Source: a virus
DNA length: 64,000 nucleotides
Virus record (IMG/VR): IMGVR_UViG_3300020048_005080
Reading direction: 5' to 3' (one strand)
Shown here: positions 1 to 64,000 of the stretch, piece after piece
Numbering within the stretch: the stretch's first letter is position 1
How the letters are laid out: every line of letters begins with the position of its first letter
Program-made: the position numbers and the translations under genes
The notes under the pieces: model-generated
Told to the model about the DNA's origin: nothing
Database searches by the model: none
Seen by the model: only the letters and a program-made list of their open reading frames with translations

Positions 1-957
1 TTAATTCTCTACCAATCTGTTCTTTTGCTTGTTCAATATGATTTGAATATAAATGTGTATCACCCAAATTACCAATCAATTCATCAGGAACCATATTAAC
101 TTCTTTTGAAATAATTTCAATTAGTAAACCATAAGAAGCAATGTTGAATGGTAAACCTAAGAATGTATCTACACTTCGTTGATTCCACATTAAAGAGATT
201 GCTCTAGTTGGAACATTGTTCTCGTTCATTTCCTGTTCAATATGATCATGGTGCATATGAGAACCTATTTTATTTCCATACCAATTAAATCGTTCACTCT
301 CACTCAACTCTCTTGTATAAACTTGAAATCCATAATGACAAGGTGGAAGAACCATTTGGTCTAATTCTCCAACATTCCAAGCATTAACCATTAATCGTCT
401 TGAGTCTGGATTTGTTTTAAGGTCGTTGATTAGGTTCGCGATTTGGTCATAATTATGAGGCATCCATCCTTTACTTTTATCAAAATATGTTTCCCAACTT
501 CTCCATTGCTTACCATATACTGGACCTAAATCACCCCACACTTTAGCAAACTCGTCATCTGTTTTGATTTTATTAATAAATTCTTCTTGTGTTAATATTT
601 TAATATCTTTAAGATACTCATAATATTCATCTTCTGATGAATGTTGTTTTTGTATATTCTTAGCATGTTCCCATCCTTTTAGATAGTTCTTATAAGCATC
701 ACCATCCCAAATATGACAATTGTTATCAACTAAATACTTGATGTTTGTATCACCACGTAGGAACCATAACAATTCTGTTGTAATTGTTTTGAATGGCATT
801 TTTTTGGTTGTAAGCAGTGGAAACCCATCTGACATATTGTGTCTGATTTGTCTTCCAAATACTGAAAGTGTACCTGTACCTGTTCTATCTTGTTTGGTTA
901 CTCCATTATCTAAGATGTCTTGGAGTAATGCTGTGTATTGTTTATCTAATTTATTCA
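1..957 (-). CDS. thyA: thymidylate synthase (complete; stop at window edge)
   Basis: The reverse-strand translation starts MNKLDKQYTALLQDILDNGVTKQDRTGTGTLSVFGRQIRHNM, continues through FPLLTTKKMPFKTITTELLWFLRGDTNI and LPPCHYGFQVY, and ends at the TAA at 1-3. These are the classic ThyA motifs. The ORF is absent from the supplied track because it touches the window edge. Confidence 0.9.
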
Positions 958-969
958 TAATTATCCATA

Positions 970-1209
970 TTAATACTTTATAAATTCTTTGATAATATAT
1001 TCTGGAGCAGGAAGAATGTCTAGTCTACTTGCAATCTCAGTTAAACCAAATTCTTTATCTGTCATTAGTTCTTCTCTTAATTGATCAGCATCCGTTTTAT
1101 TAGGCTCTTCCCAGTACCCAACGAAATGTAAGATGTCTTTCATTTCACCCTCTTGTTCAGGATCAATAACCATTAATCCGTACTTTATATCTTTTACGTC
1201 CTTATCCAT
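970..1209 (-). CDS. hypothetical protein
   Basis: 79-aa ORF, co-oriented and tightly packed with its neighbours. Confidence 0.45.
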   Translation of the reverse strand: MDKDVKDIKYGLMVIDPEQEGEMKDILHFVGYWEEPNKTDADQLREELMTDKEFGLTEIASRLDILPAPEYIIKEFIKY

Positions 1210-1744
1210 TTTTATTCGTTATTTTGTCTAGACTTTCTTTAGTCCTTTCTAATGTTTCGTTTGCTTTTGCTAATTTTTCAGGAAATAATGTCTCTGTAGG
1301 CTCTTCTATTTTTGACTCTTCCTCATCTCTCTTAAATATAGCATCCCAGTTTTCGCCCCACATTTTATCTATAGCATCTTTGTATTTAGGATCATCCGCC
1401 ACTAAATTCATTAGATCTTTATACATCCAATATGTAAATTTTAGTTCAGCTAGATATCCTTTACAGTAATCTCCATCAGGATGCTGTTTACAACTAGTTG
1501 CTGGACAGCATCCATCTTCCCCACATGCTTCGCATATTGGACAATAAGGGGATCTTAATTCTTCATCCATCTCTTTTAAAGGTGATCTTAATTCTTCATC
1601 CATCTCTTTTAATTCTTTTTGAATTCCCTTGTCATTAATAAATTTAGCATCTTCCCACGCTTCTTTTCTATCTCTCCATTTTATCCAGAGTCTAAAAAAA
1701 TCGTATATCAGTTTTATTTTATTCATCTTTTTTGAATTTTTCAA
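1202..1744 (-). CDS. hypothetical Cys-rich protein with internal tandem duplication
   Basis: It contains CPICEACGEDGCCPATSCKQH plus a duplicated KEMDEELRSP(L/Y) segment that corresponds to a 33-bp DNA tandem repeat near 1545-1610. Confidence 0.5.
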   Translation of the reverse strand: MKNSKKMNKIKLIYDFFRLWIKWRDRKEAWEDAKFINDKGIQKELKEMDEELRSPLKEMDEELRSPYCPICEACGEDGCCPATSCKQHPDGDYCKGYLAELKFTYWMYKDLMNLVADDPKYKDAIDKMWGENWDAIFKRDEEESKIEEPTETLFPEKLAKANETLERTKESLDKITNKNG

Positions 1745-1919
1745 ATCCTTCTATTATAAAGAAAGGACCTTCCGAATCTGTATCTGTTAGAAGTTCTGCT
1801 GTGGTATCTGCTTGCTCTTTTATATAAAATCTGGTAGCAAATTCTATACCTCCAAATCTTTTACTATGTTTTGAATAGTATCTTCCTTTGATATTTTGAA
1901 TCAAAAATATTCTTTTCAT
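1719..1919 (-). CDS. hypothetical protein
   Basis: 66-aa ORF in the minus-strand operon. Confidence 0.35.
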   Translation of the reverse strand: MKRIFLIQNIKGRYYSKHSKRFGGIEFATRFYIKEQADTTAELLTDTDSEGPFFIIEGFEKFKKDE

Positions 1920-2275
1920 TATAATGGTTTTAAATATTCGACCTTTATTCCGTTTTGTTTTGCAAATTCAATCTCTGCGGCAACTCCTTTAGAATTTTCC
2001 CATCCTGGTATGGTATTACATACTAGAAGCTTATCGCATTTAGTGAGAAGAACTATACAGAAGTCCATCCAAAATGCCCAATCAGTTGGCATTTCTTTAC
2101 ATTCAGATAGAACATGTCCATATGTTATAGGAGAAATAGCAACATGTCCTTGTGCTACAAGATCTGCAGCTATTTCAGTCACAGCCTCATAATTCTTAAT
2201 TCTAATACTATCGTCAGAATTAGTATAAGGTGAAGCAATGTAGATTAATTCTTTATCCGTTTTCATCTTCGTCAT
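1919..2275 (-). CDS. nucleoside 2-deoxyribosyltransferase / DNPH1 (Rcl)-like protein
   Basis: YIASPYT near the N-terminus and the overall size fit the nucleoside deoxyribosyltransferase-like fold. It has a paralog at 24165..24653. Confidence 0.5.
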   Translation of the reverse strand: MTKMKTDKELIYIASPYTNSDDSIRIKNYEAVTEIAADLVAQGHVAISPITYGHVLSECKEMPTDWAFWMDFCIVLLTKCDKLLVCNTIPGWENSKGVAAEIEFAKQNGIKVEYLKPL

Positions 2276-2729
2276 TTTCCTCGTTATCTGCTTGTTCTTT
2301 GTATTCCAATGCTATACGGAGAAGTCCATTTAGATATTGCCATCTAGGAGCTCCGTGTGGATAACTAGGAAACAGTTCTTTAAGAACAGATTCTTGCCAT
2401 TCTTTTTCTGATTTAATGGGAGAGATCCATGAGCCATCTTCAGCATTAAAAGAGACAAAAGTTTGTACGCCCTTAATAAAGATTTCTAAATCCTCCTTCT
2501 CTGGTTTCATATCTCGTGGATATGAGCCGTAGTATATTTGTTTACCGTCAGTTCCTGTTAATGGAACATTGTTGTATATAAAGTCGGTAAATTGACTAGT
2601 GGATAGAATATCAACTATTGTATCCTCACGGTCGTACAAAACGTATTCATCTGAATCTGTTTTTTTAGCGGTGAGAATTGGGCCTTCACTATTTAGAAGC
2701 TCGATCTCTTCTGATTTTTTCGATCTCAT
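2253..2729 (-). CDS. hypothetical protein
   Basis: 158-aa ORF with an acidic C-terminus. Confidence 0.5.
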   Translation of the reverse strand: MRSKKSEEIELLNSEGPILTAKKTDSDEYVLYDREDTIVDILSTSQFTDFIYNNVPLTGTDGKQIYYGSYPRDMKPEKEDLEIFIKGVQTFVSFNAEDGSWISPIKSEKEWQESVLKELFPSYPHGAPRWQYLNGLLRIALEYKEQADNEENDEDENG

Positions 2730-2901
2730 TTTTTATAAAATTATTCTCGGGATTGTAATCACCGAGATTGTAAGTGATATAATTCTTCTCTATTGGATTA
2801 AATAATCTTACCATTAGATAATTTAACTCTGATATATGAATATTTTCCAATTCATACTCTTTATCATCCAAAATTATTTTTGGGTTTGTTTTTGCTGACA
2901 T
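2689..2901 (-). CDS. hypothetical protein
   Basis: 70-aa ORF. Confidence 0.35.
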   Translation of the reverse strand: MSAKTNPKIILDDKEYELENIHISELNYLMVRLFNPIEKNYITYNLGDYNPENNFIKNEIEKIRRDRASK

Positions 2902-3216
2902 CTATTTAGGTTTAAAAGCACCGAATAATTTTTTAAGTAATCCATTATCTTCTTTCTTAGATTTTTTCATGGGTATCACTTCATTTTTAATTTTAATTTT
3001 TTCTTGCCTGGGTTCTTTTTCGAAATCAAATTCTGTTTTAATCTCCGTGGGTTTTTGCATCTTCTGATGAAGCTCCCAATTAATAATAGAATCCATTTTT
3101 TCTTTGGAAAAATCATCAAAAAAATCATCATCTCCTCTCCTTGTTTTTTTACCTCTGTCTCTAGGAGGTGGTGGAGGATGTGAATGTGAACTAAATTGTG
3201 AAAGTTTTATTGCCAT
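2902..3216 (-). CDS. hypothetical Pro-rich basic protein
   Basis: HSHPPPPPRDRGKKTRRGDDD. The stop and start overlap that of 3216..3647. Confidence 0.4.
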   Translation of the reverse strand: MAIKLSQFSSHSHPPPPPRDRGKKTRRGDDDFFDDFSKEKMDSIINWELHQKMQKPTEIKTEFDFEKEPRQEKIKIKNEVIPMKKSKKEDNGLLKKLFGAFKPK

Positions 3217-3647
3217 TACTTTTCTTCTTTTACTACACGAAAGTAAGAATTTTCTACAAGAAAGCTATGAAGATTTTTAAGATTTTTACAAATTTCTTTT
3301 CCGTTCTCGTCCCAAGCTTGCATATCTTTTCTAGGTTTTCCTGATATTCCATCTTTCTCGTACAAATACCAACTCAGCCAATCTTGTCCATTATCAGTTA
3401 ATATCTGACTCCATAATAGGTAGATAACTTTATCGTAGGGATCTGTATAATCTATAAGGTCTATCTTTAATTGATAAGCTTCATTGCTTTTTCTGTGCAT
3501 TTCGATTAAATTATCTATGCACTCCTTAAAATCTTTAAAATTCATATTATTTTTACGGAATAAAGGAACAAAAGTTCCGGAACAAAAAACAAAAAAATAT
3601 GTATAATTTTTATGATATATTTTACTTCTGATACCCATTACGGTCAT
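3216..3647 (-). CDS. hypothetical protein (possible shorter start at 3545)
   Basis: The longest ORF overlaps the + gene at 3612. The internal Met in MNFKDFKECIDN would leave a 66-nt divergent intergenic region. Confidence 0.45.
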   Translation of the reverse strand: MTVMGIRSKIYHKNYTYFFVFCSGTFVPLFRKNNMNFKDFKECIDNLIEMHRKSNEAYQLKIDLIDYTDPYDKVIYLLWSQILTDNGQDWLSWYLYEKDGISGKPRKDMQAWDENGKEICKNLKNLHSFLVENSYFRVVKEEK

Positions 3648-4220
3648 AAGAATTTAGTTTCTGGATGTACTTCATGGGATAATGACAAAAGATGCAGAAA
3701 GTTTAATTCACTTTCTGAGCATGACGAATTTATAGTTAGATCGATAAATTCCACTGTGGGATACGAAGACACGCTTTACCATTTAGGAGATTGGAGTTTT
3801 GGAGGATTCGATAATATTAAAAAATTCAGAGACAGAATAAACTGTGCTAATGTACATTTGATCTTAGGAAATCATGATCATCACTTAGAGAATAATAGAG
3901 AAGATTGTCGTGATTATTTTTCCAGCGTGCAACATTATTTAGAAATTGAGATTGATGGCATTCGAATAATCATGAGTCATTGGCCAATGAAGGTATGGAA
4001 TAAGTACCATAAAGGATCTTGGCAATTGCATGGGCATTGTCACAATAATCTACAGCCAGATGAATGGTGGACTTCTTCGAAAGTAAACGAAAGAAGAAGA
4101 ACAATGGATATTGGGTTGGACACAAACTCTCTTAAACCTTGGTCTTTTGCTGAGCTTAAGAAGATAATGAATAAGCTAGATAAATTCGGAAAAGTTTTAG
4201 ATCATCACGAGAAAGACTAA
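3612..4220 (+). CDS. calcineurin-like metallophosphoesterase
   Basis: FTSDTHYGH, LGDWSFGG and LGNHDHH are the metallophosphoesterase motifs. Confidence 0.75.
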   Translation: MIYFTSDTHYGHKNLVSGCTSWDNDKRCRKFNSLSEHDEFIVRSINSTVGYEDTLYHLGDWSFGGFDNIKKFRDRINCANVHLILGNHDHHLENNREDCRDYFSSVQHYLEIEIDGIRIIMSHWPMKVWNKYHKGSWQLHGHCHNNLQPDEWWTSSKVNERRRTMDIGLDTNSLKPWSFAELKKIMNKLDKFGKVLDHHEKD

Positions 4221-5293
4221 ACCGTAGGTATATTAATCTGATTGATTAGATCTTCCGGTTTTTTATTCTCTATATCTTTCCAAACGTCAGATATAGTAAT
4301 TCCTATATCTTCAGTCATAATTAGTGCTTTATCTGTCCATTCAGATTTAACAGCTAAATTTATTGCCTGTATATTTTCTGTGCATGCAACAGACCCTAAA
4401 TCTAGGGATTCCTTAATAACATCAGATGCCTTATTTATAAGTTCTAAACAGCAATTATCGTGATTTTTTTTCTGTCCGCTAATATGAAAATGGAAAATGT
4501 TGTCAAAGTAGTTTTTTGATTCCTGACCATTTATTCTTGTCAATAAAGCATTTCCGATTTCTCTATAAGTTATAATCTTTAGACCTTCTAATTCGCTTGA
4601 ATTATTTGCTTTTAATCCGCTTATAAGCTCCGAATATATTTCAATAAGTGTATTTATGGCTTGTATCTCTTTAGCTCCACTTACATCATTTAAAGTGCAT
4701 AATACTGGATCTTTACTAAATATAGAATGATCTATATTTCCTATTTTTATTCCAAAAAATTCAGGAAGATAATCAATTACTATATTTAATGCTTCTTGAG
4801 GAATTCTAGTTGCAGTATTTTTCCAGATATGATTAGCAATATGTGTTAATGGTGTAATTGCTTGGTATTTACTAAAAAATGGTGGATCTATTCTAAATTC
4901 ACCTCTATAGGGCAATCCATTAACAGCATCTATTCCGCCATTAACAACTATTTCACCTGATCCAAAACTTCTTGGAATATTAAATTTACCCTCAGAATCA
5001 CTAATTGCTGTTTTTATTAGTCCTCCGCTATAGGCATATATAAAGTTCACCCTAGCTCCAACTAAAGCAGCATCGGAAACTACTCCCATATGATTTGAAA
5101 TAATATCTAAAGCTCCATCATAAGCTCCTTCTTCCCCGTCCTCATTTTTTTTACTAAATGGGTCTTTATATTTCTTTTTCTCCTCAGCTTCATTTAGTAG
5201 TCTTTGGGTCTCTTTTTCTCTCTGCCATATTTTATACTTTATACGCAGTTGATCCTCCGAAAGACCTGGATATTTTGCTCTGAAACTTATCAT
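4217..5293 (-). CDS. hypothetical protein
   Basis: 358-aa ORF at the 3' end of the long minus operon. Confidence 0.55.
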   Translation of the reverse strand: MISFRAKYPGLSEDQLRIKYKIWQREKETQRLLNEAEEKKKYKDPFSKKNEDGEEGAYDGALDIISNHMGVVSDAALVGARVNFIYAYSGGLIKTAISDSEGKFNIPRSFGSGEIVVNGGIDAVNGLPYRGEFRIDPPFFSKYQAITPLTHIANHIWKNTATRIPQEALNIVIDYLPEFFGIKIGNIDHSIFSKDPVLCTLNDVSGAKEIQAINTLIEIYSELISGLKANNSSELEGLKIITYREIGNALLTRINGQESKNYFDNIFHFHISGQKKNHDNCCLELINKASDVIKESLDLGSVACTENIQAINLAVKSEWTDKALIMTEDIGITISDVWKDIENKKPEDLINQINIPTV

Positions 5294-5311
5294 CGGATTA
5301 TATATCCGAAT

Positions 5312-6322
5312 TTAGATTTTAGAGCTACCAAAGCCAATTCCTGATTTCTTTTTACCCCCTTTGATTCTTGGCTTATCTGATAGAGCATTAAGAGTAGCTA
5401 AAGATTCTTTAAAATCTTTGCCCATAACTATTACAGAAATAACTAATTCTTTTAAATGTGATAATGACATATCTTCACTCGAATCTAACCATTCTTCTAG
5501 ATTGATGTTTTTAAGATCCTCATCAGATAATTTATTCTTAATATATGATTCTCTAATCGCTCTAGATGGCATTTGAACCTCATATCTTCTATCAAATCTA
5601 GAAGGTCTGTTTGTAATACGCTCTTGCAGTTTTTCTGGGTAATTTGTAGTTGCAATATAAACTACATTCTCAATTTGTTTAACACCGTCTAGAATGTTAA
5701 GCAATTTTGTAGTGGAATATCTGTCCTCGCCTGCTAATGAATCAATATCTTCAAGTATTACAATAAGAGGTCTTTCAGGTTCAATTGTTCTGATTGTTGG
5801 AACAAATTCAACAAATGCTTTAAAATCTTCATCCTCTTTGATATTAATAACAATCCCATTCTCTTCTTCAATTAGGTTCTTAACGCAAAGTTGGATAATT
5901 CCTGATTTACCACACCCAGGATCTCCATAAAGTAAAATACCCCTTTTGTGTACGAAGTTATACTCTTTATATGTTTCTCTTTTTCTCCAGAATATTTTTA
6001 TGTCACTTAGAATGCTTTCGATCTCAGGGGAAGGCAGTTCATAAAGTTCATCAATATTTAAAGCCTGTTTAGCAATAACCCAAGTCTGTAATGAGCTATT
6101 CCATTTCATTTCATAAAGCCCAGATGGAACATGCGGAATTGAAACATACGAGGGTGCAAATTGGTCATTCTGTAATACAGACCATTGTGTGTGTGTATGC
6201 GTGTCTATCGATTCTAAATCATCGTCAAAATATCCTTCTCTCATTTTTCTAGTTATATTAATTAAATTGTTTATTCTTTCCGTAACATCTGCCTTAGTTC
6301 TTGCAGTCTTTTTATTTTTCAT
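5312..6322 (-). CDS. AAA+ ATPase
   Basis: Walker A is LLYGDPGCGKSG, Walker B is IVILEDID, sensor-1 is ATTNYP, and the Arg finger region is RPSRFDRR. Confidence 0.8.
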   Translation of the reverse strand: MKNKKTARTKADVTERINNLINITRKMREGYFDDDLESIDTHTHTQWSVLQNDQFAPSYVSIPHVPSGLYEMKWNSSLQTWVIAKQALNIDELYELPSPEIESILSDIKIFWRKRETYKEYNFVHKRGILLYGDPGCGKSGIIQLCVKNLIEEENGIVINIKEDEDFKAFVEFVPTIRTIEPERPLIVILEDIDSLAGEDRYSTTKLLNILDGVKQIENVVYIATTNYPEKLQERITNRPSRFDRRYEVQMPSRAIRESYIKNKLSDEDLKNINLEEWLDSSEDMSLSHLKELVISVIVMGKDFKESLATLNALSDKPRIKGGKKKSGIGFGSSKI

Positions 6323-7334
6323 TCAATAGGAATTTATTACTGATAACTTTAAAAGATATCTTTCTATCAATGCTTCTTATAACAACACCCTCTCTGTCAA
6401 AATTAGGATTATGATAAGATTTTCCGTCTGCATAAGATAAAAGATCCTCTATTGTATCGGGTAAAGTAAATTCTGTTTCAATTTTGGGTACTGTATCAAG
6501 ACCTAATCCATGAATAGTATTAACAAATTCTGTTAACCCCACATATTCACGTGTGTCTATATTAAACACATTAAAGAACTTAACCGTCTGTCCTAAGATT
6601 TTATAAGGATTACCTTGTATACCTTCTCCGATTAGCTCTCCTTGAAAACACACATTATATTCTAAAGATTTCATTTTGTTCTCTAGATCTAAATTTCTTG
6701 CAACTTTCCAGAATGAATTTCCTTCAGTTTCTAAAAGCTCTAAATTTCTAGAACAAACACCAAACTCTCCATCTTTGTAATAGTATGTAGCAGAACTTCC
6801 GTCTAGTTTTTCTGTCACATAGAATTTATTGTCTTCTACTTTCCATCCTTCAAATACTGATGAAAGATTTTGAATTCTTTCTTCATCAGTCTTTGGAATG
6901 AATCCAGGAAATAGTCCTTTAGCTACTCCAGATAATTCTGCAGGCATAGGTGGTTCGTATTTAATGATTCCCAAAATTTCAGATACATCAGATCCTTCTT
7001 CAAATTCTACTATAAAATTCTTATATCTCATAAGAACATTTATTGGAATAATTAGACCTTGAGAAACCTGTCCTCTAAGTTTAATTGTTCTCAATCTGAA
7101 TCCTTCTGAGCCATCTGCCATTTTTTTGTATGAAGACTTTCTAAGGAATTCAAATTCTTCTTTAATTGGAAGGAATGAATCGATCTCGCAGTAGATTACA
7201 TAATCACCCTCTTTGTGTTCTACGTTTTTCCCTACTACCACCTTCCATCCGTTTACAATTGCCAATTCAATAGCATCCGCACCTTCAATTGGAAGGATTT
7301 CTTTAATTTTCTGAATCGTTGCTAGTTTTCTCAT
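6312..7334 (-). CDS. ATP-dependent RNA ligase (KxDG nucleotidyltransferase, DRB0094/TIGR02306-like)
   Basis: The N-terminus MRKLATIQKIKEILPIEGADAIELA is typical of this ligase family. The KxDG motif is TEKLDGSS. Confidence 0.75.
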   Translation of the reverse strand: MRKLATIQKIKEILPIEGADAIELAIVNGWKVVVGKNVEHKEGDYVIYCEIDSFLPIKEEFEFLRKSSYKKMADGSEGFRLRTIKLRGQVSQGLIIPINVLMRYKNFIVEFEEGSDVSEILGIIKYEPPMPAELSGVAKGLFPGFIPKTDEERIQNLSSVFEGWKVEDNKFYVTEKLDGSSATYYYKDGEFGVCSRNLELLETEGNSFWKVARNLDLENKMKSLEYNVCFQGELIGEGIQGNPYKILGQTVKFFNVFNIDTREYVGLTEFVNTIHGLGLDTVPKIETEFTLPDTIEDLLSYADGKSYHNPNFDREGVVIRSIDRKISFKVISNKFLLNEK

Positions 7335-7914
7335 CTATTAACTTATTTTGTTTATATGCGTCTCTCAATATCTCGTCTAGCGACAATTTATTGTTTTCTT
7401 TCTTGTAGATCACTATAGTTACCTGACAATCTCTAAGTTCCTTCTGTATAAGATATTTAATATGATCCCAATCACCTCCTGCAAGTCCTGCTCCGATCAT
7501 AGGAAGTCCTATACGTTTACCTTGAAACACCATATTCATTTTTCTTAGACATAATGTCAAAGCTTCATAATCAATAGGTCTTAAAACACCATCAGAGTGA
7601 TTTCTTCCGTAGTTGTATTGTGTATAGGCATTAACAACAGTTAATTCTGGTTCATTGCGATTGTTCTTTGCATCTTCCAAAGACCATATTGCATTTTCAC
7701 CTAATACAAATGTTTCATGGTCAATATTACCTAATTTGTTAATATCAGAACCAATAAGTTCCATTTCAAATTTATCACATCCAAAAGCCTTAGCCATCTG
7801 GGGAGCAATACCTGCTCCCATAGTTGAATGACAATTGCATCCGTGTGCAATCACATCAAATATGCCTTGCTTAGCATATTCAATTAGATCCCCTTTTATC
7901 TCTTGGTATCTCAT
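7303..7914 (-). CDS. macro domain (ADP-ribose binding/processing) protein
   Basis: GDLIEY...DVIAHGCNCHSTMGAGIAPQMAKAFG is a macro-domain glycine-rich loop. Confidence 0.7.
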   Translation of the reverse strand: MRYQEIKGDLIEYAKQGIFDVIAHGCNCHSTMGAGIAPQMAKAFGCDKFEMELIGSDINKLGNIDHETFVLGENAIWSLEDAKNNRNEPELTVVNAYTQYNYGRNHSDGVLRPIDYEALTLCLRKMNMVFQGKRIGLPMIGAGLAGGDWDHIKYLIQKELRDCQVTIVIYKKENNKLSLDEILRDAYKQNKLIDEKTSNDSEN

Positions 7915-8087
7915 GTCTCCTTAATATAAAATTCTCTATTAGGTGAATCATAATCCCATGACATATCTCTAACGAGAGCTGAGTAAACCCAGTTAGCAAT
8001 CATTTCTGTTGGACATTGACACACCAGCTCATCCCTTGTAATATCTCCTGAATCTGGATCAATATCTTTATATCTAATTTCTGTCAT
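7911..8087 (-). CDS. small hypothetical protein (58 aa, below the track threshold)
   Basis: ORF MTEIRYKDIDPDSGDITRDELVCQCP... fills the gap between the two neighbours with ATGA overlaps. Confidence 0.25.
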   Translation of the reverse strand: MTEIRYKDIDPDSGDITRDELVCQCPTEMIANWVYSALVRDMSWDYDSPNREFYIKET

Positions 8088-8362
8088 GAATTAATTCCTC
8101 TAACCTCATTAATAATTTTACCTTCTTCCTTAGGTTTATCTTCTTCTTTGATTTCTACAAAATCTTCAATAGATTCTATCATTGTATTTACTATAGGATA
8201 ATAGCATAGAATTTTTCTTCTAATTATTTCTTCATTCGGATTATTTTCATCATTATAGAAATAATAATACCCTGAGCCAGAGCTGAAATCATCACAGATT
8301 ATTTCTCTTTTGTAATCACCTGGTGGTGCAATTATAATGAGTTTAAATTTTTGCTTAGCCAT
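8084..8362 (-). CDS. hypothetical protein
   Basis: 92-aa ORF. Confidence 0.4.
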   Translation of the reverse strand: MAKQKFKLIIIAPPGDYKREIICDDFSSGSGYYYFYNDENNPNEEIIRRKILCYYPIVNTMIESIEDFVEIKEEDKPKEEGKIINEVRGINS

Positions 8363-8366
8363 AATT

Positions 8367-8627
8367 TTAGCCTAATTTTATCGTGGAAAATGTTAACCAA
8401 TCGCCTTCTCTTTGGTCACTGTTCCATTTTACATCTTCCCATCCAGCTTTAAGATATCTTTCCTTAATTATTTGAAAATGAGAAAAAGACATCCCTGAAG
8501 GAACTCCTGTATTCACTGAAGAATTTGGTGCTACCTTTTTATTAGCTAATTCATGATCTATTTTATTTTCGAAAGTATCAAGCTCTGCTAGAAAGTTAGC
8601 ATTTAATTGATTCGGTCCTATTGCCAT
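8367..8627 (-). CDS. hypothetical protein
   Basis: 86-aa ORF. Confidence 0.4.
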   Translation of the reverse strand: MAIGPNQLNANFLAELDTFENKIDHELANKKVAPNSSVNTGVPSGMSFSHFQIIKERYLKAGWEDVKWNSDQREGDWLTFSTIKLG

Positions 8628-8628
8628 A

Positions 8629-8964
8629 TTATTTTTCTTTGATTGTTTGTTCTGATTTAACTCTGTACCCTTTTTCTTCTTCTAAAGATTCTCTAAATCT
8701 TTTTAAAAATTCTTTAGCGTCTTTTTCATTGTCGTAATATCTATAGGCATACATTTCGTATCCTATCATATAACAGCAATTCATCCAGATTAAAGCAAAG
8801 GGAACTCTTTGTTGAATGTAATATCTTTTCTCCCCGTTTTGATAAATTACTTTTCTGATCCTGTGTCCCCATGAATATTTGGAAATATCAGACATATGGA
8901 AAAAAATTATACAAAATAACGGAAGTAATATAACTAATACTGATGCTATAGTAAGAAATTTCAT
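8629..8964 (-). CDS. hypothetical membrane protein
   Basis: N-terminal TM helix LTIASVLVILLPLFCIIFF. Confidence 0.4.
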   Translation of the reverse strand: MKFLTIASVLVILLPLFCIIFFHMSDISKYSWGHRIRKVIYQNGEKRYYIQQRVPFALIWMNCCYMIGYEMYAYRYYDNEKDAKEFLKRFRESLEEEKGYRVKSEQTIKEK

Positions 8965-8979
8965 TGATAGTGGTTTAAA

Positions 8980-9900
8980 TTATAATACTTCTAATTGCCA
9001 TAAAAATTTCGAATCAACCGTGTAATCTGAATGTGAATCACATTCTATAACGGAAAAACTGTTTGTTGAATATACATTTTCAAAATACTTAGATAACTCC
9101 AAAAATGAATTGCTGAATATTCCATGAGTCACACAAAGGAATACTTTATTATCTGGAAATTTCTCTTTAATTGCTTTTGAAATCTCTATGAAGGTTCTTC
9201 CTCCATCACAAATATCATCAAAGATTACAAATGTCTTATTAGCATGTGTCATATCCAATGGAACATTTGTACTTACAATTTTACCTGTAGTAATATCTCT
9301 ATGTTTGCTAGCTACAATAACATCGGTTATTCCGTTATGTTCTGCAACATCATAGATTTTCTTTAATGCACCAGCATCAGGAGAAATTATAGCAATATCT
9401 TTCTTGTCAATTGAATGTTCGAAAAATATTCTAGAAATACATTTTTTAGAAAACTCAACGTTAGAGTCTTTTTTAAAATTTATAATACATGATTCTAAAG
9501 CATCTGAATGAGGATCTAACACGATAACTTCTGAATATCCTTGAGCATTTATAATTGGAGAAATTACATCTTTAATATAATTAAATCCACCATCAGAGAA
9601 TTTTCTGTCAGATCTTGCACCAATGAAATAAGGAACGTATAATGAAATATCAGAAACTCCTGCTTCTTTTAATGCTGCAGTTGCACATAAGAGAATCTCG
9701 ACATCTTTAAAATTTCTTAATCTCTTATAAATACGTACGGGGTAACATTTATTAGTACCATATTCATCTTCTTTTTCTTTGTACCAAATTAATGAATCAG
9801 GATCAGTTAGTGTCAAAGATTGTTGTCCGTCAGGAAACTTAGAAATCTTATAAGATATTCCTGTTTGTTCTGGTGTTTCTAGATTAATTATTTTTCTCAT
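8980..9900 (-). CDS. ribose-phosphate pyrophosphokinase (PRPP synthetase) family protein (Prs or ADPR-PP synthetase-like)
   Basis: PRPP-binding loop VIFDDICDGGRTF, Prs-like length, and the N-terminal domain DGQQSLTLTD. Confidence 0.8.
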   Translation of the reverse strand: MRKIINLETPEQTGISYKISKFPDGQQSLTLTDPDSLIWYKEKEDEYGTNKCYPVRIYKRLRNFKDVEILLCATAALKEAGVSDISLYVPYFIGARSDRKFSDGGFNYIKDVISPIINAQGYSEVIVLDPHSDALESCIINFKKDSNVEFSKKCISRIFFEHSIDKKDIAIISPDAGALKKIYDVAEHNGITDVIVASKHRDITTGKIVSTNVPLDMTHANKTFVIFDDICDGGRTFIEISKAIKEKFPDNKVFLCVTHGIFSNSFLELSKYFENVYSTNSFSVIECDSHSDYTVDSKFLWQLEVL

Positions 9901-10480
9901 TCTCTTGTGTTTTTAATTGTTTTTCAATATAATCTGCAATAATAATTACCGCTTCGTCTTGTATCCACCAATGTTCATTACCATTTATAGTAACAGAGAA
10001 ATCCCCGTCTGTTGGATCAAGAACCACTTCATTAATAATGACAACTGGATTTTGCTTTCTTTTCTTTTCTTTATCAAATTTCATAAAAATCTCAGAAGCT
10101 AAACCTACATAATCTTTTCTTCTGATCCTTTCCTTGTAGGCATAATAATAAGTGCTCTCTCCAGTAGGACTGTGAATCACAACCACTTCTAAATCACTCC
10201 AGTCTTTTACCAGCTTCCAATTTTTGTGAATGTAACTTTTTGCTATATTAGCAATGTGTCCCATAGCAGCTAGATGTTTCTGATATTCATCCTTGAATTC
10301 TTTATCAACATAAAATATTGATTCCTTATAACCTTCTTCGAATTCTTCCTCTGTCATGAAGCACGGACTCATTATAGATCCGTGTATAAGATTAGGATGG
10401 TCTTTTTTTCTCGCCATATTCTTTTCTGATTTTATCAACTTCTTCAAAATATCGATCTGCATCATCGTGCCACACATCAA
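9884..10480 (-). CDS. hypothetical protein
   Basis: 198-aa ORF. I checked for NMNAT and 2H motifs and could not confirm either. Confidence 0.5.
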   Translation of the reverse strand: MMCGTMMQIDILKKLIKSEKNMARKKDHPNLIHGSIMSPCFMTEEEFEEGYKESIFYVDKEFKDEYQKHLAAMGHIANIAKSYIHKNWKLVKDWSDLEVVVIHSPTGESTYYYAYKERIRRKDYVGLASEIFMKFDKEKKRKQNPVVIINEVVLDPTDGDFSVTINGNEHWWIQDEAVIIIADYIEKQLKTQENEKNN

Positions 10481-10775
10481 CAGTTCCGTAATAAACTACA
10501 TCTTCTACTTCCTCGATTTTTTTAATTTCATTAGAAACCCATTCTTTATCCGATTCGTTTTTTAGACTATCAAAAAAGAATTGGTATTTCTCTTGATCAC
10601 CTCCGCCAGTACAATCCATTCCCTTAGATATAACAATATCGATTATCTTATCTACAATTTTTCCTTCAGGATCAGGACCACAGTAAACATCAATACAAAA
10701 TCCATATTGTCTGAATTCTCCGACTCTCTTTTTCTTCCTAATTCTTCTGCTGTATTTGCTCCTTTGGAACTCCAT
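10392..10775 (-). CDS. hypothetical protein (first gene of the long minus operon)
   Basis: It lies directly downstream of the conserved promoter cassette at 10790-10840. Confidence 0.45.
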   Translation of the reverse strand: MEFQRSKYSRRIRKKKRVGEFRQYGFCIDVYCGPDPEGKIVDKIIDIVISKGMDCTGGGDQEKYQFFFDSLKNESDKEWVSNEIKKIEEVEDVVYYGTVDVWHDDADRYFEEVDKIRKEYGEKKRPS

Positions 10776-10789
10776 TCTCTTAATTTTAG

Positions 10790-10881
10790 GTAAAGATAGA
10801 AATTTCTTATTGATTAAAAAAACGTTTTAACGAAATTGGATAAATACTTTACTGAATTATAATATATAATGAAAGAATTCT
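10790..10881. promoter_or_regulatory. divergent promoter pair sharing a palindromic TTAAAAAAACGTTTTAA core
   Basis: The minus-oriented cassette AAACGTTTTTTTAATCAATAAGAAATTTCTATCTTTAC drives 10775. The + side, ACGTTTTAACGAAATTGGATAAATACTTTAC, drives 10882. Confidence 0.55.
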
Positions 10882-11283
10882 ATGGAACATTTATTGGAAT
10901 ATGAGAAATTCTCAGGTGATATTTTAAACGAAGCACAGATTGTATATGACGGAGTAAAAATAAGTGCAGCTGGCGACGGAACAGGTAGACTACTTCTAAC
11001 CTACGGTTCAACAAAAAGTTACTATAAGATTAAAGCTAAGGTAAAAAAATTACTAGTTGTTTGGTATGATGGACCAATAGCTGTAGTAAATGCTTGGGAA
11101 AATGAACAAAAAGAATGCTGGGTTAAAGATAATACTGGTAAGCTATTTAAACTTAATAAAGAAACTTTAAAAACTATCGCGGCAAAAGCAAAGGCAAAAG
11201 CTCCATCCATAGAATTAGCAGGAACCGGGGAAATTAAAGGAGTAGAAGGAACATATAATGCAACATTAACCAAAGTTGCTTAA
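10882..11283 (+). CDS. hypothetical protein (N-terminal MEHLLEYEKF tag)
   Basis: 133-aa ORF. Its N-terminus matches the recurring tag. Confidence 0.5.
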   Translation: MEHLLEYEKFSGDILNEAQIVYDGVKISAAGDGTGRLLLTYGSTKSYYKIKAKVKKLLVVWYDGPIAVVNAWENEQKECWVKDNTGKLFKLNKETLKTIAAKAKAKAPSIELAGTGEIKGVEGTYNATLTKVA

Positions 11284-11292
11284 TTTATATTT

Positions 11293-11877
11293 ATGAAATA
11301 CCCAAAAAAATACTTATCGACCAATCCCAATGTCATGAAAAGGGAGATCAAAAAACATGGAGACAAAGAGGATTCTGATTCTTCTGCTTATGGTCCATGG
11401 GATGCTGATTATAAATCACGCAAAGCAGGCAAGGGCAAAGCGGTAAAAACCAAAACAAGTAAGTACACTAAGAAATATAAAGAAATGTTTGGGGAGAATC
11501 TAATGACAGATCCCTATCAATTCATGAATGTCTTAGAAGAACTCGAGAATGAGTTTATCGATTTATTAGAATCTTTGTCAGAAAATGAGATATCGGAAAT
11601 TGAGGGATTTTTAAATGAGGGGGTAACTTCTGCTGGTAGTCCAGTAAAAAAAGCTCTAAAGAATAAATCAGACAAGACTGGATTTCCTCAGGGTATATTA
11701 ACACAAGTATGGAAAAGGGGATATGCAGCTTGGAAAAATGGACATATTCCAGGAACAACGCCTCAACAATGGGCAATGGCTAGAGTTAATTCTTTTGTAA
11801 CTGGTGGTAAAACAACAAAAATGGGAGATAAAGCTTTATATAAACAAGCTAAAGCTAATAGAAAAGACAAGAAATAA
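11293..11877 (+). CDS. hypothetical protein
   Basis: 194-aa ORF with a basic N-terminus. Confidence 0.5.
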   Translation: MKYPKKYLSTNPNVMKREIKKHGDKEDSDSSAYGPWDADYKSRKAGKGKAVKTKTSKYTKKYKEMFGENLMTDPYQFMNVLEELENEFIDLLESLSENEISEIEGFLNEGVTSAGSPVKKALKNKSDKTGFPQGILTQVWKRGYAAWKNGHIPGTTPQQWAMARVNSFVTGGKTTKMGDKALYKQAKANRKDKK

Positions 11878-12270
11878 TCACTTATAGAAAGGATTTAGCT
11901 CGCTTAATACTGAAACGACCTCGTCTATTTTTTTGCAATCGTCTATAAATCCTATTACTTCTTCATCATTCAGATGAAAAAATTCATTATTAGATAGTGT
12001 TCTTTTCGCTTTATATTTTCTATGAAGCCATCTTTCAATTTTCTTATAGTTTTTACTTCTATAAGTTTTAAGCACAGATAAGTCTCCTGAATTCCCGGTT
12101 TTTAATTTCTTTAATCTTTCTTGTGGATCGTTTTTAGTGATTCCGATTTTATACTTCTCTTCGCCGTGCTGGTCTCCTTCTATAATTAGATAAACATAAC
12201 CTTCATTCATATTATATTTATCTTTTATTTTTACGAGAGGAAACTTAAACCTGCAATTAAAATATAACAA
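11878..12270 (-). CDS. GIY-YIG superfamily (T5orf172/MUG113-like) protein
   Basis: GYVYLI...KIGITKNDPQERLKKLKTGNS is the T5orf172-type pattern. Confidence 0.5.
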   Translation of the reverse strand: MLYFNCRFKFPLVKIKDKYNMNEGYVYLIIEGDQHGEEKYKIGITKNDPQERLKKLKTGNSGDLSVLKTYRSKNYKKIERWLHRKYKAKRTLSNNEFFHLNDEEVIGFIDDCKKIDEVVSVLSELNPFYK

Positions 12271-12272
12271 TC

Positions 12273-12746
12273 ATGAAAAAAGAACAGAAGATAAAGCCTT
12301 TAAGTGATTGGGAATGGACACTCACTTGGTCTTCTCTTAGATATTTTTGTGGAAGATACACAATAGCTTCTGCAACATATCCTAGTGATTTACTTATGAA
12401 CTTTGGAAAAAGATTATCAGAAGATCAAAAAAGAGCATTGGTTCAAGAAATACAAAAACAGATTGAAGATGCTATAAGGGTAGATGATAATATGTGGCTA
12501 AAAACAGATATGGAGCCATGGAGTGCATTAAGAAATTATTTAGATGTGTCAACATGGAAAGAGCTCTTCTGTCAAGGAGAGGACATAAAAGACACCACAG
12601 TGATAGCATTTCCATGTGAAAGAAAAGAAGAGGAAACAATAGTTACTCGTTGGATCCCTATAGATGCTTATGAAGGATCAGGATCAGTAAGAACGTCGGT
12701 TTACGAACCCTATATAAAACAAATAAAAGAATATGAATCTAAGTGA
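12273..12746 (+). CDS. hypothetical protein
   Basis: 157-aa ORF. Confidence 0.5.
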   Translation: MKKEQKIKPLSDWEWTLTWSSLRYFCGRYTIASATYPSDLLMNFGKRLSEDQKRALVQEIQKQIEDAIRVDDNMWLKTDMEPWSALRNYLDVSTWKELFCQGEDIKDTTVIAFPCERKEEETIVTRWIPIDAYEGSGSVRTSVYEPYIKQIKEYESK

Positions 12747-13008
12747 AATGAAACTAACTGCAATGTTAGCAGAGAAATTTAATAGTATGGACTCTGATGC
12801 TATTGAACAAGAATGGAAATTAATCGAAAAAGAGGGTGAAAATGCAACACCAGAAAAAGTAGAAGACGTTCTAAAAAGAACCCCAGGATTTACTGCTGTT
12901 GATATGATCAACTTTGGGGAATACTGCAAGAAAGGTTTTACTGATTACGAATGGGACGAGTTAACTCCTGAGCAGCACTTTGCTAATTGGTTAGAAAAGA
13001 TTAGATAA
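12733..13008 (+). CDS. hypothetical protein
   Basis: 91-aa ORF. Confidence 0.4.
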   Translation: MNLSEMKLTAMLAEKFNSMDSDAIEQEWKLIEKEGENATPEKVEDVLKRTPGFTAVDMINFGEYCKKGFTDYEWDELTPEQHFANWLEKIR

Positions 13009-13112
13009 TCAAAAAATGAAAAGAATAATCCAAAAGATTGCTCTGTGGATTTCTTTTAAATTCCCAAGGAGAAAGAAAAAAAGTATATGGGATTTATAAA
13101 AAATAAAAATAA

Positions 13113-13898
13113 ATGCAAGAAACATTAACACTAGCTCAGGCTATGGAAAAATATCATAGACCTGACTTAGCTCCATTAGATAGAGTAAGAGTCAATAAGA
13201 TCTTTGATATAATGATAGACAAAAAACTCTATCCAGTTTATTCTATTCCTGGTTACGAACACCAATTAGGAAAATCTAACGGATGTCCTGATACATGGTG
13301 GTTAGACTGGTCAGATTATGAAGCAACTTCTGACGAGGATGGAGATATACACGAACCTTGTATAAGAGAACTAATCCCTTATATTGACAAAGGAACACAC
13401 AGGACGTGTTGGGAAATTAGATATCGTCAGTTCAATAGAATGAAATACAAGTGGGACGAATGGGACATTAGAAATGGCGGTGTTTGTGAAATGTATGCAA
13501 ACGGTAAATTGGTATACAAATTTCACTCAAGAGAAATAGGTTATGCTCTTTCAAAAGCTCAATCATTAGAAGTGACTCTTTTAGAACACCCGTTTGATTT
13601 TCTTAATCAAGAAAAAGAAGCTGGCAGAAAAATTTGGTACTATGGTCTACCTGCAACTATTAGAATTGGAGTCGAGCCAGGGGAAATTGGTATAGTTCCT
13701 GATTATTCTTATATGAGCAAATCCGACTGGTGGAAAGAACTTAAAAACAAAAAAACTAAGATCACTCCAGAGGGTTATAAAAAAGATGAGGATGATTTCA
13801 TGGACGATGATGATTTCAATGAAAATATGAGAACTGGAGGTTGGATCAATCATGGTGATGCCCTTTGGGACGGGATGATCTGGTGGTTTAGAGATTAA
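13113..13898 (+). CDS. hypothetical protein
   Basis: 261-aa ORF. Confidence 0.5.
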   Translation: MQETLTLAQAMEKYHRPDLAPLDRVRVNKIFDIMIDKKLYPVYSIPGYEHQLGKSNGCPDTWWLDWSDYEATSDEDGDIHEPCIRELIPYIDKGTHRTCWEIRYRQFNRMKYKWDEWDIRNGGVCEMYANGKLVYKFHSREIGYALSKAQSLEVTLLEHPFDFLNQEKEAGRKIWYYGLPATIRIGVEPGEIGIVPDYSYMSKSDWWKELKNKKTKITPEGYKKDEDDFMDDDDFNENMRTGGWINHGDALWDGMIWWFRD

Positions 13899-13939
13899 AA
13901 TCATTTTTTATTACAATTAGTAATTTCTAGATTTGCAAT
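13898..13939 (+). promoter_or_regulatory. promoter cassette (AAATCATTTTTTAT ... TTTCTAGATTTGC)
   Basis: AAATCATTTTTTATTACAATTAGTAATTTCTAGATTTGCAAT sits immediately 5' of the ATG at 13940. The -7 element is TAGATTTG. Confidence 0.55.
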
Positions 13940-14347
13940 ATGGAAAAAATAGCAAAACAGGTTATTGTGATCCGAAAGGATCTTAACATGAGAAAAGGAA
14001 AGATGGTAGCACAAGGTGCTCACGCATCTATGGCAGCAGTACTTGATCAAATGGTTATAAGAAATTGTCCTACAGGAATTCAGGAAAAAACTCTCTCACT
14101 AGAAAGTGGAACACCGATGGAATCTTGGATTAACGGTCTATTCACTAAAGTTTGTGTTTCTGTAGATTCTGAATCGGAATTAATGGAGATATATGAAAAG
14201 GCTAAAGGAGCAGGACTTATTGCATCTATAATCACTGATGCTGGCCTTACTGAATTTGCTGGAGTTCCAACAAAAACATGTATTGCAATTGGACCAAATT
14301 GGTCAGAAGAAGTTAACGAAATAACAGGACATTTAAAACTATTATAA
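13940..14347 (+). CDS. peptidyl-tRNA hydrolase, PTH2 family
   Basis: KQVIVIRKDLNMRKGKMVAQGAHAS and the C-terminus GLIASIITDAGLTEFAGVPTKTCIAIGP...TGHLKLL closely parallel archaeal/eukaryotic PTH2. Confidence 0.8.
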   Translation: MEKIAKQVIVIRKDLNMRKGKMVAQGAHASMAAVLDQMVIRNCPTGIQEKTLSLESGTPMESWINGLFTKVCVSVDSESELMEIYEKAKGAGLIASIITDAGLTEFAGVPTKTCIAIGPNWSEEVNEITGHLKLL

Positions 14348-15534
14348 TGTTACAAGAATTTTTAGATCTTATAGAAAGCAAGTCTCCAGGAGCACAGCCT
14401 CTTCTTATTGTTAAGAGAGGATCGCAGGCTTATGGTACTGCCATTCCCACATCAGATATTGATTATGCTGGAGTTTATATCCAACATATTGATAATATAT
14501 TGGGCTATGGCTACAAAGAGCAGATCAATGATGATAAGAATGACACTGTTTTTTATGAGATTAAAAGATTCTTAGATCTTGTATCTACAAATAACCCGAC
14601 TATTTTAGAGCTCTTAAACACACCAGAAGACTGCATTCTATATAAACACCCATTGATAGGTGAGATACTTCAGCACAGAGACAAATTCATCACTAAAAAG
14701 TGTTCTAATTCATTTGCTGGGTATGCTATTCAACAGATTAAGAAGGCAAAAGGACAGGACAAGAAACAAAACTGGGAGAAAGACAAAGTAACACGTAAAG
14801 ACGTTCTAGACTTTTGCTATGTTATAAAAGGAGAAAAATCTATGCCTTGGAAAGTTTGGAGCGAAGCCCGTTACGAAGAGAAATTTGTTGGTGTTGTAAA
14901 TTTACCTAATGCAAGGGATGTTTATGCTGTTTATTATGATACTGATTCTCACCTTTGCTTTTCTGAATCAATTCCGGAAGGTTCTAGAAATGTATATAAA
15001 AATAATCGAAAAGAATTAGGACTTGTTATGGGTCTAGGCTATAAAGGTCTAGTTAAGTCGGGTGAAGGTGCTAACGTTGCTGAATCCAACCAATTGAGAC
15101 TTTCAAGTATACCCAAAGGAGAAACCCCTATATGTAATATCATATACAATAAAGATGGTTACACTGCACATTGTAAAGATTATAGAGAATACCAAGAATG
15201 GTTAGATAATCGAAATGAACAGAGATGGACTGATGTTAAGACCCACGATCAGAAGATTGATGGTAAAAATATGATGCACTGTCGTAGACTCCTAGAAATG
15301 GCTAAAGAAATTGCTGAAGGTAAAGGCATTCTTGTAAGAAGAGAAAATGCTCAGGAGCTATTAGCAATTAGAAGAGGAGAGGTTGATCTACAAAGTCTAA
15401 TTGATAGAGCTGAAAATGACATCGTAGAAATTGATAGATTATTTAAAGAATCAGATCTTCCAGAATCGGTTGATCTTGGCTTTATTAATGATTTACTTGT
15501 TTCAGTAAGAAAAGAATTTTACGGATTAGCATAA
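14347..15534 (+). CDS. Pol-beta superfamily nucleotidyltransferase (GS-x9-DxD)
   Basis: RGSQAYGTAIPTSDIDYAGVY is the minimal nucleotidyltransferase signature. I cannot assign the subfamily, which could be RNA-repair associated, OAS-like or CD-NTase-like. Confidence 0.55.
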   Translation: MLQEFLDLIESKSPGAQPLLIVKRGSQAYGTAIPTSDIDYAGVYIQHIDNILGYGYKEQINDDKNDTVFYEIKRFLDLVSTNNPTILELLNTPEDCILYKHPLIGEILQHRDKFITKKCSNSFAGYAIQQIKKAKGQDKKQNWEKDKVTRKDVLDFCYVIKGEKSMPWKVWSEARYEEKFVGVVNLPNARDVYAVYYDTDSHLCFSESIPEGSRNVYKNNRKELGLVMGLGYKGLVKSGEGANVAESNQLRLSSIPKGETPICNIIYNKDGYTAHCKDYREYQEWLDNRNEQRWTDVKTHDQKIDGKNMMHCRRLLEMAKEIAEGKGILVRRENAQELLAIRRGEVDLQSLIDRAENDIVEIDRLFKESDLPESVDLGFINDLLVSVRKEFYGLA

Positions 15535-15551
15535 AGGATATATAGTGTCGT

Positions 15552-16124
15552 ATGAGACACATAGAAGCTTACAGCTCATTTAAAAAAGAAACAATATCAG
15601 AAAATTTATCCTATCATCTAAATGAAGGCATAGGTATATTAGAGAGCGTTTTTAGATTGGAATCTGAAAGTTGGTTAGATCTAGTCAACGAATCAAGAGA
15701 TTTATATTATTCAGGAAAAATTGGTCTAACCGAAGATGAAATTTGGTTGGTCGGAACAGATGCTGGCAAAAAGGGAATATATGAGGGAAGAGAGGTTCTT
15801 CTCGACATACCTTTTGAAGATGTAGAAGAGCTACATGAAGCAGAGTATAGAGGTAGAAAAGTAGACCTCAATCGACCATTCAGAACACCTTCGGGGCCTA
15901 GGAAATTTGGCGTATATACCAAAAACGAAAAAGGCAATGTTGTTAAAGTCGGATTTGGTCAGCCAGGTATGAGAGTTAACAATAGCGATCCTAAAAAAGC
16001 AAGATCATTTCAGAAAAGAATGAGATGCGATAATCCAGGACCTAAATGGAGTGCTAAATACTGGTCTTGCAACGTGGCAAGATACAGAAAGCTTTTAGGA
16101 ATTAAATCAAGTAACCCGTGGTAA
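15552..16124 (+). CDS. hypothetical protein (N-terminal MRHIEAYSSF tag)
   Basis: 190-aa ORF. Confidence 0.5.
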   Translation: MRHIEAYSSFKKETISENLSYHLNEGIGILESVFRLESESWLDLVNESRDLYYSGKIGLTEDEIWLVGTDAGKKGIYEGREVLLDIPFEDVEELHEAEYRGRKVDLNRPFRTPSGPRKFGVYTKNEKGNVVKVGFGQPGMRVNNSDPKKARSFQKRMRCDNPGPKWSAKYWSCNVARYRKLLGIKSSNPW

Positions 16125-16465
16125 TGGAACATATAGAATTATACGAGAATTTTAATCAAAGAACAATGATTATTAAACACAGAAACTTTGGGGAGATTAA
16201 AATCGAACTCCAAGGGAGCCAAATAATGGATGTCGTAAATAATTCCAATGTTATGTTTCCCTTCGGTGTAGGTTCTTCATGGAACAGATCAATAGAGACT
16301 TGGGCTTGTAGAAACAACTTTATTAAAATTGAAACATGGATGAATAACCGAATGGCTAGACAAGAAGACACATGTCCGGAGGAAAAAGTAGCAGGGATTA
16401 GAGTTAAAGATATTCCACCTGGACATCCTCTAAGAATCATGTACCCAAATAAGTTTAAAAAATAA
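16124..16465 (+). CDS. hypothetical protein (N-terminal MEHIELYENF tag)
   Basis: ATG at 16124 with a TAATG overlap. The track starts at a GTG at 16118. Confidence 0.45.
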   Translation: MEHIELYENFNQRTMIIKHRNFGEIKIELQGSQIMDVVNNSNVMFPFGVGSSWNRSIETWACRNNFIKIETWMNNRMARQEDTCPEEKVAGIRVKDIPPGHPLRIMYPNKFKK

Positions 16466-17067
16466 TGAGATTTATTGCTATAATTATAGCGTCGTTCTTT
16501 TTTCTTTCAAATGCTGTAGATACAAATGCTGTAGATAATAAGAAGAGAGAGATTAAGGTTGATGCAGGAATATACACAGTGCTATATTCAGAAGCTCTAG
16601 AACAGCCTAAAGAAGTTTGGTACACAGTGGAATGTACAGACGGAAGGGTTTCTAGGAAAGGAATGGATTTTTACACTAACGATTCAATCTATACATCATC
16701 TAAAGAGGATTACGAAAATAACGAATGGGATAAAGGCCATATGGCACCTGCAGCGGATTTTTCTTGTGAAAAGACAACATTATATCAGACATTCTCTTAT
16801 CTTAATTGTTCTTTACAGCATCAGGATTTAAACAGAGGTGTATGGAGACTATTAGAATCTAGAGAAAGAGAGTTAGCAAAAAAGACCGATGTTGAAATTC
16901 ATATATTAGTAGACTTCACTAAAGGCACAAAGAAATTACCATCAGGTGCAACAGTACCAGGTGGATATAGAAAAGAAATAAGATATAGTGGGAAGACTGA
17001 GGTATATTATTTCAAAAATGAAAAACCTTTATCAAATTCTTTCGATAAGTATATCGTTAAGAATTAA
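16465..17067 (+). CDS. secreted DNA/RNA non-specific endonuclease (NucA/EndoG family)
   Basis: Signal peptide MRFIAIIIASFFFLSNA and the active-site motif DKGHMAPAADF, which corresponds to DRGH. Confidence 0.75.
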   Translation: MRFIAIIIASFFFLSNAVDTNAVDNKKREIKVDAGIYTVLYSEALEQPKEVWYTVECTDGRVSRKGMDFYTNDSIYTSSKEDYENNEWDKGHMAPAADFSCEKTTLYQTFSYLNCSLQHQDLNRGVWRLLESRERELAKKTDVEIHILVDFTKGTKKLPSGATVPGGYRKEIRYSGKTEVYYFKNEKPLSNSFDKYIVKN

Positions 17068-17924
17068 GCCATATTTGATGCCCCAGTAGTAGTAATATTA
17101 AATTGATTTGCTATCGCTGTAGCTTTTTCTAGTCCTCCTAAATATGTGCCAGAAACATCGTTACCTAAACCAGCATTTATATTAACTATACCTTTTAAAG
17201 CAGTATTTTGATCGGTGAATGCGTTGATATCTTTAGTACCATATTTTCTCTGCATCACATCATTTTTTGCACCGTTAATAAAGAATAATACTGCTGCTTC
17301 TGCTGCTACATCAATTTCATTTAATTGATCTGGATTATTAACAATATCTACTTTTCTACCTAATTTATTGTCCTTATTCAACATATCTTGGTATTTCTGA
17401 TAAAGACTTTTGAAAGTTATACCATTAAATCCTCTTCCTCTATATTTGTAACCGTCGCCAGGTGCTGTATTACCTGTGTTCCAACCGAAATTTTTAGTTG
17501 CTGCTTGTCCATAAACCATATCATAGAATCTAACATCATCTTTTTTGATTGTCTCTAATTCAGCATCGCTTACCGTGATTCTTTTTCCAAATATTTTTCG
17601 AATTCTATCATTAGAAGTGTTTCTGTAACTGGTTTCGTCTTGCGGAATAAATCCAGACTCTTTTCCTATACATCCAAGAATTGCTTTTTGAGTATACGGG
17701 TTAGTTATTCCGTGTCTTTTCATTGCATCCATAATAGCTTGAACGTTCTTAGCTTTGTCTCCAGATACCGGTATATTAGTTATAGATCCAGATATTGGAG
17801 ATGCACCAGTTTTAGATTGATCATTAGGATCACCAAATAACGCATTTGATAATTTCTTACCATAATCACCAAAAAGCTGTTCGTTAACTGCTTTGAATTC
17901 TTCTATAGATTTTAAATGTTTCAT
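17064..17924 (-). CDS. GH19-like muramidase with N-terminal targeting tag
   Basis: YRGRGFNGITFKSLYQKY...AAVLFFIN resembles the GH19 catalytic region. The N-terminus is MKHLKSIEEFKAVNEQLF. Confidence 0.55.
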   Translation of the reverse strand: MKHLKSIEEFKAVNEQLFGDYGKKLSNALFGDPNDQSKTGASPISGSITNIPVSGDKAKNVQAIMDAMKRHGITNPYTQKAILGCIGKESGFIPQDETSYRNTSNDRIRKIFGKRITVSDAELETIKKDDVRFYDMVYGQAATKNFGWNTGNTAPGDGYKYRGRGFNGITFKSLYQKYQDMLNKDNKLGRKVDIVNNPDQLNEIDVAAEAAVLFFINGAKNDVMQRKYGTKDINAFTDQNTALKGIVNINAGLGNDVSGTYLGGLEKATAIANQFNITTTGASNMA

Positions 17925-17987
17925 ATCGATTAATATTTAATATATATCCATTTTGAAAACATTAAATAGTTTTTTAGTATAACCATT

Positions 17988-18581
17988 ATGGAAGTAAAAT
18001 TTGCAGATAGCTTTTGGGAAAGCTTAGACCGTATGGTCAAAAGAGAAAGATGGTATTGGAAGACTTGGGATTTCCTAAGATATGATATACCTAAAGGAGT
18101 AAAGAATATTATTTTCTTTTGGAGAGTGATATGGAATTTCAGACCATGGGATCACACATATAATTTAAGAATATTTGCAAAATCTTTAGAACCTTTAAGG
18201 GATTCTATAATTAAAGGTAGAGAAGTTGATGTTCCAAGATTAAAGAAGGTAGCAAAGATTGAAAGAGCAATAGAAATTCTTAATAATATCACAGAGGACA
18301 AATACATAGAAATTGCAGAGTCTCAGCTAGGATGTGAAATGAACTATGACTATACTTTTCGTGATGATGAACCAGAGGAAATAAAAGGAGCAAATAAGAT
18401 AATTAGGGATCTTTCTCAAGAAATAGAGGATAAAGAATGGAAAGAGCTCTGGACTATTTTTCACGGGCAAGAACACTCTCATTATGTAATGCTATTAGAT
18501 AAAATGACTCCTGAGCAGAGAAAGGAAGGGGTTTGGAATAATTGGTATGATGGATCAGGAATGGGCCATTGGTGGAATTAA
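17988..18581 (+). CDS. hypothetical protein
   Basis: 197-aa ORF. Confidence 0.5.
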   Translation: MEVKFADSFWESLDRMVKRERWYWKTWDFLRYDIPKGVKNIIFFWRVIWNFRPWDHTYNLRIFAKSLEPLRDSIIKGREVDVPRLKKVAKIERAIEILNNITEDKYIEIAESQLGCEMNYDYTFRDDEPEEIKGANKIIRDLSQEIEDKEWKELWTIFHGQEHSHYVMLLDKMTPEQRKEGVWNNWYDGSGMGHWWN

Positions 18582-18815
18582 CTAAAGATTGTTCAAAACT
18601 TTTTTACGTATATCATATATTATTTTTAATTTAGCAATAACAATATAAATCCTAGTATATGAAATTCAAAATTAGAAAATTAAGATTCTGGCTTGATAAA
18701 ACATTCGGGTGGTTTTTTATTAATGGAAGAAAACAGGAATTTTGGGAGAAAGGGGTAATGAGAGAAGAAAGAGAAATTGCAAGAATAGAAGCTGAAATTA
18801 AAACAAAACCAAATA

Positions 18816-19130
18816 ATGAGTAAAAAAGTTTATCTTATCAAAGGTGCATTAGTCGATACGGAAGGAAAAAAAGAATGGATAGAATCAATAACAGCTTCTA
18901 AAGAAAGAGCAAATAAAATAAAAGCTCAATTGAATCGTTCATTAGAGGATGAGATTATCGTATCAAAAGAAATATTTGATAAGTACACTAAAGAGGGTTC
19001 AGAAGAATTAGAATGGGGTAAAATGGAATTTCACACTGATAATATGACAGATGACGAATTCGAAAAGTTCTGTATTTATAGATACGGAACTAAGATGCCA
19101 TTTAAAATAGAAGTATCAGATCTTGTCTAG
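18816..19130 (+). CDS. hypothetical protein
   Basis: 104-aa ORF. Confidence 0.45.
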   Translation: MSKKVYLIKGALVDTEGKKEWIESITASKERANKIKAQLNRSLEDEIIVSKEIFDKYTKEGSEELEWGKMEFHTDNMTDDEFEKFCIYRYGTKMPFKIEVSDLV

Positions 19131-20002
19131 ATACTTCCTTTTAAATTTCTTCTACTAACAATAGCTTTTATTCTCCTTTCAGCTTTATTAGATACACCTC
19201 TAGCCCATTCAGCGGTTCTTTCAAACGATTCCCCAATTTGTCTAAAAGATTGGGGTTCTTTATTTTCATCTAATCCGTATTTAAGTATAGTGATTTGTCT
19301 TTCCATTGGTTTGAGCTCGGATAATATACTCATTATAGATTTTTTTAAATCCTCATTTATTATATTACTGTCTGTGCTTGTTTCAGATTCTATCCAATTG
19401 ATAGGACTAAAAGAATCATCATCACTAGCATTTGTGCTACTTTCTAAAGGAATCGATCTTGGTGTATTTTTAATAGTTTCTATAGCTGATGCTGATAATT
19501 GAATATCCGTGTTCTCTTCTATTATTAATAACATTTCATCAATCGAAGGTTCTCTTCCGTGATAAGAAATAAAGCTTTCTTCCAGAGTTTGGTATTGTCT
19601 TAATTGTTGTGTGATATTAGTAGGGATTCTAACAGATCTTGAATTATTGTTCAGATACAGAAATATATTTTTTCTGATATGCCATACAGCATAACTGATA
19701 AATTTAAAACCTGTAGACGGATCGAAAGTTTCTATAGCTTCTACTAGACCTTTATTACCTTCAGATATTAGATCCTCTAAAGGATTTTGTTGTGAAGCAT
19801 AAGCTTTAGCAACAGATACAACAAATCTTAGATTTGATTTTAATATAAGCTCTTTAGCTTTAAGATCTCCATTTTTTGATTTAACTGCTAATTCAGCTTC
19901 TTTCTCAGGACTTAATATTTCATACTTACTTATTTCAGTGAAATATCTAGATATATTATCGTTAGTATTTGTAATTCTATTGATAATCTTAAATTCCCTC
20001 AT
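19127..20002 (-). CDS. RNA polymerase sigma-70 family factor (divergent)
   Basis: Region 2 is LRFVVSVAKAYASQQNPLEDLISEGNKGLVEAIETFDPSTGFKFISYAVWHIRKNI. Region 4 is the helix-turn-helix SFRQIGESFERTAEWARGVSNKAERRIK. Confidence 0.75.
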   Translation of the reverse strand: MREFKIINRITNTNDNISRYFTEISKYEILSPEKEAELAVKSKNGDLKAKELILKSNLRFVVSVAKAYASQQNPLEDLISEGNKGLVEAIETFDPSTGFKFISYAVWHIRKNIFLYLNNNSRSVRIPTNITQQLRQYQTLEESFISYHGREPSIDEMLLIIEENTDIQLSASAIETIKNTPRSIPLESSTNASDDDSFSPINWIESETSTDSNIINEDLKKSIMSILSELKPMERQITILKYGLDENKEPQSFRQIGESFERTAEWARGVSNKAERRIKAIVSRRNLKGSI

Positions 20003-20048
20003 GATTGTATTTTAAAGTTTCTAATTTTATTCTTAGAAACCTGTTTAG

Positions 20049-20255
20049 TTACAAAGGATTTTGATTTTTGTTTTTTTCCATCCACATTTTAGCTCCATTT
20101 CCAAGCATATCAAAAATGTCATTCGAAGGCATTTCCGACTGTTGCATATGTTTTTTGAACTCTTTATTAGCTTCTGGGTCTACACCTGCTGCTTTATTCA
20201 TTGCATCAAGTTTTTTCTTGATATTTTCTAAATACTCGTTATAGTTTGGAATCAT
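20049..20255 (-). CDS. hypothetical protein
   Basis: 68-aa ORF. Confidence 0.4.
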   Translation of the reverse strand: MIPNYNEYLENIKKKLDAMNKAAGVDPEANKEFKKHMQQSEMPSNDIFDMLGNGAKMWMEKNKNQNPL

Positions 20256-20277
20256 ATTTTTCTTTTTTTAACAATGT

Positions 20278-20339
20278 ATATATTAAATCATTTTTTTTAT
20301 CAATAAGAAATTTCTAATATTGCAAGGTAATTAAAAAAT
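20278..20339 (+). promoter_or_regulatory. promoter cassette
   Basis: AAATCATTTTTTTTATCAATAAGAAATTTCTAATATTGCAAGG. The segment TCAATAAGAAATTTCTA is identical to the 10775 promoter. Confidence 0.55.
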
Positions 20340-20651
20340 ATGGAAACTTCTAAAAGCGATTACAGATTCAGATTCATAAGCGATGTTCTAGTTATAGAGG
20401 ATCTAAATCTAGGAAGAATGTCAGTAACAAATAATGCTGAAGATGTTATTTCAGAAATAAGAACAAGTACCGACAGAAGATTGACTGAACATTTTATAAT
20501 CTATAAAGATAGCGATGGAGTTTGGGATCAAATGATTCCTTCATATTCTTTAACAGGTTGCTCTGAAGTTTTTTTTAAACATATCGGAGAAACTAATCTT
20601 GAAGATGCTATTATAAAACTAAGAGAATCATTAACTTTAAAACACCAATAA
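20340..20651 (+). CDS. hypothetical protein
   Basis: 103-aa ORF. Confidence 0.45.
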   Translation: METSKSDYRFRFISDVLVIEDLNLGRMSVTNNAEDVISEIRTSTDRRLTEHFIIYKDSDGVWDQMIPSYSLTGCSEVFFKHIGETNLEDAIIKLRESLTLKHQ

Positions 20652-20657
20652 ATAAAT

Positions 20658-22184
20658 ATGATAAATCCAGCTCTGCTAACAGACGGGTATAAAACTGGGC
20701 ATCACCAGCAATATCCCAAGGGAACGACATTAGTCTATTCCAATTTTACACCAAGAAGCAACAAGTACGCACCTAAGGGATGTGATATGGTAGTTTCTTT
20801 CGGACAACAATTAATCATGAAGCAAATTCACGAGAGTTTTAGAAAAGATTTCTTTGATCAACCAAAAGAAGCAGTATGTAAAGAGATTAGAGAGGAGCTC
20901 TCTTTATACCTAGGTGTAGATTATGACACAAGTCATTTCGAAGCTCTTCATGATCTTGGACATCTTCCTATTAAAGTTAAAGCATTACCAGAAGGCACAT
21001 TGGTTCCTATTAAAGTTCCAGTTTTAACTATCTACAATACAAACCCAGATTTTTACTGGATAACAAATTATTTGGAAACCCTAGTTTCTAATCTTCTTTG
21101 GAAACCAATAACCTCAGCAACTATTGCATTCCAATACAAAAGAGTACTTACAGAATGGGCTCTTAAAACAAATCAAGAAGCTAAAGAATTTGTTTACTGG
21201 CAAGGACACGATTTCTCTATGAGAGGTTTAGATTCTATTGATGCTGTAGTTTCATCTGGACTTGGTCACTTAACATCATTCTACGGTACGGATTCTCTTC
21301 CAGCAATTTACGGAGCACGTAAATTCTACGGAGCAGAAGGATTTGTTGGAGGCTCAGTTCCTGCAACAGAACACTCAGTTATGTGTGCAGGTGGTAAAGA
21401 AGACGAGATTGATACGTTCAGAAGATTACTTGAAACATATCCTAAAGGAATTCTTTCTGTAGTATCTGATACATGGGATTTATGGAAAGTGTGTACAGAA
21501 CACGTAGTCACTTTGAAAGATGAAATTCTTGCTCGTGATGGTAAATTAGTTATACGTCCTGACTCAGGAGATCCGGTTGATATTCTTTGTGGGTGGGGTG
21601 GCTTTGATCCTGAAGGTGAAAGCGAAGAAGCTAAAAATGAGCCACAAAATAAAGGAGTAATTGAATTACTTTGGGACGTATTTGGCGGAACAGTCAATGC
21701 TCAAGGTTACAAAGTACTTGACCCACACATCGGAGCTATCTATGGGGATTCAATCACAATCGACAGAGCAAATGAAATCTGCGCAAGACTAGAAGCAAAA
21801 GGATTCGCATCAACAAATGTTGTATTAGGGGTTGGTTCTTTCACTTATCAATATAACACTCGTGACACATTTGGTTTTGCAATGAAAGCAACGTATGTCG
21901 AAGTAAATAAACCAAAATTCGAAGGCGATTTCAATCCAGAAGGACGTGAGATCTTTAAAGATCCTATCACAGATGATGGAACAAAAAAATCTGCAACGGG
22001 ATTATTAAGTGTTCACAGTCATGATGGCGAATTGGTTTTAATTGACAAATGTACATGGGAAGGTGAAGAGGTTAGTTTATTACAAACAATTTACCAAGAC
22101 GGTATTTTTCACAATCCAGTTACTCTAAATGAAATCAGAGAGAAATTAGATAAAGCTATACATTTACAATTCGAATTAGCTTAA
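20658..22184 (+). CDS. nadV: nicotinamide phosphoribosyltransferase (NAMPT family)
   Basis: N-terminus MINPALLTDGYKTGHHQQYPKGT. The 508-aa length and colinear conservation are typical of NadV/NAMPT. Confidence 0.85.
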   Translation: MINPALLTDGYKTGHHQQYPKGTTLVYSNFTPRSNKYAPKGCDMVVSFGQQLIMKQIHESFRKDFFDQPKEAVCKEIREELSLYLGVDYDTSHFEALHDLGHLPIKVKALPEGTLVPIKVPVLTIYNTNPDFYWITNYLETLVSNLLWKPITSATIAFQYKRVLTEWALKTNQEAKEFVYWQGHDFSMRGLDSIDAVVSSGLGHLTSFYGTDSLPAIYGARKFYGAEGFVGGSVPATEHSVMCAGGKEDEIDTFRRLLETYPKGILSVVSDTWDLWKVCTEHVVTLKDEILARDGKLVIRPDSGDPVDILCGWGGFDPEGESEEAKNEPQNKGVIELLWDVFGGTVNAQGYKVLDPHIGAIYGDSITIDRANEICARLEAKGFASTNVVLGVGSFTYQYNTRDTFGFAMKATYVEVNKPKFEGDFNPEGREIFKDPITDDGTKKSATGLLSVHSHDGELVLIDKCTWEGEEVSLLQTIYQDGIFHNPVTLNEIREKLDKAIHLQFELA

Positions 22185-22193
22185 CAAAATATT

Positions 22194-22233
22194 CCATAGC
22201 AGCAATATCCCTGTGTTGCTATGGATTTTAAAA
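22194..22233 (+). terminator. rho-independent terminator
   Basis: CCATAGCAGCAA-loop-TTGCTATGG hairpin followed by ATTTTAAAATTT. Confidence 0.6.
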
Positions 22234-22269
22234 TTTCGGGGATTTATTTAATCATATAAATCAAAAAAA

Positions 22270-24162
22270 ATGTTTATGAATTTAATTTTAGATTACTGGT
22301 GGACCATCATCCCAGTACTTGCGTTGGTCTTTTACAAGTTCACGCTCCGTTTCTTCTTCGGTATGGTAATTATACCAGAAGATAAAATTGGTTTAGTAAC
22401 CAAAAAATTCGTTCTCTTTGGAGACAACAAATCTTTACCAGACGGTAAGATTATTGCTCTAAATGGAGAACCAGGGTATCAAGCAGATACATTAGCACCA
22501 GGTTTATACTGGGCTTATTGGGTTTGGCAATACTCAATTGATCAAGCAGATTTAATAATCGTTGAGAAAGGAAAATTAGGTCTTATCACTGCAAAAGATG
22601 GTATGTCACTACCTACTGGTTCTATCTTAGCTCGCCACGTAAAATGTGACGATTATCAAGACACACGTGCATTCTTAACTAACGGGGGTCAAAGAGGTAA
22701 ACAAGTTGGATATCTTAACAACGGGGTTTATCGAATCAATACACAACTATTTGAAGTGTTTCAAGCAGATATCACTTACATTGAAGATGGAATGGTAGGT
22801 ATTATAACAACACTTGATGGTAAGCCACTAGATCAAAATGCTATTGCAGGATCACCAGTTAATGACCATAATAACTTCCAAGATTTTGATAGATTCTTAG
22901 ATCATGGAGGACAAAGAGGTTTACAAACTCAAGTTATCCAAGCAGGTTCTTATACATTAAACCCTTGGGCAGTTGAGGTAGAGAAGAAAGAAATGACTTC
23001 TATTCCTATTGGTCACGTAGGTGTTGTTATATCATACGTTGGAGAAGAAGGAATTGATCAAACTGGAGACACTTTCAAACACGGTAACATCGTTAAGAAA
23101 GGACAAAAAGGAGTTTGGATTACACCTTTAGATCCAGGTAAATACGCGGTTAACCCGTACACTCAAAAAATCGAGATCGTACCTACAACAAACTTAGTAC
23201 TTAACTGGGCAAATGCTAGAAGTGAATCACACAACTTAGATAAGAACTTAAGTACTATCACAGTGCGTTCTAAAGACGGTTTCCCTTTCAATTTGGACGT
23301 ATCTCAAATTATCCATATTCCTTCTACTGAAGCACCTAAGGTAATTGCTCGATTTGGTTCTATGTCAAACTTAGTTTCTCAGGTACTTGAGCCAACAATT
23401 GGTAACTACTTCCGTAACTCTGCACAAGATTCAGATGTTATCTCTTTCTTAAGTACACGTCAGACAAGACAAAATGCTGCTAAAGATTCAATCTCTAAAG
23501 TATTAGAGGAATACAACGTACATGCAGTAGACACATTGATTGGAGATATCACACCTCCAGCAGAACTTATGAAAACTCTTACTGATCGTAAGATCGCACA
23601 AGAGGAGGAAATAACTTTCGAAACTCAGCGTAAAGCTCAAGACCAACGTAAGACTTTAGAGTCTGCTAAGTCATTAGCTGATATGCAAGGTAAAATGGTT
23701 GCTGCACAGCAATCAGTAGAAATCTCACAACGTGAAGCAGAAGCATCTGTTAAGAGATCAGAAGGTGAAGCTCAGGCAATGAAACTTAAAGCTGGTGCTC
23801 AGGCAGAAGCTAAAAAGATGATGGCTGAAGCAGATGCTGCTCAGATCAAATTAACGGGAGACGCAGAGGCAAGTAAGATTGAAGCAATAGGTAAAGCAAC
23901 TGCTGAAGCTTATGATCTTCAGGTTAAGGCAATGGGATCTGATAACTTTGGTAAATTGAAAGTTACCGAAATGATTGGGACAAATGGAATTAAAATTATT
24001 CCGGAAATACTTATCTCTGGCAATGACGGAGGTAACGGGCCAATCTCAGGACTTCTCGGAATGGAGTTATTAAAACAGATTACAGAAAAAAATAAATCTG
24101 AAGTTTTAACAGAAACTTCTAGTAAAAAACGAAACAATTCAGGAGAAGGTGAAGTAAAATAA
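22270..24162 (+). CDS. flotillin / SPFH (band 7) domain membrane protein
   Basis: N-terminal TM, an SPFH body, and the C-terminal Ala/Glu-rich coiled coil AQAEAKKMMAEADAAQIKLTGDAEASKIEAIGKATAEAY typical of flotillins/YqiK. Confidence 0.8.
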   Translation: MFMNLILDYWWTIIPVLALVFYKFTLRFFFGMVIIPEDKIGLVTKKFVLFGDNKSLPDGKIIALNGEPGYQADTLAPGLYWAYWVWQYSIDQADLIIVEKGKLGLITAKDGMSLPTGSILARHVKCDDYQDTRAFLTNGGQRGKQVGYLNNGVYRINTQLFEVFQADITYIEDGMVGIITTLDGKPLDQNAIAGSPVNDHNNFQDFDRFLDHGGQRGLQTQVIQAGSYTLNPWAVEVEKKEMTSIPIGHVGVVISYVGEEGIDQTGDTFKHGNIVKKGQKGVWITPLDPGKYAVNPYTQKIEIVPTTNLVLNWANARSESHNLDKNLSTITVRSKDGFPFNLDVSQIIHIPSTEAPKVIARFGSMSNLVSQVLEPTIGNYFRNSAQDSDVISFLSTRQTRQNAAKDSISKVLEEYNVHAVDTLIGDITPPAELMKTLTDRKIAQEEEITFETQRKAQDQRKTLESAKSLADMQGKMVAAQQSVEISQREAEASVKRSEGEAQAMKLKAGAQAEAKKMMAEADAAQIKLTGDAEASKIEAIGKATAEAYDLQVKAMGSDNFGKLKVTEMIGTNGIKIIPEILISGNDGGNGPISGLLGMELLKQITEKNKSEVLTETSSKKRNNSGEGEVK

Positions 24163-24164
24163 GT

Positions 24165-24653
24165 ATGAAAGTACAAATTTTAAAACCTACTGACGGTGAC
24201 CCTGTGCTTAACAAGGTCACCGTTTTTCTTGCTGGTTCTATAGAAATGGGAGCAGCAGAGGATTGGCAGACTATTGTTTCTAACAAGATGGAAGAATTGG
24301 AAATGCCTATTACTATATTTAATCCAAGAAGAGATTCATGGGATTCATCTTGGGAACAGAGAGAATCTAATCCACAATTTAGCCAACAGGTTAACTGGGA
24401 GATGGATAGACTTAATGAATGTGATATTATATTTATGTACTTCTCCCCTGGTACAAAATCCCCTATCTCTCTATTAGAATTAGGTCTTCATGCAGATTCA
24501 AGAAAAATGATCGTGTGTTGTCCTGATGAATTTTGGAGAAAGGGCAACGTTGAAATTGTTTGCTCTAGACACAATATACCTTTACATGACAATCTAGAAC
24601 ACGCTATGATGTGTTTGTCAGCTGTAACATCATCAGAATTAATTAATAAATAA
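24165..24653 (+). CDS. 2'-deoxynucleoside 5'-phosphate N-hydrolase / nucleoside deoxyribosyltransferase-like (DNPH1/Rcl fold)
   Basis: VFLAGSIEMGAAEDWQ, FNPRRDSWDS, ECDIIF, and SLLELG. It is a paralog of 1919..2275. Confidence 0.6.
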   Translation: MKVQILKPTDGDPVLNKVTVFLAGSIEMGAAEDWQTIVSNKMEELEMPITIFNPRRDSWDSSWEQRESNPQFSQQVNWEMDRLNECDIIFMYFSPGTKSPISLLELGLHADSRKMIVCCPDEFWRKGNVEIVCSRHNIPLHDNLEHAMMCLSAVTSSELINK

Positions 24654-24660
24654 AAAATAT

Positions 24661-25551
24661 ATGGATTTTTTAGAAACAGCAAAGAACTTAGAAACCACGC
24701 ACAGTCACGGTACAATTACATATTTAGATTTTAATCTAGATCCTAGTACATCAGATAAGGATTATCCACATTTGAAATTAAACACTAAGACTAAACATAT
24801 AGAATTACAGACATATCAGGTAAAGTCTAGAATTGACGAAGATGTTATAGCTGATTTAAAATTATTTCATGCTGTAGATGGAGAGGGAATGGTAAGGTCC
24901 GTATTAGAGTCTGAATCATTAATTCAAAGACAGAAGAATCTATTAAATATCTATAATATTTTAGGAGAAGAAACAGCAGGAGAGATTCTAACAGGATGGA
25001 AAAAAACTATAAAAAAAATATTTCCAAAAATTAGATATAAAACATACTTAATAAATGACTCAATAGAGGGATCAAAATTATTAATATATAGTATTATAAG
25101 TAGATCACATTTAATTGCAGCTAGAAGCAGAAGAGGACCTGCAAATTTTATTATATGTAACGGACAGGTTGGTTCTTTAATACAGGATCACCCATCTTTT
25201 GTTTATATAAATAATAATATTCCAGTCAGTTTGTCCGATAAAATTAGATCTATAGGAAGTATAGCAGGAAATATAGAAGTATTTATTAATCCTTTCCAAA
25301 GATTTACTGACAACAATATTATAATAGGAAGAAAAACACAGGAGCATGAGCCAGGAGTTTATATTGTGGAAAATAAAGGTTCCAAAGAGATTATGGAAAC
25401 TGCTATGTGGGAAGAATCAAAAATGATTAAATCAAAATCACTTCGTGAAAAATTAGCTTTTGTAGATACTGAAAATGCAAGCAGAAATTTTGTAAAATTC
25501 GAAGTGGAATTTACTAAAAAACCACTATGGAGAAGAATGTTATTCGTATAA
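24661..25551 (+). CDS. hypothetical protein
   Basis: 296-aa ORF. Confidence 0.5.
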   Translation: MDFLETAKNLETTHSHGTITYLDFNLDPSTSDKDYPHLKLNTKTKHIELQTYQVKSRIDEDVIADLKLFHAVDGEGMVRSVLESESLIQRQKNLLNIYNILGEETAGEILTGWKKTIKKIFPKIRYKTYLINDSIEGSKLLIYSIISRSHLIAARSRRGPANFIICNGQVGSLIQDHPSFVYINNNIPVSLSDKIRSIGSIAGNIEVFINPFQRFTDNNIIIGRKTQEHEPGVYIVENKGSKEIMETAMWEESKMIKSKSLREKLAFVDTENASRNFVKFEVEFTKKPLWRRMLFV

Positions 25552-25554
25552 ATT

Positions 25555-25767
25555 ATGAGCGAATCTAATACAACAAAACAAGGTGGCGGATTATTATATC
25601 TACTACTCTGTTTAGCAACTTCGATGATAGGATACACTATCCATGGCAGTATTTTTTGGGCTATTATCGATTGGATATTTATGCCTATTGCTTGGTGTAA
25701 ATGGCTAATCTGTCACGAAGTTAATATGACAATAATTAGAGAAACATTCTCTTTCTTTTTTAAATAA
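25555..25767 (+). CDS. small membrane protein
   Basis: 70 aa with two hydrophobic helices. Confidence 0.35.
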   Translation: MSESNTTKQGGGLLYLLLCLATSMIGYTIHGSIFWAIIDWIFMPIAWCKWLICHEVNMTIIRETFSFFFK

Positions 25768-25776
25768 ACAAAAACA

Positions 25777-26331
25777 ATGGAAGTAAAGAAATTAATATTT
25801 GATAAGCTAGAAGCTCTTCTAAATAAACCCGCAACAATAAATAAATTCTTCGTATTCACATTAGAGGATTTAAAACATGATTCAGAGGGATGTATAGAAG
25901 TAATAGAAAATTACCTAGAACAACACAAAGACAAAATTGAAGACATCGAATTTGATACGTGGATAGACGAAGCAACATTTTCTCCTGTAGTAATGATGCG
26001 AATGATCCCAAATAAGGAATTAGGAAGATACCTACACATAACTAATGTATTAAATAGTCTTCTTCCATCTTCTACTGAAGCTCATCTACTTAGAGAAAGA
26101 GTTACTGGGGTATTTGAGAAATTCCAATTTGAGTTTAATGAGACTTCTATTAGAAATAATATGAAGCAAGAAATAGAATACATTTTAGGGGTAACTATTA
26201 TAGATAAAACAACAGATACTAATTCTGATCAAGGTGTTGCTAATTTCGTTGTTATCGATGATTCTAATGAAATGACCTTAACAGAGTATTTAGATGCTGT
26301 AGCGGCAAAGAAAAGGCATGAAAACGGGTAG
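25777..26331 (+). CDS. hypothetical protein
   Basis: 184-aa ORF. Confidence 0.5.
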   Translation: MEVKKLIFDKLEALLNKPATINKFFVFTLEDLKHDSEGCIEVIENYLEQHKDKIEDIEFDTWIDEATFSPVVMMRMIPNKELGRYLHITNVLNSLLPSSTEAHLLRERVTGVFEKFQFEFNETSIRNNMKQEIEYILGVTIIDKTTDTNSDQGVANFVVIDDSNEMTLTEYLDAVAAKKRHENG

Positions 26332-26338
26332 CTAAATG

Positions 26339-27184
26339 CTACCCTAACATGTTTTTATTTATAATTCTTAATGATTCCATGTATTCCTCTTCTTTTTTAG
26401 CTGATCCACATAAGTGTGTGTAATGATCCTGTTCAATATTAGGGTCTTCAAGTACCACTTTTATATGATATCCGTCAACTATTTCCATTGCCCTCAATAA
26501 AGATTGCTCTATCCACACAACAGCTAAATATCTTTCACCTACGAATTCATTAGATTGTATCTTACTGTCATAAAGATTAACTAGCGATATCATATTATGA
26601 GCCCATTTTTTTAAGAACTCAAGATCATTCCCTCCTACTACTCCTGTATTATAAGCTAAATGCTCTAAATTTTCAGCATGAAAATTATCAAAGTATTTAC
26701 AAGCACCCTCAAAATTCATATGATAGTCGTCAGATCTTTTGGAGTATAACTGATTTTGATATGGATCCCATTTTCCCTCTCTGCTCTGTGCAAACACTTT
26801 AGATTCTAATATCTCCTTATTTAATCCAGACCATAAATAAACATCAGGATCTAAATGAACAAAGGGATCGTCCATTTCCATTATCGCATAAGCTTTTGCA
26901 GTTGACCACATATCCGTTGTGTAATTTATGTCGTCAAGTATTATCTTAACCTCATCAATAGGTAGTCCTAAAGGTTCAAATAGATTTTTCCATGCCCATG
27001 TGTCAGTAACAAGAATGACCTTAGTGAAATGTCTTCTTGCTAATTTTACAGAAACACTCCAGCTTAAAAGAAAATCTTCTTTTGTATTAAATTCGCCAAA
27101 AGTCTTAAATTCAGCTTTGGCTAAAAAAGGTTTAGACCAAAAACTATACAGAGCTGTTTTTACCATATTATAACATTTTATCAA
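26339..27184 (-). CDS. hypothetical protein, possible DxD nucleotide-sugar transferase
   Basis: 281-aa ORF. DDPFVHLDPD is a weak GT-A-like DxD, and I am not confident of the function. Confidence 0.45.
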   Translation of the reverse strand: MIKCYNMVKTALYSFWSKPFLAKAEFKTFGEFNTKEDFLLSWSVSVKLARRHFTKVILVTDTWAWKNLFEPLGLPIDEVKIILDDINYTTDMWSTAKAYAIMEMDDPFVHLDPDVYLWSGLNKEILESKVFAQSREGKWDPYQNQLYSKRSDDYHMNFEGACKYFDNFHAENLEHLAYNTGVVGGNDLEFLKKWAHNMISLVNLYDSKIQSNEFVGERYLAVVWIEQSLLRAMEIVDGYHIKVVLEDPNIEQDHYTHLCGSAKKEEEYMESLRIINKNMLG

Positions 27185-27572
27185 TTCTTATCACCGATCC
27201 CTGTCCGTGCATAACTTGAATAATGTAAGATCCCATATAATAAGCTTCTCCCGTGAACATATTCAGATATTTTTCATCTGTACATTCTTTGCAATATTTC
27301 TTTGCGTATCCTAAAGCTATCCATAGAAGAGATTCTCTAGGTTCATATCCTAAAGAATATTCTCTTCTTACGTATTCATCAGAATCGTATTTTTCTATTA
27401 ACTTCTCAAGATAAGCGTCAATATCGGACTCTGCTAATTTTTTGAATTTTTCGATCCATCTATCTTTACGCTCTTCCTCTCTTTTTATTTTGTTTCCAAA
27501 TTCCTCAATGGATTTCTTACCCTCTTCGGTATCTAAAAATTCTCTCAATTTTTCTACCATGCTTTTACTCAT
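27168..27572 (-). CDS. hypothetical protein
   Basis: 134-aa ORF. Confidence 0.5.
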   Translation of the reverse strand: MSKSMVEKLREFLDTEEGKKSIEEFGNKIKREEERKDRWIEKFKKLAESDIDAYLEKLIEKYDSDEYVRREYSLGYEPRESLLWIALGYAKKYCKECTDEKYLNMFTGEAYYMGSYIIQVMHGQGSVIRIDKML

Positions 27573-28303
27573 AACTCAAATGTTGGTTTTAACCATATGC
27601 CCCTGCTGAAAACTAATTTAGTAAATCCAGGTAATGTATTTTCAACTTCTCTAAAAAGATCTAAAGATGCAACAGTGTCGTGCTTCATCATCTTAAAAAC
27701 TTCCTCTCTAATTCTTTCTGCAGAAACAACCTTCTCAAGCTTTTCTAAAATTTCAGGTTGTGTCATTGCAGAAATAATATCGTAATTTATTAGAAATCCC
27801 TTAGTAACCGCAAATCTTAAGGCTCTTAAAAACCTTAAAGGATCATCCATCATAGTCTGCTCAGCTGGAAGTGGTGTTCTTAATATTTTTCTTTCTAAAT
27901 CTTCTTTACCTCCAAATAGATCTATGATGTTTCCATCATCATCCTCTGCCATAGCATTTAGAGTAAAGTCTCTCCTGATAAGATCATCTTCCAAAGTTCC
28001 AAGAACCAAAATTGGCTGTCTTGTCCCCTGTACATATCCAATCTCTTTTCTTGCCATTACAAAATCTGCAACTAGTCCTTCGTTTTTATGTCCTTTTGGA
28101 AACTTAGCTCTGATAGTAAAACAATCAGGAGTAGACAAGAATATACTAAATGCCTCTTGGGCTAGCCAATTTGTCATTGATTGAAATCCTTCTTCTACTG
28201 TCTGATCTAGATTATCTAGAATAAATGTGAAATCGATATCTTTAGATTCTACGCCTAATAGCTTATCCCTTACACATCCTCCAACTTTAAATATCTGTGG
28301 CAT
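27569..28303 (-). CDS. tRNA nucleotidyltransferase (CCA-adding / poly(A) polymerase head domain, class II), minimal
   Basis: VGGCVRDKLLGVESKDIDFTF matches GGxVRD...DxD, and RRDFTLNAMA is the class II NTase motif. Confidence 0.8.
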   Translation of the reverse strand: MPQIFKVGGCVRDKLLGVESKDIDFTFILDNLDQTVEEGFQSMTNWLAQEAFSIFLSTPDCFTIRAKFPKGHKNEGLVADFVMARKEIGYVQGTRQPILVLGTLEDDLIRRDFTLNAMAEDDDGNIIDLFGGKEDLERKILRTPLPAEQTMMDDPLRFLRALRFAVTKGFLINYDIISAMTQPEILEKLEKVVSAERIREEVFKMMKHDTVASLDLFREVENTLPGFTKLVFSRGIWLKPTFEL

Positions 28304-28309
28304 TTTTTT

Positions 28310-28356
28310 TATTTTTTGTAAAGATAGAAAAAACTAATTAAATTAAAAAATGATTC
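28310..28356 (-). promoter_or_regulatory. promoter cassette
   Basis: On the minus strand: GAATCATTTTTTAATTTAATTAGTTTTTTCTATCTTTAC, about 20 nt before the ATG at 28303. Confidence 0.55.
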
Positions 28357-28382
28357 ATAAAAAAAGGCCCGAAGGCCTTTTA
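28357..28382 (-). terminator. rho-independent terminator (bidirectional hairpin)
   Basis: AAAAAAAGGCCCGAAGGCCTTTT is a perfect GC stem flanked by an A-run and a T-run. Confidence 0.7.
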
Positions 28383-28398
28383 ATTAAATCATTAAAGA

Positions 28399-29064
28399 TT
28401 ATTTAGATTCTTCTCTTTGCTTGTCATCAAAGTTAAGATCTTTTGAAAGTTGTTCCATATCAACATCACTTAAATTCATTGAAGCAAATTTAGAGCTTCT
28501 GTATTTAGACATGTTAGAAGAAACATTTGCAAATACATTCCCTGTTGATTTGTCATTTGATGAATAGTTAATTGAATTGGATCCTCTAATTCCTATAGAT
28601 CCACCAGCTTTAATAGCATCTTGGTTAGCTGCAAGGAATAAGAATTTCCATCCTGCTTCAGTTTGAGTTTCAATCATTTTCATAATTGCTTCTCTTTTAT
28701 AAGTCTTACTTGAGTTTTCTTCCCCGTCTGTGATGATTACAAAAACTACGTCTCTATCAGTATTAAGATCCTCAATAGTTTTACCAATAGCATCAAATAA
28801 TGAAGTACCACCTCTAGGAATGAAATTCTCTCCAAGAATTAATGGTGTTGCATCTTTTACTGGTAATCCTTGGTAATCCATTTCATATCTGTCATCGAAT
28901 TGTACAAGAGTGATAAATGCTTCACCTTCTGAATTTTTTTGCTCGTCTAAGAATTTATTAAATCCTTCAACTGTTGCTTTTCCTATAGAAGCCATAGATC
29001 CTGATCTATCCAAAATTACTACGATCTCTGTTTGTTCTGTGTTTTTAATTTTTTTACTTTCCAT
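28399..29064 (-). CDS. von Willebrand factor A domain protein
   Basis: The MIDAS motif is VVILDRSGSM. GGTSLFDAIG and FVIITDGEENSS are also present. Confidence 0.8.
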   Translation of the reverse strand: MESKKIKNTEQTEIVVILDRSGSMASIGKATVEGFNKFLDEQKNSEGEAFITLVQFDDRYEMDYQGLPVKDATPLILGENFIPRGGTSLFDAIGKTIEDLNTDRDVVFVIITDGEENSSKTYKREAIMKMIETQTEAGWKFLFLAANQDAIKAGGSIGIRGSNSINYSSNDKSTGNVFANVSSNMSKYRSSKFASMNLSDVDMEQLSKDLNFDDKQREESK

Positions 29065-29124
29065 TTTAAATGTGTTTATTATTTTAGTGAATTATTTCAT
29101 TAAGTTTCTTCTAATATATAAGTT

Positions 29125-29400
29125 ATGAATCAAGATTTACCCTTTAACGAAAACTGGATATCAAATAACCAATCTATTAGAATATTTAGTCCTGATCTAG
29201 AAGACGAAGAACTAAAATGGCATTTTGATGAAGAGGACAGAATTGTTATATCCTCCAATGAAACCGATTGGAAATTCCAATTTGATAATGAGTTACCAAT
29301 CTCTATCAAAGAGGAAATTAAAATTCCTAAAGGCGTATGGCATCGGTTAATTAAAGGATCAGGAACTCTTGAACTTTTAATAACACGGCCAGAGCTTTAA
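29125..29400 (+). CDS. hypothetical protein
   Basis: 91-aa ORF. Confidence 0.45.
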   Translation: MNQDLPFNENWISNNQSIRIFSPDLEDEELKWHFDEEDRIVISSNETDWKFQFDNELPISIKEEIKIPKGVWHRLIKGSGTLELLITRPEL

Positions 29401-29538
29401 AAAGAGCATCCCGAAAAAATGTTTTATTACGTAAATCAGTTAAACATAGTCAAACAGCGGAAAGCTAGAACACAGGCAAATGTAAAATAAACTGAGCCTC
29501 CAACTTTTTATTTCAACGAGATGCTCAAAAATTATAGC

Positions 29539-30327
29539 TTAAATAAGCCCTTTAATCTCTGCTAGAATCTCTCTAAATCGAGCTAATTCTTTAATCCCTT
29601 TGTGATAAGCTAGACCTTCCTCTAATAGATCATACGTTTTAACCACCGTACTTCCTTCGTTATCTTTGTTTGCTAGAACTAACACAGTGTCAGCAATAGC
29701 ACAAGATGTTTCAATATCATGTGATACGACAACCAAAGTGTTCATTTCATCTAAGTTTGATACTTTAATAAGAAGTTCAACAACTTTATCTTTCATGATT
29801 GTGTCCAATCCAGAGAATGGTTCGTCCAAAAGAATAAATTTGTTACCTGCAAGAACTTGTTGTAAAATAGACACCCTCTGCTTTTGTCCTCCTGATAAAT
29901 CACAAGGGTATTTACTAAGCTGATCTGTTAATTCAAAATGCTCAGCATATTGTTTGATTGTCTCTATTTTCTCTTTACCCTTCATACTAGTTAAAGCTAA
30001 TGAAAGATTCGTCATAATAGTTCGATGATTAAATAGGTGATAATCCTGTGGTACCACACCCATTTCTCCAGTTTTAACCGGGTGTTGATCTGCTCCAACT
30101 TTAATATCTCCCGAATTGGCTTTGTTGTATCCAGATAGAAGTTTAAATAAAGATGTTTTACCACATCCGCTTCTTCCACATATTGCTACGATTTGCCCTT
30201 GTGTCATACCAGGTCTTGTAACATTATGGATCTGCATATTGATATCTTTTAGTATTGGCTTATCGTCATAAGTGAGACTCACATTATTGACAGATAAGAT
30301 CAATTCTTCTTTTTTGTAGTCAATCAT
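29539..30327 (-). CDS. ABC transporter ATP-binding protein (NitT/TauT-like)
   Basis: Walker A is GRSGCGKTS, the ABC signature is LSGGQKQRV, and Walker B is ILLDEPFSGLD. Confidence 0.85.
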   Translation of the reverse strand: MIDYKKEELILSVNNVSLTYDDKPILKDINMQIHNVTRPGMTQGQIVAICGRSGCGKTSLFKLLSGYNKANSGDIKVGADQHPVKTGEMGVVPQDYHLFNHRTIMTNLSLALTSMKGKEKIETIKQYAEHFELTDQLSKYPCDLSGGQKQRVSILQQVLAGNKFILLDEPFSGLDTIMKDKVVELLIKVSNLDEMNTLVVVSHDIETSCAIADTVLVLANKDNEGSTVVKTYDLLEEGLAYHKGIKELARFREILAEIKGLI

Positions 30328-31136
30328 TTTCTAAGAATTTTATTGATCCATAATTTATTATAACGAGTGGTATCTGTATAAGGGAAGATCCAAACTTTCA
30401 TTAAATCGAATAAGTAATCGAATACGATACCTATAATAAGAATCACAATTAATACACCAAACACATCGTCCATTTTTAAGTACTTATTAGATTTGATCAT
30501 CATAGTACCTAAACCTCCTTCAGACATACAAATCCCTTCCACTGAAGTTATCATCATCCAAGCAATTGCAAAGTTCTGTCTAATAACTTCCAGAACTAAA
30601 TGAAGCTTACCTTTAATAACCACTTCATATAATGTCTTCCATGTGCTGAATTTAAGGGAGTAACAAAGTTCGTATTCTTTCTTAGGTATATCTCCAATGT
30701 AAGCTAAAAGAGATGTAACAAAGTATGGTATAATACCAAATAAAAGCAGTGAGATCTTAATATCGCTTCCATCCTTGATGAGTATAGTAAAGACGAATAA
30801 AAGTCCAGTATACGTCAAGAAACGAAGCTTAGAAACGAATATTGCTATTCCTTTAAAAGCTGGAATTAATGCAAGATAAACTATAGCTAAAGAAATAGTT
30901 ATAGATATCACCATTCCTTTTAGTATTAGTCCTAGTGTTGCGAAGAAGTTATCTAAGAATCCAGGTCCTGTAATAATCTTCCATGATGAATTTAAAATTC
31001 CTGAAGGTTTAGGAAGTAACTCATTTCCGTTTACCTGTGCTATAAATAGAAATATAGCTATTTGAATTATCCCGATGATAAGCATAGTTCTTACACTTAC
31101 GCTCTCTAGGAATCTTGGTGAGAATATTTTCTTCAT
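30324..31136 (-). CDS. ABC transporter permease
   Basis: Six predicted TM helices. It is overlap-coupled to the ATPase. Confidence 0.7.
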   Translation of the reverse strand: MKKIFSPRFLESVSVRTMLIIGIIQIAIFLFIAQVNGNELLPKPSGILNSSWKIITGPGFLDNFFATLGLILKGMVISITISLAIVYLALIPAFKGIAIFVSKLRFLTYTGLLFVFTILIKDGSDIKISLLLFGIIPYFVTSLLAYIGDIPKKEYELCYSLKFSTWKTLYEVVIKGKLHLVLEVIRQNFAIAWMMITSVEGICMSEGGLGTMMIKSNKYLKMDDVFGVLIVILIIGIVFDYLFDLMKVWIFPYTDTTRYNKLWINKILRK

Positions 31137-31151
31137 CTTATTTATATAATA

Positions 31152-31190
31152 AGGGGCTACTCAGTTGAGAATAGCCCCTTTTATTGTTTT
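31152..31190 (-). terminator. intrinsic terminator-like hairpin
   Basis: AGGGGCTA-12 nt loop-TAGCCCCT followed by TTTATTGTTTTT. Confidence 0.5.
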
Positions 31191-31192
31191 TA

Positions 31193-32968
31193 TTATTGTC
31201 CTAAGATTGAAATCTCTACTCTTCGGTTTTGTGCTCTTCCTGCTGCATTTGAATTGCTAGCAATTGGATTTGAAGATCCGTATCCTTTAGATTGTAGACG
31301 TGTAGAAGTCATACCTTTTTGCTTTAAGTAATTAAGTACTGATAAAGCTCTTTGTTCAGATAAAGGAAGGTTGATAGACTCACTACCTACATTATCTGTA
31401 TAACCTCCGATAAGTACTTTAGTACCATCTGCTGTTACTGCGTCTTGAAAAATCTCATCTAATACACTCATAGAAGATGCAGAGATTTGAGCAGATCCTG
31501 TGACGAACTCGATGTGATAAGATTTATTACCAATCTTATTTGTCATCTTAGTGTTCGTATAGTCTGTCAAATTGATCTTACCTTGTAATAGATCTGGGTT
31601 GTTTGCTACAACTGACATTAGGATCGATTTATCAAATGCTTTAGAGTAATCTAAGTATGATGGTAAATCGCTAGAGTAATACTTAGACTGTAATGTACCG
31701 AATGTATTATAGATTGCTCTGTAGATGTCCGTGTTGTCAGTTTTACCTTCTACATAAATACCTAACATATTCGCCATATCACCCAAGTTAAATACCATCG
31801 AACCTCCTAAGTGTGTGTCATCGTCAGTTTTAATACCGTTGTAGTATGTGTACCAATATTGACCATTTTGTTCGTCGTAAATTTTAGCATTCAATCCGCA
31901 AGCAAATCTTTTAGCATCATCGAATGTACGGATTTGATCCCCTGCAATAGCAGTGCATTTAGTGATTTCCTCTGCTGCTGTACGGTGATCGTTTAACCAC
32001 TTACGACATGTGATAGTGATGTTAGGCATAATTGAAGAATATTCTTTAGTAGAGATAATAGTTACTCCGCCACGTCCATTCTTAGCATTAACGTCACCAG
32101 GTGTCCAAGTAGCAACTAAGTCCGCTCTTACTGTAGTGTCACGTCCAATAGTTTTACCGTCTTTCATGATCTTACGTGTTTCTCTATATCCTGAGTTGTA
32201 TTTAACTACAGCATCTAAGAAATCTTTACAGTACATGAAGTTAAGAGCATCAGGATCATATGTTGTTTCGTCTACGTTAACTTTTACACCATTGTCTCCT
32301 GCTAATTTAAGAGCTAAGTCTAAGTCTCCATCCATACGATAACCAACGATTGTTGCTCCTTTTAGATTTTGCTTATTGTTCTTGTATTTGATATCTCCAA
32401 TAACTTGGTCTTCTCCATAAGATTTACCAGTTGTTAAGAAGGCTACCGGCTGATATTCAGGACCTAAATCTTTCACTGCATTTGAAATACCTGTAATATA
32501 AGAAGGAATTCCTGATCCCATAAAGGTGATGAATACACCTGGTGTGTTAGGATTGCTTTTATACTCCTTACAGAATTTAACTAATTCAGCGCAAGATTGA
32601 GCACAGTCGTCTTGACGGATAAGGCTGATATCCAAACCTGAGCGATCAAATAAAGATCCTTTTGTTGTTTGTTTACCTCCATTTGCATAAGCAATACCGT
32701 TTTGTGATTGCCAAGCCATGATGTACCAATTAACTTTAGTACCTCCGTTGTTTGCAGGTTCAGCTGAAGGAAAGTTCAACTTGATAGCTGCTTTTCCAGA
32801 TAATGAAGCTTCGGGAGCGTCTGGAATTGCCACTTGTCCGAATGTTTTTGAGTCTTCTACTTCGTGTGGTCTGTTGTCCCACCATAACACTTTAAGTGCG
32901 AAGATTACTGCTACAGCGAATAGTCCAATAACGACTTTACCGCTTGTTTTTAACTTTACATTTGCCAT
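31193..32968 (-). CDS. periplasmic substrate-binding-like protein fused to a C-terminal OmpA/MotB peptidoglycan-binding domain
   Basis: N-terminal signal anchor and an SBP-like body. The C-terminal OmpA signature is DNVGSESINLPLSEQRALSVLNYL...RRVEISI. Confidence 0.7.
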   Translation of the reverse strand: MANVKLKTSGKVVIGLFAVAVIFALKVLWWDNRPHEVEDSKTFGQVAIPDAPEASLSGKAAIKLNFPSAEPANNGGTKVNWYIMAWQSQNGIAYANGGKQTTKGSLFDRSGLDISLIRQDDCAQSCAELVKFCKEYKSNPNTPGVFITFMGSGIPSYITGISNAVKDLGPEYQPVAFLTTGKSYGEDQVIGDIKYKNNKQNLKGATIVGYRMDGDLDLALKLAGDNGVKVNVDETTYDPDALNFMYCKDFLDAVVKYNSGYRETRKIMKDGKTIGRDTTVRADLVATWTPGDVNAKNGRGGVTIISTKEYSSIMPNITITCRKWLNDHRTAAEEITKCTAIAGDQIRTFDDAKRFACGLNAKIYDEQNGQYWYTYYNGIKTDDDTHLGGSMVFNLGDMANMLGIYVEGKTDNTDIYRAIYNTFGTLQSKYYSSDLPSYLDYSKAFDKSILMSVVANNPDLLQGKINLTDYTNTKMTNKIGNKSYHIEFVTGSAQISASSMSVLDEIFQDAVTADGTKVLIGGYTDNVGSESINLPLSEQRALSVLNYLKQKGMTSTRLQSKGYGSSNPIASNSNAAGRAQNRRVEISILGQ

Positions 32969-33008
32969 TTTGTTTTTCTTTTTAAATTAATACTGATTTT
33001 TACTGATT

Positions 33009-34001
33009 TTACTTTAACAGATTGTCATACGAATCTGAACTAGCTTTTGGAGTAGGCATTACTACCTCCGGCTTAGCATTTTCACCTTCATTGTTGTAAA
33101 TGAATAATTCTGGTTTATATTCTTCTAGCATTCTTAGACCCTCAATTTGATAAGAAGCATTTTCTAAATCGATTGATTTCATAAAGTCTGAAGAGTAGCT
33201 TATTGCTTTTTTCATTGAAGCAAGTTTACCTGCGATGTCATCTTTAAGGTAATCCATGCTTTGTTCTACCATTAAACGTTTTTCTACGTCCCCATTAAAG
33301 ATAGACATTGCTGATTTAAGAGCGTTGTTACCTTTGGTTACTGAATGATAAAGATCCTTTTTTAACTCAAGATCATTCTTCATATCATCTAGCATGAATT
33401 TTGAATTTTTATGGACCTGAGTAAGGTATGCTCCTATTTTATCGAGATTGTCACGGATAGGGGTTAATTGTTGGATATAACCTTCCAATCTAGATACCTG
33501 TCGTGTAGCTGTAGCAAGTTCCATTCCCATGTTATTTGCTTTTGCTGCTGCAGCGATATCGAGTTGTTTTCTTTTCTCTTTTTCCTTCTCTTTAATCTTA
33601 GAGTCAATACCTTCTTTTTGACCATCAACCTCTACTGATTTATTATAGAGATTTTCTCTCTCTTTCTCAATATCTTTGATGTAATCTTCTGCTATAATAA
33701 ATGGATCTAATTCGATTACGATTCCTACCAATTTTTTAAGAAGGATCTCGTAAAGATAAAATAGACTCATCCATAATTTACGATTTGAAAGAATCATATA
33801 AAGAATGAAAGCTACTGCACATGCAATACCAAAATTGATGGTATTCCAAACGATAGTTGTAAGAAGCGGAACTACATAATATCCTATTGCTCCTAAAATA
33901 CCCAATCCTAAGATTGATCCTATTTTACCTCCCGGACGATTCCAGTAGGATTTAATTTTATTTTCCTTGGAGTCACCAGAGGGAAAGACCTGTGTATTCA
34001 T
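33009..34001 (-). CDS. membrane protein with coiled-coil domain
   Basis: Two TM helices followed by a long coiled coil. Confidence 0.5.
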   Translation of the reverse strand: MNTQVFPSGDSKENKIKSYWNRPGGKIGSILGLGILGAIGYYVVPLLTTIVWNTINFGIACAVAFILYMILSNRKLWMSLFYLYEILLKKLVGIVIELDPFIIAEDYIKDIEKERENLYNKSVEVDGQKEGIDSKIKEKEKEKRKQLDIAAAAKANNMGMELATATRQVSRLEGYIQQLTPIRDNLDKIGAYLTQVHKNSKFMLDDMKNDLELKKDLYHSVTKGNNALKSAMSIFNGDVEKRLMVEQSMDYLKDDIAGKLASMKKAISYSSDFMKSIDLENASYQIEGLRMLEEYKPELFIYNNEGENAKPEVVMPTPKASSDSYDNLLK

Positions 34002-34012
34002 ACTGATTTGTT

Positions 34013-34678
34013 TTATTTGATTAGATTATTGATTTTTTGTAGATCTGATGCGATCATAGATTTTCTAGATTCACATGCTGCTTTGTAAGTCAAAGACTTT
34101 TGGTTTGCTTTATTTTCTTGCTCAGATGCTTCAGCTTCAAGTTTAGCAATACCAACAGTTTCGTTTGCAATTTCTTGTTGAAGATTTTTAATCATATCTT
34201 CACGTTCCATTATAGATTTCCTTTTCTGTTCTGCTTCTGATCTTTTGTTTTGCACATCGGAAAGAATTTTTTGATCAATTGCACTATTGAATTTGTTAGC
34301 GTCCTCATCAATAATAGCAATATAATGATTTGCAGACTCAAGCAATTTTTCTTTGGTTAGACCTTGTACCTGTAGACCTCCAAATGCTGCAGTGAATTTC
34401 ATATCCTCTGGTAATGTGCTCATTGCCTGACACATTTTGGAAAATTCAAAGTAATCAGGACCAGGAAGATTTGCCTTATCAAATAGCTCATCGAAGTGCT
34501 GATTGAATTTTTGTAGGTCATCCGTAGAAACAGAAACTGTTCCCTGATATGATGTTGTGCGTGCTTCCATTGGTATTGGAGGCACTGTTGTATTTGTCTG
34601 GGTAAGAACTGGCGGAGTATTTTTTTGATCTCCTTTTGGTTCCTCTTCCCTTTCAATAAAATAATCTATTAATCCCAT
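34013..34678 (-). CDS. coiled-coil protein (start chosen at MGLIDYF)
   Basis: The promoter cassette at 34700-34750 lies inside the longer ORF from the track (34013..34753), so the internal ATG at 34678 is preferred. Confidence 0.45.
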   Translation of the reverse strand: MGLIDYFIEREEEPKGDQKNTPPVLTQTNTTVPPIPMEARTTSYQGTVSVSTDDLQKFNQHFDELFDKANLPGPDYFEFSKMCQAMSTLPEDMKFTAAFGGLQVQGLTKEKLLESANHYIAIIDEDANKFNSAIDQKILSDVQNKRSEAEQKRKSIMEREDMIKNLQQEIANETVGIAKLEAEASEQENKANQKSLTYKAACESRKSMIASDLQKINNLIK

Positions 34679-34699
34679 TTCTATTTTAGTTTGGTTTTT

Positions 34700-34752
34700 A
34701 ATTATGGTGTAAAGATAGAAACTTCCATTTGATAAAAAAAACGTTTCCTTCA
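34700..34752 (-). promoter_or_regulatory. promoter cassette
   Basis: On the minus strand: GAAACGTTTTTTTTATCAAATGGAAGTTTCTATCTTTAC. Confidence 0.5.
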
Positions 34753-34823
34753 TTTTTTACTGAAATTTACTGAAAAAATTTCAATACCCCTTATATTATT
34801 AAAAAACACGCACGCGTATGACC

Positions 34824-34861
34824 ACAAAAAAAGCCAGAAAAACTGGCTTTTAATTTTTTTT
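34824..34861 (-). terminator. rho-independent terminator
   Basis: AAGCCAGAAAAACTGGCTT hairpin flanked by an A-run and TTAATTTTTTTT. Confidence 0.65.
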
Positions 34862-34870
34862 GTATGTAAA

Positions 34871-36031
34871 TTATTTTACTACATCCAAAGCTATTTGAGC
34901 GGATCCTTTTTTTAATATACTTGGTTCAGCTGTTATAAATTTGAATTCGAAAGCTTGATCAGGATCTAATTGATTTCCTTTTTTAGCTTTATTAATATAG
35001 ACTTTATCTCCGGGGTTTAGTGTAACTGCTTTAGGAAAAGACGATAATTTTCTGTAAACTGGAATGGTGGGATTTCCCCCCATATATCTCTCAAACTTAT
35101 CCATCGGATATCCTTTAAATATTACTGGTGTTTCTTTAAGTAAATCGGTTTTATTCTCTTTGTCACCTAAATAATTCAAATACATTTGCTCTGTATTTAA
35201 TGGATCGTCAGCAACCTCATAAATATTCTTTTTTCCTGTTTCCGGATTAACAATAGAAATAGTAAGACCTTTAGATATCTGAATTCTTTTGTAATCCACA
35301 TTTGCATAATTTATCTCCTTCTTTTTCATCTCACCTTTTAGTGCAGGTCCTAATTTCCATTCTTTCTCTTCTACCTGGGCTTTTAATTTATTAACAATAA
35401 ATAATTCTAAATCCTCGGTAAGATCCACTATTAATTCAAAATTTTGTCCATAAGGATATCCATATGCTGAATTATTATAGAAAGCAAATGGCTTAAGATT
35501 GCTTACTCTTTCAGAGTCTTTATACATATCATCTTTCCCTTTCTCATCAGATAGATAATATTTAATAGTAACTCCCACTATATTAGATTTAACTAGTCCC
35601 CAAACTTTATCTCCTTCTCTATAAAATCCAGGCTTATCTGGTCCTTTTCCTCCTTTGAAAATAGGATAAAGCTTAGTATCATCCTTATAGAAACATATTC
35701 TTCCAAGATCTAGCATCTGTGCTTCCTTATCATTATCAGGAATCCAAGCTGCTAAGTTTTTACTATTAGTTAGAATATTTAAAGCTTTACTAATGTATTT
35801 ATTTACGGAAGTATTATCCATCTTTAATAATCTAATACCATCATAGAGAGATATTTTATTATTTTTTGAATCTAAAAATCCTGTCAATTCAAATCCGAAT
35901 CGATAATCATTATCATAGGGTACAATTCTTGATTGCAGATCTTGTAAAGATGTGCGTTCTATCCAATGTGCGTCGTATTTTATTTCGTCTAATCTAGAGA
36001 AATATGATTCAAATAATAATAAATGTTCCAT
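34871..36031 (-). CDS. hypothetical protein (N-terminal MEHLLLFESYF tag)
   Basis: 386-aa ORF. Confidence 0.55.
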   Translation of the reverse strand: MEHLLLFESYFSRLDEIKYDAHWIERTSLQDLQSRIVPYDNDYRFGFELTGFLDSKNNKISLYDGIRLLKMDNTSVNKYISKALNILTNSKNLAAWIPDNDKEAQMLDLGRICFYKDDTKLYPIFKGGKGPDKPGFYREGDKVWGLVKSNIVGVTIKYYLSDEKGKDDMYKDSERVSNLKPFAFYNNSAYGYPYGQNFELIVDLTEDLELFIVNKLKAQVEEKEWKLGPALKGEMKKKEINYANVDYKRIQISKGLTISIVNPETGKKNIYEVADDPLNTEQMYLNYLGDKENKTDLLKETPVIFKGYPMDKFERYMGGNPTIPVYRKLSSFPKAVTLNPGDKVYINKAKKGNQLDPDQAFEFKFITAEPSILKKGSAQIALDVVK

Positions 36032-36034
36032 GTG

Positions 36035-36685
36035 TTATATATCTGTTGATTCAATAAGTGTATAAGAGAATTTATTTCCGTGAATTTTTGCTGCTTTTTT
36101 ACAAATCGCTAGAAAAGCATCAAAATCTTTTACTCTTTTAAATACCTGACATCCTTCGCTCCAGTTTTCTACCCATGTAGAATCCGTACCTGCTTTATGA
36201 ATATTAATACCGAACATACCTGTGTCAGTTACTTTCTCTTCAAAAAGTAAATCTTTGTTAGCATCTCGCCAAACTGTAACATTACCGTTTCTTTGGCAAA
36301 GAGCTTCATATTTACCTTGATGTTTATCGATAGACCATACTCCTCTGTATTGTCCAGGAACTAATCTTGCAACACCTTTATTGTTATGAAATTCCATAAC
36401 TCCTTTTTTACCTGGGTCACATGTAGCATTCCAAGCATAATATTGCCAATTTTTACTTTCATCTTTAAATGAAATAGTTAGCGTGTCATCAAAAACGTTA
36501 GTAACTTTATCTGCTATTGACGGAGCGTTATTTCTAACGCCAACAATATTAACATCATAAGTTTTGTTTGATGTGTCTTCAAACCAAGCATAGCCTTTTG
36601 CTTTAACTGCTTTTTCTATCTGTTCTCTTGTATAACTCATTTTTTTGTTTTTATTTTGTAATTTTTTTATATTAATCAAAACCAA
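36035..36685 (-). CDS. L,D-transpeptidase (YkuD)-like cell-wall enzyme
   Basis: GINIHKAGTDSTWVENWSEGCQVFKR resembles the YkuD catalytic motif IHG...SHGC(I/V)R. I consider this tentative. Confidence 0.4.
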   Translation of the reverse strand: MVLINIKKLQNKNKKMSYTREQIEKAVKAKGYAWFEDTSNKTYDVNIVGVRNNAPSIADKVTNVFDDTLTISFKDESKNWQYYAWNATCDPGKKGVMEFHNNKGVARLVPGQYRGVWSIDKHQGKYEALCQRNGNVTVWRDANKDLLFEEKVTDTGMFGINIHKAGTDSTWVENWSEGCQVFKRVKDFDAFLAICKKAAKIHGNKFSYTLIESTDI

Positions 36686-37827
36686 TTTTTAGGATTCCAT
36701 TTTGATTTTTTAGCATCTTCTGCAGCTTTATTTAAAGCATCTTGTGTTTCTCTAGCTACTCTTTCTGTTTCTCTTTGTGTTGCTTCAGCTGCTTCTCTAG
36801 CTACTCTTTCTGTTTCTCTTTGTGCTGCTTCAGCTGCTTCTTGTGTTTCTTTAGCTACTCTTTCTGTTTCTTTTTGAGCAGCAGCTGCTTGTTCTGCTAA
36901 GACTCTATCAGCTTCATCAGCTAAACGTTTAGCTTCTGCTGCTTGTTCATCAGCAAATTTTTGAGCTGCTTCAGCTTGTTCTTTAGCAATTCTTTCCGCT
37001 TCACCGTCAGCAATTGCATTACCTAAGTCAATAGCAGGATTCAAATCTAGATTAACATTAACATCGGCGTCAAGTCCAACTAGTAAAGCAGCTTCTCCGC
37101 TAATCCCTACGCTTACTTCTCCATCGTTAAAAGTTCCATGTGCTTCACCTTCAGCGCCAACTTGAACGCCAATACTAGCTCCAGCTGAACCACTTGCCTC
37201 TGCACCTCCAATTGGAGTATTGACACCAACAGTTCCACCAGCTTCAACACCAACACCGGCACCGGCCATAGCTCCACCGCCAACATCCACACCATGTTCG
37301 CCTACAGTAGCGTGTCCTTCTACTCCAGCGTGTGCTTCCGCGTAAGCACCTGCGTGTCCTTCAGCATCTGCTTCAACCTTAACCTCACCTAGTGGAGTAT
37401 CAAGTCCTGCTTCAGCATGAGCTTCTGCACTTGCTTCAACTTCAACTCTAGCGCTAACTTCTGCACCTGCTTCTATTTTAGCATCCGATCCGTCCCATCC
37501 CGCTTCTGCGTGTGCTTCTGCACTTGCCTCTGCACTTGCGTGTGCTTCCGCCCGAGCATCAACCTCTGCACCAATACTTACTCCCCCGCCTAAATCTTGG
37601 CTTGCGTGAGCTTCTGCATTTGCATCTACATTTACTTCAGCACTTACCTCTGCTTCCGCACTTGCATGAGCCATAGTACCATCGATACCTGCTTCTGCAC
37701 TTACATGAGCTTCTGCTGAAGCATCATAACTTGCATCTGAACTTGCTCCTAGATTTTCATTTCCTGTTTGTGTTGATACATTCCCATTTAAAGATGCGCT
37801 TGCTCCTATTTCTACTTCTTCGTTCAT
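36676..37827 (-). CDS. Ala/Glu/His/Gly-rich repeat protein with C-terminal coiled-coil repeats
   Basis: AEAHASAEA-type repeats, and a C-terminal RETERVA(R/K)E repeat matching about 42-bp DNA tandem repeats at 36720-36900. There is a local GC-rich island. Confidence 0.55.
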   Translation of the reverse strand: MNEEVEIGASASLNGNVSTQTGNENLGASSDASYDASAEAHVSAEAGIDGTMAHASAEAEVSAEVNVDANAEAHASQDLGGGVSIGAEVDARAEAHASAEASAEAHAEAGWDGSDAKIEAGAEVSARVEVEASAEAHAEAGLDTPLGEVKVEADAEGHAGAYAEAHAGVEGHATVGEHGVDVGGGAMAGAGVGVEAGGTVGVNTPIGGAEASGSAGASIGVQVGAEGEAHGTFNDGEVSVGISGEAALLVGLDADVNVNLDLNPAIDLGNAIADGEAERIAKEQAEAAQKFADEQAAEAKRLADEADRVLAEQAAAAQKETERVAKETQEAAEAAQRETERVAREAAEATQRETERVARETQDALNKAAEDAKKSKWNPKNWF

Positions 37828-37830
37828 ATT

Positions 37831-38142
37831 TTATTTATTTTTTAATTCGTCTATTGCATCTTGTGCATATCGATCCGTTTGGTCTTGGAGATACTTAATT
37901 CTATCTAGCATTATTTGCTTGTCGTTTGCTATGGTTTGTTCAATATAAGCTTCTTTCACCTCATATTCATCTTGCCAAAATGCTACTCTCTCCTCCATTA
38001 ATCTGTGTTGATAATATATTACACCAAGCATAAGAATAATCACAAATGACTGCTCTTTTAGCTTAGAAAGAAATACATCAGAAAATCCAGATAATGTTGT
38101 TTTGTCTTTATTTTCCTCTTTATTTTCCTCTTTATTTTCCAT
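37831..38142 (-). CDS. small membrane protein with N-terminal ENKEE repeats
   Basis: MENKEENKEENKDK from a 13-bp DNA repeat, followed by one TM helix. Confidence 0.4.
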   Translation of the reverse strand: MENKEENKEENKDKTTLSGFSDVFLSKLKEQSFVIILMLGVIYYQHRLMEERVAFWQDEYEVKEAYIEQTIANDKQIMLDRIKYLQDQTDRYAQDAIDELKNK

Positions 38143-38174
38143 TAATTACTATATAATTTTTTGTAATATTTATA

Positions 38175-38987
38175 TTATTTAAGCAGAGCGTAATATTCTT
38201 TGAAATGCTTAATTCTATCAGGAAGACCAATAGTTCCACCATTAACTCTTTTAGTTACCGCAGTCACTGTTGCATCATCAGCACCTTTATCACAGATAGA
38301 CCAAAGTTTATTTGAATTGAAGAAGAATGCAGCTGAAGCTAAAGGATATTTAGTCGCAACCAAATCTGGGTTTGCAACAGTATCTTCTCCTATGAATTTA
38401 GCGAAGTTAGTGTAATTTGATTTTCCAGTTAATTGAATATAACCTCTACCACGAAACTTGAATCCTTCTTTAGAAGATTCATCGCCATTACCCATACGGG
38501 AAGCATAAACTCTAGCAGCAATCTTTTCTGGCTGACGAGCATAAGATTCGTTAAGATTTCCAGGGAAATATTTACCAAATATTTTCTTAAGTCCGTCTGC
38601 TGAATAATTTAAGTTTTCTGAAACTGCTTTAAATCCTCCAGACTCGTGTCCGCATTGAGCAAGAAAATGAGCTAATCTAAGAACGTTAGTGATTCCAAAT
38701 TTAGCTGCAGTATCTGGGATTTGTGCAATTACAGAATCAGGAACGTGTCCTTTTAGTTTTTCTAATTTGAAAGGAGATGAAGGAACTGCTAAATCTGATT
38801 CTAGCAATATTCCCATTTTTTTAAGTGTAACCGGACCAGCTACACCATCGTCTTTTAGACCGTTAGATTTTTGCCAAGCTTTTAATGAGGTATCAACTTG
38901 AGCGTCAAAAGTACCGTTAATTGGAAGTCCTAAGAAATTTTGGAGTTTTTCTACTTCTACTCCTACAGAGCCTAATTTAAGTATCAT
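38175..38987 (-). CDS. endolysin: PG_binding_1 domain plus GH19 muramidase/chitinase-like catalytic domain
   Basis: The N-terminus LKLGSVGVEVEKLQNFLG...DGVAGPVTLKKMG is a PG-binding domain. The catalytic region has FKFRGRGYIQLTGKSNYTNF and AAFFFN. Confidence 0.85.
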   Translation of the reverse strand: MILKLGSVGVEVEKLQNFLGLPINGTFDAQVDTSLKAWQKSNGLKDDGVAGPVTLKKMGILLESDLAVPSSPFKLEKLKGHVPDSVIAQIPDTAAKFGITNVLRLAHFLAQCGHESGGFKAVSENLNYSADGLKKIFGKYFPGNLNESYARQPEKIAARVYASRMGNGDESSKEGFKFRGRGYIQLTGKSNYTNFAKFIGEDTVANPDLVATKYPLASAAFFFNSNKLWSICDKGADDATVTAVTKRVNGGTIGLPDRIKHFKEYYALLK

Positions 38988-39028
38988 AGAGATATATTTT
39001 ATTTATATATCCATATGACATTTATAAA

Positions 39029-39283
39029 TTATTTGACCATTATCACCTTAAATGCTAATGTATCACCTATTTTATATGGTTCCGAAGATATGCACTCATT
39101 TCCACACGAAGTTTTAAGTTTCCATTTTCTTCTACCCATATTCATTTCATCGTGAATAGATTTAGGGGTATTGTCGATTTCGACACAATAATTAACCACA
39201 CATTTTCTTTGTTCTATTTTAGTGTTATTATTACACGAAAATAATAATGCAGGGAATACAAAAAATAAGATCTTTTTCATCAT
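39029..39283 (-). CDS. lipoprotein (possible spanin-like lysis accessory)
   Basis: MMKKILFFVFPALLFSCNNN is a lipobox-type signal with Cys. The gene lies immediately downstream of the endolysin. Confidence 0.4.
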   Translation of the reverse strand: MMKKILFFVFPALLFSCNNNTKIEQRKCVVNYCVEIDNTPKSIHDEMNMGRRKWKLKTSCGNECISSEPYKIGDTLAFKVIMVK

Positions 39284-39468
39284 CTATTAAATACTGAGTT
39301 AATATAATGCTCTATTCTTTCGTCATGTAATTCTTCGCACATTTTAAATTGCATTTCTGTGTTCCCTTTAGGGTAAAGTCTTCTCATGGTTTCAAATAGA
39401 ACTTTTCTTCTATCGGTTAAATTAATGTCTTTTTCTTTAGAAGCTACGATGATTTTAGTTTTTTCCAT
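39280..39468 (-). CDS. hypothetical protein
   Basis: 62-aa ORF. Confidence 0.35.
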   Translation of the reverse strand: MEKTKIIVASKEKDINLTDRRKVLFETMRRLYPKGNTEMQFKMCEELHDERIEHYINSVFNR

Positions 39469-39624
39469 ATAATCTTTGATAAGTATTATATGTTAAATAA
39501 CGAGTAAAATTTCATTATAAGACTATCAGTTAATATTAATATGGCGAAATATTATGGATTGTAAGATAGATATAATAATAAAATCACACACGGCTTAGGA
39601 CCGTGATGTTACGCAAGTATCATT

Positions 39625-39668
39625 GAGAGTCAGGATAAATCGCAACCTTCCTGGCTCTCTTTTTTTAA
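39625..39668 (+). terminator. strong hairpin plus T8 (plus-strand intrinsic terminator geometry)
   Basis: GAGAGTCAGGA-loop-TCCTGGCTCTC (11 bp, one G-U) followed by TTTTTTTT. Confidence 0.45.
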
Positions 39669-39679
39669 TTCAAATAAAT

Positions 39680-40255
39680 CTAATTGTTTTTATTCTCGCT
39701 GGCGTATTTAACACCCATGATAGTACCAACTATTGAGAAAGCATTAGTCAGAAGAATACCAAACATATTACTCCATGTAGATCCTATGATCTGTGTGTCC
39801 TTTCCTGTCATCATTGCAATTCCGTACATAATAGTCGTAATAACACCAACACTTATAATAACTAATAAAGCAACTTTAACAATTGTTCCTATAAGTTCTG
39901 TCTGTGATTTTTTTTGCATTACGTCTAAATCGTTTAATGCAATATCTTTTGCTTCTAGAGCTTCATTTTTAGAATCCTCTGCTTCATGTAATGCAATCTT
40001 AAGCTCCTCGTTTATTCTTGTATTCTCCTCTTCAGAAGCTTGGAGCTCACGATTTCGTTCTTGTACCTGTTTAGTTATTTCAAGTCTTTTCCTCCTACCG
40101 TCTTTATCCTTCTCTATTGATACGGAGAGATAATTTTTAAAATCATTATCTCCATCCTCTGCCTCAAGGATCTTTAGTATATTACCTTCTAAGCTTACCC
40201 TTTTTGTTTTTTGTATTTCAAGTAAGCAATCCCTGACTTCTTTACTTACTTTCAT
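39680..40255 (-). CDS. coiled-coil protein with C-terminal TM helices
   Basis: 191-aa ORF. Confidence 0.5.
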   Translation of the reverse strand: MKVSKEVRDCLLEIQKTKRVSLEGNILKILEAEDGDNDFKNYLSVSIEKDKDGRRKRLEITKQVQERNRELQASEEENTRINEELKIALHEAEDSKNEALEAKDIALNDLDVMQKKSQTELIGTIVKVALLVIISVGVITTIMYGIAMMTGKDTQIIGSTWSNMFGILLTNAFSIVGTIMGVKYASENKNN

Positions 40256-40686
40256 TACTTATAAATCTTAAATGGATTTGTTCTATTTTTGTATCCTGGA
40301 AAATCATTTTTGAAATCCTCTAATCTTGGTTCAATATCATCTGATTTTATAATCCAAAATTGAGCACCTGCTTTAACTGCTTTAGCTTGTTCTTCTGGTT
40401 CATTAGAGGAAGATATTATTCCAATAACAACATTATTACCATACTCAAAATTAATCTTACGGATTAATTCTATACCATCATAGGAAGATCCAATTATGTT
40501 TAGGTCTACAAATACACATTCAGGTTTTCCGTCTGGATTTTTTTGCCATTCTGCAAAAAGTCTAGCAGCTTCATCTGAGCTATCAAGACTTTCTAAAGAA
40601 AGTGAAATATCAAGAAGACTGCAAGCATCTTCAAATACAAGATGAAATAGACTTTCGTCATCTACTAATAAAATTGAATCAATCAT
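40255..40686 (-). CDS. response regulator receiver (REC-only) protein
   Basis: ILLVDDE and FVDLNI are the phospho-acceptor context. The protein is CheY-like in size. Confidence 0.7.
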   Translation of the reverse strand: MIDSILLVDDESLFHLVFEDACSLLDISLSLESLDSSDEAARLFAEWQKNPDGKPECVFVDLNIIGSSYDGIELIRKINFEYGNNVVIGIISSSNEPEEQAKAVKAGAQFWIIKSDDIEPRLEDFKNDFPGYKNRTNPFKIYK

Positions 40687-42814
40687 TTTTTAAGTTTATT
40701 TTTATTTGACTTCCTTCAACTGGAAGTTTATCACAAGAAACACTAAACCCATGTTCTTCTAATATTGCTATACATATATTTAATCCCAGACCAGTGCCAG
40801 ACTCTTTCTGTCCTTCCTTACGAGTATATGGTTGCGAAAGTAATTTGAACTCTTCTGAGCTTAATCCTCTTCCGTTATCCTCTACATATAATGTATCATC
40901 TATTCTATAGATCTTTACAATCTTATTATTGCTATCATTATATTTTAGGCCATTTCTGATTAAATTATCCAACGCTGTACAGAATAGTGCTTCGTTAACA
41001 CTTAATTCTCCTAAATCTGATAGATCAACCTGAGGTCTATATGCAGTTGCTGATAGATAATCCTCAAGAATATTTTTCAAATTACATTCTTCTCTATTAA
41101 GTACTACGTCTTTCTTTACAAGATTTGTAAACTCGTAAACTCCTTTATAAACTTTTTGTGTGTGACGAAGTCCTTCTTTAATCATTTTAATAGGGGCTTC
41201 AATCTTAAGTTCCTTTATTTGCTCCTCAGATAATCTTCTATCTAAAGAGCTTAGTCCTCTAGGCATGTATGTGTTAATGCCACTGTGCATATCATGTCTA
41301 AGTATTTTAGCAGCATGCTCAAGATACGTATTTTTCTTTTCTAGTTCTTTCTGTTGATTATAACTTTCAGTAATATCGGTAGCAATTTTCATCACTCGAT
41401 ATGGTTTTTCATCAGGTCCTATGATAGGATTGTATGTTGCTTGGAGATAAATTAATGCCCCATTTTTTCTTCTTCTTGTAACTTCGCCTCTGAAGAATTT
41501 TCCGTCGCTTAGTGATTTCCAAAAATCTTGATATTCTTTGGTATTCTTTTCTGAATTTTCTATAAATATGCTATGGTGTTTTCCTATAATTTCTTCTTGT
41601 GAATATCCTAATATGCTCAAAAATGAATCATTTGCAAATTTTATATTACCATCTAAATCAAATTCAATAACAGCATTTGATCTATTAATAGCATTCATTC
41701 TATTGGATATTTCAACCTCTTTTCTTTTTAACTCAGTTACATCTTGGCGTATAGAAGAGAATCCACAAAGTTTATTATTTTCGTCAAATCTAGCTTTAAT
41801 AAAAGTATCTACATAATATAGACTTCCGTCTTTAGCTCTATTTGTACAAACAGCATTCCATATTTTTTTTTCGGCTACAACTGTTTTGTACATATCACTC
41901 CAAAACTCTTTAGGATGTGTACCTGAGTTTACTATATTATGATCCCTTCCTATAACTTCATCTAAAGAATATCCAGAAACATCAGTGAATCTTTGATTTA
42001 CATAAGTTATTTTTCCTTTCTCGTCAGCAACTGAGATAATAGAAGAAGCATCAAGAAATTTTTCATTCTCAATTATTTCGTGAGATAATTTATTAGATTC
42101 TTTAACTGAATACCCAAACGAGTATAATGAAGAAAGCATCTGTGCAAAATCTACCTCGTCTTTATCCCATATTCTTGGTGAAAGACTTTCAATACATATA
42201 ACTCCTATTACTTCCCCTTTATACCAGATAGGAACATCGAGCATTGATTTTACACCTAATGGTTTAAGATATCCTTCTAAAAAACAAGAAGTTGCTGGAT
42301 GTGTTTCTGCATTATCTGCAATGATTATTGGATTATCTTTTATTGCTTCAAAATATGGAAAAAAGTCTTTCTCAAATAGCTCTATATCTTTATAAAAATT
42401 ATCCTCCGATCTAATATAAAGATTCTGACAGATAATAGACGTACGATCGTTATTATAAAGCCAAAAAGAACATCTATCAGATTCTATAGTATCTGAAACT
42501 TCTTTAGAAAGAATAGCAGATCCTGCTTCTATATTACCAGAAAAAAATACCTCATTATGAGATTGTCTGATTAAAGAGTCCGATAATTTCTTATTGTATT
42601 TTAATTTCTTTTTTTCCTGTCTGCTTTTATTTAAAAATGTTCTTCCTATAAAATATGAAGGGACACAGAAAGAAATAAAACATAGATACTCGATTAAATT
42701 GTAAAAATCTGAGTCTTTAACTATTCCGAATGTGATAGATGTTTTTATCACAAAGAAAAATATCATAATAAGAATAGCGGACGCCGTAGAAAATAATAAT
42801 CCAAATTTTTTCAC
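40679..42814 (-). CDS. sensor histidine kinase with TM, GAF-like and two PAS domains
   Basis: PAS region ITYVNQRFTDVSGYSLDEVIGRDH. H box RHDMHSGI. N box LIRNGLKYN. G boxes DNGRGL and GTGLGLNI. Confidence 0.85.
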   Translation of the reverse strand: MKKFGLLFSTASAILIMIFFFVIKTSITFGIVKDSDFYNLIEYLCFISFCVPSYFIGRTFLNKSRQEKKKLKYNKKLSDSLIRQSHNEVFFSGNIEAGSAILSKEVSDTIESDRCSFWLYNNDRTSIICQNLYIRSEDNFYKDIELFEKDFFPYFEAIKDNPIIIADNAETHPATSCFLEGYLKPLGVKSMLDVPIWYKGEVIGVICIESLSPRIWDKDEVDFAQMLSSLYSFGYSVKESNKLSHEIIENEKFLDASSIISVADEKGKITYVNQRFTDVSGYSLDEVIGRDHNIVNSGTHPKEFWSDMYKTVVAEKKIWNAVCTNRAKDGSLYYVDTFIKARFDENNKLCGFSSIRQDVTELKRKEVEISNRMNAINRSNAVIEFDLDGNIKFANDSFLSILGYSQEEIIGKHHSIFIENSEKNTKEYQDFWKSLSDGKFFRGEVTRRRKNGALIYLQATYNPIIGPDEKPYRVMKIATDITESYNQQKELEKKNTYLEHAAKILRHDMHSGINTYMPRGLSSLDRRLSEEQIKELKIEAPIKMIKEGLRHTQKVYKGVYEFTNLVKKDVVLNREECNLKNILEDYLSATAYRPQVDLSDLGELSVNEALFCTALDNLIRNGLKYNDSNNKIVKIYRIDDTLYVEDNGRGLSSEEFKLLSQPYTRKEGQKESGTGLGLNICIAILEEHGFSVSCDKLPVEGSQIKINLKND

Positions 42815-42870
42815 TGAGAATATTTTCTTTTATATATCCCCCCGTGCCAAAAAAATCGATATGGAATTAT

Positions 42871-43194
42871 CTATTTATAGTAGATCTTCTCTGGATATTT
42901 ACCAAATACAAATTCAGTGACTGAACACAGCCAAATTGTCGAAGGACCATGCCAAGCATCATTGTTGTAATAACCCTCACTAGACTCGTTATGATCATAG
43001 GAAAGTATCTTAGAATCTTCGAATGGTTCGTCTGCAAAGGTAACAAAACAATAGTCGGATTCGCCAGATAATATCTCCAAAAGAATATCTGCTCCTAACA
43101 CCATTTCAAGTTCATCTTTTTCCCCTTCCCATTCTGGAAGATCCACGAACCATCTATTATCTTCTTCCTTGTAAAATTTGAATCTTCTTATCAT
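42871..43194 (-). CDS. hypothetical protein
   Basis: 107-aa ORF. Confidence 0.45.
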   Translation of the reverse strand: MIRRFKFYKEEDNRWFVDLPEWEGEKDELEMVLGADILLEILSGESDYCFVTFADEPFEDSKILSYDHNESSEGYYNNDAWHGPSTIWLCSVTEFVFGKYPEKIYYK

Positions 43195-43346
43195 AGCTTA
43201 GGCTTAATAAAATTAATTCCAATTAAGAATATCATAACTAAATTAGTAGTTAGGTGAAGACCCCTTCCGTTGTATTTATAGCAAAGAATATTTCCAATGG
43301 CTAAGGCAATTAGTAAAATAATTGGAAAGATATATTTTTTTATCAT
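43191..43346 (-). CDS. small membrane protein (51 aa, below the track threshold)
   Basis: MIKKYIFPIILLIALAIG... with ATGA overlaps on both sides. Confidence 0.25.
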   Translation of the reverse strand: MIKKYIFPIILLIALAIGNILCYKYNGRGLHLTTNLVMIFLIGINFIKPKL

Positions 43347-44164
43347 ACTTCTAAATCTAAAATTAGTACATCATCATAATCATCCCATGGACAATCAACT
43401 AAATAATGTGTGACCTCTCCACAGATAATATCTTTTATCATTTTTTGTGGAGTGTGTCCAACTATCTGATTAACCCCTTCTAAAGGAAAATCATTTAGTA
43501 TTGTGGGCCTAACCCAGAAAGGCCCTGCCCATAAGTTATAGCCTCCGCTGTGTGCATCAACATTAAATATGTTATCGACTCTGAGCTCAAATAGATCATT
43601 TATAAATTTTTCCAGATCATTAGGATCAAAATCTTTAGTTATTTCATGTTTTTTATATCTTGGGTTATTAATATCTCTACAAACATCTTTTAGCCATCCG
43701 TTAGTAACTCCTGCATGTGTCCATAAATACTTAACACCTGTATTATCTTTTTCTAAATGAGCCGCTTTAAAACATTCTTTATTATCAGTAAATAATTGAT
43801 AAAGATCTGGCTTCATTTCTGCTCTATATCCGCTACAAACTTCGTTGGGAACAAAATATTGAATATCGTGATTTCCAAGTAAAAGTACAACCTTGTCAGG
43901 TAATGCTTTTTTGAAGAAAAGTATTTTTTTAAGATTGTCTAGGATTGTAACATTGCTAATATCAAAGCTGTCTACATAATCTCCGACGAATATGATTTGA
44001 TCATATTCAGTATAAGGCATTTCTTTCCAAAATTCTTCAGCATCTGCTGGAACTCCATTTTCAACCATTGTCATCCAGTGATTGAATTCATAAGGGCTTC
44101 CGTGTGTATGAAACATCCACTTATCCCGCCCATGAACATCCCCTAATGTTAAAATCTTCTTCAT
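43343..44164 (-). CDS. Ser/Thr phosphatase-like metallophosphoesterase
   Basis: LGDVHG, GDYVD and LLGNHD. Confidence 0.75.
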   Translation of the reverse strand: MKKILTLGDVHGRDKWMFHTHGSPYEFNHWMTMVENGVPADAEEFWKEMPYTEYDQIIFVGDYVDSFDISNVTILDNLKKILFFKKALPDKVVLLLGNHDIQYFVPNEVCSGYRAEMKPDLYQLFTDNKECFKAAHLEKDNTGVKYLWTHAGVTNGWLKDVCRDINNPRYKKHEITKDFDPNDLEKFINDLFELRVDNIFNVDAHSGGYNLWAGPFWVRPTILNDFPLEGVNQIVGHTPQKMIKDIICGEVTHYLVDCPWDDYDDVLILDLEV

Positions 44165-44204
44165 GCTGTAAATTTAATAGAAAATTCGGTAAGTAAAAAA
44201 CGAT

Positions 44205-44645
44205 TTACTTTTCTTTTTTATATCGACAGGATTTGCATAGATTATAAAGCCACCCTTTACCCATAGTTCTTACGTTCTTATTGCTTCCGCATCTTTCGCA
44301 AGTTCTGTAGCATTCGTCCTCCGCTTTATCTATTATTTCCTCTATTTCCGGTCCAAAATGTCCATAAATTCTAAGTGATGCAAACTTATCCTTAATATCA
44401 GTAACCATTTGACCTTTAGTTAGCTTCTTACGCACTTTATCCCAGAATCTATACTTAACCCAAACAACAGAATTTCCAGTAGCTAAATAGTGGATCTTAC
44501 GCTTAATAAACATGGGTATCCATCTTGGCCACATTTCTTTTTCTATATCAACTATAGCTTTCTCAACTATTTTAACCCACCCCTCAGGAACAGAAGGATA
44601 AGAATACCCTACATGTTTATATTTTTCAGATATTTTCATTTTCAT
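44205..44645 (-). CDS. zinc-ribbon protein
   Basis: CYRTCERCGS...CKSCRYKK contains two CxxC pairs. Confidence 0.45.
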   Translation of the reverse strand: MKMKISEKYKHVGYSYPSVPEGWVKIVEKAIVDIEKEMWPRWIPMFIKRKIHYLATGNSVVWVKYRFWDKVRKKLTKGQMVTDIKDKFASLRIYGHFGPEIEEIIDKAEDECYRTCERCGSNKNVRTMGKGWLYNLCKSCRYKKEK

Positions 44646-45009
44646 TATTTATTTCTGGATCTTCTAGATCCTCCTCTGGCTTATCTTCGCTCAGATATCC
44701 TATAGATCTTAACCACACCGCCAAAGATACACCTGCGGATAATTTCTCAAAGAATTCCGCTTTATAACCTATCAATAAAAATATTAGATATAATATAGCA
44801 AAAATCCCTATTATTCCTAATCCAGGTTCCCAGATATATTTATCTTCCTTCAATTTATTAAAATTGAATATAATAATAAAGAACCCTACAATATAGACTA
44901 GGGTTAATTCAGGAATTGGAATATTAAATAGAACAGATAATTCTTCTGCAATACCAATTCCGAAGAAAATAGCTAATAGGTGTTTAACCTTAGAATCGTT
45001 TAAGTACAT
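44626..45009 (-). CDS. membrane protein
   Basis: Three TM helices. Confidence 0.4.
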   Translation of the reverse strand: MYLNDSKVKHLLAIFFGIGIAEELSVLFNIPIPELTLVYIVGFFIIIFNFNKLKEDKYIWEPGLGIIGIFAILYLIFLLIGYKAEFFEKLSAGVSLAVWLRSIGYLSEDKPEEDLEDPEINNENENI

Positions 45010-46426
45010 ATAATTTTTTACTTGATCTTGTGTATGCTGTATATTTTATTCTATTTCTTTCTACAACATTTGGATTAACATCTATATCATCTTCCAAAAC
45101 GAAAGCTGTTGTATATGTACTTCCTTGCGATTTGTGAGCAGTTATAGAATATGCGTAGCTAACATCAGCAAATCTCCTGATAAAGTCATAATACTTTATC
45201 CATGATTTTTCCTTGCCTCTTTTTTCTATTGCTATCTTTTTTAATTTGTTCGCTAGAACAAAGAAATATGATTCGCTGTCTTCATGAAGTATATCAATAA
45301 AATATGTAACCTTCTTGTCTTCATCATTCAAAAATGTAACACCAGTTTCATAATATTTTAATGTGCCTTCCTCGTCAGCAACTCTGACCTTCTCTTTTTT
45401 TATTTCGAATTTATCAACAGTAAATTCGTCGTTGGTATTAAAAAGAATTTGACCCATTTCTATTATAGGATTATTTGCTATAAGCTTTTCACCTAGTAAT
45501 ATCTTAGATCCAATAGATTCATCACCATAAATAACTTTCCTTACAAGCTGATTCATCTTCTCAACAGTCTTATTCCTCCATGCAATTATTTTAGAATATT
45601 CAGGATCTTCTTTAAAATCTTCACTATTAAAATAGGATGAGAGTATATCATTAAAGGATTCTCTGATTGATGATGAGTTAAGGTTAAGAAATTCTATACC
45701 CTCTCCTTTATCATTCAACATAGATTCTACCCCAGTCTCAATATAAGGATTTTCTAAATCAGTTCTAATTAATACTGATGTATCGATTATAGGATTATCT
45801 CCTTTCTGTCTCATGATGGTTTTTAACTCCAAAGTTTTTATTCCATACATTTCTAATAGTTCATCTCTAAAAGGAATACAATCAGGTTTACCAACAGGTG
45901 GGATTTGAGCAGGATCTCCCATGCAGATTATCTTAATATCACTTCTATATCTAAGAATCTCGTGAAATAAATCATCATTAAGCATAGAAACTTCGTCTAT
46001 TATAAGAAGCTTTGTCTTTCTTATTTGTGGCTCAAAATCTCCTTGATTTACAAACTCTTGCTGACCGTCAGAGGTGATTCTTTCAGTCAGGCCCAAAAGC
46101 TTGTGTATGGTCTGAAAAGTTACCCTTGCATTCTTTATTCCTGTGGTTTTTTTAATAACTCTAACAGATTTATTAGTTGGGCCTGTTACTGCTATTTTGT
46201 ACCAATTTTTGTTCGGATAAATCACATCAAGGACATACCTTACCAAGAAACTCACACAATAGGTTTTACCTGTTCCTGCCCATCCCTTTAATACGTAAAT
46301 ATTATCATCATTCTTATCATGAATAAAATCTTTCAACTCGTCAAAAGCTTTCTTCTGATCACCATTTAATGTGGAAATATCTACTATTGGTTTGTATTTT
46401 TTTTCCTTAACTTTTTCCTCACTCAT
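44990..46426 (-). CDS. SF1B DNA helicase (Dda/RecD-like)
   Basis: Walker A is LKGWAGTGKTY and Walker B is LLIIDEVSM. Also present are GDPAQIPPV and SITAHKSQGSTY. Confidence 0.85.
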   Translation of the reverse strand: MSEEKVKEKKYKPIVDISTLNGDQKKAFDELKDFIHDKNDDNIYVLKGWAGTGKTYCVSFLVRYVLDVIYPNKNWYKIAVTGPTNKSVRVIKKTTGIKNARVTFQTIHKLLGLTERITSDGQQEFVNQGDFEPQIRKTKLLIIDEVSMLNDDLFHEILRYRSDIKIICMGDPAQIPPVGKPDCIPFRDELLEMYGIKTLELKTIMRQKGDNPIIDTSVLIRTDLENPYIETGVESMLNDKGEGIEFLNLNSSSIRESFNDILSSYFNSEDFKEDPEYSKIIAWRNKTVEKMNQLVRKVIYGDESIGSKILLGEKLIANNPIIEMGQILFNTNDEFTVDKFEIKKEKVRVADEEGTLKYYETGVTFLNDEDKKVTYFIDILHEDSESYFFVLANKLKKIAIEKRGKEKSWIKYYDFIRRFADVSYAYSITAHKSQGSTYTTAFVLEDDIDVNPNVVERNRIKYTAYTRSSKKLYVLKRF

Positions 46427-46429
46427 TTC

Positions 46430-47002
46430 TTACAAAATAATCTCGTCTATAACTTTAAGTTTAATTGCTTCATTTGAATCCATATACCAATCTTTTTTTG
46501 CTTTATAGATTCTTTCTAATTTTTTAGCAGTAATTCCTGTTTGTTGAAGAGTAATTTCTTCAACCTGTTTTTGTAGTCTTAGCATTTCAATAAGCTCTTC
46601 TTCCATATCTTTTGATTTCCCGAAAGCGCCTCCACCAACTTGGTGATAAAGATATGTTGATCTCTCATATCCATATCTCTTGTGTCCTGAAATTGAAATT
46701 AGGAATCCGCAAGACATAGCACATCCAGTAACTATAGTGTGAATAGGAACTTTGCTAGTTTTCATTATGCCTAAAAGCCCCATACACTGATAAACTAATC
46801 CTCCATATGAATCTATGTATAGCTTTATCGGTTTTGCTATGTATACTAGATCGTGAGCTTCGTATATTCTTCTAATGTACTCATCATGATCGTTAATCTC
46901 AATTATTTCTTTCGAGATAGCATTAATAGAACTTTGCGAGACCTGACGATCAAGAAATAGTTTTCTTTCCTTTGGACTTGGTAAATTGATAGTTTCTGCC
47001 AT
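46430..47002 (-). CDS. ClpP-like serine peptidase (S14)
   Basis: IDSYGGLV, TGCAMSCGFLI (the catalytic Ser context), and GHKRYG. Confidence 0.75.
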   Translation of the reverse strand: MAETINLPSPKERKLFLDRQVSQSSINAISKEIIEINDHDEYIRRIYEAHDLVYIAKPIKLYIDSYGGLVYQCMGLLGIMKTSKVPIHTIVTGCAMSCGFLISISGHKRYGYERSTYLYHQVGGGAFGKSKDMEEELIEMLRLQKQVEEITLQQTGITAKKLERIYKAKKDWYMDSNEAIKLKVIDEIIL

Positions 47003-47003
47003 T

Positions 47004-47525
47004 TTATTTTGTTATGTGTAGTTTTATTTGATGTAAACAATCTTTATTATATAGATTGAATATAGGGATAAAGTTTCTCTTAGCAATTCTAAGAGCCTGT
47101 CCAGTACCTCCATCTATTCTACCACCTTTAGTCCAACACACAATAAATGAAACAGGGGTTTTGAGATCATCGCCTAGAACTTGGAATGTATTTCTAGTCA
47201 TAAGTTTTTTTGCAGCTTCCGATAAATAATTCCAAGAAGGATGGTTAGCTTTAGCTATCTCCCTAGCTTCAGCTATTTTAACCTGATCCATATTGTCAAG
47301 ATACAGATCGGAGATATTATCATTGAAGCCTTTCCATGGTAAATAAATTTGTTTATCATGAATGCAATGCTTTTCGAACATAGAATCAGCACCAGGAGCA
47401 CCCCCTGATCTTAACGTGTATCCGAAAATTCCTAAAAACCGAGCAGCTTCCTCTATCATCGGTTCTACCCCAGGAGGAGTTTCTCTGGAACCTATTCCAG
47501 CATAAAATTTATTAGCGGTTTCCAT
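47004..47525 (-). CDS. SLOG/DprA(Smf)-like Rossmann protein
   Basis: GIGSRETPPG...LRSGGAPGADSMFEKH. Confidence 0.5.
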   Translation of the reverse strand: METANKFYAGIGSRETPPGVEPMIEEAARFLGIFGYTLRSGGAPGADSMFEKHCIHDKQIYLPWKGFNDNISDLYLDNMDQVKIAEAREIAKANHPSWNYLSEAAKKLMTRNTFQVLGDDLKTPVSFIVCWTKGGRIDGGTGQALRIAKRNFIPIFNLYNKDCLHQIKLHITK

Positions 47526-47530
47526 TAAAA

Positions 47531-47830
47531 TTATTTGGTGTTTTCTTCTTGTAATTTTTTGTAGTGATCTTTTCCTGATCCTTTTACATATTGTACTGAA
47601 ACCCCTTTTGGTGTATGTAGTTCTACAAATAAAGGATTACCTATTGCAAGACAAATATGTATATCTCTCGAGTTAAGCTTCATTTCAAGTAGGAATTCCC
47701 GATCCTTTCCTAGAAATTTAATTTTGCTGTCTGTGATGTCTAAGGATTCACCGATCTTTATGTTTATACATTTCTCGCTCTCAACGAAAGCTTCCCAATC
47801 TGTTAATGCTGGTGATTGATGTTTTTCCAT
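47531..47830 (-). CDS. hypothetical protein
   Basis: 99-aa ORF. Confidence 0.4.
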   Translation of the reverse strand: MEKHQSPALTDWEAFVESEKCINIKIGESLDITDSKIKFLGKDREFLLEMKLNSRDIHICLAIGNPLFVELHTPKGVSVQYVKGSGKDHYKKLQEENTK

Positions 47831-47832
47831 CG

Positions 47833-48210
47833 TTATAATATTATTTTCTTTTTAACAAGCATTTCCCTAACTTTGACCCAGTCAACAAAATCTCGGTGCT
47901 CAGAAACTAGCGGACATCCCAAAGCAGCGTCGTCAATATAAAGCTGGCAAAAAGCTTTTGGTGATGAAGTCCAAGATGATTGCTCGGGATTAGTTTGAAT
48001 ACCATAGAGAGGAATTTCGTTTTCTTTAAACCAATTTATTGCATCATCCAAGAAATTGCCCTTATCACCATTCGATCTCATTGTCCATAAGATTAGACTA
48101 TGACCATTAGCAATGAGTTCTTTTAGTACTGGAGCAGCTCCAATATCTCTTCCTACATATGGAAACGCGTGAACTACACAAGTTCCATCAAAATCAATTC
48201 CAATTACCAT
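47833..48210 (-). CDS. small HAD-superfamily phosphatase
   Basis: Motif I is IGIDFDGT and motif IV is YIDDA. Confidence 0.55.
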   Translation of the reverse strand: MVIGIDFDGTCVVHAFPYVGRDIGAAPVLKELIANGHSLILWTMRSNGDKGNFLDDAINWFKENEIPLYGIQTNPEQSSWTSSPKAFCQLYIDDAALGCPLVSEHRDFVDWVKVREMLVKKKIIL

Positions 48211-48211
48211 A

Positions 48212-48364
48212 CTACTTATTTTCTTTCACTTCAGCTATAGTCTTTTTAAATATCCCTTTAGCTACAAAGTATTCTCTTAATTTTTTACCTAGATCCAAAT
48301 CATTTGGATATTTTATAACCATCTCCTCAATAGTTCTGATTTCATCAATTTTATTATCGCTCAT
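48212..48364 (-). CDS. small hypothetical protein (50 aa, below the track threshold)
   Basis: MSDNKIDEIRTIEEMVIKYPNDLDLGKKLREYF... Confidence 0.2.
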   Translation of the reverse strand: MSDNKIDEIRTIEEMVIKYPNDLDLGKKLREYFVAKGIFKKTIAEVKENK

Positions 48365-48398
48365 AATCTTTTATTTATTATACCGAATTAAAATTGTT

Positions 48399-48908
48399 TT
48401 ATTTCGTTAATAAACTTTCAGATGCTTTTGAATAATCTAATAAATTGTCTCCTCCTGGATTTTTACCTGGATTAACTTTCTGCTTGTCCCAGTATTCATG
48501 AAGAGAATCTTCAGAGAAAAATCCAACAGGAAATATATCTACACAAAGTCTATCAAGAGATAATTCATCAATACCCTCTTGCTTCATTTTGTATGCTATG
48601 TAATAAGTGTACATAACAGCAGCTCCTGGAGTCGAACAAGAAAGAGATATTAAAAGTCTAGAAGCTTTATCAAGCTTACAGTCAATATGATCCAATCTGC
48701 CTTCTAATATTCCTAAAATCCAATGCTTTGATTTAATATCATCATACATTTCCTCAATCTTATCAGGTGAAAGTTGAAGTAATGTGATAAGGATTTTCAT
48801 TTGTTGTTCATCTAATCCTTTTCTTACACCATTTTCGTCTAATGGTTTACAAAAGATCATTTCTACGCTGTCAGGTAATTGTGTTACCTCATAATCTAAA
48901 TAAGTCAT
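48399..48908 (-). CDS. hypothetical protein
   Basis: 169-aa ORF. Confidence 0.5.
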   Translation of the reverse strand: MTYLDYEVTQLPDSVEMIFCKPLDENGVRKGLDEQQMKILITLLQLSPDKIEEMYDDIKSKHWILGILEGRLDHIDCKLDKASRLLISLSCSTPGAAVMYTYYIAYKMKQEGIDELSLDRLCVDIFPVGFFSEDSLHEYWDKQKVNPGKNPGGDNLLDYSKASESLLTK

Positions 48909-48959
48909 GTTTTTAATTTTTTAATTATGCTATAAATTGTACTTATGAAACATACATAA

Positions 48960-49301
48960 TTAGATTTTTAAATCTTGTGTGTGTCTCTTAATAAATTGCG
49001 CTTTAGTAAGGAGTGAGGCATTAGTTTTTAAACCAATCATTCTATTGATATCCTTCTCTGTGATGTACAAAGGTTTTTTATTCTTATAGAAAAAGCTACC
49101 TTTGGTTTTCTCTATGAAAGAAACCCTCTCGATGAACTTAGAAGAGTTCTCTTCCGTTATCTCTCTCATTCCCACTATCATTGTACAAAAAATTATTGTA
49201 CGATATGGTTCTTTCATCTGTGTATTTTCTTGCGTAATTTCGCTTCTTTCCCACAATTTTTTGTAATCCTTTATTTGAGATAAGTCATAATTTAGTGCCA
49301 T
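48960..49301 (-). CDS. hypothetical protein
   Basis: 113-aa ORF. Confidence 0.45.
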   Translation of the reverse strand: MALNYDLSQIKDYKKLWERSEITQENTQMKEPYRTIIFCTMIVGMREITEENSSKFIERVSFIEKTKGSFFYKNKKPLYITEKDINRMIGLKTNASLLTKAQFIKRHTQDLKI

Positions 49302-49312
49302 GATATTTAAGT

Positions 49313-49768
49313 TTAATTTGTTTTTATTAAATGTTCAACAAAATTTAATGTGACTATATCCATTGACGATTCAATGAAAGACACAGGATTTGCATATATT
49401 TCACCGTTAACTCTAGCGATCTCGTCAGAAGTTAATTTGTAATCCGTCCCGTCAGCATAATGAATTTCAGCTTTTGTTACTTGGTTATCGTCCCAGCTAA
49501 AATCTATCAATCTTTTAATCTCTTTGTTATTAATAATAAAAGATACATTACCTTTTACTGGGGTAATAAAATAAATAGTACAAGATTCAACTTTTTCTCT
49601 TTCGAGTATATAATTTGCTATGCCCTCTGTTAGTTCGTCAGCAGTACGATTTCCTATGCTATTGTGCATTTGTATGTCTAATAAAAATCTATTAGACTCA
49701 GTATTTCTTGAATTTTTAATTTGATCCTTTTTCATTTGTTTCAGATTTAAAGTTCTGAGGGTATTCAC
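49313..49768 (-). CDS. hypothetical protein
   Basis: 151-aa ORF. Confidence 0.45.
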   Translation of the reverse strand: MNTLRTLNLKQMKKDQIKNSRNTESNRFLLDIQMHNSIGNRTADELTEGIANYILEREKVESCTIYFITPVKGNVSFIINNKEIKRLIDFSWDDNQVTKAEIHYADGTDYKLTSDEIARVNGEIYANPVSFIESSMDIVTLNFVEHLIKTN

Positions 49769-50177
49769 TTTTTGCTAATTTAATATATTTAGCTACATCT
49801 TCTTCTTTATCGGGAGATCTCATCATTATTCCCATTGTTAAAGAGAAATCGTACCATCCAAATGCGATGATCCAAGAATAATACAATTCTGAGCTTCCTT
49901 CTGGTAAATAAACTTCTCGTCTATATCCTTTGATGTAGTCGTAAGCATCTTTAAATTCTGCGGAAGGAAATCTTTCTTTTAATTCCTTCATAAATTCTTT
50001 TTCAGCTTCTCTAGCTTCAGCAGCTTCTTTTGGTTCGTGATCGTATCCGAAGTAAACCAAATCTTGATATTCAAGATTATCTTTCGAACTTGAGCTCTCC
50101 ATCGACATAAACTTTAATGATTGATTCGTCTTTAGTGATTCTTTTAATATATGCTCCAGGATTTTTAATCTTGTCAT
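49716..50177 (-). CDS. hypothetical protein
   Basis: 153-aa ORF. Confidence 0.45.
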   Translation of the reverse strand: MTRLKILEHILKESLKTNQSLKFMSMESSSSKDNLEYQDLVYFGYDHEPKEAAEAREAEKEFMKELKERFPSAEFKDAYDYIKGYRREVYLPEGSSELYYSWIIAFGWYDFSLTMGIMMRSPDKEEDVAKYIKLAKSEYPQNFKSETNEKGSN

Positions 50178-50289
50178 ATACTAATCTTAGACCTTTGTCG
50201 TTAAAAGTCTCTACTACAGAACCGCCAGGAATATGGCTTTCTGGATTTGTCCGGTAATTATCCAGGACCTTAATAATTTTTTCACCCAT
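50077..50289 (-). CDS. hypothetical protein
   Basis: 70-aa ORF, the first gene after the promoter cassette at 50295-50345. Confidence 0.4.
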   Translation of the reverse strand: MGEKIIKVLDNYRTNPESHIPGGSVVETFNDKGLRLVYDKIKNPGAYIKRITKDESIIKVYVDGELKFER

Positions 50290-50294
50290 ATTAG

Positions 50295-50345
50295 TTATTT
50301 TGGGTAAATATAGAAACTTCTAGTTGTATAAAAAAATGATTTCAG
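50295..50345 (-). promoter_or_regulatory. promoter cassette
   Basis: On the minus strand: GAAATCATTTTTTTATACAACTAGAAGTTTCTATATTTACC. Confidence 0.55.
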
Positions 50346-50348
50346 AAA

Positions 50349-51122
50349 TTATGCTAGAGGAGCTCCAGATTCCCATGTTTTTTTGTATGGCCCAACGTAT
50401 CTGAATGATGCAGTTTGTGAAGGATTTCTTGCAGCAACACTAGACCAGCTATTTAGATTATAGTTCATTTCAATCTGTCCTTTTTTGTCTCCTTTAAATC
50501 CACCTGATGAATTTGAAATTATATTTCCTCCATCTATAACAACACCAACGTGACCGGGTTTTGATGCTCTAGCAGTTAGTATTATATCTCCAGGTTGTGA
50601 TCCATTTTTCCAATCTGTAATTTTTTGCCAAACTCCGCCGCTCTTTTTACTCTCAGAATCCATATAACTCCAAAGAGATCCCGTTCCAAGAGTAATAGCT
50701 CCTGATCCAGCTATAGCATATCCAGTTGCTCTATAGAATATAATAGAAGCTGCTGCTGCACATCCCAAATTACCTCCACCTGTACCCGGTATTTTTCTTG
50801 TTGATACATTAAGATTAGCATAAGCTGAATTGACTATGTTTCCTATAGGACCTCTAAGTGGTTGTTTTAATTCTGCTGAGTCATTTTTGTCAGTGATACC
50901 CACTGTTGATCCAAAAGAATCCATTTGACTTGTGTTTACATTAGCTATAGGAACTAATGCTTGGCCTAATCCTACTGGAGATTCTGCTGCAAAAAGATTA
51001 GGTTCTGCCATTCCTGTATCCTCAACAGAAATTCCCATCAATTTATTAAACATGGCTATTTCAGATCTAAACAATTGCTCGTTTACTATTTTAAAATTCT
51101 CTATACTTTTGAGATGTTTCAT
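50349..51122 (-). CDS. CHAP/NlpC-P60-like peptidase with N-terminal targeting tag
   Basis: MKHLKSIENFKIVNEQLF at the N-terminus. GCAAAASIIFY carries the candidate catalytic Cys, and PGHVGVVID the candidate His. Confidence 0.6.
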   Translation of the reverse strand: MKHLKSIENFKIVNEQLFRSEIAMFNKLMGISVEDTGMAEPNLFAAESPVGLGQALVPIANVNTSQMDSFGSTVGITDKNDSAELKQPLRGPIGNIVNSAYANLNVSTRKIPGTGGGNLGCAAAASIIFYRATGYAIAGSGAITLGTGSLWSYMDSESKKSGGVWQKITDWKNGSQPGDIILTARASKPGHVGVVIDGGNIISNSSGGFKGDKKGQIEMNYNLNSWSSVAARNPSQTASFRYVGPYKKTWESGAPLA

Positions 51123-51124
51123 TA

Positions 51125-51913
51125 TTAAATGTATTTCATTAATGCTTCAACTGCATCATTATTTGTATCCATGTGATCGTTTTTATTATTCGATACTGAT
51201 TTTGAAACAGCCTGGGAAATTGAGTTTCTTGCTGTATTGTTATCTGCTCCAAAACTAGTATAGTAATATTCAACCTTTCCTTTATTTTCTCTAGCTAGCT
51301 TAGTATAAAAATCAGATACTGAAGCATTACCCATCCATATATCAACAAGATATATTTTATCAAAGGCATCAGCGCCAACACTTTTTAATAATTCCATTCC
51401 TGGTTTATATCCCCCGGAAAATAAATATAGTATCTTTTTAGATGGATTTATATCTTTTTTCATTACTGAATCATAAGAAGCCTTACCATTGACATTTGAA
51501 TTAGATGCGACAAAAAGATTAAGCTTGTTTCCTGTTTTATTAAAGTAATCGTACATATACTCTCCACTTTGTTTTCCTCCTACTGGAATTCCACCAAAAA
51601 CAATAGCTAATGGCGATGTTTTACTTGCACCATCACTAAATTTACCATAATCTCCTACACTTCCTGCTGCCTTACCTGGTGCAGGCCCTGTTCCCCCTTT
51701 ATTATCTTTAGAATCTCCTTCCGCAGATTTAGGATCCATAATTTTTAAAAGACCCTTAGTGAGTTCCCTAGTATCATTACCGAATAATTGTTCGTTTACT
51801 TGCTTAAACTCATCTATTGATTTTAAATGCCTCATTCTATTTCTTTTATTATGTATATAACCCAATGTTGAAATAATAAAAACCAGTGCTATAATAACAT
51901 AAGATCTTATCAT
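51125..51913 (-). CDS. hypothetical protein carrying the MRHLKSIDEFKQVNEQLF tag (the true start may be the internal Met at 51835)
   Basis: The tag starts at residue 27 of the longest ORF. The upstream 26 aa are hydrophobic. Confidence 0.5.
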   Translation of the reverse strand: MIRSYVIIALVFIISTLGYIHNKRNRMRHLKSIDEFKQVNEQLFGNDTRELTKGLLKIMDPKSAEGDSKDNKGGTGPAPGKAAGSVGDYGKFSDGASKTSPLAIVFGGIPVGGKQSGEYMYDYFNKTGNKLNLFVASNSNVNGKASYDSVMKKDINPSKKILYLFSGGYKPGMELLKSVGADAFDKIYLVDIWMGNASVSDFYTKLARENKGKVEYYYTSFGADNNTARNSISQAVSKSVSNNKNDHMDTNNDAVEALMKYI

Positions 51914-51949
51914 ATACTATATATCAAAAAAAATGTACGTGTTTTTAAA

Positions 51950-51980
51950 ATAAGGGAGGGTACTTAATGTACCTTCCCTT
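51950..51980 (-). terminator. hairpin terminator
   Basis: AAGGGAGGGTAC-TTAA-TGTACCTTCCCTT followed by TTATTTG. Confidence 0.5.
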
Positions 51981-52961
51981 TTATTTGTCTAATATCCAAG
52001 AAAAGATAAGTGGAGCAACAATAGTTGCATCTGACTCGACAATAAATTTAGGTGTGTTAGTATCCAATTTACCCCAAGTGATCTTTTCATTTGGTACTGC
52101 TCCCGAGTAAGATCCATATGATGTTGTAGAATCTGAAATTTGACAGAAATAAGCCCAGAATGGTACATCTTCCCATTCAAGATCTTGGTACATCATCGGA
52201 ACAACACATATTGGAAAGTCCCCTGCAATACCTCCTCCGATTTGGAAGAATCCTATTCCAGGCTCAGAACAATTGTTTCTGTACCATTCACTAAGGTAAA
52301 CCATATATTCAATACCATTTCTCACCGTATTAGGCTCCAATTCTCCTTTTATAACATAAGAAGCAAAGATATTACCTAATGTGGAATCCTCCCATCCAGG
52401 TACAACCATTGGAAGATTTCTTTCCGCTGCAGCAATCATCCAGGAGTCTTTAGGATCAATCTCATAATATTGCGTAAGAATTCCGCTATTAATTAGCATG
52501 TACATGAATTCATGAGGAAAGTATTTTTTACCCTCGGCTTCCGCTTCTTTCCATAGATCATAAATATAAGATTGTAATCTTCTAAAAGCTTCTTCCTCAG
52601 GAATACAAGTGTCAGTGACTCTATTTAAACCTTGATCTAACAATTCTCTTTCTTGCTCTGGTGTAAGATCCCTATAATTAGGTATTCTTTTATAATGAGA
52701 ATGTGCTACAAGATTCATTAAATCCTCTTCCAAGTTAGCTCCAGTACAAGATATAATATCAACTTTACCAGCTCTAATCATTTCAGCTAAAGAAATACCA
52801 ATCTCTGCTGTACTCATTGCACCAGCAAGAGAAATTAGCATCTTGCCACCTTTATCTATATGTGTCTCGTAACCAATTGCTGCATCCTTTAATGCTGCAG
52901 AATTAAAATGCTTATAATTTCTATTAATAAACATTGATATAGGACCTTTCTTCTTTACCAT
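51981..52961 (-). CDS. deoxyhypusine synthase-like / homospermidine synthase-like enzyme
   Basis: KMLISLAGAMSTAEIG, DIISCTGANLEEDL and EKITWGKLD track the DHS family, which is NAD-dependent. Confidence 0.65.
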   Translation of the reverse strand: MVKKKGPISMFINRNYKHFNSAALKDAAIGYETHIDKGGKMLISLAGAMSTAEIGISLAEMIRAGKVDIISCTGANLEEDLMNLVAHSHYKRIPNYRDLTPEQERELLDQGLNRVTDTCIPEEEAFRRLQSYIYDLWKEAEAEGKKYFPHEFMYMLINSGILTQYYEIDPKDSWMIAAAERNLPMVVPGWEDSTLGNIFASYVIKGELEPNTVRNGIEYMVYLSEWYRNNCSEPGIGFFQIGGGIAGDFPICVVPMMYQDLEWEDVPFWAYFCQISDSTTSYGSYSGAVPNEKITWGKLDTNTPKFIVESDATIVAPLIFSWILDK

Positions 52962-53070
52962 ATTATCTTTATTTAGTTATAGTGAGATTGTATGAAATTA
53001 TTTCGAATATATAATATACAATAATATGTAGTAAATTCTTATATTTACAAAAATACTAATATAAAACCCT

Positions 53071-53292
53071 ATGAAGTCTTACGAAAAACAATTGGAAGAA
53101 TTTGGAAGAGAAATTGCTGACGAGGTTATCTCTAAAGAAAAAGATTACAAATACGAAGCATCTTTAGACCGATACCAAATATCAAGATCCCTATCTTCTA
53201 TATACAGTCAGGATTTAAGAAAAACTACAGAAGATTTAGACAGATCAATAAATAAATCGCTGGCTAGAATGAGAAGCCAGGATCAATACTAA
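53071..53292 (+). CDS. hypothetical protein
   Basis: 73-aa ORF preceded by TTCTTATATTTAC. Confidence 0.35.
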   Translation: MKSYEKQLEEFGREIADEVISKEKDYKYEASLDRYQISRSLSSIYSQDLRKTTEDLDRSINKSLARMRSQDQY

Positions 53293-53597
53293 ATACCTCT
53301 AACTAATCTCACATACAATTCATTAGATTGATCTGTAATGTGTGGTGAATATCCCTTAGATAGATTGTAGTACCATGCTTTAGTACCTGACGAAGATGCT
53401 GACCAATATTTATCAGGTTTAAATCTACCTATTCCTAATTTATCAAAGTCATAAATACTTTTAAATTCAGCTTCTGTTGGTAGTCTCCATCCGTTCCCAC
53501 CTAATGCTTCAAGTTCTCCTGCCACTGAGGTCCATGGCATTTTATTAGGAAGATCTTCTGCCATTATTTCCAATTTATCAAAAATAATATTGTTCAT
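53289..53597 (-). CDS. DUF1566 (Lcl C-terminal)-like protein
   Basis: GWRLPTEAEFKSIYDFDKLG...YWSAS. Confidence 0.45.
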   Translation of the reverse strand: MNNIIFDKLEIMAEDLPNKMPWTSVAGELEALGGNGWRLPTEAEFKSIYDFDKLGIGRFKPDKYWSASSSGTKAWYYNLSKGYSPHITDQSNELYVRLVRGI

Positions 53598-53634
53598 ATA
53601 TCCTATATATTAAAGAATGTATAATATATAATAT

Positions 53635-54150
53635 ATGTTCAAATATATCTCAAAAATTCTAGCACAATTCTCAACGCCACAAAAAATAGTGGCTCTTTCT
53701 ATGCTACTTTTAGCAATAGTAATAATATCCATAGCTCCTTCTATTATTTCTTCTGTAACATTAGATAGAGATGAATTAAATTCGGAAATAAAAAGACAAG
53801 ATACTAAAATAAAAAATCTAGAAATCCATGCAGATTCTTTGGAATATAAGATAAGAAAAAGTGGTATGGAATGTACAAACCAAATAGTTCTTAGAGAAGA
53901 GGAATTCTTAGAAATGTTGGAAAATCTAAAAGGTGACCTTAGAAATCATAATAATATGGAAGATAGAATAGTAAGACTTAATACTGTTTCAAAAGAAAAA
54001 AGAATATACCAAGTTGGAGACTCTTCTGTATCTATGATGATGGTACATGAAGAACCAAGACAAGAAAAAGTAATAATCTATAAAAAACCACAAATCAGTT
54101 CAACTCTATCGTTGATAGATGAGATGAAAAAGAAGATAAAAAAGAATTAA
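53635..54150 (+). CDS. membrane coiled-coil protein
   Basis: N-terminal TM plus a coiled coil. Confidence 0.45.
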   Translation: MFKYISKILAQFSTPQKIVALSMLLLAIVIISIAPSIISSVTLDRDELNSEIKRQDTKIKNLEIHADSLEYKIRKSGMECTNQIVLREEEFLEMLENLKGDLRNHNNMEDRIVRLNTVSKEKRIYQVGDSSVSMMMVHEEPRQEKVIIYKKPQISSTLSLIDEMKKKIKKN

Positions 54151-54522
54151 TTATCTAGGAAAATCTTTCCCTCTAGCAACTACGTGTATTTCGCAATCTT
54201 CGGGTTTAAATAAATCCTTAGTTATCTGTATAGCTCTTTCAACATCAAAATCTTTACAAGAGAATATATCAATGAAGCAATATCCTTTATCTTCGAATGA
54301 ATGAACAGATATATGGCTTTCCGCAATAATAACTATTCCAGTAATTCCTTTATCTTCTGGTACTAATCCTGAATAAGGGAAAACATATGGCTGAGTTATA
54401 GGGGTCATGTGAATTAACTCCGGGAGTGATTTTAAATAATTGAAATGTAAGTTATAATCTGATAATACTTCTTTTGGGCATCCTTTTAAATCGAGTGTAA
54501 TGTGAGGTCCAAATTCTTCCAT
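54151..54522 (-). CDS. speH: S-adenosylmethionine decarboxylase proenzyme, SpeH class (pyruvoyl-dependent)
   Basis: GPHITLDLKGC and IAESHISVHSFEDKGYCFIDIFSC, which holds the ES self-cleavage site and resembles the ESH(I/L)S(V)HTWPE motif. Confidence 0.75.
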   Translation of the reverse strand: MEEFGPHITLDLKGCPKEVLSDYNLHFNYLKSLPELIHMTPITQPYVFPYSGLVPEDKGITGIVIIAESHISVHSFEDKGYCFIDIFSCKDFDVERAIQITKDLFKPEDCEIHVVARGKDFPR

Positions 54523-54572
54523 TTCTTTAAAAATTATTTACTGATTATATATCCCCCTTATTACAAAAAACC

Positions 54573-54612
54573 ACAAAAAAAGCCTGTTTTTTAAAACAGG
54601 CTAATATTTTTA
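54573..54612 (-). terminator. rho-independent terminator
   Basis: AGCCTGTTTT-TTAA-AACAGGCT perfect hairpin between an A-run and a T-run. Confidence 0.65.
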
Positions 54613-54622
54613 TGAGAAATTA

Positions 54623-55054
54623 TTATACGTCATCATCATCATTCTGTGTAAATCTAGATATTCCTGATGCAGCTCTTGTGTATGCTCCAAAATCCATTTC
54701 GTTTCCTGGAACATTTTCGAAATTACCAATTTGATTGAATTCTCTATCAAATACAGCAACATCAAAAGATAACGGAGATAACGTTTTTGTAATATATCTG
54801 GTAAACCCACCATCTCCTGTCTTTTTATGAGCCATAAAAAGACCTGCTTTTTCTAAATCACCAGATCTTAAGTCTGTTGCTGATTCTTTTAAAGATCCTA
54901 AAAAATTACCTAGATCTTTGCTATTTAATTCAGCAGGCATAGATGATTGTATAGGATTCGTAATTTGATCATCGAAAGGCATCCAATCAAAAATCAGATC
55001 TGTTGATTTACCTATATTTGCATCAAAGTTTTCGAATAACTTAATATATCTCAT
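54623..55054 (-). CDS. hypothetical protein, paralog A (MRYIKLFENFD ... RFTQNDDDDV)
   Basis: It shares its N-terminal tag and poly-Asp C-terminus with 55755..56396. Confidence 0.5.
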   Translation of the reverse strand: MRYIKLFENFDANIGKSTDLIFDWMPFDDQITNPIQSSMPAELNSKDLGNFLGSLKESATDLRSGDLEKAGLFMAHKKTGDGGFTRYITKTLSPLSFDVAVFDREFNQIGNFENVPGNEMDFGAYTRAASGISRFTQNDDDDV

Positions 55055-55211
55055 TTTATATTATTTTTTATAGATTATATATCCTTAGGAAAAACAAAAA
55101 TATAATAAAGAACTAAATGAAATAATAAAAACAGCAAATATTAGATATTCTTGGATCTCACTTAATGGTTTACATTTAAGATCACAATTAGGATCCCCGC
55201 AATAAACACAT

Positions 55212-55487
55212 TTATTTTTTTCTTCCCTTTCCATTTTTTTTCTTATTACTTACACAACAATATCTATCTATAGGAAGAATATTTACTAAAAGAATAACAG
55301 GCTTTTTCTGCTCTGGTGTATCTTCGTAGTCTTTCCAAGAATGCGCTATTAAATGTCCAATATTGTTATTAAGCAACCATAAGGTATCTTTAGATGGGGA
55401 TACAAAAGAGATTCTTTCGGGTTCATTGTTTTGTGAATATGCTACTCCTTGAAACAGTAAAAATAATAGGATACAAATTTTTTTCAT
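55212..55487 (-). CDS. small secreted protein
   Basis: Signal peptide MKKICILLFLLFQGVAYSQ. Confidence 0.4.
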   Translation of the reverse strand: MKKICILLFLLFQGVAYSQNNEPERISFVSPSKDTLWLLNNNIGHLIAHSWKDYEDTPEQKKPVILLVNILPIDRYCCVSNKKKNGKGRKK

Positions 55488-55545
55488 AATATATTTGGAT
55501 ATTATATTTGCTGTAAATATTTTTGTTTCCTAAAATATATAAATT

Positions 55546-55758
55546 ATGAATTTAAAAAAAGAATATATCAAAATCATATCAGAAAAAATATCTCTAAAAG
55601 AAGAAGATTTTAGCCATATAGAGAAAGAAATAGTAAATCTAGGGTTTGATATGGTAAAGGAGAAAATAGAAGAAATAAGAGAGCTTAATGATGAAATAAT
55701 AAGGCTTAAAATAGAAATATCAAATCTTAAATCTTATAATGACAATAATGATTATTAA
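55546..55758 (+). CDS. small coiled-coil protein
   Basis: 70-aa ORF. Confidence 0.3.
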   Translation: MNLKKEYIKIISEKISLKEEDFSHIEKEIVNLGFDMVKEKIEEIRELNDEIIRLKIEISNLKSYNDNNDY

Positions 55759-56396
55759 TCATCATCATCATCTCTAGTAAATCTATAAATACCTACTGCA
55801 CCTCTAGTAAGATCTGGGGTTTCTTTTCTAAACATTTCACATTTATCTTTTAAACCCTGTGGAAGTATAGGTTTGGTTGTATCAGTCCTTGAATCGTCGA
55901 AATTTATAAAATACTCAGCAAGATATTTTATAAGATTAATCATATCTTCTTTTTTTATCCATTCGGATTTATATTCCATATTATCTAATTCGTACTCGTT
56001 GACTTCGTCCTTATCTAAATAAAAAGCGGATTCAATTTCAATATCACTTAATTGATATTCTCCACCTTCTGGAGGATCATTATAAGTTCCTGTATAGTAT
56101 TTAGAAAATCCTCCACTGAATAAAATAACACAACTTATGTAAACCAAGGATTCAGATTTTTCTACAGGGAAACTAAAAATCATTTCCAAACTGCCATCAC
56201 CATCTTCATCAGGTTCAGCTTCATTTGTTCCGTCATATTCAACTTCAAACAATGATTCCTTTTTATCTTTTTCTAGCATATATGAATATAAGCCAAGAAA
56301 GCATAACTCCTCAGGCTCTAACTTATTAAGCCAAAATATTGAATCAGGCCATAGGTAATGAGAATCAAAATTTTCAAATAATTTTATGTTTTTCAT
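55755..56396 (-). CDS. hypothetical protein, paralog B (MKNIKLFENFD ... RFTRDDDDD)
   Basis: See 54623..55054. Confidence 0.5.
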   Translation of the reverse strand: MKNIKLFENFDSHYLWPDSIFWLNKLEPEELCFLGLYSYMLEKDKKESLFEVEYDGTNEAEPDEDGDGSLEMIFSFPVEKSESLVYISCVILFSGGFSKYYTGTYNDPPEGGEYQLSDIEIESAFYLDKDEVNEYELDNMEYKSEWIKKEDMINLIKYLAEYFINFDDSRTDTTKPILPQGLKDKCEMFRKETPDLTRGAVGIYRFTRDDDDD

Positions 56397-56412
56397 TATT
56401 TATATATCACTA

Positions 56413-56871
56413 TTATTTATGCTTACCTGATTTAAAATTTTTAAGCACATCTCCGACTTTATATTTTTTATCGGAATAGAAAAGAATTCCACATTCGGTA
56501 ATATAAGCATATGGAGGATTAGTTCTTCTTTCTATAATAGTCTCTGCTACTACACAATCGAAGTGCTTTTCGTCAGGAGCTATATAATCTTTATCTTCTA
56601 TTTCTAATCGGCAGGAATCTTTATATTCCCCTTTATGTATTGGATTAGAGCAGTTACCTTTATGTGAACCCCATCGAGTATTTCCGACTCCAATCACAAT
56701 ATATTCACATCCTTCTAAAGTGTATACTTTATAATTCAGATCATAACGTCTAGAGTTGTTACTTAATTCTCTAGTTTCTTTTTTACTTTCTACTGGATTG
56801 GAATTACATGACATTAAAACAACAGTAGTAATAAAGATCTGTAATATAGACAATATGCTATTTTTTTTCAT
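56413..56871 (-). CDS. lipoprotein
   Basis: MKKNSILSILQIFITTVVLMSCNS is a lipoprotein signal. Confidence 0.5.
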   Translation of the reverse strand: MKKNSILSILQIFITTVVLMSCNSNPVESKKETRELSNNSRRYDLNYKVYTLEGCEYIVIGVGNTRWGSHKGNCSNPIHKGEYKDSCRLEIEDKDYIAPDEKHFDCVVAETIIERRTNPPYAYITECGILFYSDKKYKVGDVLKNFKSGKHK

Positions 56872-56930
56872 TTTTAGATTTTATACAAATCTATAGAATA
56901 TTCGACTTAGTAAAAAATGATTTTTTAGAA
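56872..56930 (-). promoter_or_regulatory. promoter cassette (embedded in the 3' end of the upstream ORF)
   Basis: On the minus strand: AAAATCATTTTTTACTAAGTCGAATATTCTATAGATTTG. Confidence 0.45.
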
Positions 56931-57109
56931 AATATCCTATTATGTAAAAATAGGTAGGTATAAACAGATATTAGGCTAAAAGGCCAAAATAGACACCCAA
57001 TTAAGTAAATTAATGGTCTTTCTACTCTAGAATTAAATATTGATATTAACCAGAAAATAATTCCAGATGATATCATAAGGGTCATAAAAATCACAAACAA
57101 TGTATACAT
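56891..57109 (-). CDS. small membrane protein
   Basis: Two TM helices. Confidence 0.35.
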   Translation of the reverse strand: MYTLFVIFMTLMISSGIIFWLISIFNSRVERPLIYLIGCLFWPFSLISVYTYLFLHNRIFSKKSFFTKSNIL

Positions 57110-57119
57110 ATCAGTTATA

Positions 57120-58832
57120 TTAAATAAATTCTAAATTGTCAAAAGATTTAAGATAGCTCATTTCCCAAATTTGTGACTCTTTAACTTTCTCTTTTTTCTT
57201 CTCGACTTTACCTTCTGATTTATTAACAGCTTTCTTAATAAGCTTCACATCTTTTTTAGTAACATTCTTAGGATCTATTTTATGTTTAGGAGCTAATGGG
57301 TTGTGTGATCCTTTTCCACTTGGTTTATGTACTGCGTGATGTGATATACCTGTATGTAATTCGTGCTTATATTCTTTTAATAATGTATTAGCTTCAGCAA
57401 AAGATTTAATTTGTAGATCAAACCATTTTTTAACACCATCAACTGTAGGCTGTATATATTTTGCTATCACTTTAGCTGCAGAGCTTGTCATAGGCTTAAC
57501 CAATTTATCCAGTCCTTTAGCTATAATTTTTGTAAATGTATTATTTGCTTTCTTCGATATAGAACTAATAAATGAAGTTATTTTAGCAGGCATATTTATT
57601 AAGAAATCAAAACCTTTAACTATACCCTGGCCAGCTTTAAGAATAAAGTCCCAAATCCATCCAAGAACAGAAGAAAGTATTGATGATGATGCTAAAGCAA
57701 CAACACCCGTTAATATTTTACCAATTGCTCCTGCTCCCGCTTTTTTAAGAGCTGCTTTAGCTACCTCGTCTCCAGCTTTTTTTGATAAATCTACTCCGAA
57801 TTTTTTTGCTGTAGCTACTCCTGCTGCTTCTATAAAGTGGTGTATTGCTCCTCCTGGCTTAGCTATAGTTTTAGCTGCTCCTGATAATGCAGATTTAGTA
57901 GAAGTACCAACTGCTACACTTTCTGTACCTGATGCAGGATTTATAATAGATGTTCCAGCTTTAACAACATCATATATTCCTAATGCTACCATACCGCCTC
58001 CTATTACTACTTCGGGCAAAGCCTGAGAAACACCAGAAGCCATTTTTGCTAGCGGGGTTATAGTTTGGTTTTTATCAAGTATTTTTTTAGAATTTTTTAT
58101 TTTTACCCATCCTTCGTAAAGATGAATTCCCCCACCTAGTGCCTGAAATACACCAGCAGCTACAGCAAGAGGTGGTTCTAGCCAAGAAAAAGCAGCAGAT
58201 CCTAGAGCTACAGCTCCTAATATACCTAATATAGCAGATATAACACTCATAGCTAAAGCTGCCCAATCTAGCCATGTCATGTCTTTTACGAATTGTACAA
58301 CTACATTTCCACATGTTTTAAGAAATTCCCAAGCTTTTTGAGCTCCATAAGATAAAGCGTCGTATCCTTTTTTAAGAACGGATGCAGTTTTTTTAATTGC
58401 ACTCTTAGCGACAGATTTTACTTTATTCCATCCGGCTTTTATATCGCTCCAGCCAATTCCCCATTCATTTATATTATTGCTTCTTCCTCTAGCAACAGCA
58501 AATGTACTTTTTTCAATAACGAATCCTTCGCCATTTTTCATTAGTATCATATGTGTATCTGCATCAAGATATACGAATTGTCCAGGTGTTTCTAACCAAT
58601 GAGACTTGTTCTCATAAAGCATTGATATTTCATAGTAAGCATGAGCTTTTTCTAATAAAGCTTCATCAACGGATCCTTCAGATTCTAGCAAAGGGCCTCT
58701 GAACATATTTTTAAATTCTGCCTTGCTATACTTGGGTGCTGATCCGTTCTCGTTTAAAGAGAAAACATCATCAAGATCTATAAGATTAGATTCATTAGAA
58801 AATTGATCAAAATCAGATATAATATTAGTCAT
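57120..58832 (-). CDS. large Ala/Gly/Lys-rich membrane-associated protein
   Basis: 570 aa with a central hydrophobic Gly/Ala-rich region and a highly basic C-terminal tail. Confidence 0.55.
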   Translation of the reverse strand: MTNIISDFDQFSNESNLIDLDDVFSLNENGSAPKYSKAEFKNMFRGPLLESEGSVDEALLEKAHAYYEISMLYENKSHWLETPGQFVYLDADTHMILMKNGEGFVIEKSTFAVARGRSNNINEWGIGWSDIKAGWNKVKSVAKSAIKKTASVLKKGYDALSYGAQKAWEFLKTCGNVVVQFVKDMTWLDWAALAMSVISAILGILGAVALGSAAFSWLEPPLAVAAGVFQALGGGIHLYEGWVKIKNSKKILDKNQTITPLAKMASGVSQALPEVVIGGGMVALGIYDVVKAGTSIINPASGTESVAVGTSTKSALSGAAKTIAKPGGAIHHFIEAAGVATAKKFGVDLSKKAGDEVAKAALKKAGAGAIGKILTGVVALASSSILSSVLGWIWDFILKAGQGIVKGFDFLINMPAKITSFISSISKKANNTFTKIIAKGLDKLVKPMTSSAAKVIAKYIQPTVDGVKKWFDLQIKSFAEANTLLKEYKHELHTGISHHAVHKPSGKGSHNPLAPKHKIDPKNVTKKDVKLIKKAVNKSEGKVEKKKEKVKESQIWEMSYLKSFDNLEFI

Positions 58833-58871
58833 AAGATATTTTTAACTAATTATATATCCAGATTTAAAAAA

Positions 58872-59738
58872 TTACCCCAAGTATGATCTTAGTAATCTGC
58901 TTCTTGTAGAAACTCTAAGTTTCTTAATTCCCTTCTCCTTTATCTGTCTTGCACGTTCTCTAGATATCTCTAATTTCTGTCCAATTTCGTCTAATGATCT
59001 TGGACAAGACTGATCGATACCATAGAACATTTTAATCACATTTTTAGAGCGTATGTCTAGTGTATTAAGACTTCTTTCTATTTCTGTTCTTAAAGATTCG
59101 TGAATTAATAAATTGTCTGCAGATGGAGAATCGGGATTAATTAAAACCTCAATCATTGCTGAAGCTTCAGAATCCCCGCCTAACGGTGCATCAAAGGATG
59201 TGTGTTTTAAAGATGTCTTGACAGTTTCTGAAATTTTATATTCAGGAATATCCAAAGCTTCTGATATCTCTTCGTGAGTTGGTATTCTTTCTAGATCCTG
59301 CTCTAATTTTCCTATAGTTCTATTAATTTTACTAAGAACCCCAACCTGATTTAAAGGTATACGAATAACCCTAGATTTTTCAGAAAGAGCTTCTAATATA
59401 CTCTGTCTAATCCACCAAACTGCATACGATATAAATTTGAATCCTCTTGTTTCGTCAAATTTTCTAGCTGCTTTTATTAGACCTAGATTACCCTCGTTTA
59501 TAAGATCTATTAGTGGTAATCCTTGATTCTGGTATTGCTTAGCAACAGATACTACGAATCTTAGATTTGCTTTAGTTAATTTATCTAAAGCAGCTTGATC
59601 TCCTTCTCTAATTCTTCTTGCTAATCTAGTTTCTTCCTCTATTGTAATCAGAGCCTCCTTAGAAATATCACTAAGATACTTTTCCAATGATTTATCTGCA
59701 CGGTTAGTAATAGATTGGGTAATCTTAAGTTGTCTCAT
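58872..59738 (-). CDS. rpoD: RNA polymerase sigma factor, near copy of the Bacteroidota primary sigma A
   Basis: MRQLKITQSITNR, LTKANLRFVVSVAKQYQNQGLPLIDLINEGNLGLIKAARKFDETRGFKFISYAVWWIRQSI, and the terminal LRSYLG. The short 288-aa form is characteristic of Bacteroidota. Confidence 0.9.
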   Translation of the reverse strand: MRQLKITQSITNRADKSLEKYLSDISKEALITIEEETRLARRIREGDQAALDKLTKANLRFVVSVAKQYQNQGLPLIDLINEGNLGLIKAARKFDETRGFKFISYAVWWIRQSILEALSEKSRVIRIPLNQVGVLSKINRTIGKLEQDLERIPTHEEISEALDIPEYKISETVKTSLKHTSFDAPLGGDSEASAMIEVLINPDSPSADNLLIHESLRTEIERSLNTLDIRSKNVIKMFYGIDQSCPRSLDEIGQKLEISRERARQIKEKGIKKLRVSTRSRLLRSYLG

Positions 59739-59744
59739 CTATAG

Positions 59745-59812
59745 GCTTTTAAAGTTTATAAGCGCTAATGTAGAAAATTCTTATGCTATAAAAAAATGAT
59801 TTTCAAGGATAT
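59745..59812 (-). promoter_or_regulatory. promoter cassette
   Basis: On the minus strand: GAAAATCATTTTTTTATAGCATAAGAATTTTCTACATTAGCG. Confidence 0.5.
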
Positions 59813-59841
59813 TAATAAAATTTCTTGTTATAACAGGTAAA

Positions 59842-60387
59842 TTATATCTTAAATTTATTTATAAACTCATCTATATTATCACTCCACATTATCATAGCAT
59901 TTTCTTTTATCTTATCTTCGTCCCAATTCCACCATGAAATATTTAGAAGATCTTCTATTTGCTGATAAGTAAATCTCATCTTTACAACCTTAGCAGGATT
60001 ACCTGCAACTATAGAATAAGGTGGAACATCCTTTGTTACTACAGATCCGCTAGCTACAATAGACCCATTAGATATTTTTACACCTGACATTATAGTAGCT
60101 TTTGCGCCTATCCACACATCATTCTCTATTATAATATCTCCCTTACAAGAAGGATGACCCATTTTCATGTGCATTTCTGCTATTGTATCATTTACTAGAC
60201 CTAGTAGCTGAGAGCTAGTAGTTACCCAATCTGGTCTATGATTTGCATGTAGAAAAAAATTACAATCCCTGCCGACCGAATTATATTTGCCTAAGATAAT
60301 CTTATATTGATCACTCCATGTAATTATGTTTACATTCCTATCAAAATATGTTCCTCTATCAGGATGCCACAGGTGTATATTTTCCAT
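59842..60387 (-). CDS. hexapeptide-repeat acetyltransferase (xenobiotic acetyltransferase, CatB/Vat-like)
   Basis: NVWIGAKATIMSGVKISNGSIVASGSVVTKDVPPYSIVAGNPAKVV is a left-handed beta-helix. The N-terminal domain is XAT-like. Confidence 0.8.
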   Translation of the reverse strand: MENIHLWHPDRGTYFDRNVNIITWSDQYKIILGKYNSVGRDCNFFLHANHRPDWVTTSSQLLGLVNDTIAEMHMKMGHPSCKGDIIIENDVWIGAKATIMSGVKISNGSIVASGSVVTKDVPPYSIVAGNPAKVVKMRFTYQQIEDLLNISWWNWDEDKIKENAMIMWSDNIDEFINKFKI

Positions 60388-60469
60388 TGCTTTAAATTTT
60401 TACATTCAAGATTATTAACTCTACTAATTTATATACTAAATAGGATCTTAAGTTTCTGCCTCAGCACAC

Positions 60470-60508
60470 AAAAAACCCCAGAATTTTTAAAGTTCCGGGG
60501 TTTTTAAA
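60470..60508 (-). terminator. rho-independent terminator
   Basis: AAAAAACCCCAGAA-loop-TTCCGGGGTTTTT. Confidence 0.6.
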
Positions 60509-60509
60509 T

Positions 60510-62048
60510 TTATCCTAATATACCTTTGATCTTATCTTTATTGTCTATTAATTTTTTAAGTAATCCTTGTAGTTCAGATGTAAGAATCTTACCTCCATCA
60601 ACCTTAACTTCTTTTCCAGCTAGGCTTTTAATCATATTAGAAACCTTAACTATCGCTTTCTCTGTATTTCTACCGTATGCTCCGTCAGTTGTAAGTTTTA
60701 CTCCTATTCCTAAATTGTTATAGTCTTCTTGGAATTTTTTAATAGCGGGTGCATTAGGCCCATCTTTTTTAAGATTTCCTTTTTCAACATTACCGCTCTT
60801 AATATCTTTACCTTCTTCTTTAGGCTCTTCTTTACCGCCTTCTACTTTTCCTGTAAGGTCTTTTTTATCCTTAGTAAATTCTTTTCCTTCTTTATCTTTA
60901 AAGAATACCTTATCACCCTCCATTTTAATTATTTCACTTTGAGCTTCTTCTCCGTTTTCTTTTTTGTATTTAACTACATCGCCTTCTTTATATTCTATAA
61001 CTGGTGTACTTGCTTTAGCATCAGCAATTGCTTTATCGTCGATCTCTTTAGCTTTATCTGACATAGAATTTATACTTGTGATAATAGTAGACATACCATC
61101 TGCTATTTTCTTATCCACTCCGATTTTAGTTAATTCTGATTTTTGAAGATCGTTAGTTTCTTGTATTATTTTATCAATTTCTGTATTCATTGATTCAAGT
61201 TTATCCTTTCTTTCTTTTCTTTTCATCTTCTCCCAAGCTCCTTTATCAGTAAGTAACTTTTGGTATTCATCAAATTTACCAATAACCTCTGAAGCTTTAC
61301 CCTTTAAGGCATCGGTACTAGGCGTTTTTTGTTGAGAGACCATTTCAGAGTAAATAGATTTCATTTTATCCGAAAGAGCATCTCTTTCATCATCAAATGT
61401 ATTTTTCTCGTAAAGTGAAGGATAACTGTAATTATCGAATCCTAATAGATTTTTATAAGGAGAGACATTACGATTTTCTTTTAGAGGCTGACTCTTAAGA
61501 ATATCTTGATAGCTTATTATCTTACTAGTAACCATTTTATTGATTACCTCTGCGTATTTCTTAGCTTCTTCTGTTGAAGCAACATCATTATAAATGTTTT
61601 TAATAGCACTGGCTGATTTATTTGCATCTTCTTTAATGCTATCATATTTAGGGTCTACCTTTTCTGCTACTTTTTTAATTACAGATTCCATAGTATCTGC
61701 TCTTTTAGCTGGATCTTTTTCCTCTGATACTGATAATAAATCTGCAAGTACATCCGGATATTTAGGTGCCTTAGTTGCGACAAACATGTAGCATTTAAAA
61801 AATAGAGATACTATCTCGCTTATAGTTTTTACTGTTCCTGATGTTGCTCCTGCTCCTGTAGCTGCTCCTGTAGCTGCTCCCGTCGCTGCTCCTGTTGCTG
61901 CTCCTGTCGCTGCTGGTGCTGCTCCTGTAGCTGCTGGTGCTGCTCCTGTAGCTGCTGGTGCTGCTGGTGTAGGTGCTGCTCCAGTTACTGCTACTTGTTC
62001 GTATACCTGTGTATAACTATTAAAGTTTAATATATTTCGATATTGCAT
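60510..62048 (-). CDS. Lys-rich protein with N-terminal (A-A-P/T-G) repeats and a C-terminal PG_binding_1 domain
   Basis: AAPAATGAAPAATGAATGAATG repeats from 15-18-bp DNA repeats at 61850-61990. The C-terminus is IKKFQEDYNNLGIGVKLTTDGAYGRNTEKAI. Confidence 0.6.
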   Translation of the reverse strand: MQYRNILNFNSYTQVYEQVAVTGAAPTPAAPAATGAAPAATGAAPAATGAATGAATGAATGAATGAGATSGTVKTISEIVSLFFKCYMFVATKAPKYPDVLADLLSVSEEKDPAKRADTMESVIKKVAEKVDPKYDSIKEDANKSASAIKNIYNDVASTEEAKKYAEVINKMVTSKIISYQDILKSQPLKENRNVSPYKNLLGFDNYSYPSLYEKNTFDDERDALSDKMKSIYSEMVSQQKTPSTDALKGKASEVIGKFDEYQKLLTDKGAWEKMKRKERKDKLESMNTEIDKIIQETNDLQKSELTKIGVDKKIADGMSTIITSINSMSDKAKEIDDKAIADAKASTPVIEYKEGDVVKYKKENGEEAQSEIIKMEGDKVFFKDKEGKEFTKDKKDLTGKVEGGKEEPKEEGKDIKSGNVEKGNLKKDGPNAPAIKKFQEDYNNLGIGVKLTTDGAYGRNTEKAIVKVSNMIKSLAGKEVKVDGGKILTSELQGLLKKLIDNKDKIKGILG

Positions 62049-62090
62049 CGTTTATTGTTTTTCTTATATATATCTAAGAAAAAAATGATT
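62049..62090 (-). promoter_or_regulatory. promoter cassette (short variant)
   Basis: On the minus strand: AAAATCATTTTTTTCTTAGATATATATAAG. Confidence 0.4.
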
Positions 62091-62447
62091 TTATTTCTTA
62101 TCGCTATTTCTTTTTAAATTTTCAGATCTTGATATAGCTAATAAATTACTTGGGTCATCATTATATCGATCCCCGTCTATATGTATAATAACATGCCCTT
62201 CTGGAATAGGCCCAAATGTTTCCTCGTAAGCAACCCTAGGTCTTCTAGCCCTTTTACCTGTGCCATTCCAAAGATATGTACAGTCTTTTTTCATTACTTG
62301 AACTCCTCCGCCCCAGGTGATATGGGTTTCTCCTGTATGGTGTTCACCCTTAGTAAATACAGTATCAGATTTTCCGTTAACACCTTTTTTACCTTTATTC
62401 CAAGGGGGTTTCCCCTTAATAAATTGTCCATTACTGCTTCTCTCCAT
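62091..62447 (-). CDS. HNH endonuclease
   Basis: GHVIIHIDGDRYNDDPSNLLAISRSENLKRN is an HNH motif. The N-terminal domain has PWNKGKKG repeats. Confidence 0.65.
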   Translation of the reverse strand: MERSSNGQFIKGKPPWNKGKKGVNGKSDTVFTKGEHHTGETHITWGGGVQVMKKDCTYLWNGTGKRARRPRVAYEETFGPIPEGHVIIHIDGDRYNDDPSNLLAISRSENLKRNSDKK

Positions 62448-63055
62448 TATTTAATCTTTTTGTAGATCCAGCAAGCATCATTTATACCAGAAAATTTAGG
62501 TATATTAAAACAATCACACTCTTCAAAATCATTGTAAAGGGACTCAAAGAAAGCATCATCACCCGTACAACCACCGTGTCCTTCACCTACATATATTAAA
62601 TATGCTCCAACTTTCATACTGGTTACAACATTATGAGCCATTGGCTTATCGTAAGGAGGCCAAGCCATAAAAACATTACGATCTTCATATTTTTTCACAG
62701 CTTCATCAGCATGTAATTTCTCTACTTTGCAGTGAAATTTACCGTCTCTGCACCATCCATTTTTTTTATTTGGCTGTATATCAGTTGCTATAATATCAGC
62801 TCCTTGAACAATTGCTATGCTTTCAGTATAAGCAAATCCTGCCCCTACCGAAACAATTGGACCATGTTCTAATAATTTAGATACCAATTCTTGATTTGGT
62901 ACATGCCATGATGTTCCCACCCTGAATTGCTCTCTTTTCTCGTAAGAAGCATAAAAATCTCCAGACTCCCGCATTTTTTTCATCATGCTTAAAAAATCCA
63001 TATCAGGAGATACCATCTCTTTTATGTCATCTGGTGCAAATACTGTGTTATCCAT
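62447..63055 (-). CDS. hypothetical protein
   Basis: 202-aa ORF. Confidence 0.5.
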   Translation of the reverse strand: MDNTVFAPDDIKEMVSPDMDFLSMMKKMRESGDFYASYEKREQFRVGTSWHVPNQELVSKLLEHGPIVSVGAGFAYTESIAIVQGADIIATDIQPNKKNGWCRDGKFHCKVEKLHADEAVKKYEDRNVFMAWPPYDKPMAHNVVTSMKVGAYLIYVGEGHGGCTGDDAFFESLYNDFEECDCFNIPKFSGINDACWIYKKIK

Positions 63056-63061
63056 AATTTT

Positions 63062-63268
63062 TTAATTACCTTTTAATGAACTGATGCAAACATTCTTATC
63101 CGTTATGCTCTCTTTATAACCCCATATATCAGAAGTTATCATATGACAAGCATGTTTTTTATTTTGAATCTTTCCAATCCCTTCAATAGTTTTAACATAT
63201 CCTGGCCAAGATTTACTGTGTGAATCATCTTTAGTCCAGGGGCATTCTTTACATGGCTTTCTATCCAT
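63062..63268 (-). CDS. small Cys-rich protein
   Basis: CKECPW...CHMI...CISS. Confidence 0.35.
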   Translation of the reverse strand: MDRKPCKECPWTKDDSHSKSWPGYVKTIEGIGKIQNKKHACHMITSDIWGYKESITDKNVCISSLKGN

Positions 63269-63560
63269 TTGCTTTACACATTAAACATCCATTATCCATT
63301 TCTGGATTACTTCTTTCTCCTGGCATTCCTTTGTACTTAATCCATGGGCCAGAAGGATCTTCTTTGCCATCCCATTTATTAAGAGCTTCTAAAGCATCTG
63401 ATTCATTCGAATAACAATATCTTCCGTAATATAGATTCTCATCCATTCCTATTACCAATCCAGTAGTGAAAATAAATTTTCTAAGTCCGCATAAGCCTCT
63501 TCCTGGAATTTCTCTTATTTCGTAATAACCTTCTGTCTCAAGATATGCTTTTAAATCCAT
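63261..63560 (-). CDS. hypothetical protein
   Basis: 99-aa ORF. Confidence 0.45.
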   Translation of the reverse strand: MDLKAYLETEGYYEIREIPGRGLCGLRKFIFTTGLVIGMDENLYYGRYCYSNESDALEALNKWDGKEDPSGPWIKYKGMPGERSNPEMDNGCLMCKANG

Positions 63561-63625
63561 GTCTATTATTTTTATAAAACAAATATAGAAACATCTACTA
63601 AAACAAAAAAATGATTTCAGTAAAT
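63561..63625 (-). promoter_or_regulatory. promoter cassette
   Basis: On the minus strand: GAAATCATTTTTTTGTTTTAGTAGATGTTTCTATATTTG, with -33 TTTG and -7 TATATTTG. Confidence 0.55.
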
Positions 63626-63639
63626 TAATTTTATTTTCT

Positions 63640-64000
63640 CCCCCAGGTATAATAGATCACCTTACCGTCAATATATTCCTTCCATGTTTTTTCCCATGGA
63701 CCAGATATTAACATAGTTAAGCATCCTTTACTATTTGCTATTCTATGATAAGAATCCCTAGGAAACCACTTAAATATTGAAGTTCTTCTCTGAATATAAT
63801 ATTCTCCTGTCTCTTCAGATGTAAGAATGTGTTCGTCATATTCACCAAAGAACTTAATAGATAAAGCATTAAATGCGTGTGTATGAAATCTATCTTGAGA
63901 CTTTGTAGATTTATGAAAATAGAAGAAAATGATACTACCTATCCATTTCAGCTCAAAGACTACAAACTGAGAAACTATCTGGTCTCCAAATTCGAATCTG
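63640..64000 (-). CDS. hypothetical protein (5' truncated at window edge)
   Basis: The ORF has no stop codon before the window edge. It ends ...VIYYTWGRK with a TAA near 63640. Confidence 0.4.

Follow-up and report, generated by a model that had tools for sequence, protein, structure and literature searches.

Two sigma-70 factors, one of Bacteroidota sigma A type and one phage-only, and two clade-specific promoter-like motifs in a 64-kb stretch of phage DNA

The 64-kb stretch of viral DNA analysed here (the window) carries two full-length sigma-70 genes on its minus strand, at the positions given for them in a preliminary description of the sequence. sigma1 (58872..59738) encodes a 288-aa protein with the short architecture of Bacteroidota sigma A: regions 1.2, 2, 3, and 4, without region 1.1. 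sigma2 (19127..20002) encodes a 291-aa divergent protein of a phage-only family. Our preferred reading, held with moderate confidence, is that an anciently acquired sigma1 and the phage-only sigma2 reprogram the host RNA polymerase core. The analysis established the identity of the genes, the structure of the clades, selection, and synteny, and it showed that the two sigmas co-occur and that promoter-like motifs are present.

sigma1 scored above the Pfam cut-offs for Sigma70 r1.2, r2, r3, and r4 (E-values 1e-10 to 6e-18). Region 2 (PF04542; core binding, -10 recognition, and melting) gave 64.8 bits against a cut-off of 24, and the helix-turn-helix of region 4 (PF04545; -35 recognition and beta-flap binding) gave 53.6 bits against a cut-off of 24.1. 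The scores for r1.2 (41.7 bits) and r3 (49 bits) placed the protein with RpoD/RpoS-like (group 1/2) factors. sigma1 could be aligned end to end with solved sigma structures and with models of RpoD, RpoS, and SigA. sigma1 matched phrog_351 (1.7e-65), as did sigma2; identity between the two sigmas is 35%. Comparison of sigma1 with the consensus of 78 Bacteroidota RpoD sequences revealed a common length (286-288 aa), N-terminus (MRQLKIT), and C-terminus (L[K/R]SYLG), together with the absence of region 1.1 and the presence of regions 1.2-4.2. Thus, Pfam and the consensus agree with the preliminary assignment of this gene to the Bacteroidota sigma A type, with regions 1.2-4.2 and a terminal LRSYLG. 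The short RpoD of Bacteroidota goes back to Vingadassalom et al. (2005), as cited in PMC9723704.

The resemblance had also been called "almost residue for residue", which was overstated. sigma1 and bacterial (Bacteroidota) RpoD were only 57-66% identical, and 66% was the best bacterial identity among 600 confirmed candidate matches from a scan of GTDB species-representative genomes. With NCBIfam RpoD equivalog models, sigma1 gave 247 bits (cut-offs 555-572), lower than the 297-299 bits of genuine Bacteroidota RpoD from two MAGs; because these genuine proteins were also below the cut-offs, the models do not decide whether sigma1 is an RpoD. Region 2.2-2.4 of sigma1 was nearly identical to that of Bacteroidota sigma A, and the contact residues of the -35 helix were identical. 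Equivalents of R584, E585, R588, and Q589 and the melting aromatics were retained in sigma1 and altered in sigma2; these residue numbers, and those of the sigma2 contact positions below, follow what we take to be the E. coli reference sequence. Thirteen positions that are conserved in at least 90% of the 78 Bacteroidota RpoD sequences were fixed to a different residue in the sigma1 phage clade, for example Q116E (the E. coli R441 position), A119S, Q121K, F239Y, and E250D.

A phylogeny with RpoD sequences, the check proposed in the preliminary description, placed sigma1 in a monophyletic phage clade (NJ bootstrap 98) that branches beside, not inside, the sampled Bacteroidota RpoD. sigma1 is thus not a near copy of a host housekeeping sigma, as had been supposed. 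The backbone that positions this clade relative to Bacteroidota was weakly supported (bootstrap 33, NJ only). Every sigma1 homologue whose genome context was examined lay on a phage contig. Contigs with relatives at 98, 82, and 71% identity shared the gene order sigma, 541-570 aa ORF, AdoMet decarboxylase, Lcl_C, and deoxyhypusine synthase. Syntenic phage contigs with members of the clade were 150-360 kb long, and IMG/VR contigs of 206-248 kb carried homologues at 68-71% identity. The dN/dS ratio of sigma1 was 0.035 at dS 0.28, indicating strong purifying selection. GC and GC3 of both sigma genes equalled the window average. The sigma1 reading frame was intact in all 12 relative loci examined, and database homologues were full length.

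On this comparative evidence, sigma1 is an old, diverged relative of a host-type primary sigma. Its architecture and termini, shared with Bacteroidota sigma A, and the fact that phages do capture host genes would also fit a recent, possibly non-functional passenger taken from the host. We consider this extremely improbable, in view of the top bacterial identity of only 66%, a clade of its own spanning phage contigs that retain synteny at identities down to 68%, the low dN/dS, phage-like GC and GC3, the intact frames, and a conserved promoter-like cassette upstream (described below). We rejected recent acquisition from a host because of the identity values, phylogeny, dN/dS, and composition, and the missing promoter and broken frames that the preliminary description had named as marks of such an acquisition were not found at any of the 12 loci.

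The window encodes a Dda-like helicase (2.5e-87), an RNA ligase (phrog_968, 7e-84), a Gp23-family protein, a head-protease-like ClpP, and HNH endonucleases. The Gp23-family protein may be a paralogue, since it has 296 aa and matches only part of the model. Approximately 100 ORFs, mostly small and unannotated, fill the 64 kb at 94% coding density. A tRNA scan of the window found none, and neither an RNA polymerase gene nor an anti-sigma homologue was noticed among the ORFs scanned, which represent 64 kb of a genome probably larger than 150 kb. Pfam searches with the 68-aa ORF next to sigma2, the 570-aa ORF next to sigma1, and their neighbours gave no informative match and no AsiA-like protein. 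The window is part of a large T4-like phage genome, and the host is probably a member of Bacteroidota. If it were instead bacterial DNA or a misassembled bin, sigma1 would be the cell's own rpoD; the NCBI or MAG labels on some homologue-bearing contigs and the cellular-type genes in the window (GAF-PAS kinase, OmpA, ABC ATPase, and NAMPT) point that way. This explanation is very improbable, however, given the phage hallmark genes, the many small unannotated ORFs, the lack of tRNA in the window, the viral class of the relatives in IMG/VR, and two clade-specific promoter motifs that are absent from bacterial loci or about ten times rarer there.

sigma1 and sigma2 occurred together, approximately 29 kb apart on the same strand, on one record of 176,102 bp, and six identical longest-contig sizes were common to the match lists of the two proteins. 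Megablast with 24 kb of the window gave no DNA match among GenBank phages, and tblastn with sigma1 found no GenBank or cultivated phage sigma above 42% identity, indicating that there is no cultivated relative. Among phage records in GenBank, 286 nevertheless had a protein match to sigma1, as did at least 586 stretches in IMG/VR. With these numbers, and with the presence of sigma factors in all group 2 jumbo phages (PMC7824862), the earlier view that a copy of the housekeeping sigma is unusual for a phage does not hold for large phages without an RNA polymerase of their own.

A promoter-like cassette (class A) was found upstream of sigma1 at 59765..59800 on the minus strand. It consists of ATCATTTTTTT, 17 nt, and TACATTAG, and it ends 26 nt before the ATG; its general form is AATC[A/C]TTTTTTT, fixed spacing, and TAnnTT[T/A]G. 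The cassette was kept in register before sigma1 in 12 of 12 relative loci (68-98% protein identity), among which the flanking sequence and the upstream gene vary. The window holds 7 copies against 0.3 expected, all in the same 28-nt register and just upstream of a same-strand gene. The other copies lie at 13900..13935 on the plus strand and at 28319..28354, 44169..44204, 50305..50340, 56886..56921, and 63580..63615 on the minus strand. There were 30 copies in 181 kb of clade loci, compared with none in 863 kb of Bacteroidota DNA and none in 1,357 kb of other viral DNA. The -7 box of the cassette (consensus TAnaTTtG) agrees with the one reported for flavobacterial sigma A, TAnnTTTG at -12 to -5 (PMC9723704). 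The canonical host promoter TTTG-N17-23-TAnnTTTG was not enriched in the window (3 seen, 4.5 expected). Reading of the cassette by host sigma A is an assumption, because the strict form (ATC prefix and fixed register) is absent from the 863 kb of bacterial DNA.

Sequence changes in the sigma1 clade may alternatively reflect specialisation: the substitutions would fit sigma1 to a phage-specific -33 element, AATCATTTTTTTAT, or let it resist a phage inhibitor of host sigma A. Such a sigma1 would allow host shut-off while the phage's own sigma A-type promoters stay active. The 13 positions fixed differently in the phage clade are consistent with this, as is a strict cassette whose -33 region is clade-restricted and was not found in 2.2 Mb of other DNA. 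Precedents have been reported in large phages, both for AsiA-type hijacking (PMC7824862) and for a phage that targets host sigma70 while carrying a sigma of its own (PMC7162821). However, the -35 helix retains the residues that contact bases, and the ORF scans gave no anti-sigma homologue. The sigma1 gene itself lies behind a cassette, which some polymerase must therefore be able to read in the absence of sigma1, unless the virion brings sigma1 along. We regard specialisation as rather unlikely.

sigma2 passed the Pfam cut-offs for r1.2 (23.9 bits; cut-off 22) and r2 (PF04542, 51.6 bits; cut-off 24) only. PF04545 (region 4) was below the cut-off in the window protein and was recorded for several sigma2 homologues. 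sigma2 aligned over its full length with RpoS and SigA, and its AlphaFold model showed helices at the positions expected for sigma domains 2, 3, and 4, with full-length sigma chains as best matches. Four helices were modelled for residues 210-284, a segment that could be aligned with region 4 of SigA and RpoS. The full-length alignment, the model helices, and the sigma-chain matches thus indicate that region 4 is present but diverged. Region 3 was seen only through full-length alignments and a three-helix segment of the model (residues 128-179). With regions 1.2 and 3 next to regions 2 and 4, sigma2, like sigma1, falls with the RpoD/RpoS-like (group 1/2) factors. The preliminary description of sigma2 as a diverged factor with regions 2 and 4 held (Pfam for region 2, model and alignment for region 4). 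Its "Ser/Asp-rich insert" did not. Residues ~187-211, which have this composition, align with the acidic region 3.2 linker of SigA and are modelled with low confidence, and residues 115-216 align with SigA 197-293, being about five residues longer. We therefore rejected a novel domain in favor of an ordinary region 3.2 linker.

Contact positions of sigma2 were changed in both the -10 and -35 regions (W434H, Q437K, R584A/P, R586W, and Q589G); Y430 and W433 were retained. In line with the earlier suggestion of a different temporal class, the divergent sigma2 probably serves another promoter class. The sigma2 family is monophyletic (bootstrap 100), and its dN/dS was 0.096. Directly upstream of sigma2, on the same strand and separated by a 46-nt gap, is a 68-aa ORF (20049..20255, minus strand) that had no match in Pfam. 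A homologue of 65-70 aa occupied the same position in relatives whose sigma2 is just 49-53% identical; the small protein is possibly a partner of sigma2. The pair is preceded by a GATTTAATATATAC element (20276..20289, minus strand), and TTTAATATATA was retained before the small ORF in two relatives, L170 (sigma2 88% identical) and L176 (53%).

This element resembles a second promoter-like motif, class B. A class B element, GGATATATA, lies at 58851..58859 on the minus strand, 18 nt before the 570-aa gene that follows sigma1, and was conserved in the 98% and 82% relatives. All 12 window sites of GATATATA were located 4-64 nt upstream of a same-strand gene. The density of GGATATATA was 15.5 per 100 kb in clade loci, compared with 1.2-1.6 elsewhere. 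More distant relatives (sigma2 49-53% identical) had looser class A cassettes that lack the ATC prefix (T-run, spacer, and TTTCTAnnTTT[A/G]) and few GGATATATA sites in 20 kb. An attempt to assign motifs to sigmas through these relatives was dropped; the looser cassettes and sparse GGATATATA sites do not separate sigma1 from sigma2.

sigma2 may be the reader of class B. It is also quite possible, although we lean the other way, that sigma2 serves a third class. GGATATATA would then be recognised by a late factor of the T4 gp55 type whose gene lies beyond the window, or would have no promoter function. The phage has a T4-like look (Gp23 family member, Dda helicase, and RNA ligase), and ATATATAA resembles the T4 late promoter, TATAAATA. 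Some class B sites are just 4-7 nt from a start codon. A class B-like element precedes the sigma2 operon itself, which argues against sigma2 as the sole reader of the class. On the other hand, no gp55 or gp33 homologue was seen within the 64-kb window, and sigma2, with Y430, W433, and the full architecture from domain 2 to domain 4, should be a competent initiation factor with its own specificity. We consider unlikely a reading that joins such a class B switch to an adapted sigma1. sigma1 would then be a phage-adapted replacement that escapes a putative inactivator of host sigma A and prefers AATCATTTTTTTAT, and sigma2 with its 68-aa partner would switch transcription to the GGATATATA class. 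Host transcription would stop under this arrangement while the sigma A-type programme continues on phage DNA.

In the scheme that we favor, the host RNA polymerase core is most likely reprogrammed by the phage's own sigma factors. sigma1 would derive from a Bacteroidota-type primary sigma A acquired long ago and would since have been inherited vertically in the phage lineage under strong purifying selection, keeping the host sigma A residues for core binding, DNA melting, and -35-helix contact. It is presumably transcribed from the phage-specific cassette, in which the downstream box, TAnnTT[T/A]G, is similar to the -7 box of host sigma A. We infer that both sigmas bind host core, in a temporal order and with a pairing of sigma to motif as follows. 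Host sigma A holoenzyme would start the early class, including the sigma1 gene. sigma1 would then supplement or replace host sigma A on the same cassette promoters, and sigma2 would bring the core enzyme to a different set of promoters, possibly those of the GGATATATA class. A phage RNA polymerase, late factors of gp55/gp33 type, or an anti-sigma encoded in the remainder of the genome could alter this scheme.

The sigma cascade of T4 (gp55 with gp33) follows the same logic of redirecting host core. The stepwise redirection proposed here is likewise shared with the SPO1 cascade (gp28, gp33/34). However, the T4 and SPO1 sigmas are small and highly reduced, whereas sigma1 and sigma2 extend from region 1.2 to region 4.2, one of them with host-type DNA contacts. 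Neither has the gp55-type form (small, with similarity in region 2 only); both are full-length sigma-70 proteins. In PMC13401047, early promoters are assigned to host sigma A, and phage sigmas then carry the host core over to later classes. Because such redirection of host polymerase is well established, our finding adds detail to an accepted picture without altering it.

The two-sigma set is genuine, but the strategy is already known from large phages without an RNA polymerase of their own. "Group 2" jumbo phages have a gp23-type capsid and no RNA polymerase, and all encode one or more sigmas (Iyer et al. 2021, PMC7824862), some of them "close to the cellular RpoD" and with a presumed cellular origin. 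The phage studied here likewise encodes sigma factors, and the Gp23-family protein of the window may correspond to the gp23-type capsid protein or be a paralogue. It differs in pairing a Bacteroidota-type sigma with a divergent paralogue and in having two clade-specific promoter-like motifs that are readable from the DNA. Both the primary sigma and the promoters of Bacteroidota are unusual, and the takeover of Bacteroidota transcription by large phages is almost undescribed. The lineage offers a host-type sigma with a long independent evolution, a phage-only sigma, and the two motifs, which make it a possible source of orthogonal sigma/promoter pairs for Bacteroidota genetics.

The window sigmas were also compared with MzaA, the ~726-aa sigma of the MZA anti-phage system. 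This identity was rejected; the scores (227 and 129 bits) were below the 800-bit NCBIfam cut-off, and the matches covered only the C-terminal sigma portion of the model. Moraphages are freshwater jumbo phages of up to 307 kb with predicted Flavobacteriia hosts, as described in part of Perez-Hernandez et al. (2025, PMC12619734). That portion of the description contains neither a pair of sigmas nor promoter motifs. By the same description, Moraphages are like the present phage in being aquatic, in having predicted Bacteroidota hosts, and in having a sigma factor among their highlighted shared families.

Two intact sigma genes, under selection and co-inherited, are carried by this large phage lineage. 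The preliminary description had placed them at 58872..59738 (sigma1) and 19127..20002 (sigma2), and both ORFs were found there on the minus strand. Sigma1 (288 aa) scored above the Pfam cut-offs for all of sigma-70 regions 1.2, 2, 3 and 4, and aligned end to end with the RpoD, RpoS and SigA models and with solved sigma structures. Its identity to sigma2 was 35%. When GTDB was scanned with sigma1 (one genome per species), the best 80 of 600 confirmed matches were essentially all labelled Bacteroidota, with 57-66% identity. The phage-clade consensus and the consensus of 78 bacterial sequences have in common their length, the N-terminus MRQLKIT, the C-terminus L[K/R]SYLG and almost all of region 2. 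The reported match to host sigma A therefore holds for architecture (length, termini and most of region 2) but not, at this identity, "almost residue for residue". Overall, the earlier observation was partly confirmed and its interpretation partly supported. Sigma1 scored 247 bits against the NCBIfam RpoD model and genuine Bacteroidota RpoD 297-299 bits, all below the curated cut-off, which is uninformative for sigma1 because the genuine proteins also fall below it.

Sigma1 is identical to host sigma A at the -35-helix contacts (equivalents of R584, E585, R588 and Q589), at the melting aromatics and in region 2.2. The phage clade is fixed for a different residue at thirteen positions where at least 90% of the 78 bacterial sequences agree. 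Five of these lie in the N-terminal part, region 1.2 included (E14A, E24D, G26S, L30M, V37T), and five between regions 2.4 and 3.0 (Q116E, which corresponds to E. coli R441, and A119S, Q121K, V125I, L127I); D197E belongs to the region 3.2 linker, and F239Y and E250D to region 4.

Neighbour-joining against bacterial RpoD placed the sigma1 homologues and four IMG/VR sequences in one separate phage clade (bootstrap 98), which falls outside the Bacteroidota RpoD sampled but next to them; backbone support for this placement was weak (bootstrap 33) whether the tree was rooted at the midpoint or on two Firmicutes SigA. Gene order in homologues of 98%, 82% and 71% identity was that of the window: sigma, a 541-570 aa ORF, AdoMet decarboxylase, Lcl_C and deoxyhypusine synthase. 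Comparison of the window copy with a 98% relative gave a dN/dS of 0.035, with dS (0.28) not saturated. GC (0.337) and GC3 (0.211) equalled the window average. The reading frame was uninterrupted in all 12 relative loci examined, and database homologues were full length. Synteny, phylogeny, selection, composition and intact copies thus rule out a recent host pick-up. The refuting case that the preliminary description set, a recent, non-expressed pick-up with no promoter and broken frames in relatives, is likewise contradicted by intact frames and an upstream promoter-like cassette at 12 of 12 loci.

This cassette (class A; ATCATTTTTTT, 17 nt, TACATTAG) has a sigma A-type -7 box and precedes sigma1 in the same register at every one of those loci, while the flanks and the upstream gene vary. 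The window contains seven matches to its pattern (0.3 expected): at 13900-13935 on the plus strand, and at 28319-28354, 44169-44204, 50305-50340, 56886-56921, 59765-59800 (before sigma1) and 63580-63615 on the minus strand. A same-strand gene starts 4-127 nt downstream of each match, and the ATC-to-TA distance is 28 nt in all seven, though the pattern permits eight spacings. Clade loci held 30 copies in 181 kb; none occurred in 863 kb of Bacteroidota DNA or in 1,357 kb of other viral DNA. Thirty-three instances gave the consensus AAATCaTTTTTTTaT, ~9 nt, atTtTC, TAnaTTtG. At the window sites the cassette reads AAATC[A/C]TTTTTTT(AT), spacer, TAnnTT[T/A]G. Looser variants lacking the ATC prefix were present in the distant relatives L176 and L177. 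At its 3' end the cassette has the same -7 box as that published for flavobacterial sigma A (TAnnTTTG, -12 to -5; PMC9723704), and an ATC-prefixed T-run stands in place of the usual -33 TTTG. The canonical two-box host promoter pattern was not enriched in the window, in keeping with such a replacement. The genes upstream of sigma1 (59842-60387, minus strand, in the window; compared also in L161, L162, L163 and L172) vary and the cassette is kept regardless: hexapeptide acyltransferase, methyltransferase and sugar-modifying genes lie there in the window and in the 82% relatives, and are missing from the 98% relatives L167-L169, where a 508-512 aa ORF abuts sigma1 instead.

Sigma2 (291 aa) passed the Pfam cut-offs for regions 1.2 and 2 only; its alignment to RpoS and SigA spans the full length. 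An AlphaFold model (38 homologues, mean pLDDT 73.5) has helices at the expected places of the sigma2, sigma3 and sigma4 domains, and its best structural matches were all full-length sigma chains. The "Ser/Asp-rich insert" attributed to this protein corresponds on alignment to SigA's acidic region 3.2 linker; the stretch aligned around it is ~5 residues longer than that of SigA, and the segment is disordered in the model. The 120 best homologues (47-99% identity) lie apparently on large, apparently viral contigs, and the family forms a long-branched clade (neighbour-joining, bootstrap 100) with a dN/dS of 0.096. One 176,102-bp record carries both sigma genes on the same strand ~29 kb apart, and six identical longest-contig sizes are common to the two match lists. 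Relative to the sigma A consensus, in E. coli numbering, sigma2 keeps Y430 and W433 and has W434H, Q437K, R584A/P, R586W and Q589G; its conserved EWARG motif contains changed residues. Since these contact positions are changed, promoter specificity should differ from that of sigma A. Immediately upstream is a 68-aa ORF (20049-20255, minus strand; MIPNYNEYLENIKKKLDAMNKAAG...FDMLGNGAKMWMEKN) with no family match. An ORF of 65-70 aa precedes sigma2 in every relative examined, even at 49-53% sigma2 identity, and could encode a sigma partner or anti-sigma.

A second clade-specific upstream motif, GGATATATA(A/T) (class B), occurs at 5299-5307, 15536-15544 (+), 17941-17949, 39004-39012, 42831-42839, 54546-54554, 55076-55084 and 58851-58859. 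It always lies 4-64 nt upstream of same-strand genes, including the gene after sigma1, and its density in clade loci is ~10 times that in other loci. The motif may belong to a further promoter class, middle or late, and resembles the T4 late promoter, TATAAATA. We infer that transcription of the phage relies on the host's core polymerase. Host sigma A would fire the cassette promoters first, since expression of sigma1 itself requires one; sigma1 would next supplement or replace it on this class. Sigma2 would serve another class, possibly GGATATATA. Alternatively, a gp55-type factor encoded outside the window could read GGATATATA, a reading favoured by the B-like element that the sigma2 operon itself carries. 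It seems rather unlikely that sigma1 takes the place of sigma A in a scheme that combines host shut-off with a -33 element specific to the phage.

Group 2 jumbo phages lack an RNA polymerase and all have sigma factors, some "close to the cellular RpoD" and probably of cellular origin (Iyer et al. 2021, PMC7824862). A huge phage targets host sigma70 while carrying its own (Al-Shayeb et al. 2020, PMC7162821), and the gene families that freshwater "moraphages" with predicted Flavobacteriia hosts have in common include a sigma factor (Perez-Hernandez et al. 2025, PMC12619734). Among GenBank phages, 286 records have sigma-70 matches; IMG/VR adds at least 586 stretches, and tandem pairs occur on several of those IMG/VR contigs. 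Given this literature and these matches, the finding is of an already-known type; what it adds is a conserved Bacteroidota-type sigma clade with readable promoter classes. Tandem pairs 40-52% identical to sigma1 occur on many other large IMG/VR viral contigs (L090, L091, L093-L096, L102, L105, L108, L109, L112, L113 and L122). The L086 and L092 sigmas group among Bacteroidota RpoD in trees; they may have been captured independently, or may be host DNA wrongly classed as viral.

The window (33% GC, 94% coding, ~100 mostly small ORFs) yielded no tRNA in a tRNA scan, and no close GenBank phage was found. Relatives were IMG/VR contigs of 206-248 kb and, in a large protein database, contigs of up to 360 kb. 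Phage hallmarks include a Dda-like helicase (phrog_325, 2.5e-87), an RNA ligase (phrog_968, 7e-84; 6312-7334, minus strand), ClpP-like/head-protease-like, nucleotidyltransferase and HNH endonuclease genes, and a Gp23-family protein (24661-25551, plus strand). The latter matches only a portion of PF07068, the model for the T4 major capsid protein Gp23 (2.5e-14); with 296 aa it falls short of an ordinary Gp23 and is perhaps a paralogue that serves a different function. Its gene adjoins a glycosyltransferase near sigma2 in relatives. The RNA ligase, a poly(A) polymerase/CCA-adding head domain (27569-28303, minus strand) and an RlaP-type nucleotidyltransferase (14347-15534, plus strand) form an RNA repair or modification set, kept beside sigma2 in distant relatives. 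The auxiliary genes are those for an SPFH protein, deoxyhypusine synthase, AdoMet decarboxylase, NAMPT and a histidine kinase. The deoxyhypusine/homospermidine synthase-like gene (51981-52961, minus strand; PF01916, 8.7e-40) and the AdoMet decarboxylase gene (54151-54522, minus strand; PF02675, 1.4e-26) keep their syntenic places downstream of sigma1 in every relative and have the look of a polyamine module carried by the phage. A NAMPT-type nicotinamide phosphoribosyltransferase (20658-22184, plus strand) and a phosphoribosyltransferase-domain protein (8980-9900, minus strand) suggest NAD salvage; the NAMPT block is variable, other genes occupying the space beside sigma2 in relatives. A 211-bp non-coding gap (39469-39679) contains a GC-rich inverted repeat, GAGAGCCAGGAAGG...CCTGACTCTC, which may be a terminator or small RNA. 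The 711-aa GAF-PAS-PAS-HATPase sensor histidine kinase (40679-42814, minus strand) is of a signalling type unusual among viruses.
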